The notes: generated from the sequence alone by a model not told the origin. DNA of 64,000 nucleotides from an uncultured Acidobacteriota bacterium (GCA_963796275.1 CAWCKY010000001.1:1056001-1120000); one strand, 5' to 3'; counted from the first letter of the stretch, positions 1 to 64,000 are shown. Numbers and translations: made by a program.

Positions 1-55
1 CCTGTTGGCCAATAACTGCGGCCCTGAGTTGTTCGGTCATGGCTCCGGATGCCAT
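1..55 (-). CDS. 5' end of a gene running off the left edge (MASGAMTEQLRAAVIGQQ...)
   Basis: ATG at 55-53 with GGAGGA RBS (complement of TCCTCC 59-64); too short to classify. Confidence 0.45.
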   Translation of the reverse strand, partial: MASGAMTEQLRAAVIGQQ

Positions 56-240
56 AAGTCCTCCGGTAATCCCGATAGAGAAATTTTTGAGAAAAGTACG
101 GCGCGGATTTACATCACTGCTGTGTATATGTTTAGACATAGAGTTCTCAATTAGCGGAACCAAGAGATAGAAACTTGAAAGTTGTTTATTTTTCCGAAGC
201 CGGTGTGGAGCGCATCCACCGGGGGGCATAAGTCATTCTA

Positions 241-594
241 TCCTATGTGCCGGAAGACGCTATGGAAATCGGCCGGCAGTGAAGCCAGCTTACCCTCCGG
301 AGATTTAACGCTATTTTATGCTTAGGCGCTTGTGGAACGCAGCCACCGGGGTCATTTTTCCTATGTGCCGGAAGACGCTATGGAAATCGGCCGGCAGTGA
401 AGCCAGCTTACCCTCCGGAGATTTAACGCTATTTTATGCTTAGGCGCTTGTGGAACGCAGCCACCGGGGTCATTTTTCCTATGTGCCGGAAGACGCTATG
501 GAAATCGGCCGGCAGTGAAGCCAGCTTACCCTCCGGAGATTTAACGCTATTTTATGCTTAGGCGCTTGTGGAACGCAGCCACCGGGGTCATTTT
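241..594. repeat. Three tandem 118-bp direct repeats built partly from the REP-like motif
   Basis: TCCTATGTGCCGGAAGACGC recurs at 241, 359 and 477; units appear identical, no spacers. Confidence 0.95.
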
Positions 595-692
595 ATCCTA
601 TGCGCCGGAGGCGCTATGGAAGTTAGCCGGTGGTGGAGCGTAGCGAAACCACCGGAAACATTCGGCATTCGCCCGCGCCCTGGAGGGGCGCA
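568..692. repeat. REP-like palindromic cluster, left flank of the HUH transposase
   Basis: Hairpins CGCCGGAGGCG, CCGGTGGT..ACCACCGG and CGCCCTGGAGGGGCG; 568-655 is the imperfect reverse complement of 1397-1484. Confidence 0.85.
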
Positions 693-702
693 AGAAGCAT
701 AT

Positions 703-1149
703 TCACCAGAGATGCTTTTCACTGTAATCAACACCGCACGATTTCAGAAATAATAGATATTCTTCCTGAAATGTCTTGTGTTGATGATGTATTTCCTGTC
801 TTGCGATGTAATCCCTTACGGTTTGGCGTTGTGATGGGCTGACTGTGAAAGCTCCGTATCCTTCCTGCCATGAGAAGAGCGGTTGCTTCAGTTCCTGATG
901 CACCCATTTTGATGATGAAGCCTTGATCTCTTTCAGGACCTCCGATAACTGATGTGTGGCGCGCAATCCTGCCAGCATATGAACATGATCCTCAACACCG
1001 CCCACGGCTTCTGGGATGCCTCCCAGATCGCGCATTATCCCACCCAGATAGGAGTGCAACCTGTCACGCCAGTCTCGGTGAATATATGCGATGCGGTCTT
1101 TGGTGCTGAATATTAGATGATAATGTAGGCTGAGATGTGTCGATGGCAC
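703..1149 (-). CDS. tnpA: IS200/IS605-family Y1 HUH transposase (RAYT-like)
   Basis: HLIFSTK, HUH motif DHVH, WQEGYGAF, catalytic YxxxQ (YIARQ); 148 aa; no tnpB. Confidence 0.92.
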   Translation of the reverse strand: MPSTHLSLHYHLIFSTKDRIAYIHRDWRDRLHSYLGGIMRDLGGIPEAVGGVEDHVHMLAGLRATHQLSEVLKEIKASSSKWVHQELKQPLFSWQEGYGAFTVSPSQRQTVRDYIARQEIHHQHKTFQEEYLLFLKSCGVDYSEKHLW

Positions 1150-1351
1150 TGCTTAAACTCCTTTCGAGCGCTACCTCAAAGTGCAGAATAATAATAAAGA
1201 GTTCCGGTGTATTATAAAATCGGGAAAATGAGTTCTCTAAAGCTTTCTCTATGGGCGACGAGAGATTATCTGATGATTCTAACCGCTAGAAACGTCCCCA
1301 ATCGATTGCCTCTAGACATGAATGCCGGGCAAGGATGCGAAATTATCAGTA

Positions 1352-1750
1352 CCGCTCCAGCGCCCTTTCAGGGCGCGAGGCGTATATCGGACGGTACCGG
1401 TGGTTACGCTGCGCTTCACCACCGGCTAACTTCCATAGCGCCTCCGGCGCATAGGCTAAAATGACCCCGGTGGCTGCGCTCCACCACTGACTAACTTCCA
1501 TTGCACCTCCGGCGCATAGGATCGAATGGCCCTAGGATTCCGCTGGCTGTGCTCCTTAACCGGCTACTCCAGCGCCCTTTCAGTGCGCGAGGCGTATATC
1601 GGAAGGTACCGGTGGTGAAGCGCAACGTAACCACCGGCTAACTTCGGGTAGCACCTCCGGCGCATAGGATCGAATGGCTCCCAGGTCTCCGCTGGCTGTG
1701 CTGGTCGCACCTCCGGCGCATAACATAAATGGCTCCAGCTCTCCGGTGCC
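1352..1750. repeat. REP-like palindromic cluster, right flank of the HUH transposase
   Basis: Repeated GC(A/G)CCTCCGGCGCATA motifs; ~50-bp block duplicated at 1355 and 1567; inverted relative to the left cluster. Confidence 0.85.
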
Positions 1751-1774
1751 CGGGACGGCGTAATCATATTCGTT

Positions 1775-3133
1775 TCATTTGAGGTTAATTTGCACCTGCC
1801 CGGTTGGTTGAATTGCCACCTCAGTCTTACCAACATCAGCCTCGGCCGTAATATCAGTGTGCGCAGTCTCGCTGGCCAGCAAAACTGCAATCATCGTTAT
1901 ACTTGCCGCCCCGATGATGTAAAGCGCGACTGGCCACGATTTGCCCGTTCGCCTCAAAAGTTCAGTTGCGATGAGCGGTGAGAGCCCCCCCGCCAAAACC
2001 GATGAAAGCTGGTAGCCGAGCGAAGCCCCGGTGTATCGAACCCGCGTCCCGAATAGTTCGGAGAAGAAGCTCGCCTGTGGTCCATACATTGCCGAGTGAC
2101 CGATTACCAGCGCTATTACGACCGACAGAATCAATAGTCCGGTATTCGCCGTTTCGATCAGCCAGAAGAATGGAAATGCGAAAGCACCTGTGAAAATCGC
2201 ACCAAACAGATAGACAGGTCTTCGTCCCAGCCGGTCGGAGAGCGAACCATATGCGGGAAGCGCGAACATTTGAAAGATGGCGGCAATCGAGACGGCATTT
2301 AAGACCGCCGAGCGCGAAAAGCCGATCTGTGATTGTGTCGCATAAGTGAGGATGAAGACCGTGTAGAGATAAAAGACGGCATTATCCGCGACCCGCGCGC
2401 CCATGGCCAGAATCAGGTTTCTGGGATGATTACGCACCGTATCGAGTAGCGGCATTCGGGCCTCAGCGCGGTTTTTCTTGATCTCCGTGAAGACTGGAGG
2501 CTCGACGACCGCCAGCCGGATGAACAGTCCCACAACTACCAATAAGATGCTCCCCAGAAACGCCACTCGCCAACCCCACGAGAGCAGCGCCTCATCCGGC
2601 AGCTGCGAGATTTGTCCGAAGATGAAGGTTGAGAGCAGGAGCCCTGCGGGCACTCCGATCTGCGGCCAGCTTCCATAAAATCCCCGTTTCCCTTTGGGAG
2701 AATGTTCCACGGCCATCAATACGGCGCCGCCCCATTCTCCGCCGACCGCGAACCCTTGTGCGAGCCGCAAAATCACCAGCAAGATCGGGGCCCAGATACC
2801 GATGCTGTTATAAGTCGGTAGGAGCCCGATCAAAAAAGTCGCAACCCCCATAATGAGAAGCGTGAGAACCAGCATCGACCTGCGGCCTATCCTATCGCCA
2901 AAGTGGCCGCATACTATGGCTCCGATGGGACGGGCGGCGAAACCGGCGGCGTAAGTCCCAAATGAAGCGAGAGTGCCGGTCAGTGGATCGAAGTTCGGGA
3001 AGAAGAGCTTTCCGAAGACCAGCGCGCTGGCTGTTCCATAGAGAAAAAAGTCATACCATTCGATGGTCGTGCCGACGAAACTGGCAATCGCCACTCTGTG
3101 TATTGAGTTATTTTTGGGTGGTGAGGGGTTCAA
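1775..3133 (-). CDS. MFS transporter, MHS family (shikimate transporter ShiA-like)
   Basis: GTTIEWYDFFLYG, GDRIGRR, GGEWGGA motifs; 12-TM pattern. Confidence 0.9.
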   Translation of the reverse strand: MNPSPPKNNSIHRVAIASFVGTTIEWYDFFLYGTASALVFGKLFFPNFDPLTGTLASFGTYAAGFAARPIGAIVCGHFGDRIGRRSMLVLTLLIMGVATFLIGLLPTYNSIGIWAPILLVILRLAQGFAVGGEWGGAVLMAVEHSPKGKRGFYGSWPQIGVPAGLLLSTFIFGQISQLPDEALLSWGWRVAFLGSILLVVVGLFIRLAVVEPPVFTEIKKNRAEARMPLLDTVRNHPRNLILAMGARVADNAVFYLYTVFILTYATQSQIGFSRSAVLNAVSIAAIFQMFALPAYGSLSDRLGRRPVYLFGAIFTGAFAFPFFWLIETANTGLLILSVVIALVIGHSAMYGPQASFFSELFGTRVRYTGASLGYQLSSVLAGGLSPLIATELLRRTGKSWPVALYIIGAASITMIAVLLASETAHTDITAEADVGKTEVAIQPTGQVQINLK

Positions 3134-3426
3134 ATTTGGTTCTCCTCTGGAGATACTACAACACTCAAAGATGAGTTTGGTTTCTCGCCCCCGAGGGGTG
3201 GGAGAAGATAACCAGGGGCTAGGCCGATTGGAGATCGGCGAAAACCCCTGGATAACGATTCGGTATTTTGTCGTATCCTAAATGATGCGAATCCGGTGCG
3301 GGGATGTGACAGTAATTGATTCGCGCATCCCGTTGGAATGCATCGATTTTTTTGTCCCAGGTATTTTCGCTGCGCTCCAACACTGGGTACTTTTTGCTTG
3401 GGCCTTCGGAGCTAAGACGCTCCATT

Positions 3427-4665
<1,239 letters not shown>

Positions 4666-4932
4666 AGAACAACCTCCTTTTTTTCCCTTTGATAACTACG
4701 ATAACTCTTTTTCGTGACAGATTAAATATGCTCGATCCAAAATAATTTGCGAGATATTCGGGGGCGGTAGGTCAAAAAAGTGGAACAGAAGGTAAGATTC
4801 CGAGCTTCTTGTCTTTTTTACCTTTTTGCTTCCCTTCGCGTTGCGCTGTCTGACCTGACATCAAACAGGTTTTCTGACATAGTTGTTTATGACGGGAGTT
4901 CCATTCAACATACACATCGATAGGAGGCAACC

Positions 4933-6105
4933 TTGAATCCAGAGACAGATTTTTTCAAGCTCGACGCGCTGTTAACCGATGAGGAGAGGCTCGTGCGCGA
5001 TTCGGTCAGAGCCTTCGTGCGCGACCGCGTCAATCCGATCATCGCCGATTGTTTTGAAGAGGGACGGTTCCCGAGGGAGCTGATCCCTGAAATGGCTAAA
5101 CTCGGGCTGTATGGTTCAACTTTACCCGAAAAATACGGGTGCGCCGGCGTCAACAGTGTCAGTTATGGGCTGATTTGCCAGGAGCTGGAGGCTGGCGATT
5201 CCGGCATCCGCAGTTTCGTGTCGGTGCAGAGCTCATTATGCATGTATCCGATCTTCCAGTTCGGCAGCGAAGCGCAGAGAGAGAAATATCTGCCGCAGAT
5301 GGCCTTAGGAGAAATCATCGGTTGTTTCGGTTTGACTGAGCCCAACTCCGGTTCTGATCCCAGCAGTATGAGCACGCGGGCTGTACGAACGCGTGACGGC
5401 TGGTTGCTCAACGGCGGTAAAACCTGGATCACCAATGGCACGCTGGCCGACATCGCCGTCGTCTGGGCAAAGACCGATGATAACGACACAATCCGCGGAT
5501 TTATCGTAGAGAAAGGGACGAAAGGATTCACCGCCTCCGATATAAAACACAAGATGAGCCTTCGCGCTTCGGTAACATCCCAACTCTTCTTTCAGGATTG
5601 CCTCATCCCCGAAGATAATGTGCTTCCGGCGAGCAAAGGTCTGAAAAGCCCGCTGATGTGCCTGTCGCAGGCGCGCTTTGGAATCGCATGGGGCGCAGTC
5701 GGTGCAGCGGCTTCGTGCTACAAGACCGCGCTCGATTATGCGAAACAGCGCGTCCAGTTCAACCGCCCGATCGCAGGTTTTCAGCTCACGCAGGAGAAAC
5801 TGGTGAAGATGTTCACCCAAATCAGCATGGCGCAACTCCTCTGTCTGAGACTGGGGCGATTGAAGGAAGCCGGTGAACTCGAACCGGCGCACGTCTCTAT
5901 GGGTAAACTGAATAATGTAGCGATGGCCCGCGAATGTGCTCAGATCGCGCGTGCGATCCTCGGCGGTAACGGTATCGTGGGCGAATACCCGATAATGCGC
6001 CATATGTGCAACCTGGAATCAGTCTACACCTACGAGGGTACGAACGAAATTCATATGCTCGTGCTCGGGAAACACATCACGGGCCTGGATGCTTTTTCAA
6101 ACTAA
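4933..6105 (+). CDS. Acyl-CoA dehydrogenase, glutaryl-CoA dehydrogenase-like
   Basis: CFGLTEPNSGSDP, KTWITNG, LGGNG, YTYEGT; AGGAGG RBS. Confidence 0.9.
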   Translation: MNPETDFFKLDALLTDEERLVRDSVRAFVRDRVNPIIADCFEEGRFPRELIPEMAKLGLYGSTLPEKYGCAGVNSVSYGLICQELEAGDSGIRSFVSVQSSLCMYPIFQFGSEAQREKYLPQMALGEIIGCFGLTEPNSGSDPSSMSTRAVRTRDGWLLNGGKTWITNGTLADIAVVWAKTDDNDTIRGFIVEKGTKGFTASDIKHKMSLRASVTSQLFFQDCLIPEDNVLPASKGLKSPLMCLSQARFGIAWGAVGAAASCYKTALDYAKQRVQFNRPIAGFQLTQEKLVKMFTQISMAQLLCLRLGRLKEAGELEPAHVSMGKLNNVAMARECAQIARAILGGNGIVGEYPIMRHMCNLESVYTYEGTNEIHMLVLGKHITGLDAFSN

Positions 6106-6157
6106 ATTTCCAAACTGCATGCAATTACAACATTGAGAAATTTGTTTCACCACCAGA

Positions 6158-6440
6158 ATGCAGAAGCGAGCCCAGGCAGAGGAGGAGTCCATCATTTACG
6201 ATGATGGATTCGTGCGAAGAGTGAAAGCCGATGCGCCGGTTCACAATGACGGCTGCCGGCTCCCTAACGGTGGAGGCGGATGGCTCCCAGACGGACGAAC
6301 GCGTAATCCCTTGTTGCCGGTGCTGGCTGCTTTTGCTCCGGGCCGTGATGTCGATGTTTGGGAGGATGGGGCGGTCAAACAGAATCCTGCGGGAGCAAAA
6401 ATTGTTTTACAGGTTCATTACTCGAAGGCCGAATGTACGA
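6158..6440 (+). pseudogene. Internal fragment of a paralog of the 3427-4665 copper monooxygenase-like gene
   Basis: FAPGRDVDVW..PAGAKIVLQVHYSK resembles [24 protein letters not shown]. Confidence 0.55.
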
Positions 6441-6541
6441 GACCTACCTTAAATCTATTCTGAATTGGTTTTAACTGTGCATCGATAGCTGTGTAGGCAC
6501 TCAAACAAAGTTATATCGAGCGGTCTTTTGTTGAACTGATT

Positions 6542-7099
6542 TTATTGCTTCGCCAGTCTCGGAAGACGCGGAGTAAATTCTGCAGAAGCAGTGCCGGTTT
6601 CGACGAGCTCAAATCGGCTGTCTCCATCCTCGTCGTAATAGTGTAACCCCTCCATAGTGTAAGTAGCGCGGTATTTGACCACGTAGCAGAACGGGCGGTC
6701 GCCCAGGTCATATTTAACTATCGTCATCACGCGAAGCTTTTTCGCGGTTATACCCAATCCTTTAAGTTCTTGTTCAGACAAGAAGTCCCTGAGAGTTACT
6801 GGGATGTCAGTTCCGGTTTGAGGGCTAAGCCAGCTCGAGTAAACTTTTACTGTTTCATTACTGACGGCCTGAAGTAAACTGGCTGGTCTATATTCTTTAG
6901 CCACCGCAAGGCCCGGAATCTTCCACCCTTCTTCTTTGATCAATCTTTTGCCGGTTACAGGCACTGGGCTCGGTTTTGCTGCGATCGCCAGTTGAGTATC
7001 ATTTTGATAACCACTGCTCTTGCAACTCGCGCCAGTGAAAAGCATTGTTAACAAAACGAAAGAGATCGTATGCTGGAGTTGATACCTTTTACATTTCAT
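6542..7099 (-). CDS. Hypothetical lipoprotein
   Basis: Hydrophobic N-terminus with lipobox-like TGASC; 185 aa. Confidence 0.65.
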   Translation of the reverse strand: MKCKRYQLQHTISFVLLTMLFTGASCKSSGYQNDTQLAIAAKPSPVPVTGKRLIKEEGWKIPGLAVAKEYRPASLLQAVSNETVKVYSSWLSPQTGTDIPVTLRDFLSEQELKGLGITAKKLRVMTIVKYDLGDRPFCYVVKYRATYTMEGLHYYDEDGDSRFELVETGTASAEFTPRLPRLAKQ

Positions 7100-7432
7100 A
7101 TATCAGTCCTTAATCACAATTCGATATGAGGAGAGCAGGAGAAACTGAATGTCGAACCCTTTCCAGGGTTTCGCTAGTGAATCGAGATCGGTGGGGCAGA
7201 CCATCTGGGCCGGCTGGGTCAAATCGAGTTGTTGAGCCGAGACGAACGAATGTGAAGAAACAAGAATTGTGACACGAGTAAGTAGACCAACTGCCACCTT
7301 CATTTTCCGTAGCACTTCCTTTTCCTATCGCGAAAATTACGAGGCAAGTTTGCAAGGAACAGAGGCGAGACGATCTCCGTCAATCGCCTCCGCCTATGTT
7401 CCCTGTTTGTATGGTTGAATTGAACCCCGACG

Positions 7433-10400
7433 CTAAAACTTCACCTTCAATCCGAATTGCATCGTCCGCGGGCCGCCCACCGAGCGTGTGATCTGTCCGA
7501 AGTCCGTCTCATCACCCAGATCCGCATTCGGGTTGGCGAAGTTAGCGAAGTTGAAGAGGTTGAACACGTCCCACCGCAGTTCCAGTCCCACTCGCTCGGT
7601 CAGTTGCGTGGTCTTCGACAGGCTCAGGCTAGCCAGCCTCTGCGACGGCCCCCGCAAGACGTTCCGTCCCAGGTTGCCGAATTGGCCCAGGCTCGGGAGC
7701 AATGCCCGATTCGCATCGAACGGATTCTGATTGGTGTTGAAGTAACAGCGAGTAATGTCCTCGCAGTTGCGCTGCTTGAGTAGCTCGAGGCTGCTCACGC
7801 TCGGACGAGCGAAGGCGGGACCATAGAAGGTGCCCGTGCTCGGCCCGACATTGAAAGTGGCATAATTGAGAGTTACACCCTGACTGTTCGTTCGAAACGA
7901 CCGAATGTTGAGGCCTGCCAATTGTGGGGGAAGACCTTCTGCACTCGCGGCATCTCCCGCAAGAACCTGAGGATCTGTAACGAATATAGAGAAGGGTATG
8001 CCGCTCTGCCACTGCCCGAAACCTGACAATTGCCACCCTTTGATCAAGTTCGACTTGGAGCCGAAGGTCGGCAACTCCCAGTTGAAACTCGCCGCAAAAC
8101 GATGCGGACGGTCGAAGTCTGAGAGCGCGTAGTTGGAGTTGATGTCCCTCTGGTCTCCCATCACGACTAAGCCCAGGTTCGGTTGGTCAGGGTTGCCCGA
8201 AGCCGTCGTGCTGCCCGGATCGATCGAACCGATGTCCATCGATTTCGAGAAGTTGTAGGAGAGGGTGAAGCCATAGCCCTTTGAGAAACGCCGGCTGAGA
8301 TTGAACTGAGCCGAGTGGTAAATCGAGTAACCGCGAGACTGGAGAATGATGCTGTCAGTCGGATCAAATCCGAGATACGGAGCGCGCAGTGCCGGATTGA
8401 GCAAAGCCCCAAAACTAGCAGATTGTTGATCGACATTCCCGTTCCCGAGGAAGATAGGACCATATCCCAGTGCATCTAACAAACCATTCACCTGCAATAG
8501 TCTGAACATGTTCTCAGTGTCATCACCAAATGTTATTCCACGCCCCCGTTCTCGTGCCGTGGCGCCTGGATTCAGGGGTTCGTAACTAGGAGCACCATTT
8601 ACACCGCCAGGAACGCTTGGAACCCTGGCTAAGTCGGCGCCTAGCTTACTCCGCTCCCATGGGTCGTTAAGGCGTTTGTAGATGTAGTCAGGAGTGTTCG
8701 GATCGTTGAGGTCATAAGGTTGGTTAAAACCGACTGCGGTTAGCAGTTTGAGTCCTCGCGTGCCGACATACCGCGCTTCTACCACCCAGTCATTGCCAAT
8801 CTGCTGCTGTATGCCAAAATTCCATTGTTGGATGTAAGGTGTTTCAAGATCGCGGTCAACCGCGCGAAACTCGATAGGCTCAGCTATGTTACCTGTGAGC
8901 GGTATCTCCGCTTTCAAGAGATCAGCACGCCTAACCCCCCTGGGTTGGCCCGGTAAGCTCGTTATTTCCCGCACCCGTCTTAGCAGGTCCGGGTCATCAG
9001 CCAGTTTAGCCCAATCGATGCCGGTGATTTGAGGATTCGCACCTGTCACGGGCGTTCCGTCATAAAGCCTGGTTGTTTCATTGGGGATGTAATATACGCC
9101 AAATGGCAGGTAGTCAAGGAACGGGTATGATGGGAGTTGCGCCTGAAACGCCGTGTCATATGGAACAAGCGAAAAGCTCCCGGTCGTCACCTCGATCTCT
9201 CGTAGGAATGGCAGATTCGTGTAGAGCGTGTTCATATATGCTGCCGATGGCCGGTCATAGAAAATCCCATACCCGCCTCGGATCACCGTCTTCCCGCTCG
9301 CAAATGGCGTCCAGGCAAATCCGACGCGCGGACCAAAGTTGTTGAGGTCCTGCCCGTTGAGCGTGTGCTTGTTGTCCACCTGAGCCATTCGATTAATTGA
9401 ATTGTCAATCGCATCGAAGCCCGTGCGCCGGACATTGCTGGGCAGGATGAATCCCGGTCTGATATCTTCGGTCGAAGTCAATCGCGAAAAATCGAAGTTG
9501 GCGATGCGGCCGAACTGCTCCTCCGGCCAGGCATACCAATCCCAGCGCAGACCGATGTTCAGCGTTAGCTTTCTGTTTACCTTCCATTCATCCGAGACGT
9601 ACCAGCTCAGATCGTTAAAACGAAACTGCTTGTCGGTAATTCCAAATTGCGTATCGGCTTCCGTCGCATTGCCGGTAACCAGCTGGTTGAATGCGAGTGC
9701 TCTCTCGAACTGTACCCCCTGCTCTTCGGGCAGGTTGGTGTCGAAGTAATTGCGTTTCGCCTCGACTCCGAAGCGGAATGAGTGTGAGCCGCGCACGTAG
9801 GTCAGGTTGTCGGCCAACGTCATGGTGACCTGTTTGCGCCGGTTATAGATGTCATTCGGCGGACAGATCGATAAGTCCTGGAGGTTGTTGCGAAAGGCGA
9901 AGTTGGCGCAGCGCTGCGTCTGCAGCCCCGGCTCGAAGAACCTGGCAGGGTTGAAGATGCCCAACCCTTCGTTGGTCAACTCGGGCACAAGGAACCGCTC
10001 GTCGAGCTGGCGGCTGTTATCGAGCCAAAAATAACCGAATCGCGCCTCGTTGATGAAGTTTTGCGAGAAGACGTGGGTGTCTGTGAACGAGAGGGTGCGG
10101 TTGCGATCGTTCTTGACCAGCGGGGTCGGGGAAGCGAGGGTGGAGTTGGGAAAAGGGTTGGTACTGGGGAAATTGGCGAAGAAGAAGGTCCAGGCCAAAG
10201 TGTTCGAGCCGGTATTGCCCTGAAACAGGTTGTAGTCGAGACGCGTGGTGAACTGATCCTGTATAAAATCGGCGGGCGACACGTTGCGCTGCCGGACGAG
10301 TGGAAGCGCGCCGATTGAACCAGCGCCCCCTGAGCCCAGATCTTCTAAACGGCAGGGCACAAAAGTCGTATTCTGCTTCCAATTTTGTGGTGTACCGCTT

Positions 10401-11677
10401 TGAGGATTGTCCGGAAGATTTAGACAGTTCCCGAAGAGACGTTCGGCATTCGGCCGAGGGGTTGGCACGATGTAGTCGCCCGTCAACGGATTGCGCGTCA
10501 TCAGGAGCCGTGTTCCCGGCGAGGTCGGGTCAACGCGCCGGCTTCGAGTAAGTTGATCATCGCAATTAGCTTGGCCCCGAATGCAGACGACATAATCTAT
10601 GTTATTAGGACCGAGGTTAAGATCAATGGCACGATTGATCGCGTTCGACAGCGCCTGGGGCGTCCGCTCCCCTTGCACCATACTGAGATACTCCGGCAAT
10701 ACCACCAGACTCTGCGCCGAGGGCACATAGGCCGTGCTCGCATCCGTCCTCTGATAGCTCCCGAAGAAAAACAATTTCTCCTTGATCATCGGTCCGCCCA
10801 GTGTGAACCCGCCCTCCAACCTCCTCGCCTTCTGCCGGTCGATCCCATCCCGATTGAAGAAGAAGTCGTTGGCATTGAACTTCTCATTTTGTCCGTAGAA
10901 GTATCCAGTACCCGAGAACCGGTTGCCTCCGCTTTTAGTCACGATCTGGATGTTGCCGCCGCCGCTTCTGCCGATCGATGAGTCATATAAGCTGCTCTGC
11001 AGTTTGAGTTCCTGAATCGTCTCGGGAGCTGGCGAGATGTTCTCGGTCAGAGTGCCTTCGCCCGAGAGGTTGGTGGCATCGATCCCGTTGAAGAAGACGC
11101 TGCTGCTGGTGGTCCGTGTGCCATTGATGGCTGCGGAGATGTTGCCCGTATCGTTGGTGTTTGCCTGGGGCAGATCGGCGCCTGCCGAGGTATCGGTCAG
11201 GATGCCGGTGGTGATGCTTCTGGTCGGTGAAGGTAAAGCATTTATTTGCCTGGCATCGAGAGTGGTCGAGGTTGCCGGCGTGGTGGTGGGAGGCAACGGC
11301 GCATTCTCGGCTGTGATCTCTAAAGCGAGAGCGATCTCGCCGATTTTGAGTTGGACATCGACAACCGATGTACCGGTCTGTAACTGCGCGGGTTGCTTAA
11401 GCGTCGAGAAGCTGGAAGCTTCAAATGTTATTTCATAGCGACCGATAGGGAGAACCGGAATAGTCCATCTACCGTTTTCATCGGTTGTGGTCTCGCGGGT
11501 AACATTCCGATCAAGGTTTAAAGCCTTTACCTTAACGCCGGTAATAACTGCATTGTTGGTATCGCGAACTGTTCCGGTGAAGTTTCCATTGTCCGAGTTC
11601 TGAGCCAAAACACTTGTTGACAACAGGAGACATAGGCAAATTGAAGCTGCCAAGCTAATGATCCGATGCTTTTTCAC
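7433..11677 (-). CDS. Oar-like TonB-dependent receptor with N-terminal carboxypeptidase-regulatory-like domain
   Basis: GTVRD..GVKV, TKSGGN.FSG, NNFGPRVGFAW, IRGGYGIFYD, terminal RTMQFGLKVKF. Confidence 0.92.
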   Translation of the reverse strand: MKKHRIISLAASICLCLLLSTSVLAQNSDNGNFTGTVRDTNNAVITGVKVKALNLDRNVTRETTTDENGRWTIPVLPIGRYEITFEASSFSTLKQPAQLQTGTSVVDVQLKIGEIALALEITAENAPLPPTTTPATSTTLDARQINALPSPTRSITTGILTDTSAGADLPQANTNDTGNISAAINGTRTTSSSVFFNGIDATNLSGEGTLTENISPAPETIQELKLQSSLYDSSIGRSGGGNIQIVTKSGGNRFSGTGYFYGQNEKFNANDFFFNRDGIDRQKARRLEGGFTLGGPMIKEKLFFFGSYQRTDASTAYVPSAQSLVVLPEYLSMVQGERTPQALSNAINRAIDLNLGPNNIDYVVCIRGQANCDDQLTRSRRVDPTSPGTRLLMTRNPLTGDYIVPTPRPNAERLFGNCLNLPDNPQSGTPQNWKQNTTFVPCRLEDLGSGGAGSIGALPLVRQRNVSPADFIQDQFTTRLDYNLFQGNTGSNTLAWTFFFANFPSTNPFPNSTLASPTPLVKNDRNRTLSFTDTHVFSQNFINEARFGYFWLDNSRQLDERFLVPELTNEGLGIFNPARFFEPGLQTQRCANFAFRNNLQDLSICPPNDIYNRRKQVTMTLADNLTYVRGSHSFRFGVEAKRNYFDTNLPEEQGVQFERALAFNQLVTGNATEADTQFGITDKQFRFNDLSWYVSDEWKVNRKLTLNIGLRWDWYAWPEEQFGRIANFDFSRLTSTEDIRPGFILPSNVRRTGFDAIDNSINRMAQVDNKHTLNGQDLNNFGPRVGFAWTPFASGKTVIRGGYGIFYDRPSAAYMNTLYTNLPFLREIEVTTGSFSLVPYDTAFQAQLPSYPFLDYLPFGVYYIPNETTRLYDGTPVTGANPQITGIDWAKLADDPDLLRRVREITSLPGQPRGVRRADLLKAEIPLTGNIAEPIEFRAVDRDLETPYIQQWNFGIQQQIGNDWVVEARYVGTRGLKLLTAVGFNQPYDLNDPNTPDYIYKRLNDPWERSKLGADLARVPSVPGGVNGAPSYEPLNPGATARERGRGITFGDDTENMFRLLQVNGLLDALGYGPIFLGNGNVDQQSASFGALLNPALRAPYLGFDPTDSIILQSRGYSIYHSAQFNLSRRFSKGYGFTLSYNFSKSMDIGSIDPGSTTASGNPDQPNLGLVVMGDQRDINSNYALSDFDRPHRFAASFNWELPTFGSKSNLIKGWQLSGFGQWQSGIPFSIFVTDPQVLAGDAASAEGLPPQLAGLNIRSFRTNSQGVTLNYATFNVGPSTGTFYGPAFARPSVSSLELLKQRNCEDITRCYFNTNQNPFDANRALLPSLGQFGNLGRNVLRGPSQRLASLSLSKTTQLTERVGLELRWDVFNLFNFANFANPNADLGDETDFGQITRSVGGPRTMQFGLKVKF

Positions 11678-11893
11678 TGTACTTTATCTCCATTAAGGGG
11701 GGTTAGAAGCCATCTCTAATAGCTTAGAGATAGGTTGAAAGGGCTTAACATAGCCATTCTAGTATGTGCCCCATCACTTACAGGCGTGTGAGCCGCAAAG
11801 GTTACTTTGCGGCTCACGCAGGTTATTCTTCGAGCTTATTTCTGCTCGAATACCGTCGTTTATTTGGTTGTTACTCGCTGGCGGATTCCGCAA

Positions 11894-12772
11894 TTAATTG
11901 GACGCAAGCTGACGCCAAGGAATGTCAAACCCTTCCAGATCCTCGGGAACTTCGAGACCGCTACCGGCCAAACGAAGCTCTCCGATAAGCGTGATTGATC
12001 CGCTAACAGAGACTGACCAGAGTCTTCCCAGATTCGCACCATCGCCTTCGGTGATCATGTAGAGATTGGTTCCAGTTCCATTAGCTCCTCTGAAGTTAGC
12101 CAAGCCCGTGTCTTCGTTGAGGCTCACACCGAATGAGCCGACGGGTTCGAACACCTGGTCGTCAAAGTTATATTGATAGAGCGAATCGGTGAGGCGACCG
12201 TCAGTGGCAAACAATTCGCCGTTGCCGCCAACTGCCAAACCATCAAGAGCAACGCCTGGTGTGGTTGAAAGCAGGGTTCCCATACCCGTCGACGGGTCAA
12301 TCATATAGAGGCGGGTGCCCGCGGCCGGGTTTAGATCATCGGTGTGTATTGAATAGGCTGTAAGAGTGGTATGGTCCCAGGCAGCGCCGGCTTCAGTACC
12401 AAAGTTAATATTGGTTAGACCAACGAGAACGCCGAGTCCTGTCGGGTTAGCTGCTGCAGCGGTGAGGTCAACCAAAACGCTCGGGGCTCCCGTGCTAGTA
12501 GCGTCAGGAGTTTCCGCCACGCCGAACAATCTTGAGTTGGTAGGACCGTCAATCGAGAAGAAACCTTCGAGTTCCTGTGCGACATTGGTAAGGCCCACTG
12601 GGACAGTGGCGCCTGGGTTGTTTAAATCGATCCGATAAATTCTATTACCACCGCCACCCGGGTTATCGAGATCGGTGGCTGTGTAGCCGACCATCGCGCC
12701 TTGCGCCAAGGCGAACGATTGTGCAGAAGCAAGAATTGCTGCAAATGCAACTAAGCGAACAAATGTTTTCAC
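11894..12772 (-). CDS. Secreted hypothetical protein (beta-propeller-like)
   Basis: Signal peptide (ALA/Q); repeated LYxIDxxTG-like strands. Confidence 0.75.
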   Translation of the reverse strand: MKTFVRLVAFAAILASAQSFALAQGAMVGYTATDLDNPGGGGNRIYRIDLNNPGATVPVGLTNVAQELEGFFSIDGPTNSRLFGVAETPDATSTGAPSVLVDLTAAAANPTGLGVLVGLTNINFGTEAGAAWDHTTLTAYSIHTDDLNPAAGTRLYMIDPSTGMGTLLSTTPGVALDGLAVGGNGELFATDGRLTDSLYQYNFDDQVFEPVGSFGVSLNEDTGLANFRGANGTGTNLYMITEGDGANLGRLWSVSVSGSITLIGELRLAGSGLEVPEDLEGFDIPWRQLASN

Positions 12773-13357
12773 TATTTTCCTCCAGAGTTAGCAACCAAGC
12801 TTGCCCATAAAAGCTCAGTTGCCGGTTAAGGGTAAGTAAGTCTTTCGCTATAAGGCAATTGACTCGTGCGACAAGTAACTCTTAAATAACTTTTTCTCGC
12901 TTCATAAGCGCATTACCACACAGTAAGGCCAAACATCCCAAAAGATGATCGAAGTCGCTGTTCACCGTGTGAGCAGGTGCGCCACAAGCCTGGATCAGCT
13001 GCTAAGCCTCTGACATAGCCTCTGGACACACTACTCCCCGCTCGCGCATAAGGTATCCACGAATAGGTACTCTGCTTTGTTAGAGGAGTATTGGGTAACC
13101 ACTCGCTGGCTTTAGAGCATTCATTTAGAAAGGTTAACTAGACCGGCACCTGGCGATATTATCTCATTGTAATAACCGCCCTACCACAAATGTTGCATCA
13201 CCGTTACTTTCTGGAAACCTGTGAGTAGTTACGTTTTAATGACTCTGCTACACAACCACAGATCATTTATGACTATTTAGACACATTCTCTTACAAGGCT
13301 GATAGTTAGTTGATGAGTGCGCAAATAAAAGATCATTGAACCAACGTTATCAGTCCT

Positions 13358-13511
13358 GAGCGCCAGCGGCGCGGGATGTTTTTAGAACTCGTTCTCCCGC
13401 ATCTCACAAGCTCTCCGGAGGAGAGACATATTGAATGCCTGAATGTCGCTCCTCCGGAGCTTGTGAGACTTAGTGAATCGAATGCTATATGCATCGGGCT
13501 CCTCCGGAGCC
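13358..13511. repeat. REPIN-like element, CTCCGGAG family
   Basis: Inverted TCTCACAAGCTCTCCGGAGGAG / CTCCTCCGGAGCTTGTGAGA; similar to 22440-22595. Confidence 0.75.
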
Positions 13512-14029
13512 AATCAGAAGCTGTTGATAATAACCACCTTTAATTTGCACAATCCTCAGTTAGTTGCCTATGTTGGAGAATTATTTATGGCCGATATTAC
13601 ATAAAAGTAACTGCTGCAGTTACTAATGGCCGAAATCAGATCGATATGCTCATTGAATGTTGATACTGTGCTTTACCGGAGTTTCAAACAATTGAAACTA
13701 ATAAATATCACGGCTGATAGATCGTTGCCAATGCAAAAAGATGTTAAATTATTGGTGTGAAATTGTTGAAGTGTAACGGTTCAATGCAATGGATGATGTG
13801 GTTGCGCAGGTGCATGAATACTTACTCAAACGCTTTCAATGGAAGCACGGCTTATTAGTCTCGGAAGAAGAAGTAAACATTGAGTAACGGTCGAGTAATC
13901 ATCGATAAGAGTGGCTTATGAGTATTATGATAGATTGAAATTGAAAACCTGTCTGATCTAACTTTCTATGTCAGGAAACAAACAGGTTCGTTGAAAAAAT
14001 CAAAATAGAAAGATCAAACACAATAGTGT

Positions 14030-14788
14030 TTATTGGTTTTCTTCCACATCGGGGCGCAAATAGTCCGGGCCTCTCTTCCAACCAGTCAGCATCGAATTGA
14101 GATTGTTCCATCCGTGAAGTGCGACCATCACCAAATGGCCCGGGATGAAGGAGAGGAAACCGATCATTGTGGCAAAATGGTAGATGCGGATCATCCCGTA
14201 TCCGCCGAGCAACCATATAACAAACGCGAGTTGTGTGGGCTGGTAAAGCAATAGCCCGGTTATTACCGCAAGAACTCCGAGGAGGATCGTCGATGTATAC
14301 GCGAGCTTCTGCAGCGGATTGTACGGCTCGGTCTGTTCCGGTTTAGGTTTAAAAAAGAAATAATGCCGCACCATCGGCAGGAGACCGGAAAAGTCTTTCG
14401 GTAGGAAGATGACCTGACGCCAATGACCGCCGGACCACAAGTAGATGAAATAGGCGATTCCTGAAAGCGCGAATAACCAGGCGAAACTGAAATGCCATTG
14501 CAGCGCCCCGCCCAACCATCCGCCGAGTCTCATCAGATCGGGGAAGTGCAGAAAATCTTCCTGCGGAATCTTTGAGCCGAAGCTCGGAAACGCCATATAG
14601 ATTTGCAGCCCGCTCATGATCATCACCAGCAGCGAGATGGCATTGAGCCAGTGAGTGAAACGCACCAGCCATGGATGCTCGCTCGCGAATACTTCCCGCC
14701 GGCCGTCGATTTCTGCAGCTATTGTCCGGATATTCAATCCTGATTTGGTAGTCGCCATATCTTCACCTCGATCATCAAATCCCGCCAT
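14030..14788 (-). CDS. Cytochrome b/b6-domain membrane protein (Ni/Fe-hydrogenase cyt b type)
   Basis: RFTHWLN, QWHFSF, YNPLQKLAY, IYHF, GHL heme ligands. Confidence 0.85.
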   Translation of the reverse strand: MAGFDDRGEDMATTKSGLNIRTIAAEIDGRREVFASEHPWLVRFTHWLNAISLLVMIMSGLQIYMAFPSFGSKIPQEDFLHFPDLMRLGGWLGGALQWHFSFAWLFALSGIAYFIYLWSGGHWRQVIFLPKDFSGLLPMVRHYFFFKPKPEQTEPYNPLQKLAYTSTILLGVLAVITGLLLYQPTQLAFVIWLLGGYGMIRIYHFATMIGFLSFIPGHLVMVALHGWNNLNSMLTGWKRGPDYLRPDVEENQ

Positions 14789-15512
14789 ACCAGGAATAGC
14801 CTATGTCTTCCCAAAACCCTTTATCTTTGCGCAGCACGCTGCTCACGCGCAGGGAGTAAAGATGCTTGGCCGACTTATATCCGAGTTTGATCGGCATATG
14901 AATGCGCAACGGGGCGCCGTGAGCGGCCGCCAGCGGCTGCCCGTACATCTCGTAACAGAGCAGGGATTGGGGATGCAGGCAACTCGCCATGTCGTAAGAC
15001 GTGTAATAATCATCGAGGCACGCGACTTCGACGAACCGCGCGCCTTCGTCTGCGCCCACCAATTTCAGGAAGTCTGCCATTCGTGCTCCGCCGAAATTTC
15101 CGATCACGTCCCATCCTTCGATACAAAGATGCCTGACGTTCTGCATCTGTTTGGGTAAAGATTTGATCTGCTCAAGCGTATATTCGCCTGGTCGTTTAAC
15201 CATCCCTTCGACAGAGAGCGTCCATTTGGCGAGATCGTTCGCGGGGTCATATTCGGAATAGCTGTTGATGGGAAATCTTTCGAGCGGCGTAACCTTTCGA
15301 TCGCTGAATGTCTGTGCCATCCGCCGGCTGCTGAAGAACTGCTCCGTCGCACGATCGGTCAGATCGAGACCGCGTTTGATGATTTTTTCGTTAAATCCGG
15401 GGAGGGCAAACGCTCCCATAACCATTATCGGCGTTAGTTTGAGCAATTCGCGCCGGTTCATACGGCGTAACGCTTTCTCGGTTAACAACTCCGTTTTTGT
15501 TTCATCTTTCAT
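14775..15512 (-). CDS. Molybdopterin-dependent oxidoreductase (sulfite oxidase/MsrP family)
   Basis: Tat-like RRELLK, HLCIEGW, HGAPLR, LGYKSAK, GFWED. Confidence 0.88.
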   Translation of the reverse strand: MKDETKTELLTEKALRRMNRRELLKLTPIMVMGAFALPGFNEKIIKRGLDLTDRATEQFFSSRRMAQTFSDRKVTPLERFPINSYSEYDPANDLAKWTLSVEGMVKRPGEYTLEQIKSLPKQMQNVRHLCIEGWDVIGNFGGARMADFLKLVGADEGARFVEVACLDDYYTSYDMASCLHPQSLLCYEMYGQPLAAAHGAPLRIHMPIKLGYKSAKHLYSLRVSSVLRKDKGFWEDIGYSWYGGI

Positions 15513-15534
15513 CGTCTTTCACTGATCTTTCTCC

Positions 15535-15582
15535 CGGGGCAACGGGGCAACGGGGCAACGGGGCAACGGGGCAACGGGGCAA
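15535..15582. repeat. (CGGGGCAA)x6 octamer tandem repeat
   Basis: Six perfect copies read directly. Confidence 0.95.
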
Positions 15583-15621
15583 CGAGATAACATGGCAACC
15601 GCAGTGCGCACGGGGCAAAAA

Positions 15622-15658
15622 GAAAGGGTGCACAGGTTACAACCTGTAACACCCTTCT
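15622..15658 (-). terminator. Probable intrinsic terminator after the fasciclin gene
   Basis: AAGGGTG..ACAGGTT/AACCTGT..CACCCTT stem followed by a T-rich run on the minus strand. Confidence 0.5.
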
Positions 15659-15705
15659 CTTCATTCCCAGCAATTATATGGAGTATGAATTTGCTGGATT
15701 TATAA

Positions 15706-16296
15706 TTACGGCAACAAAACTTTATCGACTACGTGGATCACGCCATTCGACTGATTGACGTTGCTGATCGTAACCTTCGACGCGCCGCCCTTGGTATCGG
15801 TGACGGTGATCGTTTCGCCGCTGGCTGTCGCTGTTAACTCGCCGCCTTGGACGGTCTTGAGCTTTGCCTTACCGCCGCCCTGCTTGATCATTCGCTGCAG
15901 AGCCGCCGCGTTGTAACGGCCCGCGACAACGTGATAGGTCAGAACCGCCGTCAGCTTGGCTTTGTTCTCCGGCTTGAGCAGTGTTTCCACGGTGCCAGCA
16001 GGAAGCGCGCTGAATGCGGCGTTGACGGGAGCGAAGACCGTGAACGGGCCCGCGCCCTGTAGCGTTTGGACAAGACCCGCGGCCTTGACTGCGGCGACGA
16101 GCGTGGTGTGATCCTTTGAATTGACTGCGTTCTCAATAATGTTTTTGTCCGGATACATCGGTGCGCCACCAACCGTCACAGGTTTCTGTGCCAGGGCCGC
16201 GCCAGTCATCACCAGCGAAGCAAACAAACTAAGTGCAAAAGTCTTTAACATTTTCATTCCCTTCATTAAGTTCAGGTTAAGGTATAGTAGATTCAT
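15706..16296 (-). CDS. Fasciclin (FAS1) domain protein
   Basis: GPFTVFAP, LTYHVV, SNGVIHVVDKVL; the real start is probably a downstream Met. Confidence 0.92.
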   Translation of the reverse strand: MNLLYLNLNLMKGMKMLKTFALSLFASLVMTGAALAQKPVTVGGAPMYPDKNIIENAVNSKDHTTLVAAVKAAGLVQTLQGAGPFTVFAPVNAAFSALPAGTVETLLKPENKAKLTAVLTYHVVAGRYNAAALQRMIKQGGGKAKLKTVQGGELTATASGETITVTDTKGGASKVTISNVNQSNGVIHVVDKVLLP

Positions 16297-16796
16297 CGTA
16301 CTACTTCATACCACTTCCGGGCTGGTTGCCCATCAATCTAACAAAGAAGATTACGTGGGTGTGATGTTGGCAGATCTCTCGGGTGAGACAATTTTACATA
16401 TATATAAACCTAAGCAATAAAAGCTCTTTAAAATCAAGCGGATGAGAGTACACGAGGACGCCAAATACCACTCGAGTACAACTGCCGGCGCCAGTGTACA
16501 GTCACTCTGGAGGCGGCGTGCGACGGGGAGATTCCAGTTTGTTTCATCCAATCTTAGCCGAAAAACCGATCGGGGCCTTCGAGTATGATTGGAAGCAACT
16601 TACTCAGCTCTGAGCATCGAGGCAGGATCGGTCCGCGCGATTCTCCTGGCCGGGATCAGTGCTGCTTATAGGATCGCTGTAATCAAGATTACGACCGCGG
16701 CACTGCGGTGACCCAGTCTCGGGGGGGACTCCGTACAAGTATGTCTCGATGGGATCCTTTCTCGTATTTTCTACATCAGCACGCGCGCGGGGTAAT

Positions 16797-17336
16797 TTAA
16801 TTCTCTGAGATTTCTTTTGAAGCTATCTCCACCCGCTCATTTTCGATGTAGTAGTGCGGCTCACCATCGTAGGGCTCATCCTGCAACTCGGTGGCTGGCG
16901 CCGTCTGGAACGAGATGACGCACCAGCCCCCAGCTCCTGCGACCGCTTGATGAAAGGTGCCAGTCGGAATCACTATCCATTCCCGCTCCGTTACGCCCTC
17001 ATCCAATGATGATGGGAGCTGCACTTCATTTGGATGTTCGGGCTCGCCGATTCTCAAAGATCCTTTCCCGCGCCAGGTGTGCGTGTATTGCGTCGAGTTG
17101 GAGTGCTTATGGATATCGCTTTCTCCGCCGGGCGCAAAGGCAAAGACCCACAATGAACGAAGCGCGGCCATCTCGCCGGGCATTTTCAACTCCGGCATGA
17201 CGACGCGATAGGTCATTTCAAGCCCGGGCCGGGCGCGCAGTTCGGCTTCGCATTCATCGCAGGCACGCTCGATCGCGGCACGGTACTGCGGTTCATCGGC
17301 CAATTTCTGTATTGCCGGGAGAATCGATGTATTCAT
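16797..17336 (-). CDS. Hypothetical protein, cupin-like
   Basis: HKH...IPTGTFHQ cupin-like motifs. Confidence 0.6.
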   Translation of the reverse strand: MNTSILPAIQKLADEPQYRAAIERACDECEAELRARPGLEMTYRVVMPELKMPGEMAALRSLWVFAFAPGGESDIHKHSNSTQYTHTWRGKGSLRIGEPEHPNEVQLPSSLDEGVTEREWIVIPTGTFHQAVAGAGGWCVISFQTAPATELQDEPYDGEPHYYIENERVEIASKEISEN

Positions 17337-17579
17337 TTAAACCTCTAAAATTCAGAGTTGGAAATTCGCCACAAAAAACACAAAGAACATAGAATATAAA
17401 GAGACACGGAGTAACGTAATAAGGCGTCTCTGACAGCACTCCATTAAATCATGTAATTATTGTTGGTAGGCGAGCCAATAATCATGGTTCGTAGGCGAGC
17501 CAATCGTGAATTGTCGATAAATAATGCGACGATCTGACAATCGTTTGATGTTCATAACTTCCAACTTCCGTCACAGTTT

Positions 17580-20212
17580 TCACTCGTGTCGAAGCGACAA
17601 TAGGGGGTCGACCTTTGTTGCCCTGCGCGCAGGAATCCAGCAAGCGAGCAAAGCCATGACGATCAATAACAACGCGATGACGGCAAACGTGAGTGGGTCG
17701 GTCGTACTCACCTCGAACAACAAAGACTTGATCAACCGTGTTAATCCGAAGGCGGTAATTAAACCTATCGCTACGCCGGTTAACGCCAAGGACACGCCCT
17801 GGCTGACGACGAGTTTGAGCACATCGCGTGTTTGCGCGCCCAATGCCATCCGAATGCCGATCTCGTGCGTACGCTCGGCGACCAGATACGACATCACCCC
17901 GTAAATCCCGATCGCTGCCAGCAATAGTGCAATGCCGGCGAAGATCGCCAGGAGTATGAGATTGAAATGAGGTTGCGAAACTGTTCTCGCCAACAGCTCA
18001 TCCATCGTACGAATGTTGGAGATCGGCTGATCTTTGTCTATCGCCTGAACCTGATTGCGGACGGCGCCGACGAAGTTCAGCGGCTCACCGTTCGTCCGCA
18101 CTACCAGCGTCAGATTCGGCCAGGGAAATTGCGCGACCGGGAAATAGATCTCCGGATGCAGTCCATCGTCGAGCCCCATGTGTCTGACGCTTTTAACAAC
18201 GCCGATGATCTCGCGCCATTCCGGTCCGAGGGTGACGACCATGCGCTTGCCGATCGGGTCTTGATTTGGCAAGATATTGGCGCGCCAGGATTTCGTTGAT
18301 GATCAACACCGGCGGCGCATCGATGCCATCACTCTCCCTGAAAACGCGGCCTTTTTGCAATTGAATATTCAGAGTTTTGAAATAGTCCGTGCTGACACAG
18401 CGGGGTCTGGCAATATTCCGTTGAACGGAAGTAGGAGGTGGTCCACCTTCGATGTCGAACCCGATCCCTTCCTCCGCTCCGCTCAAGGGCAGCGGAAAGG
18501 CCGCGCTGGCTGCCTGTACACCTGGTGTCATGCGCAAACGCTCGAGCAATTGTCTGTAGAAGCTTGCTTGTTGAGGCGGCGTATATCTGCTGCGCGGCAA
18601 CCTGATGTCCGCGGTCAGGATATTTTTGGTATCGAGACCGGGATCAACACTCGTCAACCGCATGAAGCTTCTTAGCATCAGTCCTGCTCCGATAAGCAGC
18701 ACCAACGCCAGCGCCACTTCAGAAACCACCAGCAAGTTGCGCAAATGATGGTGGCCGATTCCCGCCGGAACTGCGCCCGCCCTCCTTAAGCACATCGCTC
18801 AAACTCAATCTCGAAGCTTGTATCGCCGGAACCAAACCGAAAAGGACTCCCGTAAACAGCGAGATCAGGAGCGTGAAGCCGAAGACCTTGCCGTCAATGC
18901 CGATCTCATCGGCGCGCGGTAGATCTCCAGGAATCACCAGATGTAACAAGTCGATGCCCCAGAACGCCACCAATAGCGCCAGCGACCCGCTCACGACCGC
19001 CAGCAGTATACTTTCCGTAAGTAACTGTCTGACCACGCGTCCGCGGCCCGCGCCCAGTGCGGAGCGAACCGCCATCTCTTTCCGTCGCGCCGTGGCACGA
19101 ACCAGCATCAAATTGGTGACATTCACGCAGGCGATCAACAGCACAAATCCGACTGCACCCAGCAATACCAGGAGCGCGAGCTTCACTCTCCCGACTACAT
19201 GTTGATGTAAAGTCACAAGACGTATTTCCTGATTCGGCCTGTTATCAGAGGACTGCTGCTGAAGCATCCGAGCAAAGCCGTTCATCTCAGCCTGGGCTTG
19301 CTCAAGGCTGACCTGCGGTTTGAGGCGCGCGATGACACCGACGGAAACGGCCTTGCGATTATTCCACTGATCAGGGGCGAAGGCGGTAGGAAGATAGATA
19401 TCTACTACACTTGGGATATAAGCGTGCAAGTGGTATGTCAGATCGCCTTTGCGTGGGAATTGAAAACCCTGCGGCATGACTCCGACGACCGTATAAGGTT
19501 CATGGTTGAGCGTGATCGTCTGACCGACGATCTTCAGGTCGGAGCCGAAGCGACGCTCCCACAGGCCATAACTGATAATCACGACGCGATGGTTGCCGGA
19601 TTGCTCTTCTTCGGAAAGGAAGAGGCGACCGCGTAATGCCCCGACGCCGAGTAAGCTGAAAAGATTGGCCGAAGCGAACACACTACCGGGTAGTTCAGGA
19701 TCTCCGCGACCGGTGAGGTTGAGTGGCTGCGAACCAAAAGCGGCAACCTGTTCAAAGACCTGATTATGATTACGTAAGTCGATGAAGTTTGTCGATGAAA
19801 ATGAAAAGCCCATGACCAGGCGCTCCGGATCTTTGTAGGGAAGTGGCCGCAGCAATATGCCGTTGATGATGCTGAAGATGGCGGTGTTGGCCCCGATCCC
19901 CAGCGACAGCGTGATCAAGGTTACCAAAGTGACACCGGGATTCTTCAACAGCATCCGGGCGCCGTATCGTAAGTCCTGCCATATCTCTTCCAACCATCGG
20001 AATCGGCTGGCGTCGCGATAAATCTCTTTCGTCTGTTCGATGCCACCGAAACTGCGCTGCGCGGCCATCCGCGCTTCTTCCTCGCTCATCCCTTTGCGGA
20101 TGTTCTCTTGTGTCTCCATCTCGAGATGAAAACGCAGCTCAATCTCCATCTCGCGTTCGCTCTTCTCTTTCTGCAATTGCTTGAGTAAACGATGAAACAG
20201 CTTGTGGAGCAT
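17580..20212 (-). CDS. ADOP-family duplicated ABC permease (MacB/FtsX x2); frameshifts near 18750 and 18270
   Basis: [45 protein letters not shown] spread over three ORFs. Confidence 0.85.
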
Positions 20213-20295
20213 GAATTTCCTCGCAGGAAATAGTTTTCAGTTTTCAGGCTGGGCGGTCTCGACAGACAACTAAAAACTAAAAACTAAAAACTATT

Positions 20296-20628
20296 TCAGG
20301 ATGCAGCCAGAATCTGCTCGATTGCGGTCGAGACCCGCTTCCAGCTCTCTGTCTCCTGGTCGAGCTGCTTGCGGCCCGTTCGCGTCAGCTTGTAATACTT
20401 TGCCTGGCGGTTGTTCTCCGAGGTTCCCCATTCGGACGAAATCCATCCCTGCTGCTCCAGTCGAACGAGCGCCGGATAGAGCGATCCCTGGTTGACCTGT
20501 AATACGCCTTCCGAAATCTGCTGGATGCGCTGCGTGATCCCCCATCCGTGCATCGGCTCAAGCGCCAGCGTCTTGAGAATGAGCAGGTCTAGCGTGCCCT
20601 GCAAAAGTTCCGATCTTTGTTTGCTCAT
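20296..20628 (-). CDS. PadR-family transcriptional regulator (acidobacterial type)
   Basis: LLQGTLDLLIL, MHGWGI, GSLYPAL, SENNRQAKYY. Confidence 0.93.
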   Translation of the reverse strand: MSKQRSELLQGTLDLLILKTLALEPMHGWGITQRIQQISEGVLQVNQGSLYPALVRLEQQGWISSEWGTSENNRQAKYYKLTRTGRKQLDQETESWKRVSTAIEQILAAS

Positions 20629-20638
20629 AGTTGCTCCT

Positions 20639-20686
20639 CTTGATTATCTACAAGACAAGCTATCATCGTTCTTGTAGATAATCAAG
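20639..20686. promoter_or_regulatory. Perfect 17-bp inverted repeat upstream of padR (putative operator)
   Basis: CTTGATTATCTACAAGA-N14-TCTTGTAGATAATCAAG. Confidence 0.7.
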
Positions 20687-20804
20687 TGGAATCGCTTTAA
20701 CGTCCGGGATGCAGGAAGGGCGAGCCTGCGGCCACACGCCTTGAGAAGCTGGATGAAGATTGATAATGAAGATGTAAAAAAATATGCGATGAGGTACGTT
20801 AATC

Positions 20805-21224
20805 GGATTCACGCACAGGACGGAGAAATAATTGCCGGAGACTAGATGGGCGTTGATCTGTTCCAATTCGCCTTCGGGACTGTTTCCATTGACGACGCCG
20901 TAGACGCGGTTCGGATAGCTGTTCAGGGCAGCGGCATCGGAAAAGGATTGATTAGGCCGGCGGAATTCTTGATAGCGGATAGGAGAAGAATCGCCAGTCG
21001 CCGTGTGGAAGACCGCTCTCAATGCCCGCCGGCGCATCGTTATTGCCGAAGAAGACGAGGCGCTCGGGTTGTCGTACCGGAATCTCCCGCACAAGCAATG
21101 CGTCGAGCAGGCTGAAGATTGCGGTGTTGGCCCCGATGCCCAGCGCGAGCGAGAGGACCGCTACTATCGTGAGGACTTTATTCTTGATCAGCATCCGCAA
21201 ACCGAAACGCAAATCTTGAAACAT
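20805..21224 (-). pseudogene. Truncated, frameshifted 5' part of an ADOP permease
   Basis: [24 protein letters not shown], then LVSGNYFSVL in another frame; remainder absent. Confidence 0.8.
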
Positions 21225-21241
21225 ATATTTCTCCTGTCCAG

Positions 21242-21336
21242 GCGCCCCAAAGGGGCACAAATATAATAGCCAGGGGTAAGCGAAGCGCAGCCCCTGGTAC
21301 CGTAGCCATTTGTGAGACAAGCCCTGAAAGGGTGAA
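21242..21336. repeat. REP-like element (GCCCTGAAAGGG / CCAGGGG..CCCCTGG family)
   Basis: Three short hairpins next to the tnpA pseudogene; degenerate inverted copy near 55157-55245. Confidence 0.7.
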
Positions 21337-21343
21337 ATATTCT

Positions 21344-21796
21344 TCAATCCCACACAAATCGCTCATCTATCTCGAACTGGTATCTTCGGCATAGCTCACG
21401 GTAATCATCCTGAAACGATAATCGATGATGACGCTCCTTTTGATGTGCTATGTAATGCTTGAGGTCTTCAACACCTGATTGTCCAACGGAAAATACCCCG
21501 TATCCCGATTGCCACTGGAAGTTATCCAATTCATCGCTTTTCTCTTTGATCTACTTCGATGATGAGCTTTTGAGCTCTTCCACGAGTTTGGCTACCGAGC
21601 AGACACGCGACAAGGAAAAAAGTGCGTGGATATGGTCTTGGTCTCCGCCGATCAGCAACGAAGGAGATTGATGGTTACGAAAAACTCCACCCAGATACTT
21701 GTACAACTCGAGTTCAATGGATTCGGTGATCAATTTTCGTCTGTTCTTCGTGCTAAAGACGAGATGTAGCAAGATCGAAGAGAGTGATTGCGGCAT
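21344..21796 (-). pseudogene. tnpA: IS200-family HUH transposase (RAYT-like) with in-frame TAG at the conserved Trp
   Basis: HLVFSTK, DHIH, SSSK*IKE (TAG 21553-21551), WQSGYGVF, YIAHQ; both ORFs in one frame. Confidence 0.88.
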
Positions 21797-21880
21797 AAAA
21801 AGCCCCTTTATTTCGCCCTTACCATCTTGCCATATGGCACACCGGTTATACTGACCGTAAAGCCATCGGCAAGGAGGTAA

Positions 21881-22285
21881 GTGATGGGCGTACGCAATCC
21901 ACGCTATGAAGAACTTTTGCGCCTAGAATCTAAGACTCTTGACGCGCAATTTTTGACGACCGTTGAACAAGGTCTCAATTGTTCTCCCTTTGAGTCACAG
22001 GCCGTGCTCGAAGTCGTCAAAGAAGTCTATTTCCCATTCCTCGCTCAGGCACAGACTTCTGTACCTTTACCAGGGAGGATTACATTGGTTGCCGTGTGTG
22101 CTGACGAACCAGCCGGTAAACCAATTGCCAAATGTTCAAAGCGGACCATTTGCCTGACACTGCATCGAGGTGGAGAAGATGACCGCCTCTTGCAGAAAGA
22201 AGGCCCGGACCGCTTTCGTCAAGCGCGCATTCCCGATCTTTGTCAAGAAGCCTTAAGTCAGGGCGCCTTACTGACACGCGAAGAT
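21881..22285 (+). pseudogene. Truncated DUF1670-like protein
   Basis: EPAGKP...QEALSQGALLTRED matches the DUF1670 pattern as I recall it; homology stops at 22285. Confidence 0.6.
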
Positions 22286-22333
22286 CGGCACGATGATGCC
22301 GATGAATTTGATCAACCAGAGATGCGGTCTCAC
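22286..22333 (-). pseudogene. Extreme 5' remnant of an ADOP permease gene (MRPHLWLIKFIGIIVP)
   Basis: Near-identical to the start of the 25481 gene ([16 protein letters not shown]); GTG start with AGGAG RBS. Confidence 0.7.
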
Positions 22334-22349
22334 TGTTACTCCTCTGAAG

Positions 22350-22775
22350 CGCTTGGGTACGCACGCTTCCAGATTTTGCTGGCGAATTCGTTTCAGCCCA
22401 GCGCCCGGCAGCGCGAGTCTGCTCATCACCAATATCCGGGAGCGCCAGAGGCGCGTTATGTTTATAGAAATTTTCGTAATAGTGCCCCAACTCCGGAGGA
22501 GCGGCATATAAACGGCATCATATGTCGCTCCTTCTTCGGAGCTGGAGATAATTGCTTGCCATGTTCTATAAACATAACGCCCTCCGGAGCGAAGAGCCGA
22601 TAATTTCATTTTCTGAATTCGCCAGCAGAATCGTCCAGCATGCTGAGTCTCCTCTAGGGGCCCTTCGATCGAAGTTCGGCACGCTGGAAGCTTGCGTACC
22701 AAGGCGCTTCTGCCGGAATTTCTCGGCTACCGAGCCCTTCCGCCTGAAGGCGGTACTCCGAACTTCCTTCAAAAC
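22350..22775. repeat. Nested composite of REP-like elements
   Basis: GGGTACGCACGCTTCCAG/CTGGAAGCTTGCGTACC arms enclose a 17-bp IR pair and a CTCCGGAG element; followed by CCGCCTGAAGGCGG. Confidence 0.75.
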
Positions 22776-22780
22776 TTTCT

Positions 22781-25481
22781 TCATTCGTGTCGAAGTGCGA
22801 CCAGCGGATCGACCTTCATCGCCCGCCGTGCCGGTATCCAGCAGGCCGTTAAGGCCGCCAGCGCCAGAAACGCAGAAATGCCGATGAAGGTCAACGGATC
22901 AGCCGGCTTCACTCCAAACAGCAGGCTCTCCATCAGTCGCGTCAGCGCAAATGCCCCGGCCAGTCCTAATGCGACGCCGGTTGCCGCCAGCATCATTCCT
23001 TTCTTGAGCACGAGCCGCACCACATCTGAGCCCTGCGCGCCGAGGGCCAGGCGGATGCCGATTTCGCGGGTGCGCTGCGAGACGAGATAAGACATCACGC
23101 CGTAAATCCCGATGGCCGCGAGCGCGAGCGCCGTCAGGGCGAACAGGCCAGTGATCAGCAGCGTGAAGCGCTGGCCAGCGAGAGCCGATGATGCGATCGT
23201 TTCGAGCGTCTTCACCTCGGTGACCGCTACATCCTGGTTGAGCGAGCGGACTTCGCGGCGAACTGCTCCCATCAGAGCTCAGCGGATCGCTGCTGTTGTG
23301 AATGGCCAGAAACAGCTCCGGGGATGGTTGTTGTGTGATCGGCCAATAGAACGAGGGCTCGGCCCGTGGTGAATTGGGAAAGTCCTTTATATCGCCGACG
23401 ACTCCGACGACTCGCATCCAGTCTTCGTCTGTTGGCGGTTTGTCTCCGCTGGAGGCGATGCGCTTCCCGACCGCGTCTTCGCCGGGCCAGTATTTACGGG
23501 CCATGCTCTGATTGATCAGGATGGTAGGTTCCGTTCCCTTCGTGTCCCGCGCATCGAACCATCGTCCGGCGAGGAGCGGCACGCCGATCGTGCGCATATA
23601 ATCGGCGCCGATGAAATGATAGTCGGCTTGCGGCATCTGATTCGGCGGGAAGGTTTTGCCTTCCACCGGAAAGACAGCCTTATTTTCATAGCCGGTCCAC
23701 GGCAGGTCTGAAGTCACACCCGCTGAGAGCACGCCGGGCAGAGCAGAAACGCGCTCGACCAGTCGTTGGTAAAAGGCGGTCTGTTCCTCGGTCTCCATCA
23801 ATATCGCGGTGGGGAGAAAGACGCCCATCGTCAATACGCCTTCCGGTCTGAAGCCCGGATCGACCTGTAACAGCTTCACGAAGCTCCGCATCAGCAGGCC
23901 TGCGCCCACCAGCAGCATGAGAGCCAGCGCCACTTCGGCTATCACCATCCCGTCGCGCAACCTGCGCTGCCGTTTGCCGCCGGATGCCCCGCGCGCACCC
24001 TCCTTGAGTAGCTCGTTGATATCCGGTTTCAAGCTTTGTAGCGCTGGAGCCAGGCCGAACAGCAATCCGGTCAACAGACTGAGGCCGAGCGTGAAGACGA
24101 GCATGCGGCCGTCAATGTAGATCATATCCAGACGCGGTAGCTCCGCAGGACCGAGCCTGATGAGCACATTGACCGCCAACTTTGCCAGCAGAAACCCTGC
24201 CAGGCCGCCCAGCGTGGCAAGCAGCAGGCTTTCGGTTAACAACTGCCGGATGATGCGCGCGCGGCCGGCTCCCAGCGCGGCGCGCACCGCGATCTCACGC
24301 TCTCGTGAGGAGGCGCGCGCCAGCATCAGATTGGCGGTGTTCACGCACGCAATCAACAGGACGCAGAAGACTGCGGCCATCAGCACCATCAGCGTCGTGC
24401 GCGGACGTTCGGTGATCTCTTCGTGGAGCGATCGAGCCTCGATCCGCCGATCAGAACCGAGGAACTCTTTCTTTACTAACTCCCCGGCTATCGCGTTGAA
24501 TTCCGCTTCGGCATGTTCTCGGCTGATGCCGGGTTTAAGCCTGCCGATAGAGTTCATGATCAGCGCATCTGCACCCCAAGCCCTTTTGCGTGTTAGCCAC
24601 AGCGGCCACCAGATGTCGACACTATGGCCGTGTGGTAGTGGGCGATATCCACCGCCGACGTGCTGCAATCCGGCAGGCGCGACGCCGACGATCGTGAACG
24701 TCCTACCTGCCAGCCTTATCTTCTTTCCGATGATATTTGGATCGCTCCTGAAACGGCGCTGCCACAAACCGTGACTGAGCACGACGACCGATTTCTCATA
24801 TGATAGCTCTTCATCGACGGTGAATTCGCGGCCCAACATCGGCGGGATGCCGAGCGTCCGGAAGAAACCCGATGATATGCGCATCCCGAAGAGCCGTTCT
24901 GCCCCTGCTGCCCCCGCTGCCCTGTGTGCTCCGTTTGCCTTGTTTGCCCCGTCCTCCTGTGAAAGTTGCAAATCCTGTCGCAAGTAACACGCGAGAGATT
25001 CAAATACGGTGTTGTGTTCGCGGAAATCTATGAAGTTGACGGGAGACATCGGGGCCATGGGGAAGTGACTGGTGCTTGTATAGACGCGCACCAATCGTTC
25101 GGGCTCGGGGTAGGGCAGCGGTTTGAGCAAGACTCCATTGACGACGCTGAAAATGGCGGTGTTTGCGCCGATGCCGAGCGCCAGCGTGAGGGCGGCGACG
25201 AGAGTGAAGCCTGGATTCTTCAACAGCATTCGCGCGCCGTAACGCAAGTCCTGAAACATCTCTTCCTCCATTCTTTTCGGTTGCAGCCAGAGCGCATCCG
25301 CAAACGCGCCCAAGCTGTGCCATAGCAAAGAGAGTTTGTTTTGCCAGTCGAGCTTGTCCCATGCGACCAGCAGCGTTTCGCGGTAACGCAATTCAGCTTC
25401 CCATTCCTGCCGCCAGCCGGCGCGCAGCCGGCGAGGCACGATGACGCCGATGAATCTGACGAGCCAGAGATGATGTCTCAC
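22781..25481 (-). CDS. ADOP-family duplicated ABC permease; one frameshift near 23275
   Basis: Same motifs; the C-terminal FtsX part is in ORF 22781-23272. Confidence 0.87.
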
Positions 25482-25498
25482 TATTACACCTCGGTAAC

Positions 25499-25644
25499 GC
25501 CTGGGTACGCACGCTTCCAGCGTGCCGAGCTTCGATCGATGGGCCTCTAGAGATGACCTAGCACGCTGGAAGCTGCGTACCCAGGCGCTTCAGGCGGAAT
25601 GTCTCGGCACCGAACCCTTCCTTCTGAAGGCGGTACTATGAACT
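25499..25644. repeat. REP-like element pair
   Basis: CCTGGGTACGCACGCTTCCAGCGTGC..GCACGCTGGAAGCTGCGTACCCAGG plus TCAGGCGGAA..CTGAAGGCGGTACT. Confidence 0.75.
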
Positions 25645-25647
25645 TTT

Positions 25648-28368
25648 TCATTCGTGCCGTAACGCAGCCAATGGATCAATCTTAGTAGCGCGCCGCGCCG
25701 GAACGTAACAGGCAAGCAATGCCACCGCAGACAGCGCCAGCGGCACTACCACAAAAGTGATCGGATCGTGCGCACTCACTTCGTAGAACAGATTTCTCAC
25801 CACCCGCATAACCGCCAGAGCCGCTACCAGTCCGAATGCCAAGCCTGCGAGTGTCAGCCGCATGCCATGTCTGATGATCATCTTGAGCACGTCAGGCGCC
25901 CGCGCTCCCAGGGACATTCGTATACCGATTTCGCGTGTCCGCTGTGCCACGGCATAACTCATGACGCCATACAATCCGATGGCGGCGAGCAGCAGGCCCA
26001 AGCCTCCGAGCGAAGTCAGCAGTCCTGCCAACATCTTGGGGCCGAAATACTGAGGGTCGACGTGCTCGCGCAAGGTAATGATTTTTATTGGCAGGTTCGG
26101 GTCCAGCGCCGCGACTTCGCGCCGGAGGGCGGAGACTGTGGATGTCTCTTTTGCGTCAGTTCGCACCAGTGCCTGAAATGCCGGAGAAAAATTTTGAGAG
26201 ATCGGCGTCCATATCCCCTCGCGTTTCTCGCCTATCAGCCAGGCGGTTTTACTGTCGGCCGCCACGCCGACGATTGCCGTCAACTGAGCATTCTGGTCGG
26301 AGCCGATGCGAATATGCTGTCCGATGACCTCGCCGATGTCTTTGAGGTTGGGCCAGTGACGGCGCGCCATCGTCTCGTTGATTATCACAACGCGCTCCGA
26401 CGAAGCAGTATCCTGGCCCGTGAAATCGCGGCCGCGCAGTAATGGAATGCCCATCGTCCCGAAATACTGCAGGCCGATGTTTTGCTGCACGGCGTTCATT
26501 GGCCGTCCATCTGCTGGCGGAGGCTGGCCCTCGATGCTGATGTTCGTGAACCCCCATCCCCAATCTACCGGGATGTGATTAGCGATCGTGATTGAACGGA
26601 CGCCAGGCGTCGTGGCGAGCCGTTCGACAAGCTGAGTGTAAAACAGCTGCCCGCGCTCTTTATCGTACTTCAGCATGCCGAGATCGAGCGTCATCACCAG
26701 ACCATTGTCGGTGTCGAAGCCGAGATCCATCGACTGAGTATTGCGCAAGCTGCGAGTGGACAAGCCGGCGCCGATCAGTAGCGTGAGCGACGTGGCGATC
26801 TGTGCGACGACCAGCGAATTGCGCAACGAGAACCATTTCCGCCTGCCGCTCATCCCCGGCTCGTCCTTCAGCGCCGAAACCACGTCAGGTTTGGTCGCCG
26901 CCCATGCCGGAGCCAGGCCGAATATCACGCTGGTCAATATCGACAGCATCAGCGTCAAGCCGAACACACGCCCGTCCAGCCGCAATTCCACTTCGAGCGC
27001 CACAGATGCTCCTGGAAGCGGCATTTGAATCGACATCAATAGTTGATTGAGCCAGAAGGCGAGCAGCAACCCGCCGGCAGCGGCAAGGAGCGAAAGCAAC
27101 AGGCTCTCCGTCAACAACTGGCGAATGAGGCGCAGGCGGCCCGCGCCTACAGCCAGTCGGAGCGCAATCTCTTTTTGCCGGGCGGCGCCGCGCGCCAGAA
27201 GCAAATTCGCCACATTTGCGCACCCGATCAATAAGACCATCCCAGCAAGGACCATAGCCAGTATTATCCCCACCGCCATCCTTTTCCGGAGGCCCGAGAA
27301 TAACGTTCCTTGCGCGGGTGCGAGAGACAGCGGGAGTGCACGCCAGGAGTCTTCTTTTTCATCGGATGACGGAGGGTAATCCTGCAGCAATTGGTGATTG
27401 ATCGTGTTCAACTCGGCTTCGCCTTGCGCGCGCGAAAAGTTCTCTTTGAGGCGCCCGATTACAAAGAACCCCACATTGCGGGAGGTTAATGTTGGCGGCT
27501 GGTTTGGCTTCGCCGCCGCTTGCATCATCATTGGAATCCAGAGATCGGCGCGTAGCGGGTTCGAAATCCCCACGAAGCCCGGCGCCGCAACGCCGATCAC
27601 GGTGAAGCTTTGATTGTTCAACGTTACTGTTCTTCCGATCAATTGCGGGTCGCTGCCGAACTCGCTGACCCAGAAATCGTGGCTCACAACAACGACCGGA
27701 TGCGCGCCTGGCGTTCGGTCTTCATCGGGGAGGAACGCGCGACCATGCGACATAGGCACGCCCAATACTTCGAAGAAATTCCCCGTGACCAGTTCTCCCG
27801 ACATCAGCCGGCTTCGCTCCCCATTGCCGAACGCAAGAAAGGCCGGCTCAAATGCCGCTAATCCGGACAATGACTGGCTGCGATCGCGGTAAACGATATA
27901 GTCCGGATAGGAACTCGGCCAGATCATTCCGTCGCCGCGCACCAGCGTGAAGAGCCTGTCGTTATCAACCCCCGGCAGTGCGCGCCACAGAAACGCATCG
28001 GCCAAACTGAAGAGGGCCGTATACACGCCAATGCCCAATGCCAACGACAACACCGCTATCGCCGTGGATCCTTTGTGCTTCAGCAGCATTCGGGCGCCAT
28101 AACGCAAATCTTGAAACATTTCGTCCTCCAGTCTTTTCGGTTGTAAACAGAGCGCATCCGCAAACGCGCCCATGCTGTACCTCAGCAACGAGAGTTTGGT
28201 TTGCCAGCCGAGCCTGTCCCATTCGGCCAGCAGCATTTCGCGGTAACACAATTCCGCTTCCCACTCCTGCCGCCAACTGGAGCGCAGCTTTCGCGGTATG
28301 ATCACGCCGATCAAAGCGATTAGTCGGATGTGGATTCGCACGCTTCGTTTTAAAGTCTGGTCAGCCAT
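25648..28368 (-). CDS. ADOP-family duplicated ABC permease
   Basis: Intact 906 aa; [31 protein letters not shown]. Confidence 0.92.
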
Positions 28369-28566
28369 TGGTCTTAGTTCGGCTTTAGTCGCGTAGGGCC
28401 TCTACTCACGGCGCAATGCCACCAGCGGATCCGTCAGCCGGAATGTCTCGGTTACCGGGCTCTTCCACCTGATGGTGCAGCGAAGATCGTGATGGTTATT
28501 CTCGGCACAATAACCTCCGTTCAGCTTTCCATAGCAAACGCGGTAGGCGCGATTGCCCCGTTGCCC

Positions 28567-31338
28567 CTACTCATAACGTAAGGCCACAAGCGGATCCACG
28601 CGCGTTGCCCGGCGCGCCGGCAGGTAGCCTGCTACAACAGCGACAGCCAACAGCGCTAGCGTAGCCAGACAAATGGTGAAGGGATCGGCTGCGCCGATTC
28701 CGAAGAGTTGACTGGAAACTAGCCGCGCCGCCGCCAAAGCGGCTGGAATCCCGAGGGCGGCGCCGATCAAGGTCAGCCGCAGCGCGTCGCGCAGCACCAG
28801 CCACAGCAGGTCACTACGCTCGGCGCCCAGGGCCATGCGAATGCCGATCTCGTTCGTGCGGCGCGCTACGGCATAAGACAAAATGCCGTACAAGCCGAGG
28901 CACGAGAGAAATAATGCCAGCAAACCAAAGACGCTCGACAGAGTCGCGACGAGGCGTTCCTGCGTGAGCGAAGCAGCGACCTGTCCCTCCAGCGTCTCGA
29001 CTTCAAACATCGGCATGATTGGGTCGAGCGCCCGCGCCTCGCTCTGTACAGCTGCGGCGAGCGGCGTAGGATCGGCAACGGTTCGAACGATCAGCGTCAT
29101 CTGTCCCCGGCCGGTGTTTGCCTGATTGAAGGGAAGGTAGTACATCGGGCGATCCTCTTCGCGAAGACTCTTGTACTTGGCGTCCTTAACCACCCCGATG
29201 ATTTCGATCTCACCGCTTCGTTCGGGAATCCCAATGCCGAAGCGCCGCCCGAGTGGGTTCTCGTTCCCCCAGAAATGGTGTGCCATGCTTTCGTTGATCA
29301 CCGCTACTTTCTGCGCTTCCCAGTCGTCCTGTTCGGTGAAATCGCGCCCGGATACGAGCGGGATGCCAAGAGTGCCAAATGAGTTTGGGTAGACTTGCAT
29401 CCAATGAACTCTCGTCTCTTCGCCGGACTGCGGCGTATAGCCGCGCACATATATCACCTGGTTGAGGTCAGCATCTTGACCCATCACTGCCCATTCGCGT
29501 CGGCTGATCGGGCTGTACCCGACTAGACTTGCCTGTCGCACGCCCGGCAACTTTTCCACGCGGCTCACCAATTCTTCGTAGAGAGCATTGAGCCGAGGTA
29601 AGACGTGCGCGCGCGTCTTTCTATCACTCTCCACCGGTTCGAGCCTCAACACCAATATGTTTTCACGGGCAAAACCGGCATCAACCTGCTTCAACTTCTG
29701 CAGGCTCCGCATAAACAGGCCGGCACCGACAAGGAGCATCAATGACAATGCGACCTGTGCAATGACGAAGACCTGGCCGAAGGTTAAGTGTGCGCCGCGT
29801 CTGCCATACCACTGCGAATCGTTCTTGAGGGTGGCTTGCAGGTCGACGCGCGTCGCCCAGAATGCCGGCGCGAGGCCAAACAACAATCCAGTCAGCGTAG
29901 CCACCGCCGCCGTAAAGCCGAGCACACGGGTGTCAGGGCTGAGGTCGAGATGGAGTGGAAACTCTCCCTGAGACAGTAGGGGCAACAGCAGCCTGGTTCC
30001 CCAATAGGTGAAGAGCAGACCGAGCAGGCCGCCCAGAACGGCAAGCAGAACGCTTTCGGTAAGCAGTTGCCGGATCAGCCGCAGGCGGCCGGCGCCCAGA
30101 GCCAACCGAACCGCGATCTCTTTCCGCCTCGCCGTCGCGCGCGTCAACATCAGGCCTGCCACGTTTGCGCAGACGATCAACAGCACTAAAGCTACGGCGC
30201 TCATCAGGACAAACAGCGATTGTGAGAACTGCCGCCGTAATTCAGACAAGCCTCTGCTGCCCGATACCAAGGTTAATCGCGGTTCGAGCATGGATTGACT
30301 GGGCTGTTTTTTCCCCTTCGGCGAATCTGATAAGCGTGCGAACCGGTCGGCGAGAAACTGCTGATAGACCAGTTTCAAACCGGCTTGAGCCTGATCGATC
30401 GTGACCCCGGGCTGCAACCTTCCCATGACACTGAATCGGTCTCCACCGTACTGCATAAATGATGGAATCCCCGGAGTCACTTGCTCCTGCATCGTCACCG
30501 GGATCGAGATGTCCAATGAACTCCCGACTTCCAACCCGTAGAATTCAGGTGGCGTCACACCGATGATGGTGAATGGCGCACCGCTGAGATGAATCGTCTT
30601 CCCCACGATAGCAGGGTCGCGCGCGAAGCGCTGCTGCCAGTAGTTATGACTGATGACGCAAACAGGCGATGCTCCGGGCGCCCGGTCATCGTCTGGGATA
30701 ATCGTGCGGCCCAGCGCCGCGTTGACGCCCAGAACTGCATAATAATTTCCTGTCACGATCTGACCGGAGACCGCCGGCTCTGGCCGGCCGTCCACGCTCA
30801 CGGTCATCCGCAGCGGGTAGTATCCCAATATCCCGGATAAGACATCATTGTGATCATGGAACCTTTGATAGGCGCTATAAGAGAATCTACTGCTTACCGT
30901 ACGGCTGTTGGTATGACTTAGCAGGACTAGTTGCTCCGGATTTTTGACCGGGAGCATTTTCAAGAGCACCGCATCGATCAGGCTGAAGATCGCCGTGTTG
31001 GCGCCGATGCCCAACGCCAGGGTGAGAACGGCCATACAAGTGAAACCGGGATTCTTCAGCAACATTCGTATGCCGTAACGCAAGTCTTGAATCATCTCAT
31101 CCTCCCATCTTTTCGGTTGCAACCAGAGCGCGTCCATCAATGCTCCCAGGCTGTGCCGCACAAGATCGAGTTTGTTGCGTGCGTTGAGATTGTCCCAATC
31201 GGCCAGCAGCGTTTCGCGGTAATGCAATTCGGCTTCCCATTCTTGATGCCAATCGGCGCGCAAGCGGCTCGGTACGATCACACCGATGATGCGTATCAGC
31301 CGGATCCAGGGCCGCCAGTTACTTCTACGCCACCGCAT
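28567..31338 (-). CDS. ADOP-family duplicated ABC permease
   Basis: Intact 923 aa, same motifs. Confidence 0.92.
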   Translation of the reverse strand: MRWRRSNWRPWIRLIRIIGVIVPSRLRADWHQEWEAELHYRETLLADWDNLNARNKLDLVRHSLGALMDALWLQPKRWEDEMIQDLRYGIRMLLKNPGFTCMAVLTLALGIGANTAIFSLIDAVLLKMLPVKNPEQLVLLSHTNSRTVSSRFSYSAYQRFHDHNDVLSGILGYYPLRMTVSVDGRPEPAVSGQIVTGNYYAVLGVNAALGRTIIPDDDRAPGASPVCVISHNYWQQRFARDPAIVGKTIHLSGAPFTIIGVTPPEFYGLEVGSSLDISIPVTMQEQVTPGIPSFMQYGGDRFSVMGRLQPGVTIDQAQAGLKLVYQQFLADRFARLSDSPKGKKQPSQSMLEPRLTLVSGSRGLSELRRQFSQSLFVLMSAVALVLLIVCANVAGLMLTRATARRKEIAVRLALGAGRLRLIRQLLTESVLLAVLGGLLGLLFTYWGTRLLLPLLSQGEFPLHLDLSPDTRVLGFTAAVATLTGLLFGLAPAFWATRVDLQATLKNDSQWYGRRGAHLTFGQVFVIAQVALSLMLLVGAGLFMRSLQKLKQVDAGFARENILVLRLEPVESDRKTRAHVLPRLNALYEELVSRVEKLPGVRQASLVGYSPISRREWAVMGQDADLNQVIYVRGYTPQSGEETRVHWMQVYPNSFGTLGIPLVSGRDFTEQDDWEAQKVAVINESMAHHFWGNENPLGRRFGIGIPERSGEIEIIGVVKDAKYKSLREEDRPMYYLPFNQANTGRGQMTLIVRTVADPTPLAAAVQSEARALDPIMPMFEVETLEGQVAASLTQERLVATLSSVFGLLALFLSCLGLYGILSYAVARRTNEIGIRMALGAERSDLLWLVLRDALRLTLIGAALGIPAALAAARLVSSQLFGIGAADPFTICLATLALLAVAVVAGYLPARRATRVDPLVALRYE

Positions 31339-31347
31339 GACTTCACC

Positions 31348-31683
31348 TCAGCTTTTCTCGCCCGCCGGCTTGAGATCACTCGTAGACGTCGGCTCTTCGA
31401 GTCGTTCGAGCAGCCGGAACCGCTTGCGCGCGGCCTCGAGGGCCTCGCTTCCGGTCTTCGTCACTTCGTAATACTTGCGCGCCGGTCGCTGCTCCGCCTG
31501 CGCGACGCTCTGCCGCTCCCACTTCGATGTCACGTATGCCGCATCCTCCAGCCGCCGCAGCGCCGGATAGACCGTGCCGCTCGCCAGCCCCGTCACCGTC
31601 ATCACCTCGAACCCGTACCGGTAACCGTTCTCGATCGCCTGCAGGATCAGCGCCATCGTGTAGGAAAAATATACTTTCCCCAT
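31348..31683 (-). CDS. PadR-family transcriptional regulator
   Basis: [25 protein letters not shown]. Confidence 0.9.
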
Positions 31684-32011
31684 CCTTCACTCCTCCGATT
31701 CACTAAAAAGTGTTTATAGACACCTATACATATAATCATCTACATAGTGCTGTCAAGGATTGAGAGAATTAGGGGTAAATTTTTTATGGCTTCTATTATG
31801 GAAGGTTGCGAGGAATTTGCGAGGGGGGATGAAAGGGCCAGTTGAGAAGGCCTGATTCACTGCGGAGGCGCAGGGAGCGTTGGGAGACATAGAGGTTAGC
31901 TGGATTTTCAGTTATCGCTCTATGTTTTCTCATCGTCCTTCGCGCCTGCGCGGTGAATCTGCTCACAACGGAGCTGAACCATTGAAATCGAGAAGACGAA
32001 AAATATTGTTA

Positions 32012-32611
32012 TTATTTCAAAGCTTTCTCGATCGCCTGGGCGATCTTATCGCTCTCGGGTTTCTCTCTTGTTGAAAAGCGGTCTACAACTTTACCCGTGC
32101 GATCGACCAGGAACTTATTGAAATTCCATGAAATGTCGCCGCTGAATTCGGGATTTGTCTCTTTGCTGGTGAGGAACCGGAAGAGCGGGTGAATATCATC
32201 TCCAGCGACCGAGATTTTTGAGAACATCGGGAATGTTACATTGTATCTGGTCGAGCAGAAGGTCTTGATCTCCTCATCCGTCCCGGGCTCCTGCCCCATG
32301 AAGTTATTAGCCGGAAATCCCATCACGACCAGCCCTTGATCTTTGTATTTCCGGAAGGTGCTCTCCAGCCCTTCATACTGCGGCGTATATCCGCATTTGC
32401 TCGCGACATTGACCATCAGCAGCACCTTCCCCCGATAGTCGTCCAATTTGACGTCCTTGCCGTCGATATTTTTCATGGTGAACTCGAGTACTGATTTTTC
32501 GGCCATCTTCACACTTTCATTCTCTGCAGTTTTATTGATTCGCGTCAGCGCGAGTGAAGCTGATGTAATAATAAGAATCGCGATTCCGAGCAGTGCAACC
32601 TTTGTTTTCAT
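32012..32611 (-). CDS. Glutathione peroxidase family protein (exported)
   Basis: VNVASKCG, GFPANNF..QEPG, WNFNKFL. Confidence 0.93.
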   Translation of the reverse strand: MKTKVALLGIAILIITSASLALTRINKTAENESVKMAEKSVLEFTMKNIDGKDVKLDDYRGKVLLMVNVASKCGYTPQYEGLESTFRKYKDQGLVVMGFPANNFMGQEPGTDEEIKTFCSTRYNVTFPMFSKISVAGDDIHPLFRFLTSKETNPEFSGDISWNFNKFLVDRTGKVVDRFSTREKPESDKIAQAIEKALK

Positions 32612-32933
32612 TTATTCCCTCTGAATTGGTTTTTATATGGTTTACGCTACTACAAAAGTAAACCCTCGATAAATTCGATAAATTTGTGAGCGAACGGTGG
32701 GGGCCTACTGAATATTGTGATTACGCGACATTTTCAATCGAATCTCGGTCGATTGAAGTCTTATGCTTTTCTCACCCGGCAGGCGAGACATTTATACGCC
32801 TGTTGCCCGGAAAGATTGTCATAATATCTGTCGTCTAGCAAATAGTTGGCCGGGCTAGCTCAATCGTCGCAGCGCAGTCGCTGCGCGCGCCTGTAGGCTA
32901 CGCGATGGAATAGCGCTTTATAAAAATCCGAAT

Positions 32934-34064
32934 TCAAAATGAACGAAACGAGAGTAATAGCCAATAACCCACACCAGCCAGGATAGCCGCGACCGGGAGA
33001 GTGAGAACCCAGGATAGAACGATTCCCATGACAACACGAACATCTGCTTGCCTGGTCACCAGGCCGATGCCGAAGAGAGAGCCGACCGAGACGTGAGGTG
33101 TCGATACTGGCAGACCAAGGCGGCTGGCGAAGATGACGAGCAGCGCGGTGACCAGATTCGAAGTGAATCCCTGCCCATGATTGAGCCGCGTTATCTTCTG
33201 GCTCATAGTGATCGCCACCTTCCGGGCGTTGAGCAGGCCGCCGATCGCCATTCCACCCGCGACGGCGAGCATCCCCCACTTAATTCCCAGGCCCTCGATG
33301 ATCAAAAGGAGCGCGACGATCTTGGGCGTGTCATTCAACCCGCGCGCAAAACTCATACTGCCGGCGCTGATGAAATGGGCAGTGTCCAGGGCCTGTTGTG
33401 CGCTGATCCCAGCCAGCTTGCCTCGATAGCGCTGTGTGCAATTCTCCCGCGTGGCAATTTTGATATCCGGCAGTGAAATACGACCGAAAGACAAGACGGA
33501 GGCCGGCTCGGAGATGGGAATCAATTGTTCTTTCTCACCCACGCAGAGACACCACTCTTTCGTTACGCCCAGCCGGATGCGGACGGCGCGCGCCACAACA
33601 TAGGCTGCAGCCCCCAAACATACAGCGATCAATGGACTGACGAGGAGCGGGAGAAAGAAAGAGCCGCCGAGCATGGCGAAATTGACTTCTCCCCCAACTG
33701 ATGCCAGGCCGCTTCCCACCAATGCCCCGGTCAGTCCATGCGTGGTAGAGACGGGGAAACCGAAGACGGTCGCCAGCATTACGGTCAACCCTGCTCCCAG
33801 CGCTACCGACAGCAGGAAGTCGGGAGAACCTATAATTGCGTCAGGGACTAGCCCTTTGCCTGAGAAATTTCTGACCAGAGTTTGGGCTAAAAAAATCGAA
33901 CTGACCGATCCGGCGAAGGTCGTGATCGTCGCCCACCAGATGGCTTTCTTGTAGCTGGTCGTTTTGCTGCCGAAGAGCGTCGCCACACCCTTGAAATTGT
34001 CATTGGCGCCGTTCGAATAAGCTAAAAAACAAGTGACGAAGAAGAGGACGAACACGGTAACCAT
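32934..34064 (-). CDS. PiT-family inorganic phosphate/sulfate transporter
   Basis: NGAND, PVSTTH, GLND, PVSTPH. Confidence 0.9.
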   Translation of the reverse strand: MVTVFVLFFVTCFLAYSNGANDNFKGVATLFGSKTTSYKKAIWWATITTFAGSVSSIFLAQTLVRNFSGKGLVPDAIIGSPDFLLSVALGAGLTVMLATVFGFPVSTTHGLTGALVGSGLASVGGEVNFAMLGGSFFLPLLVSPLIAVCLGAAAYVVARAVRIRLGVTKEWCLCVGEKEQLIPISEPASVLSFGRISLPDIKIATRENCTQRYRGKLAGISAQQALDTAHFISAGSMSFARGLNDTPKIVALLLIIEGLGIKWGMLAVAGGMAIGGLLNARKVAITMSQKITRLNHGQGFTSNLVTALLVIFASRLGLPVSTPHVSVGSLFGIGLVTRQADVRVVMGIVLSWVLTLPVAAILAGVGYWLLLSFRSF

Positions 34065-34347
34065 AGGATTGCAATCGATGGGGCTCGAGTCATCCAGTCG
34101 TACTGGCGAGGGAATTTACCACAAAAAACGCAAAATTGGACAAAAACGCGCAAAGAAGGGAAATTGTGTATCTTTATTATATTTAGCTTTTTGCGGTACC
34201 CGAATGCCAATTCCAGCTCACATTGACATTCTACCTGAGTAGCTCGAGACTTGGCCGCTGCTCTATGGGATCAGTTCGACGATCCGGTCACCTATGTCGC
34301 GGTCTCTGTCTTTGCCACAGCAGTGGTTGATCGGCATTCTATTGGGC

Positions 34348-34885
34348 TCAATCGTGGCGGAGAGCCACCATCGGATCGACCTTCGTCGCCCGTCGCGCCG
34401 GCAGGTAACACGCCCCGAGGGCGACGGCGACCAGAGTGAAAGCAATCCCACTCATCGCCAGCGGATCGTGTGTGGGTAAGGTGGGGATCGCCGATGCCAG
34501 GAAGCGTGCCACTGCGTATGCGCCTGCGAATCCGAGCAATCCGCCCAGGAGGATCAGCAGAGAGCCTTTTCTCAAGACGAGCCAGAGCACATCGCGGGCT
34601 TGCGCGCCGAGCGCCAGGCGAATCCCGATTTCGCCAGTGCGTTGGACGACTGAATACGAGATCACGCCGTATAGCCCGATCGCAGCCAATCCGAGACCGA
34701 GCGCGGCAAAGGCGCCGAGCAGTGTGCCGAGGAGGGAAATACTTCCCAGACCTTGATCCACTATGCTACGCGCGGTTCGGATCCGGTACGCCGGCAAGCC
34801 GGGATCGAGTTCGGCGATGGCGTTTCGTAGTGAACTCCCGAGCGATTGCGGTGCTGCGGAAGTTCGTAATGCGATGTTCACGTTT
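34348..34885 (-). pseudogene. 3' part of an ADOP permease split by the transposon
   Basis: Joins in frame to the 45561-43651 part (..QTPSGNV|NIALRT..) once the element and one TSD copy are removed. Confidence 0.9.
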
Positions 34886-35638
34886 TGCTCTGGCTATCGA
34901 CATCGTTGGCACATATGGCGGATTAGCGATAGAACCCGTTTCTGACATCCAATGTCGTCGATGAAACGCGACGTGATCCCCATCTCGACAACTTCTCTGC
35001 CAGGCATTCTTCATTACAATTGAGAATGAGCTCCGAAATGGCAAATATTAATGTTTATGACATTGACACATTTGTTTCTGTTCCGAGTCTATTGCTTTAT
35101 AAACGAATGAAATTAATTCTCTGAATACGGGTAAATTTTTCCTTTTTTAGCGGTCATATAGACATGACGTGCACAGGATTTTTGAGTGCATACGGAAAAG
35201 TTCAGAAGATTATGCTTGACTCATATCTTTAATCGAAACTATATACATTTCGCATCATAGGTATCTCAACAGTAACACCACCGGCAGCCGTGTTTTGCCT
35301 GCTTCACAAAACCAGGAAGACGTATGAGATTACAATTACCGCCCGCCTCTGCCTTTCTCATGCTTGCGATCATCTATCCGTCCAACTTCAATACGCAACT
35401 CGCAATCCACCGAGACTTTCGATATTTCAAATTATGACTCTGTCGTCGGCGGTTATCCCATTATTTTGGTGATGGGCGCATCAAATAGTGAAGCTCTAAA
35501 ACAAGGCGCTGCAGCCGTTCAATCGCTGATCTTTGAAGCGCCGCCAAAAACAAAAGCGGACGAACTCACTCTAGGTTTGGTCGCCAGATGAATTCGCCCG
35601 CTTTCACAACAATCCCTACCCAATTCGGAGGAAATGTC

Positions 35639-38053
35639 ATGCGGATATTAAGTTTGCCTGTCAACTTCGTCAAGATTTCAATCAGATCGACGCGGACTCC
35701 GCTTCTCGCTTTCGCGGTCGTAAGCGTGATGGCGATAATATTGGCTAGTTCGATCTTCGCCGTAAAACGCTCATCGGTGATTGGAATTAACTCGACTGAA
35801 AAGACCCGGCAAGGGTGTTGCTCGGATCAGCCAGCAATATTGCGCCGAATGGTCGGGACTTACTATACAACCGAGGACGGCTTCCAATCCACTCTTATTC
35901 TAAACAATAAAGGGCCGAATCAGATCATCGTCACTCCCATCCTACACAGCCAAAACGGACAGAGTTACACCGCATCGCCAGTAGCCGTAGTCGGCCAATC
36001 ATCACTTGAAGTCGATCTGAACCTGCTGGCATCGATTGCCGGGCCTCAGTTCCGCTCCGGAAGCTTTGAATTCACCTACGAGGGACGATTGTTAGAGGTA
36101 GGCGGAGGATTGAGGATCATCAATCCGGAAAAGAGCCTGATTTTCGACGAGCAATTGCTTGAACCTGGCATGAAATTCCCATCTTCTCGACTCGAAGCCG
36201 TCTATGCTGTTCCCTTCGAAGATTCACAGGTAAACATAATTGTGACCAACATAACGGCGGAGCCGATCTTTGTAAATGGAGATGCAATCTTCGCCGGGGC
36301 CAACGGGCATCACCCGATTCAGATCAAGCTTGAACCTCACCAAACGCTAGACGTCAAAATGCCTCACGGTCTGATCAAGAAGGCTTCAGCCGGCGCGGTT
36401 TCACTCAATCACAACGGTGGCAAGGGCGCGCTGCTGGCAAAGATTCATCTCCAGGCTATTGACAGGGGATATTCCGAATCGGTCAACTTCATCAATCCCG
36501 ACGGCAAGACCAATGAGCGGCACGGCGCAGGCCTGCGACTCGGAAGTGTCAACAACGATCCGCTCAGAACCTTGATCGCCGTCCGCAATATCGGTGATAG
36601 CTCAACAACCGTGACGGCGACTGTCCCTTACTCGAAAGACAGCGGCAAAATTGGAACAATCGTGCTGCCGGAGGTTTCGCTTGACTCGGGTGAGATTAGA
36701 CTGATGGAGACATCTAACCCGCAATTGAGACAGATCGACTTCGCCACTGCCGGCCTTGAGATAAAATACACAGGCGAGCCGGGCAGCGTGATTGCTACGG
36801 CATTGAGCGTATCGCAAAGCGGCAATCATGTCTTCGCGGTGCCGATGAAAGACCCGAAGGGTGGTTTGAGCAGTACAGGTGGTTATCCGTGGTTCATTAA
36901 AGAGAGCTCCTCAACGGTTGTCTTTATAAAGAACGTAACTAGTGATTCACAGGAGTTTCTACTAAATATTATTTATCCGGGAGGTCGCTGGGGAAAGAAT
37001 CGAACAATTGCACCGAATCAAACCATCCAGATAGACATTCGTGAGGTGCGCAACTCTCAGGAAAAAGGGGTTGAAGGTAACGTAATTCCAATAGACGCGA
37101 CCTCTGGGCATGTTTCATGGGCTTATCGTGGCAAACAAAACAAGGTACTGATCGGTCGTGCGCAATCTGTTGACTTCAGCAACGGCTTGGCTTCAACTTA
37201 TGAGTGTCAGTGTAGTTGTGGGAATATTTACAGGGTGTCTCGATTGGTGCCATTTAATTCCACGATACAGTTTCCTGGATCTAAACAATTGGAGCCTCAA
37301 AGCGCATACTATGATTGTTTTGGGAATCCTACGGATTTTTTCCCTGCCTCTCCTATGAATTCAATATTCTGGAGTTCGGATAATACGAATGCTGCTTCCG
37401 TTTCCAATGGGCATGTAACCGGTAATGGGAGTGGAAGCGCAACAATATATGCCTCATGGAATGAATACTATTCCGAGTGTTTCATTCTTCCTGGTGAACT
37501 AAACTGCTATACATCTTGTATGGATCGGACAGGGTCCGCTAGTACTTATGCTTCGGTTACTGTGCAGTGCGTTTACCCGACCGGCGAAACCTTTGCATCC
37601 ACCGGTTGGTCGGCGGAAGTGCCAACCGCCCAGAAATGGATGATGACTCTTACCCCCACGACTACAAATTTTGCCGGACGCTTCGTTTTTGAAACAGACC
37701 CTGGCGGCGGGATTGATGGGTGCCACTTCCCCGGCTCCGAAATCGATCCAGAGCCTTCGTGTTGCGATAACGCAATCCCCTCCACTTGGCCGGTCGAAAG
37801 CGGCAACCGGTGGGGCCCTGATGTTGTTGGATGGCTCCCGTCGGCCGTTGAATATTATCAGTTAGAGAGGCTCACTCGTGGGTTACCCTTGCCCTGTCGC
37901 GCGACCTGGCCCCAGAGGATGAGGATGCACTGTGGGACGCTGGGGGCGTCCAGCAATTACGTGGATAATATTCTCTTTGCAGAAATTGATGTGACCACGG
38001 TTAGTAGTGGGCGCAACGGCCGTTTTGAGCAAAGAGAATGGCCTGTCCCGTAG
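35639..38053 (+). CDS. Large exported beta-rich hypothetical protein with Ig-like segment and Cys-rich C-terminus (transposon cargo)
   Basis: ORF 35588-38053; ATG 35639 has a GGAGG RBS; N-terminal TM/signal; WSSDNTNAASVS Big_2-like motif. Confidence 0.75.
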   Translation: MRILSLPVNFVKISIRSTRTPLLAFAVVSVMAIILASSIFAVKRSSVIGINSTEKTRQGCCSDQPAILRRMVGTYYTTEDGFQSTLILNNKGPNQIIVTPILHSQNGQSYTASPVAVVGQSSLEVDLNLLASIAGPQFRSGSFEFTYEGRLLEVGGGLRIINPEKSLIFDEQLLEPGMKFPSSRLEAVYAVPFEDSQVNIIVTNITAEPIFVNGDAIFAGANGHHPIQIKLEPHQTLDVKMPHGLIKKASAGAVSLNHNGGKGALLAKIHLQAIDRGYSESVNFINPDGKTNERHGAGLRLGSVNNDPLRTLIAVRNIGDSSTTVTATVPYSKDSGKIGTIVLPEVSLDSGEIRLMETSNPQLRQIDFATAGLEIKYTGEPGSVIATALSVSQSGNHVFAVPMKDPKGGLSSTGGYPWFIKESSSTVVFIKNVTSDSQEFLLNIIYPGGRWGKNRTIAPNQTIQIDIREVRNSQEKGVEGNVIPIDATSGHVSWAYRGKQNKVLIGRAQSVDFSNGLASTYECQCSCGNIYRVSRLVPFNSTIQFPGSKQLEPQSAYYDCFGNPTDFFPASPMNSIFWSSDNTNAASVSNGHVTGNGSGSATIYASWNEYYSECFILPGELNCYTSCMDRTGSASTYASVTVQCVYPTGETFASTGWSAEVPTAQKWMMTLTPTTTNFAGRFVFETDPGGGIDGCHFPGSEIDPEPSCCDNAIPSTWPVESGNRWGPDVVGWLPSAVEYYQLERLTRGLPLPCRATWPQRMRMHCGTLGASSNYVDNILFAEIDVTTVSSGRNGRFEQREWPVP

Positions 38054-38207
38054 AATGGGATAAATGGGATAGTCATTGGAGCCCCGGTCACGGTGAGCGA
38101 CCAATGTTAGTAGATGGAGAATCCTGGGATCGGTACCAAGCCTACTAAAACTGACAAAGGGCTTTTCCGGTCCTATTACAATCGCGACGAGGTTAGGAGG
38201 TGAATCA

Positions 38208-39008
38208 ATGCGACTAAGATCGTTTTACTATCACCATGTGATTTCCTTGTTGGTTCTCTTTGCAATCTTCGTGTCCGTCTATCAGCCCCCCGGATTAACA
38301 CTACATGCATACGAAGCAGGAACCCAAGGGGTTGAAAAGCTCTCGGTTAATAACCACCGTCCGATTGCCGAAGCCGTCAAACTACTCCAGAACAAATATG
38401 GGTTGATCATTACCTATGAAGATCCTCGGTTTATTTACGAAGCCGACCTCGTGGATGAGACGGATCCACAATATCGTCAAGAGCATCCTGGCGGGTACAG
38501 GGCGCTCTCTCCGAAAGGTGGGCATCTTGAAATCAACTATGTTGTATCGCCGGTGATTGGGAAACCAGAGTCCCCCCTAACCCTGCTTCAACAAATTTTA
38601 GATGCCGCTGCCGCCTCTGGGTATCCAGGGCGCTTTCGCCCTATCCAGACTGGGCGTTTTTTTCACGTCATTCCAAGACAAGTCAAAAATAGTCGAGGGC
38701 AATGGGTGGATCAGGGCTCGATCCTCGATCTTCCGATCAGTTTTCCTGAACGGGAACGAACGGTCTTTGAGACGGTGGAAACCGTCCTCAAAGCGGTAAG
38801 TCAATCGGCCGGGATCAGAGTCGCACTCGCGACGGCTCCCGTGAAGCTGTTGATCTCGACCAAAACCACTCAAAGCGCCTCTAACGAGATTGCCAGAGAC
38901 GTCCTAGTCAGAACGCTGGAAAGTACCAAGCAGAAGCTCTCATGGCGTCTTCTCTATGGCCCAGGTCAGAAATGGTACGCGTTAAATCTGCGTTCAGTCC
39001 CCAACTGA
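38208..39008 (+). CDS. Exported hypothetical protein (transposon cargo)
   Basis: AGGAGG RBS, N-terminal hydrophobic segment; 266 aa. Confidence 0.75.
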   Translation: MRLRSFYYHHVISLLVLFAIFVSVYQPPGLTLHAYEAGTQGVEKLSVNNHRPIAEAVKLLQNKYGLIITYEDPRFIYEADLVDETDPQYRQEHPGGYRALSPKGGHLEINYVVSPVIGKPESPLTLLQQILDAAAASGYPGRFRPIQTGRFFHVIPRQVKNSRGQWVDQGSILDLPISFPERERTVFETVETVLKAVSQSAGIRVALATAPVKLLISTKTTQSASNEIARDVLVRTLESTKQKLSWRLLYGPGQKWYALNLRSVPN

Positions 39009-39272
39009 GAAGAAACCTCGGCATCGGCTATGTAGTCCTTAAACGGCCTCCGGTAATGTTTAGCAATGGAACGATTTTGGTCGTTTTCAAACTTATTGTT
39101 TAATGGCACGTCCGCCAGCGCTATTCATTTCATCTGGCTTTCCCAACGAGCGTAAGCTCTTTGAGATGATGAAGGCGACTCTGCGATATTCATAAACATG
39201 GGTTACATGGGTGGATAATTTCGCAATTTCACGTGAGCACGAAAAGCCCAATAGGTTGTGGAGTCAAAGCCC

Positions 39273-41036
39273 CTACGCAGATTTGATAAGCTCAGGCCCA
39301 AGATATAGCCGTAACTGCTTGGTTTCATGTGGCTTCTTCATAGATCTTTGGATCGTCTGGTGATTAGGTTCGATCCGGTCACGCACCCAGAGTGGATCAA
39401 ATGGGGTTATCTGTCTCGATTGAAATGAGTGGTCGTGATAGACCGGTTGCGAGATGGCGGTTGGACGAGCAGATTTCTTGCCCCACTTGCACTGGTACTC
39501 AGTCAATATCTGAGATTGATACTCGGCACGCAAACGTCCACCCCAGCACGAGAGCTGGATGGGGGTGCGTGGCAGACCTGCTTCGACATAAATCCTCCAA
39601 CGCCCGATTCGGACGAAGCCGCGATCATCGGTCGTTCGTTGGCAGTATCGTTGCCCAAAAGCTCGCTGTAGATCGGCCAGGTCAATCTGCTTGCCTCTGG
39701 ATTCTCCGAGGACCTCCAACGGCGTGCGTCTTCCATCATTGCGGCGTTGGTGCGCCCAGTGTGGCAACCGGTTGTGATCGCGAATCAATTCGCGATGAAA
39801 TTCGACTGCAGACTCGATCGTCTTGCATCTTTCCCAGTGATACTCGCCAACCCGGGCCTGAATGCCGAACTGGCTCTCGATCAGGTTCTGCCAGGGATGG
39901 CCCTTTTCATACAGGTGATGGTGAATGCCGAGCTGCCTATTGGCACGCGTGAAATCGTGGCTGATAAACTGGCCTCCGTGATCGGAGATCACTTCTTCCC
40001 AAAGCCCCCAACGCAGTAGCGCCTGAAAGTAGACGTAAAGGATCACGCCGACTTCCTGTTCTGACGTGAGCGAACCGGCGAGGATGGTTCTGGAGAGACC
40101 TTCCAACAACAAGGTTGAATAGAGTTGGACACCTGCGGGCTTGGCGTCGAGATAGCGGAGGTCAACGTAAACGTGTTGGAATGGATGCTGACTTTTTGAC
40201 GGTCCCTCGCGTGGATCCCGTGGCTCGACGATAGCCACAAGTCGTTGTGGGGCCAGGTGGATGCGGCGATTGAGCGCCATGATCTTTTTGATCGTCGCCG
40301 GGCTAAGATAGATGTCGTAGTCCTGTTCTAAATATCCATTGATGCGGAACCAACCAGCATATCCGTATTTCTTTTGCAATTCGAGCACAGCGTGAATAGC
40401 GCCGAAAAACACTTTACGAGCCGGTCGATGCGGTGCGCGTGAAAGATCCAGCAGCCAGAGTTGTTTGTTGTCCGGTTGCGATTCAGCTTGGCGCGCGCGG
40501 CGCAGCCATTTTATGACGGTGTTGCGTGAGCAACGGAGTAATCGCGCAATCCGTTTCTCCGTCCAGCCCTGTTGTCGTAACTTGACCATTTCCTGCCGTA
40601 ACAACTGAGGGCTATCCGGCACGGGATACTGAATGAGACGTTGAAATTCAGGGTAGCGCCAGATGGGATAGCGTTCCAGCAATGCCTTTACCGTTTCGTG
40701 ATGGATGCGGTGATCAGTGGTCGCAAGCAAAACTCGCGCCAGTTCCCGGTCGGAGGCTGAGGGCACACAACACTTATAATAAAGCAGCGTCACGATGACC
40801 TGTTCGGGTGTTTGTGGTTCACGGGGATAGTCAGTTGCCGGGAACAGTCCCCGCATGCCTTCTTCCCGAAACTGGCGCAACCAACGACAGACAGTACTGT
40901 AAGAAAGCCCAAGCGCATCTTCCTGTTCTTCCGCCGATCGTTTCCCGGCCAGGCAGGGGGCGATGTAATGATATCGTTGCTGAGTTTCGCAAGTGATGGG
41001 CACTTCATCAAAATGCAAGGCAAGCTGTACAGACAT
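39273..41036 (-). CDS. DDE (rve/IS481-like) transposase with multiple N-terminal HTH motifs
   Basis: HTHs YSTVCRWLRQF and SRNTVIKWLRR; triad VD-L / SDHGGQF / LIES; ATG 41036 with GAAAGGA RBS. Confidence 0.85.
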   Translation of the reverse strand: MSVQLALHFDEVPITCETQQRYHYIAPCLAGKRSAEEQEDALGLSYSTVCRWLRQFREEGMRGLFPATDYPREPQTPEQVIVTLLYYKCCVPSASDRELARVLLATTDHRIHHETVKALLERYPIWRYPEFQRLIQYPVPDSPQLLRQEMVKLRQQGWTEKRIARLLRCSRNTVIKWLRRARQAESQPDNKQLWLLDLSRAPHRPARKVFFGAIHAVLELQKKYGYAGWFRINGYLEQDYDIYLSPATIKKIMALNRRIHLAPQRLVAIVEPRDPREGPSKSQHPFQHVYVDLRYLDAKPAGVQLYSTLLLEGLSRTILAGSLTSEQEVGVILYVYFQALLRWGLWEEVISDHGGQFISHDFTRANRQLGIHHHLYEKGHPWQNLIESQFGIQARVGEYHWERCKTIESAVEFHRELIRDHNRLPHWAHQRRNDGRRTPLEVLGESRGKQIDLADLQRAFGQRYCQRTTDDRGFVRIGRWRIYVEAGLPRTPIQLSCWGGRLRAEYQSQILTEYQCKWGKKSARPTAISQPVYHDHSFQSRQITPFDPLWVRDRIEPNHQTIQRSMKKPHETKQLRLYLGPELIKSA

Positions 41037-41202
41037 TGAGTATATCCTTTCAATACGATGGGTGGCACTCAATGCTATACGCCGCGAAAATCCTCATCCG
41101 ATTTTCAGCGCTTATTCTCAATTGTCGTGAAGGCTGAGATGGCCTCTAGAGATGGAGGCCACGTCGTGTTTTAACAGCGAAATTAGATATCAGAGATGGG
41201 TT

Positions 41203-43603
41203 GTCGGGTAAGGGGGCGACGTTGCCGCCGCGCGCCCTCCCCTCAGAACTGATCGTGCCGGTTATCCCGGCAATCAGCTCAAGCCTTTCCAACGCCCTTT
41301 TCAGGACGCGGTTTCACCACCACTAACTTTTGGCTATGGACTTCTTGATGGCATCCAGGGTGTAGCAAGACCAGATTACTTGCGCCGTCTGTTCCACCGT
41401 GAGATTTCCAAATGAGGTGATGCGTTTGCCATCCCGTCAGCTTGGTGATTCTCTCCTGGCAGACCGGACATTTCCCCTCTTGCTCTCTCCACAGAAACAG
41501 CAGCATTTTGAGCCCTCTGAGCGACCCCTCTGTCTTAACATCGAGGCGCTGCTCAAAATACCTTTCCCAGTGTGGATCATAGGGATTGGCTTCACCTTTG
41601 ATTTTGGTGTGCCTGCGAATGGGCGTGTAGGCGAGGCTGTAGAGCCTGATTTGCCTTGTATTTCCGCGCAGTCGCATTTCCCCGCTAAAGACCCAGTGGC
41701 GATCCCCGATGGTCTGGAAATATTTCTCCTTGATCCATTGGCGTGATTTACGCGGATGACGGCGGCGACACCACTTCCACAGCGATTTGAAGGTCGCACA
41801 GTCTATCTTCTGAAAAGTCTGTTTACTCGATGCGTGCCGGTGGTAGTTTGCCCAGCCCCTCAGGATCGGGTTGAGCATCCAGATCAAAATCCCCGGCGCG
41901 ACGTGGCGGTTGGCTTTGATCACTTCGCGGATTCGCTTCAGCAGGCTGTTGATGCTCTGTTGAGACGGATGGATCAGTGTCTTCCCCTGACCATATTCCC
42001 GGATGTGCTGACCGAGGAAGTCAACCCCCTCAGAGATATGTACGATCTTTGTCTTCTCCGGTGAGAGTTCCAGTCCCCTGATTTCGAGAAACTCTTCAAT
42101 CAGCGGCATGACCTCGTTCTCCAGTAGTTCTTCCGAACTGCCGGTCACGATGACGTCATCGGCGAATCTCACCAAATTGACTTTGGCCTGTCTGCCTGGG
42201 CGTGTGTTCTTCTTGAACCTTGGGTTCTTGCTCAACACCCGTTCCAGGCCATCGAGCGTCCAGTTCATCAGCACTGGCGAAATCGTCCCGCCCTGTGGCG
42301 TCCCGGCTTCGGTTTCATGCCACTCACCTTGCTCGATAAATCCTGCTTTCAGCCATTTCTTCAGGGTCTGCTTGTCCATCGGAACGTGGTCCAAGAGCCA
42401 CTGATGGCTGATCCTGTCGAAGCAGGATCGGATATCGCATTTGAGTATCCACTTGGCCGAACCTTTTCGGCACAGCATCCGGAAGGCATGGTCGGTGGCG
42501 TCCACCGGTGCCCGACCTATCCGAAAGCCATAAGAGTTCGGGTCAGCCTTTGTCTCCGCAATCGGATCGAGCGCCAGTAAGTGTAATGCTTGCCGGGCTC
42601 GATCGTTCATGACGGGAATACTCAGGCCGCGCTGTCGTCCGTCACTTTTGGGAATGTAGACACGCTTGAGTGGTTGGGGGTGGTAGCCCCTCACCTTCAA
42701 TTCGTCTACAGCTGTTGCTTTTTTCTCCGGTGTGTCCCAGATCACTCCGTCTACACCGGGAGTCTTTTTTCCTTGGTTCGTAGTCACTCGTTTAACGGCC
42801 AGACATCGGGCGCTGAACGAGTGGGTGAGCAGACGTTGCAGGGCTCTGACCTTGTTCCATCTGCCCTCCTGTGTTGCCTTGACGATACGTGACTGGAGCC
42901 GACGCACGTTCTGATTGACTGTTCGCCAGCTGATGGTCGTCCAGTCGATCTGCCCGTTGGGGACCGCACCAGCCTGTGTCTCCACTGCTGCCATCTGCTT
43001 TGTCTCCGGTGTCGGTAGCTCAGTTTTCTCGCCGGGAAAGACCAGATGGAAGTCTGCCCGCTTTCGCGTGGAGTGATCTTGTCGAGTGGCGCAACTCCTA
43101 TCCGTCTCATTACAAGGCGGCTTTCGCTTTTTCCATCCTCCTTTGCCCGCACTCCTATCGGCTCGCCTCACGGCTCGCTTTCCCATCCGGGAGAAGTACG
43201 GGTTTACCACGTTCCGCAATTGCGACCTGACGGGTTAGGTCTCGCCTATACGCCGGTAGCCCAACGTCTGCGGTGGCGGACTTTGGAGCCTCCACCCTGG
43301 CTACTTACCTTTTGGTTCAAGCCTCTCAGCCGGTTTGGCTTGTCGGATCTCACGACGCTTGCGGCGATTCACATTTGTTGACCATACCGTCGAACCCTAG
43401 CCCCCGACCGCCTTCCGGCTGGCAGTCACAGCTTCCTCTCGCGATTCGGCTGCCAATCTCTCACGATTGGGGTTACATTGTTCCGAGAGCTTCACACCCC
43501 GCCGTTGCCGGCGACGCATGTCCCGGTAGGGTACTTGCGGCAGAACGCAAGGTGATCTCATAAATTCAAGGATCACAGTCGAAATTGCGACTTCGTGTCG
43601 CAC
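41203..43603 (-). mobile_element. Group IIB (chloroplast-like class) intron
   Basis: 5' GTGCGACACGAAGTCGC; domain V GAGCTGATTGCCGGGATAACCGGCACGATCAGTTC; domain VI ending CCCGAC; removing it restores the TIR. Confidence 0.92.
41279..42994 (-). CDS. ltrA: Group II intron reverse transcriptase/maturase with HNH endonuclease
   Basis: KKTPGVDG, GTPQGG, RFADD, FLG, GWANY, CPVC..HH..N..LH..CH; likely start MAAVETQ. Confidence 0.95.
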   Translation of the reverse strand: MAAVETQAGAVPNGQIDWTTISWRTVNQNVRRLQSRIVKATQEGRWNKVRALQRLLTHSFSARCLAVKRVTTNQGKKTPGVDGVIWDTPEKKATAVDELKVRGYHPQPLKRVYIPKSDGRQRGLSIPVMNDRARQALHLLALDPIAETKADPNSYGFRIGRAPVDATDHAFRMLCRKGSAKWILKCDIRSCFDRISHQWLLDHVPMDKQTLKKWLKAGFIEQGEWHETEAGTPQGGTISPVLMNWTLDGLERVLSKNPRFKKNTRPGRQAKVNLVRFADDVIVTGSSEELLENEVMPLIEEFLEIRGLELSPEKTKIVHISEGVDFLGQHIREYGQGKTLIHPSQQSINSLLKRIREVIKANRHVAPGILIWMLNPILRGWANYHRHASSKQTFQKIDCATFKSLWKWCRRRHPRKSRQWIKEKYFQTIGDRHWVFSGEMRLRGNTRQIRLYSLAYTPIRRHTKIKGEANPYDPHWERYFEQRLDVKTEGSLRGLKMLLFLWREQEGKCPVCQERITKLTGWQTHHLIWKSHGGTDGASNLVLLHPGCHQEVHSQKLVVVKPRPEKGVGKA

Positions 43604-43650
43604 CCAGAGCTGATCCGCCATTTGTGCCAACGATGTTGATAGCCAGCGCA

Positions 43651-45561
43651 CACGTTTCCCGAGGGGGTTTGCGCCAGGGGCCGGAAAGATTGAAAACGCG
43701 TGTATGGTTCGCCCAGGCTTGCGGGGAACCCTACGTCGTTCACCACACCGACGATCTCCTGCCAGCCGCGATCGTTGGGATTCGTGCCGCCGATGCGTTT
43801 GCCGATCGGGTTTTCGTTTGGCCAGAAGCGCCGCGCCATCGTTTCGTTGATGATGATAACCGCAGGGCGGTCGGCGATGTCGGCCGAGGTGAAAAAACGC
43901 CCCGAGAGCAGGCGGATACCGTAGGTCTCGAAGTAGCGCACGCTCACCGGTTCGCGGAAGACCTCCGGATATTGACCAGGCGCTGGCACGGGTTGACCTT
44001 CGACGACGAAGGAGCCACTGCTGCCGAAACCCCAGATCGGTTGCGAAGCGGAGAGCGCGGCCTGCTCGACGCCGGGCAGCGTGCGCAGACGCTCTTCGAG
44101 TTTTTGATAGAAAGCGGCGCGTTGAGCTGGGGTCGTGTATTCCGCGCCACGGGGAGAGGTTTGCGCCGTCAACAGACCGTCCACGCTCCAGCCGGGATCG
44201 AGAATGGCGAAACGTTGCAGCCCGCGCAGGAATAGACCGGCTCCCGTGAGCAGGATCAGCGCGAATGCCACCTCGCCGACGATCAGTGCGCTTCGCAGGC
44301 GTTGCTGCGAACGGCTGGCGCTCGATCCGCGCACGTTCTCTCTCAGAACCTGATTGACATCGGCGCGTGAGGCCAGCCATGCCGGAACCGTGCCGAAGAT
44401 CAGACCTGTCAGCACGGAGCAGAGCAAGGCGAAACCGAATACGCTGAGATCGAGCGTCACCTTCATACCAGGTAACTCGTTGAAGAGTCGGCGGCTGATG
44501 AATCCGACGCCCAGCATCGCGAGCACGAGGCTGAGCGCGCCGCCGATGAGCGCGATAGCGAGGCTTTCGATGAGGGATTGCCGCAGCAGACGGATGCGCC
44601 CGGCACCGAGCGCGGCGCGAACGGCGAACTCGCGGGCGCGCGCTGCGGTGCGGGCGAGCTGTAGATTGGCGAGGTTGGCGCAGGCGATGAGCAGCACGAA
44701 GCCGGCCAGGCCGAAGGTGAACCACATGACCCTCCGCCCGATCTGATCCGACATCGACAGCCGAAGCTGTTCGAGACGCAGACTCTCGTTCTGGTTTTGC
44801 GCAGTCTCTTTTGTGATATTTGCGGCGAGCGTCTTCATCGCCTGGTCGGCCTGCGCGATGGTCACGCCGGGCTTAAGGCGCGCGAAAGCCTGCAGGTAGT
44901 TGTTGCCGCGGAATCGTCGCCCCTCGGCGTTAAACGCCAGGGGACGCCACACATCGACATTGCCCCACAGGAGCGGATGATCGAAACCGCCGGGCATGAC
45001 GCCGATGACCTTGATGTTTTCGCTGTTCAGTCGCAAAGCTCGTCCGATGACATTAGGGTCGCCGCCGAAGCGGCTCATCCAGAACCGGTTGCTGAGGACG
45101 ACGACCTTGTCAGCGCCGGTCTCATGCTCCTCCTGTGTGAATACGCGCCCCAGGACCGGCTGAATGCGCAGCGCAGGGAAGAAGTCGGCCGAGACCACGA
45201 AGCCCTGCAAGCGTTCGGCGGGCTCTCCCGGCTCGGCGAAATTGGGACTTATCCCGCTGTAGGCGACCATTTGCTCGAATACGCCATTCTTCTCGCGCTG
45301 ATCGAAGAAGTTCCCCGGCGAATGCGGCCAACTCTGCGAATGTATGGATGTCCGAAAAATACGCACCAGCGCATCCGGGGCCGGATATGGAAGCGCGCGA
45401 AACAGATATGTGTTGAGTACACTGAACATCGCCGTATTGGCGCCGATGCCGAGCGCGAGGGTGAGCGCTGCCACGGCAGTGAATCCTTTATCCTTCAGCA
45501 GCATCCGCAGGCCGAACCGCAGGTCTTGCAACATTTCGTACTCCCATATTTCAGTTGTCAT
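43651..45561 (-). pseudogene. 5' part of an ADOP permease split by the transposon
   Basis: [32 protein letters not shown]; homology ends at the TSD. Confidence 0.9.
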
Positions 45562-45846
45562 AGCGCCTTCGGGCGCAGTTTAGATAGGCATGTGAGGTTA
45601 GTGATCAGATATAGGTTTTGGTTTCAAACAGAGGAATTCCCCATAAACAATATGAAAAACAGACATAAAGGCATGAAGTGCTTTGACGGAATCCCACCAA
45701 CGGCAGTTGGGGGATTAGATCAAAGTAGGCATGACTGTATGTTGGTATTAACGATCCCCTACTCCCGTTTTGGAGATTAGTAGTGCACCTGTACCCCTGT
45801 GTCGGCTGATCTTATAACCAATCCCCACCGTTCACTTACGAATGCT

Positions 45847-46278
45847 TCAATGGCTTTCTGGGAGCGTGTACTCGAAATCGTAGTAATGCTTGCCCCCATC
45901 GATCTTGATCGCCATCTTGCCTGCGAGCCCTATCAGTTGATTTGTGCCGGAGTCCGGCACCACTGTCACGCTCAATTGCGGCACCCCGCGCGTCATTGTG
46001 CCGCTGTGCTGAAGTACGAATGAGCCTTGGCGGCCACCCAGCGTTCCGCTGACCCGCTCGATCGCGACGTAGCCTGCCGAGTCCTTCACCGGCGTGCCGG
46101 CGGTCAGCATCTGACCCTGGCTGGTACCTTCGAGATCGCCATGAAACTGTTTGTCGATTGTCATTCTGCCCAGGGTCACATCCTCAGATTCCTTCCCTGT
46201 GGATTTGTCGTCCCGCCCCTGAGGGCTCAACTTCACTTCAAACATTCCACTTGCAAGAGTCGTCATGATCGCCTCCAT
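45847..46278 (-). CDS. DUF3224 family protein
   Basis: [32 protein letters not shown]. Confidence 0.85.
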
Positions 46279-46524
46279 TTATGTTGGATTTGTAATGCGA
46301 CCGCCTGGCAGGTTGATGACCGGAACGGCCTTGATCCGGAGTAAGACTGCTGAAGACGGCTGTTATGTCTGCTATTGGCAATGATCATACGCAGCATTTT
46401 ACACTCGACCAACTTGAGCGAGCCACTTTTTTCGGAGGCGTTGGGACAGGAATAGTTTTCAGTTTCAGTTGTAGAAGTTGCTCACTTGAAGTGCGAACTG
46501 AAAACTAAAAACTGAAAACTGGAT

Positions 46525-47457
46525 TTACAACCTCAGCTCCCAGGTCTGTTCCACCAGATCATGACCGAAGCTGTGATGTGGACCCTCGTGAATCAGCTGA
46601 AAGCCGGCTTCCTGATATACGTGCCGCGCTGCTCCGAGCACGCTCTGCGTCCATAATACGATCTTCTTGTAGCCGGTTTTACGAGCGAAGCGCACGCACT
46701 CGCTCACCAGGCGTTTGCCGATGCCCATCCCGCGCGCGCCGGGTTCGACCAGCAGCAGACGCAATTGCGCCACGCTCTTCGATTTTTTGACAAGAAAGAT
46801 CGATCCGACGATCTCACCGTTTCGTTCGGCAATCCAGCAGCGCTCCCGTTTCGGATCAAAATTCTGGATGAACCTGGTTACGATCTCAGAGACCAGCGCT
46901 TCGAAATGCTCATCCCAGCCATACTCTTCATTATAGAGGACGCCGTGCCGGTGAACGATCCAGCCCATGTCGCCAGGCTGATGCGGGCGAATGATATAAG
47001 GCACCTTCTGTTCCGGCCGCGCTCCGAGCAGTTCCTCGATGGTGCGCATCGCTTCGAGAAGTCGGCGCTGATCGGACGGAGAGAGCCGGCGGATCAGCGA
47101 TTCGATCTGATGATGCGATTGCGCATTGAGTTGAATGAAGGCCTTCTGCCCCTTCTCCGTCAACCAGATGAGGCTCTGGCGCCCATCGGCTTCGGAGGTC
47201 TTGCGGGCGATCAGATCGCGCTTTTTGAAATCACTGAGCATACGGCTGAGATAACCCGCGTCCATCCCCAACTCGCTGCCCAGTTCAGTCGCCGTCGCTT
47301 TTTCATGCTGCGCCAGTTCGTAGATGATTCGCGCTTCGGCCAGGGAAAACGGGCTTTTCAGCAGATGTTCGTTCAGAACGCCGATTTGCCTGGTATAGAA
47401 ACGGTTGAATCCCCGCACCAATTCAATATGCTGCGCCAGGTCGCTCTTCGCCATCAT
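46525..47457 (-). CDS. Bifunctional MarR HTH / GNAT acetyltransferase
   Basis: RGFNRFYT, DAGYLSR, DGRQ; AQLRLLLVEP.ARGMGIG. Confidence 0.92.
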   Translation of the reverse strand: MMAKSDLAQHIELVRGFNRFYTRQIGVLNEHLLKSPFSLAEARIIYELAQHEKATATELGSELGMDAGYLSRMLSDFKKRDLIARKTSEADGRQSLIWLTEKGQKAFIQLNAQSHHQIESLIRRLSPSDQRRLLEAMRTIEELLGARPEQKVPYIIRPHQPGDMGWIVHRHGVLYNEEYGWDEHFEALVSEIVTRFIQNFDPKRERCWIAERNGEIVGSIFLVKKSKSVAQLRLLLVEPGARGMGIGKRLVSECVRFARKTGYKKIVLWTQSVLGAARHVYQEAGFQLIHEGPHHSFGHDLVEQTWELRL

Positions 47458-47486
47458 CGCCTTCCTCCGATAATATTCAACATTCT

Positions 47487-47521
47487 TTGACTATATCAAC
47501 TATTTACTTGAGATTGTCAAG
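47487..47521. promoter_or_regulatory. Two TTGA-N5-TCAA palindromes (putative MarR operators)
   Basis: TTGACTATATCAA 47487-47499 and TTGAGATTGTCAA 47508-47520. Confidence 0.6.
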
Positions 47522-47717
47522 ATGAGTTATTGATCGGTTATAAAATGGATGAGGAAGGAAAAAGGCGGGGGACTTATTACTGATCACCGGTTAGCAGACT
47601 GCATTTGTGTTTTGCATAAATCTGTGGTGAATGTCTTCTTGCGTCGGCGTCGGCGTGAGCGATGAAGAGCTCAGGCTTGTCGGACGATTTAATGATCAAG
47701 CTGGTCAAGGAGCAGAT

Positions 47718-49254
47718 GTGACAACTATTCCAAACAGGTCGCAGTCTTATACGCTGATAGCCGTGATCGGACTGTTACTGTACGGCGCATACTTAATTCG
47801 AAGCGCATCCTATTCGGTGAACGGCGTTGACGGCTCGGGTTACGCCAATATCGCGCGCTCGTTCTTGCAGGGATCACCCGTAAAACCGGTAAAAGAGTTG
47901 GATCAATTCGGATTACCGGAAAGCTTCATCCCCCTCTTCACACCGGTCGCTTACATTCCGATACTCTCATCCAAGACCATTGTCCCGATGTACCCGATCG
48001 GGGTACCTCTACATATGGTCGCGGCCGTTCTGATTTTTGGATGGAATTATGGGCCATTTTTAGTCAACCCGATTTTGGCAGTCTTGTGTCTGATCCTGAT
48101 CTATCTGCTGGGCCGGGACCTTGGACTTGAGCGCGGATACTCGATCGCCGGCGCGCTAATACTGATAGCCAATCCGACTTTTAACTTCATGGCGGTGCAA
48201 CCCGTGAGCGATATTGCGGCTATGTTTTGGGCGCTCGTCACGATCTGGGCCGCCAGACGCTCCGACCGGGGCGTCATATGGGGGTTAGTGACTGGAGCCG
48301 CTTTTGGAATTTCATTTCTCGTGCGGCCGGTAAATGTACTTTTATTGCCCACCCTGATCTTGGTTACCGGTTTCAGGCTTAAAACATTGATAACAATTAT
48401 ATGGGGAGGGCTACCCTTCGCAATTCTATATTTTACCTACAACACTATAGTTTTCGGGAGCCCCTTGTTGACCGGCTACACCCTCGCCACTGCACAAAAT
48501 CTGGTGACGCTCAGCGGATTCACCGAACGATTCGAGTTTTATTTCTACTGGCTGACGCTGACGATGAGCCCGCTTGTGCTCATCGGATGGATTAGCATGG
48601 GATTCCTCAGCTCGATCGAGGGACGGCGGCGCGCGCTCCTGATCCTCTGGTTCGGCACATTCCTGCTCTTTTTCGCCTGTTACAATATATATGATGAATG
48701 GTGGTGTACGCGCTTTCTGCTGCCGGCGTACCCGGCGCTGATAATCGGCGCGCTACTTGCCGCGCAGCATTTGATGGACGAGTTTATTAGGCGCAAATAC
48801 ACGCTGGCGCAGAGCAACGGCTCTGGCGTTACTCGCTGTGTCGCTAGGCTTCGCCCATCATTATTTGCGTAAGTGGGAGATATTCGGCTTCGGCGCGCGC
48901 GAGGCTGTTTACGCCGAGTCGTGCCGCTGGGCTGACTTGCAAGCGCCGGCTAAGACGATGATTGTTGCCAGGGATATCAGCGGAGGGCTGCACTTCTACA
49001 CAGATCGTTCGATTATTCGATGGGATTACTTGCAGCCATCGCAATGGGAGACCTTGAGCGATCGCGGATTGAAGCAGGGCTACCAGTTCTATGCGTTATT
49101 GTTGCCGAACGAAGTGAAGGAAGCGCGCGAGCGTGTGCCGGGAGATTGGATCGAAGTAGGCAAGAAGAACTTTATCAGTCTGTGGCGCATCGTCCCGATT
49201 GACAGAACCTCTCACGCGGTCAGGATTGCCAACGGCGATAACGACAAATACTAA
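47718..49254 (+). CDS. GT-C fold (PMT/GT39-like) membrane glycosyltransferase; frameshift near 48820
   Basis: DxxGY early loop, YPIG.P, SD, RP.N, RFLLP; many TM segments; continues in ORF 48838-49254. Confidence 0.7.
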
Positions 49255-49604
49255 TATCATTATCCAGCTGCGACATCCCATATGCTGATTTGGCGTTCCC
49301 GCAATCGGCTGCCGCGCGGCCCGGTTGCCGCCGAGCGAATAGTACGTCGATTTCTTAGACCTTATGGGCGGTTGCCCTGACCCTTTATTCCCAGGGACGC
49401 AGGTTAATCTCAACTTTAACTTTTTACAACTTTACCGCCGATGCTCATTTCCCGTAATTCGGACATTGCGTAAACTCCTGGCTATGCGGTTATAATGCCC
49501 AGCACGATAACCTGAAGATGGAATCATCGCCAAAGAAATAGAGATCATTACGACTTGCGGAGCAAAGTCGCTCACAGGAGTTAATAGAGGAGTAAATTGA
49601 CCTT

Positions 49605-50711
49605 ATGAGTGTTGCGACAGGAGACCTGTCCGTCAGAGCGCAAGAGGCGAGGGCGCAGCTCGATGCCCACGTGCGCGAGATCATCGAGTGGCACTTCAAT
49701 CCGGATACGGGTTGCCCGTTCTGGATCGACTTCGCGAAGAAGCTGGGTTGGGATCCGAGAAGCGAGGTCCGGTGTTTTGATGACCTGAAAAAATTGCCGC
49801 CCTTTGAGGACGAATGGTTGCGCGGCGGTCCGGTGCGCCGGTGGCTGCCGAAGGGGTTCGCCGGCAAACCGCTCTTCGTCTTCGAGACCGGCGGCACGAC
49901 CGGAGTGCCGAAGAGCCGCCTGGCCATCGATGACTTCCGAACTGATTACGAGATGTTCAGCCGCACGCTCCCCGATCAATATTTTCCCGCGGGAGCGAAC
50001 TGGCTGATGCTCGGGCCCTCGGGACCGCGCCGCCTGCGGCTTGCGGTGGAACATCTGTGCCAGCACAGGGGCGGGATATGCTTTTCGGTTGACCTCGATC
50101 CGCGTTGGGTCATCAAACTGATCAAGTGGGGAGAGTTCGAAGAGCTGGAGCGATACAAAGCACACGTGATCGATCAGGCGATCACGGTTCTCGGAGCCGG
50201 GCACGATATTCGCTGCCTGTTCACTACGCCCAAGCTGCTCGAGGCGCTCGCTGAAGAACTCGAAAACCGGGGCACGAGCATCAAGACATCGGGCATCACG
50301 GGCATCTTCGCGGGCGGCACGGAATTCACGCCTCAGTACACGCGGTTCGCCATTGAAGAATTGCTGGGCGGGGGCGTATACCTGACTCCGACATACGGTA
50401 ATACGCTCATGGGACTTGCCTGCTCTAAGCCGGTGACCCCGGAGGAGGGTTACAAGATCAGCTACTTTGCGCCGCAGCCCCGTGCCGTTATCGAAGTAGT
50501 CTCTTTCGATGATCCAACCCGAGTCGTGGAATACGGCGAGACGGGAAGGGTGCAGCTCACTACGCTGACACGGGAGACTTTCATCCCGAGGTTCCTGGAG
50601 AGAGATGAGGGCGAGCGAGAGCGGCCCTGCGACAAATATCCGTGGGACGGCGTGAGCGGCGTGCGCCCATTCCGCAAGCTCGCCGCCCAGACGACCGTGG
50701 GAGTTTATTGA
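49605..50711 (+). CDS. Short adenylate-forming ligase (PaaK/LuxE/EhpF-like)
   Basis: ETGGTTGVPK P-loop, AGGT, PTYGNT, ERD. Confidence 0.75.
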   Translation: MSVATGDLSVRAQEARAQLDAHVREIIEWHFNPDTGCPFWIDFAKKLGWDPRSEVRCFDDLKKLPPFEDEWLRGGPVRRWLPKGFAGKPLFVFETGGTTGVPKSRLAIDDFRTDYEMFSRTLPDQYFPAGANWLMLGPSGPRRLRLAVEHLCQHRGGICFSVDLDPRWVIKLIKWGEFEELERYKAHVIDQAITVLGAGHDIRCLFTTPKLLEALAEELENRGTSIKTSGITGIFAGGTEFTPQYTRFAIEELLGGGVYLTPTYGNTLMGLACSKPVTPEEGYKISYFAPQPRAVIEVVSFDDPTRVVEYGETGRVQLTTLTRETFIPRFLERDEGERERPCDKYPWDGVSGVRPFRKLAAQTTVGVY

Positions 50712-50775
50712 AGGCAGTAGACAATAGTGGGCAGAAGGCGTTCGCTTGAACTGTGGCTGGTGGCATCAAACAGAT

Positions 50776-50882
50776 CATTTATCATTTATCATTTGTCATT
50801 TGTCATTTTACATTTGTGATCGAAGGAAGGTCGTATCTTCAATGACAAATGTAAAATGACAAATGTAAAATGATAAATGTAA
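50776..50882. repeat. Inverted heptamer repeat arrays (CATTTRT / ATGACAA)
   Basis: Tandem TCATTTA/TCATTTG units mirrored by AAATGAC/AAATGTA units. Confidence 0.8.
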
Positions 50883-50898
50883 TTTCTTTTGTATACCG

Positions 50899-52339
50899 AT
50901 GAAAATACTCAATATTCCAATTCTGAGATGGGGTCAACCTTACAATAGTTTGGACAGAGAAGACGTGGTGCATTTCGTCACTGGCGAAACGCTGGCTCGG
51001 GTGAGCCAGGCGAACACCGGGCTACTGGGCCGTGACATACGTCACGCCGAACGCGCCCGAAATGCGCTGACCGCGATTCCGGTCTCGGAACTGATCGCAA
51101 TGATGAAGAAGGCGGCCGATTTATATCTTCATTCGACACTTCCGATGGGAGATGGGGAGCAAAGTCCGGACGACTTCGCCCGCCAGCAGTCCGCCAGCAC
51201 GGGATTACCAGAGCACATGTGCAAAGCCAACATGAGCAAGAACCACTTCGTGCTCTCGAATATGGAAAAGATACTGGATTCGCTGACTCGAGGATTGGAT
51301 TTGAATATCCTGACGCGCGGATACGGGGTCGAGTCTCGCGGAGTTACAGTCAGCTATCAGGTTCAGGCGCCCGTTCTAGGTTTGGTGCTGCCATCAAACT
51401 CTCCGGGCGTCCATACTCTGTGGCTGCCGGTGATCCCGATGCAGATCGGGCTGCTCCTGAAACCGGGTCCTCAAGAGCCGTGGACACCCTATCGAATGGC
51501 CGCCGCATTTACCGCGGCCGGCGTTCCCAAAGAGTCGATCGCCATCTATCCGGGCGGCGGCGAGATGGGTGCCGAGGTCCTGCGGCGATCCAATCGCACG
51601 ATGATCTTCGGCGGCACCGCGACGGTTGAACGGTATCGCGGCGACACACGCGTCCAGGTGCACGGACCAGGTTTTAGCAAAATTCTGCTGGGCGACGATG
51701 TGGTGGATGACTGGGAGAAGTATCTCGACGTGATGGTAGACAGCATATTTCTCAATAGCGGTCGCGGCTGCATCAATTGCTCGGGCGTCTGGGCCTCGCG
51801 TCACACGAAGGAGATCGCCGAGGCGCTGGCCGAACGAATCGGACCAATAGAGCCGAAGCAACCTGAGGATCCGCAGGCGAGCCTCGCCGCGTTCACCGTC
51901 CCTGGAGCCGCAAAAGCCATCTGGAAGAGCATCGAAACGGGATTGAACGCTGGGGGAACCGAACACGTCACCGCCAAATTCGGCCCGCGGCTGGTGGAGA
52001 AACAGCGCTGCGGATATCTGAGACCGGTCGTGGTCCATTGCGACTCACCAGAGACCGCGCTCTCCAACACCGAGTTCATGTTCCCCTTCGTCAGCGTGGT
52101 CCGGTGCCCGCAAAGCGAGATGCTGAATCGGGTCGGTCCAACATTAGTGGGCAGCGCAATTACAAACGACGAAAAATTCCAGCGGCAACTGATCGATGCG
52201 ACACACATCGACCGGTTGAACATCGGACCCGGTTCCCACGATCCAACTCGACTGGCTGCAGCCACACGAGGGGAATATAGTCGAGTTCCTATTTCGGCCG
52301 AGGGCATTTCAGGCAAAACAGGAAAAAGTAGCAGTTTAA
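50899..52339 (+). CDS. Aldehyde dehydrogenase-fold acyl reductase (LuxC/EhpG-like); frameshift near 52230
   Basis: LPSNSP, LKP, FGG, GRGCIN, EFMFP; corrected end GPVPTIQLDWLQPHEGNIVEFLF..TAA 52339. Confidence 0.78.
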
Positions 52340-53197
52340 AAGAGTGGATCGGTCCAACGCAGGCAGGCCCCGCAATCAAAAACGACGGAAAGTTCCGGCG
52401 GCTGGTCGATCCGACACACATAATCCGCCTGAACCCGGGTCAGTGGCTATCATTCGGAGCAGTAGCGGGGAGAATTGTGGAATTCTTGGTCCGTCAGGGC
52501 ATTTCATGCCAGGCGGGTATAAAACGACACACATTTAACTCAATACACAAAAAACAAGAACTCAGAAATAGATCAACATTCAGCAGCCTGGGTGCGTCTG
52601 ACTCTATTTCTATCATTGTTCTTTCCTCATTCTTTGATATTCGCGATCTAAATCACAATCCTTTTATTTTTAGCTATTTGCGATAGCACTTTAGCTTCGT
52701 GGTCAATAAGGCGCGTGTTCCTGCCTTCAAAAATTCAACGTGTGGCATGAGGCTACTCTCAATTTTGAATTTTTAAAGGAGTGTGTCGAAATTATCCTTT
52801 AACCATTCTTTTTTTAACTTCTGCCCACTTTTTCAGCGACCACGAGAGATACTGAAAGCATTAAATTAAATAAAGTTATCGCCAGCGATTACACTGACTC
52901 GTTTCGGTAAATATAGGTACTGCAGGGTTTGCCGATTCTTCCCAGGGCACGGCCTGTAACTTTGGGGATTAGCTGGCCAGGCGGATGGATGTGTCAGTGT
53001 GACTGGCATCCGGGTTGCTGGGTAAACGGGGAATTAATAGTTTTACTCACAAATAGCTTACCTAACCCAGCAAGCTTCGCTCTCTCTCTAAATAGAGGGC
53101 TAGAAGAGGTCTGTTCAATAGGTAGATATAGATTAGAAGGCAGAGCTGGTCAAGAGGCGCAGTTAGGAACCTGACGATTAACAACTAACCACGCGAG

Positions 53198-55007
53198 GTG
53201 AAAATAAAGATGTCCACGAATATCAGTCCGCCGCAGCCGACGAGTACGTCCCGGTCATTAGTCAACATAGCTTCAAAAGAAGAAACGCTCAGGCAGCAGC
53301 TGGCGGAAGAACGCGCTCGCCTGGCTCGTGAGATGGGTATAGAGGAGCAGCAAAAGCAGCAATTCAAGCGGCCGGTCGAGAATCCGTTCACTAAAAGCCA
53401 GCGCGAGCACACCACGCTGCTTTTCGGTGGGCTCACCTGGAAGCACGAACAGCTGGTTCATGGCGCCCTGGAAGGGCTGGGGTATAAGTGCGAGGCGATT
53501 CCGACGCCGAATGTGTCCGCATTCCAGTTGGGTAAGGAATATGGCAATAACGGCCAGTGCAATCCAACCTACTTCACGGTCGGGAATCTGGTGCAATTTC
53601 TGCAGGGGCTCGAAAATCAGGGTCAATCGCGCCAGGATATTATCGATAATTACGTCTTCTTCACGGCCGGGGCGTGTGGTCCCTGCCGGTTCGGAATGTA
53701 CGAAGCCGAGTACCGTCTCGCGCTGCGAAATTCCGGTTTCGACGGTTTCCGGGTCATGCTCTTTCAACAGTCGGGCGGATTGAACCAGTCGGAAGCCGAA
53801 GCCGGATTGGAGATGAACGTAGACTTTTTCCTCGCCATCCTCAATGCCCTCAATATGGGCGACCTTATCAATGACGCGTGCTATCAGATTCGGCCATACG
53901 AGGTAAACCCCGGCGAGACGGACGCTGTGATGAAGGAGTGCATGGATTACCTGCACGACGTCTTCAAGAGTCACCGGAAGTTCGCGCTGGATAACACGAC
54001 CGCCGGTTTCCTCAAGAATCTGCCGATCGGAGACACTGCCGAATATATCGGTAAGTTTCTCGATCAGCTTTTTGGCACCGAATACCAGGACGCATTCAAG
54101 ATAGTCGGTGAGAAGCTGGCGCAGATCAAAGTTGACCGGACGCGCGCCAAACCGATGGTCAAAGTGACCGGCGAGTTCTTGGCGCAGACGACCGAAGGCG
54201 ACGGTAATTTCAATATGTTCCGCTTTCTCGAGGGCGAGGGCGCACAGGTGCTGGTCGAACCGATCGGGACCTGGATTATGTACCTGATGCATCAGGCCAA
54301 GCAGCAGAAGAAGGATCGCAAGGGGGTCAACGAGAATGAGGCGATGCCGGCGGCCTGGCGCATCGACAAGCGTATCAAGAACGAACTGAGGACCGAAGAA
54401 ATCTTTGGCGCAGCTGACGCTGGCCGAGGCCATCTTCAAGCGTGAGTGGAACCGGCTGCGGGAGACTCTCAACTATCTGCCGCACGATCTGACCGACCAG
54501 TATGAGCTCCAGCGGATGGCGCATCCCTTCTACAACTCGCGCGCCGCGGGCGGTGAAGGGCACCTGGAGGTCGCCAAGAATATTTATTACTCGAACAAGG
54601 ACCTCGCGCACATGGTCCTTTCGCTCAAGCCATTCGGATGCATGCCTTCGACGCAATCGGACGGAGCGCAGTCTGCGGTCGTCAACCTCTACAAGGAAAT
54701 GATCTACCTGCCGATCGAAACATCGGGTGAGGGCGAAATAAATGCCCACAGCCGCGTGCAGATGGCATTGGGCGAAGCGAAGGTTAAATGCAAGCAGGAG
54801 TTCGCGCGCGTAATCGAAGAGACCGGTATGACGGTCGAGGCGGTGCGCGAGTATGTGGCCGGCCATCCGGAGCTGGAGAGCGGTCTCTATCACGTCCCGC
54901 ATTACAAGGGGATCGTCGGGACGGCGGCGAACTTCGTCAAGCATGTGTCGGAATTGATGGCCGCGGATAAACGCGCGCATGTGGCGACCAATGCTGCTGC
55001 TCATTAA
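53198..55007 (+). CDS. 2-hydroxyacyl-CoA dehydratase-like reductase subunit (PlsR-like); frameshift near 54395
   Basis: NNGQCNP, GACGPCRFGMY, VTGE, KPFGCMP, IETSGEG. Confidence 0.8.
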
Positions 55008-55127
55008 ATGCGAGTGAGCGCATTGAGAAAGGTGACCAGGGGAATATTGGCCGGGGGGTGGGGGCCGCAAGGTGGCCGGGTGGTGGAGCGAAGGTATTCC
55101 TGGTTACTGGCATATGAAAGTCGCGGA

Positions 55128-55246
55128 GCCCTGTAGGGGTGTGATTACTCCTAATTGCGCTTCTCAGGGCTGGTCGAAATTGGAACATCTTCCAGGGCTG
55201 CGCGGTGCTTTGCTCCTGGCTATTAGCTTGTGCCCCTTTGGGGCTT
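55128..55246. repeat. Degenerate REP-like element between the plsR-like and plsA-like genes
   Basis: CCTGGCTATTAGCTTGTGCCCCTTTGGGGC matches the reverse complement of 21244-21275. Confidence 0.6.
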
Positions 55247-55264
55247 CAATAGGTAGCATAGATA

Positions 55265-58200
55265 ATGAACCAAAATTACGAGAGGCTCTATATTGGACTG
55301 GACGTCGGTTCGACCACCGTCAAAGCGGTTGTGGTGGATCCGGTGAAGGACGAGATCCTGTGGCAGGACTACCAGCGTCACGAAACCAAACAGCCTGAGA
55401 AAGTCCTCGAATTTTTAGGGCGGATTGAAGCTGAATTTCCCATCTCAACAAGAGAACGTCCGCATATTCGTCACCGGTTCGGGCGGCGGCGGCCTGGCGC
55501 GTTTGATCGGCGCGAAATTCGTGCAGGAGGTCAATGCCGTCTCGCTTGCGGTCGAGAAGCTCTATCCCGAAGCCGGATCGGTCATCGAACTGGGCGGCCA
55601 GGACGCAAAGATCATCATCTTCAAGGAAGACCCTGAGACAGGGAAGAAGAAGAAGATCCCATCGATGAACGACAAGTGCGCGGGCGGCACGGGCGCGGTC
55701 ATCGACAAGATCAACGCCAAGCTGCGCATCCCGGCGGATAAGCTCTGCGAGATGGGTTATTACGGGTTGAAGCTGCACCCGTCGCGGGCAAGTGCGGCGT
55801 CTTTGCCGAGACGGACATCAACGGCCTGCAGAAGATGGGCGTGCCGCCCGACGAGCTGATGGCTTCGCTGTTCGAGGCGATCGTCGGGCAGAACCTTTCG
55901 GTGCTCACGCGCGGCAATACGCTGAGGCCTCACGTCTTGCTGCTCGGCGGTCCGAACACCTACATCCGCGGCATGGTCGATGCCTGGAAATACAACATAC
56001 CCAAGGTGTGGGAAGAGCGCGGCTATCCGCTGCCGGAAGGAGTCGATCCGAAGGAACTGATCAAAGTACCGCATAACGCGCAGTATTTCGCGGCGCTCGG
56101 CGCGGTCGAGTTCGGAAAATCGGAAGACGAGACTGTCGGGGTCTATCGCGGTCGCGCCGACCTCGAACACTACATCAACGTCGGCCGGCTCGAAGAGAAG
56201 AAGAAAGCCGGCGGCAAGGGGCTCTCGAGCAATCCGGATGAGCTGAGCTTCGTTCAAGGAAAAATACAAACACAAGAAATTCATCCCGGCCGTTTTTCAA
56301 TCGGGCCAGGTGATCGAGGGTTTTATCGGCCTCGATGGCGGCTCGACATCGACCAAGGCAGTGCTGCTCGACAAGGACCGGAATGTCCTGGTCAAGACCT
56401 ATCAGCTATCGAAAGGCAACCCGATCGAGGACACGAAAGAGGTCTTTGCGAAGCTGGAGAAGCAGGTGACCGATCAGGGGGCGGCGCTCAAGGTGATGGG
56501 CGTCGGCACTACCGGTTATGCCAAGGACATCCTGAAGGACGTTCTCGCGGCGGATGTCGCGCTGGTCGAAACCGTCGCGCACACCGAATCGGCTCTGCAG
56601 TTCTACAACGACGTGGACGTCATCGTCGATGTCGGCGGGCAGGACATCAAGCTGATCATTCTGAAGAACCGCCAGGTCAAGGACTTCAAGCTCAACACGC
56701 AATGCTCGGCGGGCAACGGCTACTTCCTGCAATCGACGGCCGAAGGTTTCGGCGATGAAGGTCGAAGAATACGCCGACATCGCCTTCGCCGCGCAAGTCG
56801 ATGCCGAATTTCGGCTACGGCTGCGCGGTCTTCATGCAGTCGGACATCGTCGATTTCCAGCGGCAGGGCTGGAAGCCGGAAGAGATCATGGCCGGGCTGG
56901 CAGCGGTGTTGCCGAAGAACATCTGGCTGTACGTCTCGCAGATTCCGAACATCGCGGGGCTCGGGACAAACTTCGTCCTGCAGGGCGGGACGCAGCACAA
57001 TCTGGCGGCCGTCAAATCGCAGGTCGATTTCATCGAGTCGCGCTTCAAAGGCAAGGAAATCCAGCCTCGACGTCATCGTCCACGAGCACTGCGGCGAGTC
57101 GGGCGCCATCGGCGCGGCGATCGAAGTCGATCAGGCTCTGGGGCAATGGGAAGCAGTCGAGCTTCATCGGTTTGGATAAAGTGGGGCAGGTCAGCTACGA
57201 CACGCACCGCAATGAGAACACGCGCTGTTACTTCTGCAAGAACAAATGTCTGAGAACTTTCATCGACGTGAAGGTAGTGGGTGCGCCTGTTGAAGAGCAG
57301 GAGCAGCCGCGCAAATCGAAGATTCCGATCCTGCCGGGCGTCAAGCGGTTGATCGTCGGCAACTCGTGCGATAAGGGATTGGTCGAAGACGTCAACGATA
57401 TGAAAGTTATCAAGAAGGGGATGGATGAAGTCAAAGCTGCCAACCCCAACTTCGTCGAGGTCGCGGCCAAGGCGGTCTGGCGCAGCTTCAACCCGCCGAA
57501 TGTCGCCGATCCTCCGCACAAGTTCGCTCTGACTCAGACGCAGAAGCAGCGCAACGAACTGGTCAAGCGGCGCGCGAAGATGCGCATCGGCATTCCGCGC
57601 GTGCTCAACCAGTATTCGGTCAATCCGCTCTTCTCGGCATATTTCGAGAGCTTGGGCGTACCGCCGCAGAACTTAATCTATTCGGATTACACGACCGAGC
57701 AGCTCTACAAGGAAGGCGCGAAGCGCGGAGCGATCGATCCGTGTTTCCCGTCGAAAGTGGGCATCCCGCACGTGCATAATCTGCTCCACGTGCATCACAA
57801 GAAGAAGCCGCTCGATATGATCTTCTTCCCGATGATCGATGCCCTGCCATCGGATTTATTCAATACGCTATCGAGCCGCGCCTGCCCGACGGTGACCACA
57901 ACGCCGGAGGCCGTCAAAGCCGCGTTCATCAAAGAGGGCAATCTCTTTGATGAGATGGGGATCAAGTATCTCAATCCGATTTTGAACATCGATAAGCCGC
58001 GTTTTCTCGAGAAGCAGATGTACGAGGCCTTCAAGGACATTCTTGGTCTGACGCAGAACGAGCATCACCGCGCCATCGAGGAAGGGCTCAAGGCTCTCGA
58101 CAACTTCTACAATGTGCAGCTACGCGGCGCGGCGCGCGAGGCGCTCAATCAGCTCGAGGCTGAGGACAAACTCGGCGTAGTGGTGCTGGCCCGGCCCTAT

Positions 58201-58807
58201 CACAACGATCCCGGCCTAAATCACGAGATCCTCGAAGAGTTCCAGAAGCTCGGATATCCGGTCTTCACCATGGATTCGTCTGCCGATGGATGACGACATC
58301 CTTTGGCGATTGTTCGGCGACGATGTGCGCGCCGGAATCATCAAGCATCCGATGGATATTCAGGATGCGTGGAAGAACTCATATTCGGAGAATACCAGCC
58401 GCAAGGTCTGGGCGGCCAAATACACGGCGCGCCATCCTAATCTGGTCGCGCTCGAGTTGTCTTCGTTCAAGTGCGGTCACGACGCGCCGATTTACACGGT
58501 AGTCGAAGAGACCGTTCAGAATTCGGGCACGCCGTATTTCTGCTTCAAGGATATCGATGAGAACAAGCCGACCGGCTCGATCAAGATTCGCGTCGAGACA
58601 ATCGGTTATTTCCTCAAGCGATATCGCGAGGACATGATCAAGAACAAAAATAAAGTGAAGACGCTGGAAGATCGCATGGCCGAGTACGAGCGGATGCTGC
58701 GACTGCAGCTGGAATTGGAAGAGAAGACCCAAGCATCAGAGTTTGGTAAATCGCTTCCGGTGCTGCCGGTGAATGTCTCGAACGAGCATCACATCGGAGC
58801 CGATTGA
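55265..58807 (+). CDS. Two BadF/BadG/BcrA/BcrD ATPase domains plus DUF2229-like reductase (PlsA/Ger-like); about 8 frameshifts
   Basis: GLDVGSTTVK..ELGGQD..KCAGGTG; GLDGGSTSTK..DVGGQD..QCSAGNG..GCAVF; CYFCKNKC; GIPR..PCFP..CP; RPYH; SFKCG. Confidence 0.82.
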
Positions 58808-58811
58808 GGCC

Positions 58812-58878
58812 TGTTTTCAGTTTTTTCAGCGGGCCTTGGTTTTGAAACTGAAAACTGAAAACTGAAAACTGAAACTTT
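58812..58878. repeat. GAAAACT heptamer repeats with an inverted partner (hairpin/terminator-like)
   Basis: GTTTTCAG repeats followed by GAAAACT tandem copies. Confidence 0.7.
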
Positions 58879-58884
58879 TTGGGT

Positions 58885-59160
58885 ATGCGTGAATCGGAAA
58901 AAGTCATGTTCCAGATCTATCGTGAAGCGAGCTACAACCGCCGCTACAAGGTGGTCTACTTCACTGAGCTGAATGAACATAACAAAGAGACGGAGATTAA
59001 TCGCGCGATGGCCGGCGACCATTATTTCGATGGCTTTCTCAAGGGGAATCACAAAGAGGAAGCCAAGGCCGTTATTGATCTGGTGCTCGCTCGCCTCAAC
59101 AACGGCGAGGCGGTTCGCCCCGATGAGATAGAGAGGGAGTTGGATGGTTACCTTGCCTGA
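58885..59160 (+). CDS. Small hypothetical protein within the cluster
   Basis: Co-oriented ~91-aa ORF (MRESEKVMFQIYRE..VYFTEL..FDGFL) with protein-like composition. Confidence 0.7.
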   Translation: MRESEKVMFQIYREASYNRRYKVVYFTELNEHNKETEINRAMAGDHYFDGFLKGNHKEEAKAVIDLVLARLNNGEAVRPDEIERELDGYLA

Positions 59161-59303
59161 ATCAGGACGGGACAGGTAGTTGTTGTAAGCATTCATCCTT
59201 GAAGCCATTAGAGTCATTCATGTCGTCGCAGACGACATACAGATAACGATGCCAGCTACTGGGAGCAAGCGCTAGCAGTAGTTGCAGAGGAGCTAAAACA
59301 GAT

Positions 59304-61397
59304 ATGCATAAACCTATAAAATATTTTGAAAAGGGCCTGACATACGCGGCGGGGGCAGCCTGGGCCGTGTTTGAACGACTCAATAGCATCAGGCCGAACC
59401 CTTCGTTCACTCCGAAATGGTCCGACAAGCCGCTGCTCAAATCCTGGCAGAAAACCAAGCCCACCCTCGGCTGGCCGCGCACTACTGACAGCCTTTGTCC
59501 GAAATGCATCCCCGAGATCCGTCAAAAGATCCTCGACGGTGACATACCGGTGGACATCCTGCGTAATGATAGAGTAGGCGAGATTAAGGCTCAGATAGTT
59601 GAGCGCGATGGCAAGATCCTCATGATCAAGGATTGTCCGGTCCATGGCCATTTCGAAGATGTGATGTCGATCGATCCGACGATGTTTCGCCATCTTGAAG
59701 AAGCCTTCCCCGGTCGCGATATTCGGGCGCACAACGACGAGAAGCTCCACGATCACGGATCGAGCACGATCCAACACGGCCGCGGCGCGGTGCTGACCAT
59801 CGACCTGACCAACCGCTGCAATATGATGTGCGATCCGTGCTTTATGGACGCGAATCAGGTCGGCTTCGTCCACGAGCTGAGCTGGGAAGAGATCAAGACG
59901 ATGCTCGATAACGCCATCTCGATCAAGCCGCGCCGCCAGCTATCGGTGCAGTTCTCGGGAGGCGAACCGACTCTCTCGCCCCACTTCCTCGACGCCATCA
60001 GATACTCGCGCGAAGTGGGTTACAACAGCGTCCAGTCGGCGACCAATGGGATCGAATTCGCCAAGAGCAAAGAGTTCTGCCGCAAGGCTGCCGAGGCGGG
60101 ACTGCGTTATGCCTATCTTCAGTTCGACGGCATCGGCAATGCCGCCAACAGCCACCGCAAGGTCGGCAACCTTTTTGATGTGAAGCTGCAGGCGATCCAG
60201 AACCTTCACGAGGCCGGCGTCGAGGTGGTCCCGGTCACGACGATCGTCAATGGGATCAATAATGAACAGGTTGGGCGCATCATCGAATTCGCGCTCGACA
60301 ACCCGAAGATCATCTCACTCTGCTCCTTCCAGCCTGTTTCATTCACCGGCCGCGACGAAGAAATCACGGATGAGCGGAGACACGCTCAGCGTTACACGCT
60401 CTCGCACCTGGCGCACGATGTTAAGAAACAAACGGGGCTGGGCGAACCCGTTCGCGACTGGTTCCCGATCTCGTTCATGGGCACATTTTCGGATTGGGCC
60501 GATCTCGTGCACGGGCCGGATCATGATTGGGGCCAGTTGAGCTGCGGTTGCCATCCGAATTGCGGCGTCGGCATGGCCGTCATGGTCGATAAGCAGACGA
60601 AAGAGGCCGCACCGCTCACTGCTTTCTTGAACATAGACCGGTTGGCTAAAGATGTGCAAAAGGTCAATGACGCGGGCCGCGGTAAATTTCTGTCGGTTCT
60701 AGGTATGGCGCTGGCCGTCGCGAAAAATTACGATCCCTTCAAGGCGACCACGCACTTTCATCTGTGGAGCCTGCTCATGAAATTCGACAAGGGGTTCGGC
60801 GCGAGCGGGCGTAATTACGGCAATGTCAATGGAAATCGAACGATGGAGGACATCGAGAAGCGGCGCAGCGACCGCTGGAACATTCTCTTCCTCGCCGGGA
60901 TGTGGTTCCAGGATCTCTTTAACTACGATTTCCGACGCACTGAAATGTGTATCATCCCTTACGCGACGCAAGAGGGCGAGATCAGTTTCTGCGCGTATAA
61001 CACCGGCGTCGGCTGGCGGCAAATCGTCGAGAAGATGCATATGACCGCGACGCTGACCAAATGGTACGAAGAACACGGGCGCCACGAGATTTTCGCGGGC
61101 GGGAAGAGCGTCAATCTCAATGCCGTCGATCATAAGATGTTGCTTCGCGAAGAACTGATAACTCAGGATGTTCAGCACGATCTCGACCGACTTGGTATCG
61201 CCAAGAATTCCCGCGAAGAGCAGATCAAAGCGCGCGCTGAGAAGCTGCGCCAGCAAAAAGAGAACGAGCGCATGGCGCAACTCTATCGCCAGCACATCTT
61301 GAAAGAGCCGGAAGAAGAGAAGCCGAAGCTGGTGCAGATCGAAATGGGCGGTAAGCCCAAGGTCAGCGAGGAAGTCGCTTCAGTTTCAGGAGATTGA
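59304..61397 (+). CDS. Radical SAM enzyme, Tes/GDGT-MAS (MJ0619)-like family
   Basis: Rubredoxin-like SLCPKC..KDCPVHG; CNMMCDPC; FSGGEPT; YLQFDG; FQPVS; CHPNCG; C..SFCAYN. Confidence 0.8.
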   Translation: MHKPIKYFEKGLTYAAGAAWAVFERLNSIRPNPSFTPKWSDKPLLKSWQKTKPTLGWPRTTDSLCPKCIPEIRQKILDGDIPVDILRNDRVGEIKAQIVERDGKILMIKDCPVHGHFEDVMSIDPTMFRHLEEAFPGRDIRAHNDEKLHDHGSSTIQHGRGAVLTIDLTNRCNMMCDPCFMDANQVGFVHELSWEEIKTMLDNAISIKPRRQLSVQFSGGEPTLSPHFLDAIRYSREVGYNSVQSATNGIEFAKSKEFCRKAAEAGLRYAYLQFDGIGNAANSHRKVGNLFDVKLQAIQNLHEAGVEVVPVTTIVNGINNEQVGRIIEFALDNPKIISLCSFQPVSFTGRDEEITDERRHAQRYTLSHLAHDVKKQTGLGEPVRDWFPISFMGTFSDWADLVHGPDHDWGQLSCGCHPNCGVGMAVMVDKQTKEAAPLTAFLNIDRLAKDVQKVNDAGRGKFLSVLGMALAVAKNYDPFKATTHFHLWSLLMKFDKGFGASGRNYGNVNGNRTMEDIEKRRSDRWNILFLAGMWFQDLFNYDFRRTEMCIIPYATQEGEISFCAYNTGVGWRQIVEKMHMTATLTKWYEEHGRHEIFAGGKSVNLNAVDHKMLLREELITQDVQHDLDRLGIAKNSREEQIKARAEKLRQQKENERMAQLYRQHILKEPEEEKPKLVQIEMGGKPKVSEEVASVSGD

Positions 61398-61568
61398 GTC
61401 ATCTCCAGGTGAGTTACAAAAAGTTCTTGACGAGGTTTGTTCTGATTTATGCCCGTGTTTTTGGGGCTTCGAGTTGAACTAACCAGCTTTTAAACTCACT
61501 TCCAGAGTATTTTTTGGGATTTATTACACAACCAACTTGCTATCGAGAACAGGAAAGGAGCACTAGGC

Positions 61569-62858
61569 ATGCTTGAAGAAGCGGGCGTAGACAATCAGGC
61601 AACACAGGCGCCATCGACACCGACTTATAGAGTCGATGTTCCGCTCTATACGCTCTTGCAAAAGACATCTGCCGGCAGATCGACATTGCCGCAGAGGGAT
61701 GAACCGGCGACTCTTCCGGATCCGGTCTTCCCCATGTTAACCAGGACCACGGACCTCAAGCGATCGGGGTTCATTTATCACGCCAATAATGGCGTGCGCG
61801 CCTTCCGGCGCTGGATGGTTCCATACATCCAATCGCGCATCTATGCCGATGAGTTCCGGCCATTGCTTTCGTACCTCTTCACTGAATGGAAGTGCAATCT
61901 CGATTGCCATTACTGCTGGTCGTACAATAACAACATCAAAGGAATGTCGGAGGATGTTGCCCGCCGTTCCATCGACTGGCTGCATTCGGTCGGCTGTCGC
62001 GTAATCGCGATCATGGGCGGCGAGCCGCTTCTGCGGCCGAAGTTCATTCACAAGATCGTCTATTACGGAACGAAGCGCGGATTCTTTGTTTATCTGCCGA
62101 CAAACGGTAGATTGATGAAGCCCGAGGTGACCGATTGGCTGGGCGATGCGGGCGTCGCCGCGATCAACTTCGCCGTCGATTGCGTGGACGAGAAGCCGGG
62201 TCTGCCCAAAATACTCAACAAAATCAGGTCTAATTTCGACTATCTGGTCAAGGTTCAACGGAAATACGGCTACATGATGGTCTTCAACATCAACATCTGC
62301 CGTAACAACATGGATGACGTCAAAGAGCTGACGGAGATCGCGCACGACAACGGTATCTCGACCGATTATCACATCAACGAGACGCCGATGCTCGAGCAGG
62401 ATCACTTCAAGCACTATAATGACAATCCCACTTATCTGCGGCCGGAAGATTTTCCGAAGGTCGATGAGCTGCTCGATTACCTGATCGACAAGAACAAGCA
62501 GGGCTACATCATGGTCAACTCCAAGGCGCACCTGGAGCGTATGAAACTCTTCATGCGCGGCCACGTCGAGCCGTGGAATTGCCGGGCGGGCCATAATTCG
62601 CTGATCATTCGCACCGACGGAACGCTCGCGCCGTGCTTCCCGATGTACTCCGCGACCGTGGACTGGGGTACCATCGAGAATCATAAGTTCGATAATAAAC
62701 AGCTCGACGTGATGAAGAAGGACTGCGTCAAGCATTGCCTCTCGACGTGCCAGTATGTGCTCGGTCATTACTATAACAACCAGACCGTTCTGCGCTGGAT
62801 CGTCAAACAGGCATTGCATGGCATGAGCGGTAATACCACGGCTATAGCGCAAACGTAA
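61569..62858 (+). CDS. Radical SAM protein with C-terminal SPASM/twitch-like cysteines
   Basis: CNLDCHYC, GGEP, TNG, CRAG..PC..CVKHCLSTC. Confidence 0.88.
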   Translation: MLEEAGVDNQATQAPSTPTYRVDVPLYTLLQKTSAGRSTLPQRDEPATLPDPVFPMLTRTTDLKRSGFIYHANNGVRAFRRWMVPYIQSRIYADEFRPLLSYLFTEWKCNLDCHYCWSYNNNIKGMSEDVARRSIDWLHSVGCRVIAIMGGEPLLRPKFIHKIVYYGTKRGFFVYLPTNGRLMKPEVTDWLGDAGVAAINFAVDCVDEKPGLPKILNKIRSNFDYLVKVQRKYGYMMVFNINICRNNMDDVKELTEIAHDNGISTDYHINETPMLEQDHFKHYNDNPTYLRPEDFPKVDELLDYLIDKNKQGYIMVNSKAHLERMKLFMRGHVEPWNCRAGHNSLIIRTDGTLAPCFPMYSATVDWGTIENHKFDNKQLDVMKKDCVKHCLSTCQYVLGHYYNNQTVLRWIVKQALHGMSGNTTAIAQT

Positions 62859-63054
62859 TAAATCGAGAATACGTCGATTTCAACTAGATGAATGTCAAGA
62901 CAAGCCACAGAGCCGCAGAGACGCTGAGAAGGAAAATAGGGGATAGTCGGTCGGGCTATCTCGATGGTTTTATCTTCACCGTGTCTCTGTGCTACTGTGG
63001 CTTATTCTTGGTATCCACCCAAATTAATTAATAGTTCGGTCAAAGGAGGGATGG

Positions 63055-64000
63055 ATGAAAGTTGCTGATGTATTTCGTGGTTGGGGACGTATTCTGAGCG
63101 GATATCGACCGATGCTGTCGATCGAAATTACGCGCGAGTGTCCTCTACGCTGTCCGGGATGTTACGCATACCAGCCGGAGCATTTGGGGGATGTCGGACC
63201 GCTCCGATCGCTGGCGGACTACAAGGGGCAGGAGTTGATCGATAGAGTACTTGAGCTGGTGCGCCGGCATCGTCCGCTCCATCTTTCGATTGTGGGCGGC
63301 GAGCCTTTAGTGCGGTTCAGGGAATTGAACGAATTGCTGCCTCGACTGGATGAGATGGGTATCGAGATCCAGCTCGTCACAAGCGCGGTCAGGCAAATAC
63401 CGCCGGAATGGACGAAGATCAAGGGGTTGCACCTGGTCGTATCGATTGACGGCCTGCAACCGGACCACGACCGCAGGCGCAAGCCGGCTACTTACGACAA
63501 GATCGTGCAGAATATAGTGGGACACTCTATCATCGTTCATTGCACGATTACCCATCAGATGATGGTAAAAAATAATGCAGGAGAGAAGTACTTCGAAGAG
63601 TTCCTCTCTTTCTGGTCGGCGCGCCCTGAAGTTCGGAAGGTCTGGTTCAGTATCTTTACTCCTCAAATAGGAGAAGAAGCCGAAGAGATATTATCGCCGG
63701 AGGAGAGATCGTCGGTATTGGCTGAGATAGCGCGACTGCGGCCGCTCTTCCCCAAACTGTATATGCCGGATGTAATCCTGCAGGGGTATCGCAAGCCTCC
63801 GCAATCTCCGGATGAATGTATCTTCTCGCGCACAACATTGAGCATCACGGCCGACCTGAACAGCCGGATATCTCCGTGCCAGTTCGGCGGAAACCCCGAT
63901 TGTTCACAATGCGGCTGCATAGCATCTGCCGGGTTGGCGGCCATAGGCGAGTATCAATTGTTCGGAATTCTACCGGTGAGGTCGATCTACTTTGCGTCGG
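63055..64000 (+). CDS. Radical SAM protein, truncated by the window edge (absent from the ORF track)
   Basis: AAGGAGG RBS; MKVADVFRGWGRIL..CPLRCPGC..GGEPL..PCQFGGNPDCSQCGC. Confidence 0.88.
   Translation, partial: MKVADVFRGWGRILSGYRPMLSIEITRECPLRCPGCYAYQPEHLGDVGPLRSLADYKGQELIDRVLELVRRHRPLHLSIVGGEPLVRFRELNELLPRLDEMGIEIQLVTSAVRQIPPEWTKIKGLHLVVSIDGLQPDHDRRRKPATYDKIVQNIVGHSIIVHCTITHQMMVKNNAGEKYFEEFLSFWSARPEVRKVWFSIFTPQIGEEAEEILSPEERSSVLAEIARLRPLFPKLYMPDVILQGYRKPPQSPDECIFSRTTLSITADLNSRISPCQFGGNPDCSQCGCIASAGLAAIGEYQLFGILPVRSIYFAS

Follow-up and report, generated by a model that had tools for sequence, protein, structure and literature searches.

A run of co-oriented genes at positions 53,198-64,000 of the window (the whole stretch of DNA analyzed, 64,000 nucleotides from an uncultured Acidobacteriota bacterium, a soil acidobacterium) encodes a putative split ester reductase followed by a homolog of the archaeal lipid synthase Tes and by further radical SAM enzymes. 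We propose, at roughly even chances, that these are membrane-lipid modification genes of a probable member of Blastocatellia (Acidobacteriota), in which the reductase genes (geneA, geneB and geneC, together geneABC) and a Tes module, two modules that usually lie apart, would be joined in one cluster. In this scheme, the first reductase module would come from geneB, along with two ATPase domains that activate electrons, and the second from geneA, which is encoded upstream instead of downstream, with geneC as a small conserved partner. The resulting enzyme would reduce glycerol ester bonds to alkenyl or alkyl ethers, and the extra radical SAM enzymes may tailor the chains.

All genes of the run that had been described by a previous sequence-only reading were recovered on the + strand, each in its expected place. 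The gaps between them are about 80-500 nt, and a promoter and terminator scan of the run performed no better than on shuffled sequences, so that the run is no more than a candidate for a single operon. The arrangement exceeds chance, because the order geneA-geneB-geneC-Tes-rSAM recurs in 4-5 related genomes (G000, G001, G007, G008 and G014) and in metagenome contigs, including locus L120, where the genes are intact.

The central gene of the reductase, geneB (55265-58807, + strand, about 1178 aa read through eight breaks), is PlsA/Ger-like, with two BcrAD_BadFG domains, a Cys-rich linker and DUF2229. Its pieces match PF01869 (BcrAD_BadFG) twice in Pfam, its intact relative P0123 has two PF01869 stretches (E = 9.3e-71), and DUF2229 (PF09989) follows the ATPase domains (E = 5.5e-47, window positions 56755-58293), as the double ATPase and DUF2229 protein of the sequence-only reading had anticipated. 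This is the sole DUF2229 locus in the genome; the control genomes of T. maritima and Lactococcus lactis are also positive for PF09989. A frameshift-aware alignment with P0123 gave 1107 identical residues out of 1181 and zero in-frame stops, and the read-through retains the paired cysteines of the bridging cluster. The ORF at 58286-58807, listed previously as a separate small gene, falls within this read-through and was rejected as a gene of its own, since it is the C-terminus of geneB.

Upstream lies geneA (53210-55007, + strand, starting with ATG), which encodes the PlsR-equivalent second reductase subunit ("Red2"). Its reductase-subunit character, as previously suggested, stands; its length is 598 aa and not 415 aa, as alignment to the intact 598-aa protein P0002 (94-96% identity, spread over two frames) carries the reading through one break. 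Sequence searches of Pfam, NCBIfam and PDB gave no match for geneA, and PF06050 (HGD-D), the domain reported for the second module of Ger, was unmatched even at an E-value of 10. Residues 53-520 align to residues 1005-1411 of P0392 (22% identity, E = 7e-12), a 1413-aa single-chain acidobacterial BBD protein (locus L105) that is itself uncharacterized; this homology to the C-terminal module of P0392 is the sole basis for calling geneA "dehydratase-like". Cysteines taken to bind the cluster are kept, C117 and C159 being invariant and C156 and C477 nearly so among 42 relatives of geneA. One relative, P0280, is fused to pyridine-nucleotide-disulphide oxidoreductase and ferredoxin domains.

The two genes appear to belong together. 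geneA was paired with geneB at each of the 17 genome loci that could be tested and in all 53 metagenome loci having room upstream, and geneA-type and geneB-type sequences are fused in one chain in P0278 and P0295, fusions being known in both orders. Residues 3-1135 of geneB match P0392, the only canonical-length BBD protein compared, at 29% identity (E = 7e-121), and geneB and geneA jointly span its 1413 residues. Because they match single-chain PlsA/Ger-type proteins end to end, the geneA-geneB pair is, by homology, a split PlsA/PlsR-like enzyme, and the assignment of the domain set to PlsA/PlsR/Ger is thereby upheld, with two BcrAD_BadFG domains and DUF2229 in one protein and the second reductase module encoded separately. 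Two canonical-length acidobacterial proteins were scanned for PF06050, giving a sub-threshold match in L107 (18.2 bits) and none in P0392.

PlsA/PlsR and Ger are described as turning esters into ethers (PMC13159169, PMC12838417). The plasmalogen synthase PlsA/PlsR of Clostridium perfringens (CPE1194/1195), whose product is a vinyl ether, is, as here, a two-gene enzyme of the benzoyl-CoA reductase/2-hydroxyacyl-CoA dehydratase kind, and its layout, given in the published description as Act1, Act2, Red1, Red2 (PMC12838417), likewise has two ATPase domains and the first reductase module in one protein and the second module in another. However, the gene order is reversed in the present locus, with the PlsR-equivalent first, its 598-aa product is unmatched by any Pfam model including HGD-D, and a third gene, conserved and coding for 91 aa, accompanies the pair. 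The core of two BcrAD_BadFG domains and DUF2229 ("BBD"), which is reported as conserved among all alkyl-ether producers (PMC13159169), is common to geneB and Ger, the reductase of glycerol esters (Thermotoga maritima Tmari_0479; Desulfatibacillum alkenivorans). In the single-chain Ger, short HGD-D and DUF2229 matches fall in the tail; the counterpart of that tail in the present locus is a protein of its own, unmodelled. Since Ger and PlsA are described as indistinguishable by sequence (PMC13274423, PMC11868695), an alkyl or an alkenyl product cannot be predicted. BBD-only "ger" matches in Acidobacteriota MAGs have been interpreted as being without the second reduction domain (10.64898/2026.06.23.733905); the missing domain of such genes may be the product of the upstream gene.

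The third gene, geneC (58885-59160, + strand), encodes a conserved 91-aa protein outside known families, with no match in Pfam and a mean column identity of 68% in an alignment of 25 copies. It is a partner of the geneA-geneB pair. In the genomes it follows geneB at 10 of 20 loci; in the metagenomes it is no more than 1.5 kb from geneB at all 23 close loci and at 24 of the 52 more distant ones. It adjoined Tes in none of 80 Tes loci.

The Tes homolog (59304-61397, + strand) is an intact gene for a 697-aa radical SAM protein with an N-terminal zinc-ribbon or rubredoxin-like motif. It matches PF04055 (E = 4e-20) and PF23545 (E = 9.5e-13), carries CNMMCDPC, fitting the CX3CX2C motif of the radical SAM core, and is 74-79% identical to homologs across Acidobacteriota. 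The rubredoxin-motif radical SAM enzyme of the sequence-only reading is indeed a Tes/MJ0619 homolog, with 326.8 bits against the NCBIfam Tes model NF045702, which is under the 450-bit equivalog cut-off, and an E-value of 1.1e-63 against PDB 7tol_A (MJ0619 GDGT-MAS; residues 93-591 against 35-515). It shares with this archaeal enzyme the radical SAM core, the N-terminal motif and full-length similarity, but is longer by about 90 residues at the N-terminus and about 105 at the C-terminus, and its substrate would be branched acyl chains rather than phytanyl ethers. According to PMC11868695, activity is unconfirmed for the Tes homologs of bacteria.

The linkage of the reductase genes to Tes is patchy. 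Among close metagenome loci having room, 12 of 19 have a Tes-family gene after geneB-geneC, and in a quick tree the Tes genes adjoining geneB-geneC fall in at least four separate Tes lineages; they are 33%-89% identical to the Tes homolog of the window, while geneB stays at 77-89%. The one beside geneABC in locus L126 is of archaeal type and scores over the NCBIfam Tes cut-off (552 bits). Elsewhere in the phylum, 80 Tes loci of other Acidobacteriota species had neither geneA nor geneB within 10 kb; 19 phylum genomes carry a geneB-type gene, and in each of them Tes is either on a different contig or at a distance of about 290 kb or more; and no Tes was downstream of geneB in 47 more distant metagenome loci. 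Lack of conservation of the linkage in relatives, one of the outcomes that the sequence-only reading had named as refuting it, has thus half come about.

There is perhaps one chance in a few that the adjacency is a rearrangement accident in one lineage, geneA-geneB-geneC (with rSAM2 or rSAM4) being a self-contained reductase functionally untied to the Tes homolog. The reductase could then act on a CoA-ester or on some other metabolite open to reduction, as do other benzoyl-CoA reductase/2-hydroxyacyl-CoA dehydratase relatives. The absence of linkage from all three of those samples is what such an accident would leave, and both modules are otherwise flanked by unrelated housekeeping genes; geneA lacks a family model, geneB is just 29% identical to the canonical-length type, and the P0280 fusion points to variable wiring. 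However, recurrence of Tes in 12 of 19 close loci, from at least four lineages of such divergence beside a far more uniform geneB, is a pattern hard to obtain by chance, and homologs of rSAM4 neighbor each module separately: of the 47 more distant metagenome loci, 10 have one after geneC, and of the 80 genome loci of Tes, 4 have one beside that gene. A Tes-like gene is also present in 18 of the 19 geneB carriers in the phylum compared with 139 of 301 genomes overall, a contrast inflated by kinship. Carriers of geneA, geneB and Tes include a cultured bacterium, Tunturiibacter psychrotolerans X4BP1. The recurrent pairing of geneABC with Tes, by its frequency in close loci and its spread over Tes lineages, supports a putative shared lipid pathway. 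Even so, geneABC cannot serve the group as its general route to ethers, since Tes-like genes greatly outnumber those of geneB type (the same 139 against about 19 of 301 phylum genomes; 41/41 against 9/41 in the class sample).

The reading frames of geneA and geneB are interrupted by nine single-base breaks, one in geneA (near 54393-54398) and eight in geneB (at about 55445, 55782, 56246, 56754, 56797, 57071, 57126 and 58279). The nine frameshifts are most likely assembly errors, and the two genes are therefore probably intact in the organism itself. In the same genome, 5 of 12 RND pump genes are split likewise into 2-4 adjacent pieces, so the breaks are genome-wide. Contigs of relatives from four metagenomes are free of all nine, and dN/dS is 0.04-0.09 without excess on the own branch. 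It is unlikely that geneA and geneB are true pseudogenes, the frameshifts inactivating the reductase and leaving only the Tes homolog and radical SAM genes functional. All nine breaks lie within 5.6 kb, outside homopolymer runs, against none in the next 6 kb (Tes homolog and rSAM2-4), a sequencing run of this very strain was looked for and none was found, and a second genome, G008, is also broken (one break in geneA, two in geneB). The split RND pump genes argue against decay, as do the stop-free geneB read-through with its high identity to the intact relative, the dN on the own branch, which is not above that between intact relatives (0.10 and 0.09), and a metagenome contig that is identical over 151 bases save for the break at 58277. 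G008 is in 30 contigs and 78% complete, which, we infer, would fit an indel-rich long-read assembly.

Where two more radical SAM enzymes had been counted after the Tes-like gene, three are present. rSAM2 (61569-62858, + strand, 429 aa) matches PF04055 and has a SPASM/twitch-like C-terminus; rSAM3 (63055-64074, + strand, 339 aa in full) is cut by the window end at 64000. Beyond it lie geneD (about 64040-64324), a conserved ORF of about 94 aa with homologs in L086 and L089, and rSAM4 (64445-65263, 272 aa), the ORFs and Pfam matches past the window end being taken from the same genome and locus L003. In NCBIfam, rSAM2 gave weak matches only (best PapB, 66 bits against a cut-off of 340), and its homologs (52-57% identity) are beside geneA/geneB without Tes in three genomes (G049, G071 and G099). 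The GMGT synthase Gms is described as having a core strongly similar to AhbD (E = 7e-79) and, at its N-terminus, some 100 aa more that bind lipid (PMC11214058). With the AhbD model as a proxy for Gms, in a comparison covering rSAM2 and rSAM3, rSAM2 scored 58.9 bits (E = 5.6e-16), and for rSAM3 the AhbD model was not among the best matches listed. Mss of Thermotoga and Thermoanaerobacter, a radical SAM enzyme for which the coupling of two fatty acid tails has been proposed or shown, is paired with Ger in published schemes leading to ether-bound membrane-spanning lipids (PMC13159169, PMC13274423). It is reported not to be a Tes homolog by BLAST (PMC13159169). That the downstream part is instead a peptide-modifying (RiPP-type) radical SAM/SPASM cluster unrelated to lipids, with geneC and geneD as precursors, is very improbable: the run does hold two conserved small ORFs and the best NCBIfam matches of the downstream enzymes are peptide maturases (PapB, CcpM and ACGX-type), but their scores of 37-66 bits are all far under the family cut-offs of 340-500, geneC accompanies geneB rather than the radical SAM genes, neither small ORF has a Cys- or Gly-rich core (geneC being free of cysteine and geneD having one), and the neighbor is a Tes homolog similar over its full length to a lipid synthase of known structure.

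Contig C4 of the same genome carries a gene set (210607-220349) that we take to be elb-like, and this set counts against reading geneABC as lipid-ether genes. Enzymes of the families found in the cluster are oxygen-sensitive. Most cultured relatives are described as aerobes (PMC13159169), which, alongside that sensitivity, counts against the lipid proposal. The elb cluster, known from Myxococcus xanthus with homologs in subdivision-4 Acidobacteria, consists of unrelated enzymes of the AMP-ligase and fatty-acyl reductase type and is the favored route to ether bonds in this class (PMC13159169, PMC10087280); in the account of PMC13159169, Ger homologs are absent from cultured subdivision-4 species, whose ethers are attributed to elb. 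The designation "brGDGT-type operon" exceeds the data, as subdivision-4 cultures, in the account of PMC13274423, make iso-diabolic acid glycerol ethers, with brGDGTs not detected there.

Homologs of Tes and PlsAR have been proposed for Solibacter usitatus (PMC10087280), and the idea of combining Tes with PlsAR/Ger is already published, from co-occurrence. In the literature searched, no description was found of the physical cluster, of the unmodelled second subunit or of geneC. With a co-oriented split reductase, its partner, a Tes homolog and radical SAM enzymes, the locus offers a concrete, testable candidate set for bacterial ether and membrane-spanning lipids.

On the plus strand, a run of genes occupies the right-hand end of the window and continues beyond it. 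It begins with geneA (53210-55007, 598 aa), the second reductase module of a split PlsA/PlsR-type pair, and geneB (55265-58807, about 1178 aa), which encodes two ATPase domains and DUF2229. They are followed by geneC (58885-59160), which encodes a 91-aa protein of no known family, by a homolog (59304-61397, 697 aa, radical SAM) of Tes, the tetraether synthase of archaea, and by the radical SAM genes rSAM2 (61569-62858, 429 aa) and rSAM3 (63055-64074, 339 aa). The run ends with geneD (about 64040-64324, or L003:17040-17324 in the extended locus; about 94 aa) and a further radical SAM gene, rSAM4 (64445-65263, 272 aa), directly past which the strand switches. The conserved small ORF geneD overlaps the end of rSAM3 and is 53-61% identical in two relatives (L086, L089), while rSAM4 falls into generic radical SAM clusters in the ESM Atlas. 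The sequence-only reading had described this run of reductase-like and radical SAM genes correctly, apart from details corrected here. Intergenic gaps range from about 80 to 500 nt, a scan of the cluster for consensus promoters and terminators performed no better than on shuffled sequence, and an Rfam scan of the cluster gave no match; we therefore describe the genes as co-oriented and do not call them one operon.

The window spans C1:1056001-1120000 of the source genome (G000), which has 9.46 Mb in 7 contigs with 54% G+C. Among named relatives, those closest to its proteins come from Blastocatellia and Pyrinomonadaceae MAGs, and from these names, not from a marker tree, we infer that it belongs to Acidobacteriota subdivision 4. 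Upstream of geneA lies a spacer of about 520 nt (52686-53210) with low G+C (0.46-0.48 vs about 0.54 elsewhere), in which neither an Rfam match nor a promoter call above chance was obtained. The AMP-binding-like gene (49605-50711) and the aldehyde dehydrogenase gene (50899-52686) before it were rejected as cluster members, as they are not kept beside geneA in relatives. Farther upstream, the minus strand carries an IS481-like transposase (39273-41072), a group II intron reverse transcriptase/maturase with an HNH domain (41279-43219) and a MacB-like permease (43573-45561) with a single FtsX domain, against two in its paralog at 28567-31338; a mobile element may have inserted into this permease gene.

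The geneB product carries two BcrAD_BadFG ATPase domains and DUF2229, and among solved proteins it comes closest to activators of 2-hydroxyacyl-CoA dehydratases and subunits of benzoyl-CoA reductase. For geneA no match was found in Pfam or NCBIfam, and sequence and profile searches of the PDB returned nothing meaningful. A library of 1.84 billion proteins nevertheless contains 1961 relatives of it (E up to 0.001), and in the ESM Atlas it falls only in clusters named 'activator of 2-hydroxyglutaryl-CoA dehydratase family', without a common Pfam domain. As a reference we used P0392, from a genome of the same phylum (G267), a 1413-aa single chain made up of two ATPase domains, DUF2229 and a long tail. 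Its first 1015 residues align to geneB (29% identity, E 7e-121) and its last 400 to geneA (22% identity, E 7e-12), with the cysteine-containing motifs in register. Fusions of the two parts exist in both orders: the geneA part precedes the ATPase-DUF2229 part in P0278 (1623 aa) and follows it in P0295 (1579 aa). Furthermore, 42 relatives of geneA keep its cysteines C117, C156, C159 and C477 with few or no exceptions. Based on the P0392 alignments, the two fusion orders and the conserved cysteines, we consider geneB and geneA together a split form of Act1-Act2-Red1-Red2, the layout of PlsA/PlsR and Ger according to the domain descriptions in PMC12838417 and PMC13159169; the likeness is one of layout. 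The PlsR-equivalent, geneA, comes first in the split arrangement found here. The two genes adjoin in 17 of 17 testable genome loci and in all 53 metagenome loci with room upstream. The proposed assignment to the PlsA/PlsR/Ger family holds at the level of architecture. A separate geneA relative, P0280 (1271 aa), is fused to pyridine-nucleotide-disulphide oxidoreductase and 4Fe-4S ferredoxin domains, which hints that some family members may have a built-in electron donor.

The assembled geneA is interrupted by one single-base break and geneB by eight, namely seven surplus bases and one missing base; homopolymer runs do not coincide with these breaks. Four results point to assembly errors. A scan of G000 for RND pumps (PF00873) identified 12 genes, 5 of which are split into 2-4 abutting pieces (for example C3:391501-394583, C3:917935-920992, C6:94440-97518, C6:1346165-1349304 and C2:575088-578169), about 8 breaks in about 37 kb; the assembly thus seems to hold many single-base indel errors, and pseudogene calls in it need raw reads for this reason. 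In contigs of relatives from four soil or plant metagenome runs, the extra base is absent or the missing base present at all nine sites, and one 151-base metagenome contig differs from the window only by the break at 58277. Read through, geneB contains no stop and is identical to its intact relative P0123 at 1107 of 1181 residues. Finally, its dN (0.08-0.10) and dN/dS (0.04-0.09) against intact relatives are the same as among the intact relatives themselves. Real pseudogenisation of the two genes is improbable in our judgement; in its favour are the higher density of breaks here (9 in 5.6 kb) than in the RND pump genes, the next 6 kb after geneB with zero breaks, and the failure to find a run from the same strain among those searched. 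None of the sequencing runs searched with the stretch shares half or more of its words, and no RNA run holding the stretch is among those listed.

The Tes homolog has a radical SAM core and an N-terminal zinc-ribbon motif. It matches the GDGT-MAS protein MJ0619 over nearly its whole length (E 1.1e-63) and scores 326.8 bits against the NCBI Tes model, below the cut-off of 450. It represents the main acidobacterial type, with 74-79% identity in Terriglobia, Bryobacterales, Vicinamibacterales and Blastocatellia. All 41 genomes sampled from the class, counting G000 and the unpublished G004, contain a Tes-like gene, as do 139 of 301 genomes of the phylum sample (the unpublished G087, G063 and G184 included). 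A conserved lipid operon around Tes was rejected after inspection of loci from 80 other species, as the commonest neighbour, which has no Pfam match, occurs at only 21 of the 80, and the neighbour families with a Pfam match are housekeeping ones.

At none of these 80 loci does geneA or geneB lie within 10 kb of Tes. A geneB-type gene is present in 9 of the 41 class genomes and adjoins Tes in only G000, G001, G007, G008 and G014, which represent four genera of one family; in G002 the contig begins just before Tes. Across the phylum, the full-length geneB type was detected in about 19 of 301 genomes. Of these 19, 18 carry a Tes-like gene as well, in every case either at a distance of about 290 kb or more or on a separate contig. 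Named genomes with such unlinked copies include Tunturiibacter psychrotolerans X4BP1, which has geneA as well as geneB, and a Ca. Sulfopaludibacter MAG. A search with one query did not find the type in Acidipila rosea or Granulicella aggregans, which do carry Tes, or in isolate DAS_389.

Eighty metagenome loci were fetched with P0123, of which 27 are close (geneB at least 77% identical) and 53 more distant. At least 800 nt of room downstream is available at 19 of the close loci, and a Tes-family gene stands straight after geneB-geneC in 12 of them; one locus (L120) carries the entire cluster in open frames. Among the more distant loci, Tes follows geneB in none of the 47 with room, and an rSAM4 homolog stands straight after geneC in ten. 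Homologs of rSAM4 are beside Tes at 4 of the 80 genome loci. The small geneC is strongly conserved in an alignment of its copies and matched no family. It follows geneB at 10 of 20 genome loci and, in metagenomes, at 23 of 23 close and 24 of 52 more distant loci, and at none of the 80 Tes loci is it beside Tes alone. A 348-aa protein was rejected as a geneC fusion, since it looks like a miscalled read-through of the geneB end and geneC. In three genomes with Tes elsewhere (L096 in G049, L100 in G071 and L104 in G099), rSAM2 homologs (52-57% identity) adjoin or separate geneA and geneB, so rSAM2 may be part of the reductase module instead of going with Tes.

The Tes genes linked to geneA, geneB and geneC are 33 to 89% identical to the Tes homolog of the window. 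Two bacterial contigs carry archaeal-type Tes (L126:12410-14287 and L129:14229-16181) directly downstream of geneA-geneB-geneC, and the latter genes are 52-78% identical to P0002 (an intact geneA relative), P0123 or the geneC of the window. We call the L126 copy archaeal-type because its 552 bits exceed the NCBI cut-off of 450. A quick maximum-likelihood tree of Tes with SH-aLRT support only was built from 48 rows. The 80 genome loci contributed 21 of these, namely each fifth locus and, in addition, the named and the rSAM4-adjacent loci; L203, which comes from the unpublished G063, was omitted, and row L035 is a bad ORF pick with a very long branch. On this tree, 5 changes of the label 'linked' are required, and well-supported branches force at least 4 of them. 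The strongest evidence obtained here that the two modules may share a pathway is this recurrent pairing with different Tes lineages, its weak points being the quick tree and kinship among contigs. The interpretation given by the sequence-only reading is partly supported: the functional link to Tes that it suggested gains real, though indirect, support; its further proposal, a brGDGT-type operon, we keep as the hypothesis that the cluster could produce brGDGTs.

Another gene set of G000 (C4:210607-220349, minus strand, L209) encodes KAS III, an enoyl-CoA hydratase, an AMP-binding enzyme and two NAD_binding_4 proteins of the fatty-acyl-reductase type, one of which also has HAD and Sterile domains. 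We take this set to resemble elb, the ether-lipid cluster of myxobacteria, so the cluster studied here is not the sole candidate ether route of the genome.

Branched GDGTs are among the most widely used temperature and pH proxies for soils and lakes, and their biosynthetic genes and producers are unsettled. The idea of Tes acting with an ester reductase is itself not new. Tes homologs in Acidobacteria have been put forward as brGDGT enzymes (in the sections of PMC8941075 concerned), and Tes and PlsAR homologs together have been proposed for S. usitatus (in those of PMC10087280). According to PMC13023045, Chen et al. (2025) detected brGDGTs in the presence of both Tes and Ger homologs, and nothing beyond tetraesters with Tes on its own. 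Such proposals, of a Tes homolog with a PlsAR or Ger homolog, rest on gene co-occurrence in genomes. The portions of PMC13159169 on cultures give no Ger or Mss homologs for subdivision-4 strains, and Tes homologs for 3 of 14 producers of iso-diabolic acid under strict thresholds; homologs of gms clustered with tes in Acidobacteria are described in a passage of PMC11214058. A full-text literature search of main texts found no description of a physical Tes-PlsA/Ger cluster, of a separate upstream second subunit or of a 91-aa partner. Supplements may show such maps, and the listings of acidobacterial Ger, PlsAR and Tes homologs (for example, in PMC10087280, Fig. S10 and Table S5; in PMC13159169, table S21; in PMC11214058, SI Fig. 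S15) may already include some of these genes or clusters. The relevant part of a 2026 preprint (10.64898/2026.06.23.733905) reports 'ger' hits in Acidobacteriota MAGs with two ATPase domains and DUF2229 only, read as being without the second reduction domain. Our results suggest that such 'incomplete' Ger homologs have the second reductase module on a separate gene, invisible to Pfam.

It is possible, though we would not wager on it, that geneA, geneB and geneC are the missing ester-to-ether reductase of soil Acidobacteria, a three-subunit PlsAR/Ger variant that acts on Tes-family substrates or products and was recruited to Tes several times, including archaeal-type Tes in bacteria. The second subunit and the small partner would then have escaped domain-based screens, and carriers of both modules and of rSAM4-type partners would be the organisms that convert iso-diabolic tetraesters to membrane-spanning lipids with ether bonds, as far as brGDGTs. 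The physical cluster, which recurs beside several Tes lineages with an unmodelled second subunit and small partner, offers a compact gene set for expression or knockout. Should this function prove correct, geneA and geneC would have to be added as markers when ether-lipid producers are surveyed by their genes.
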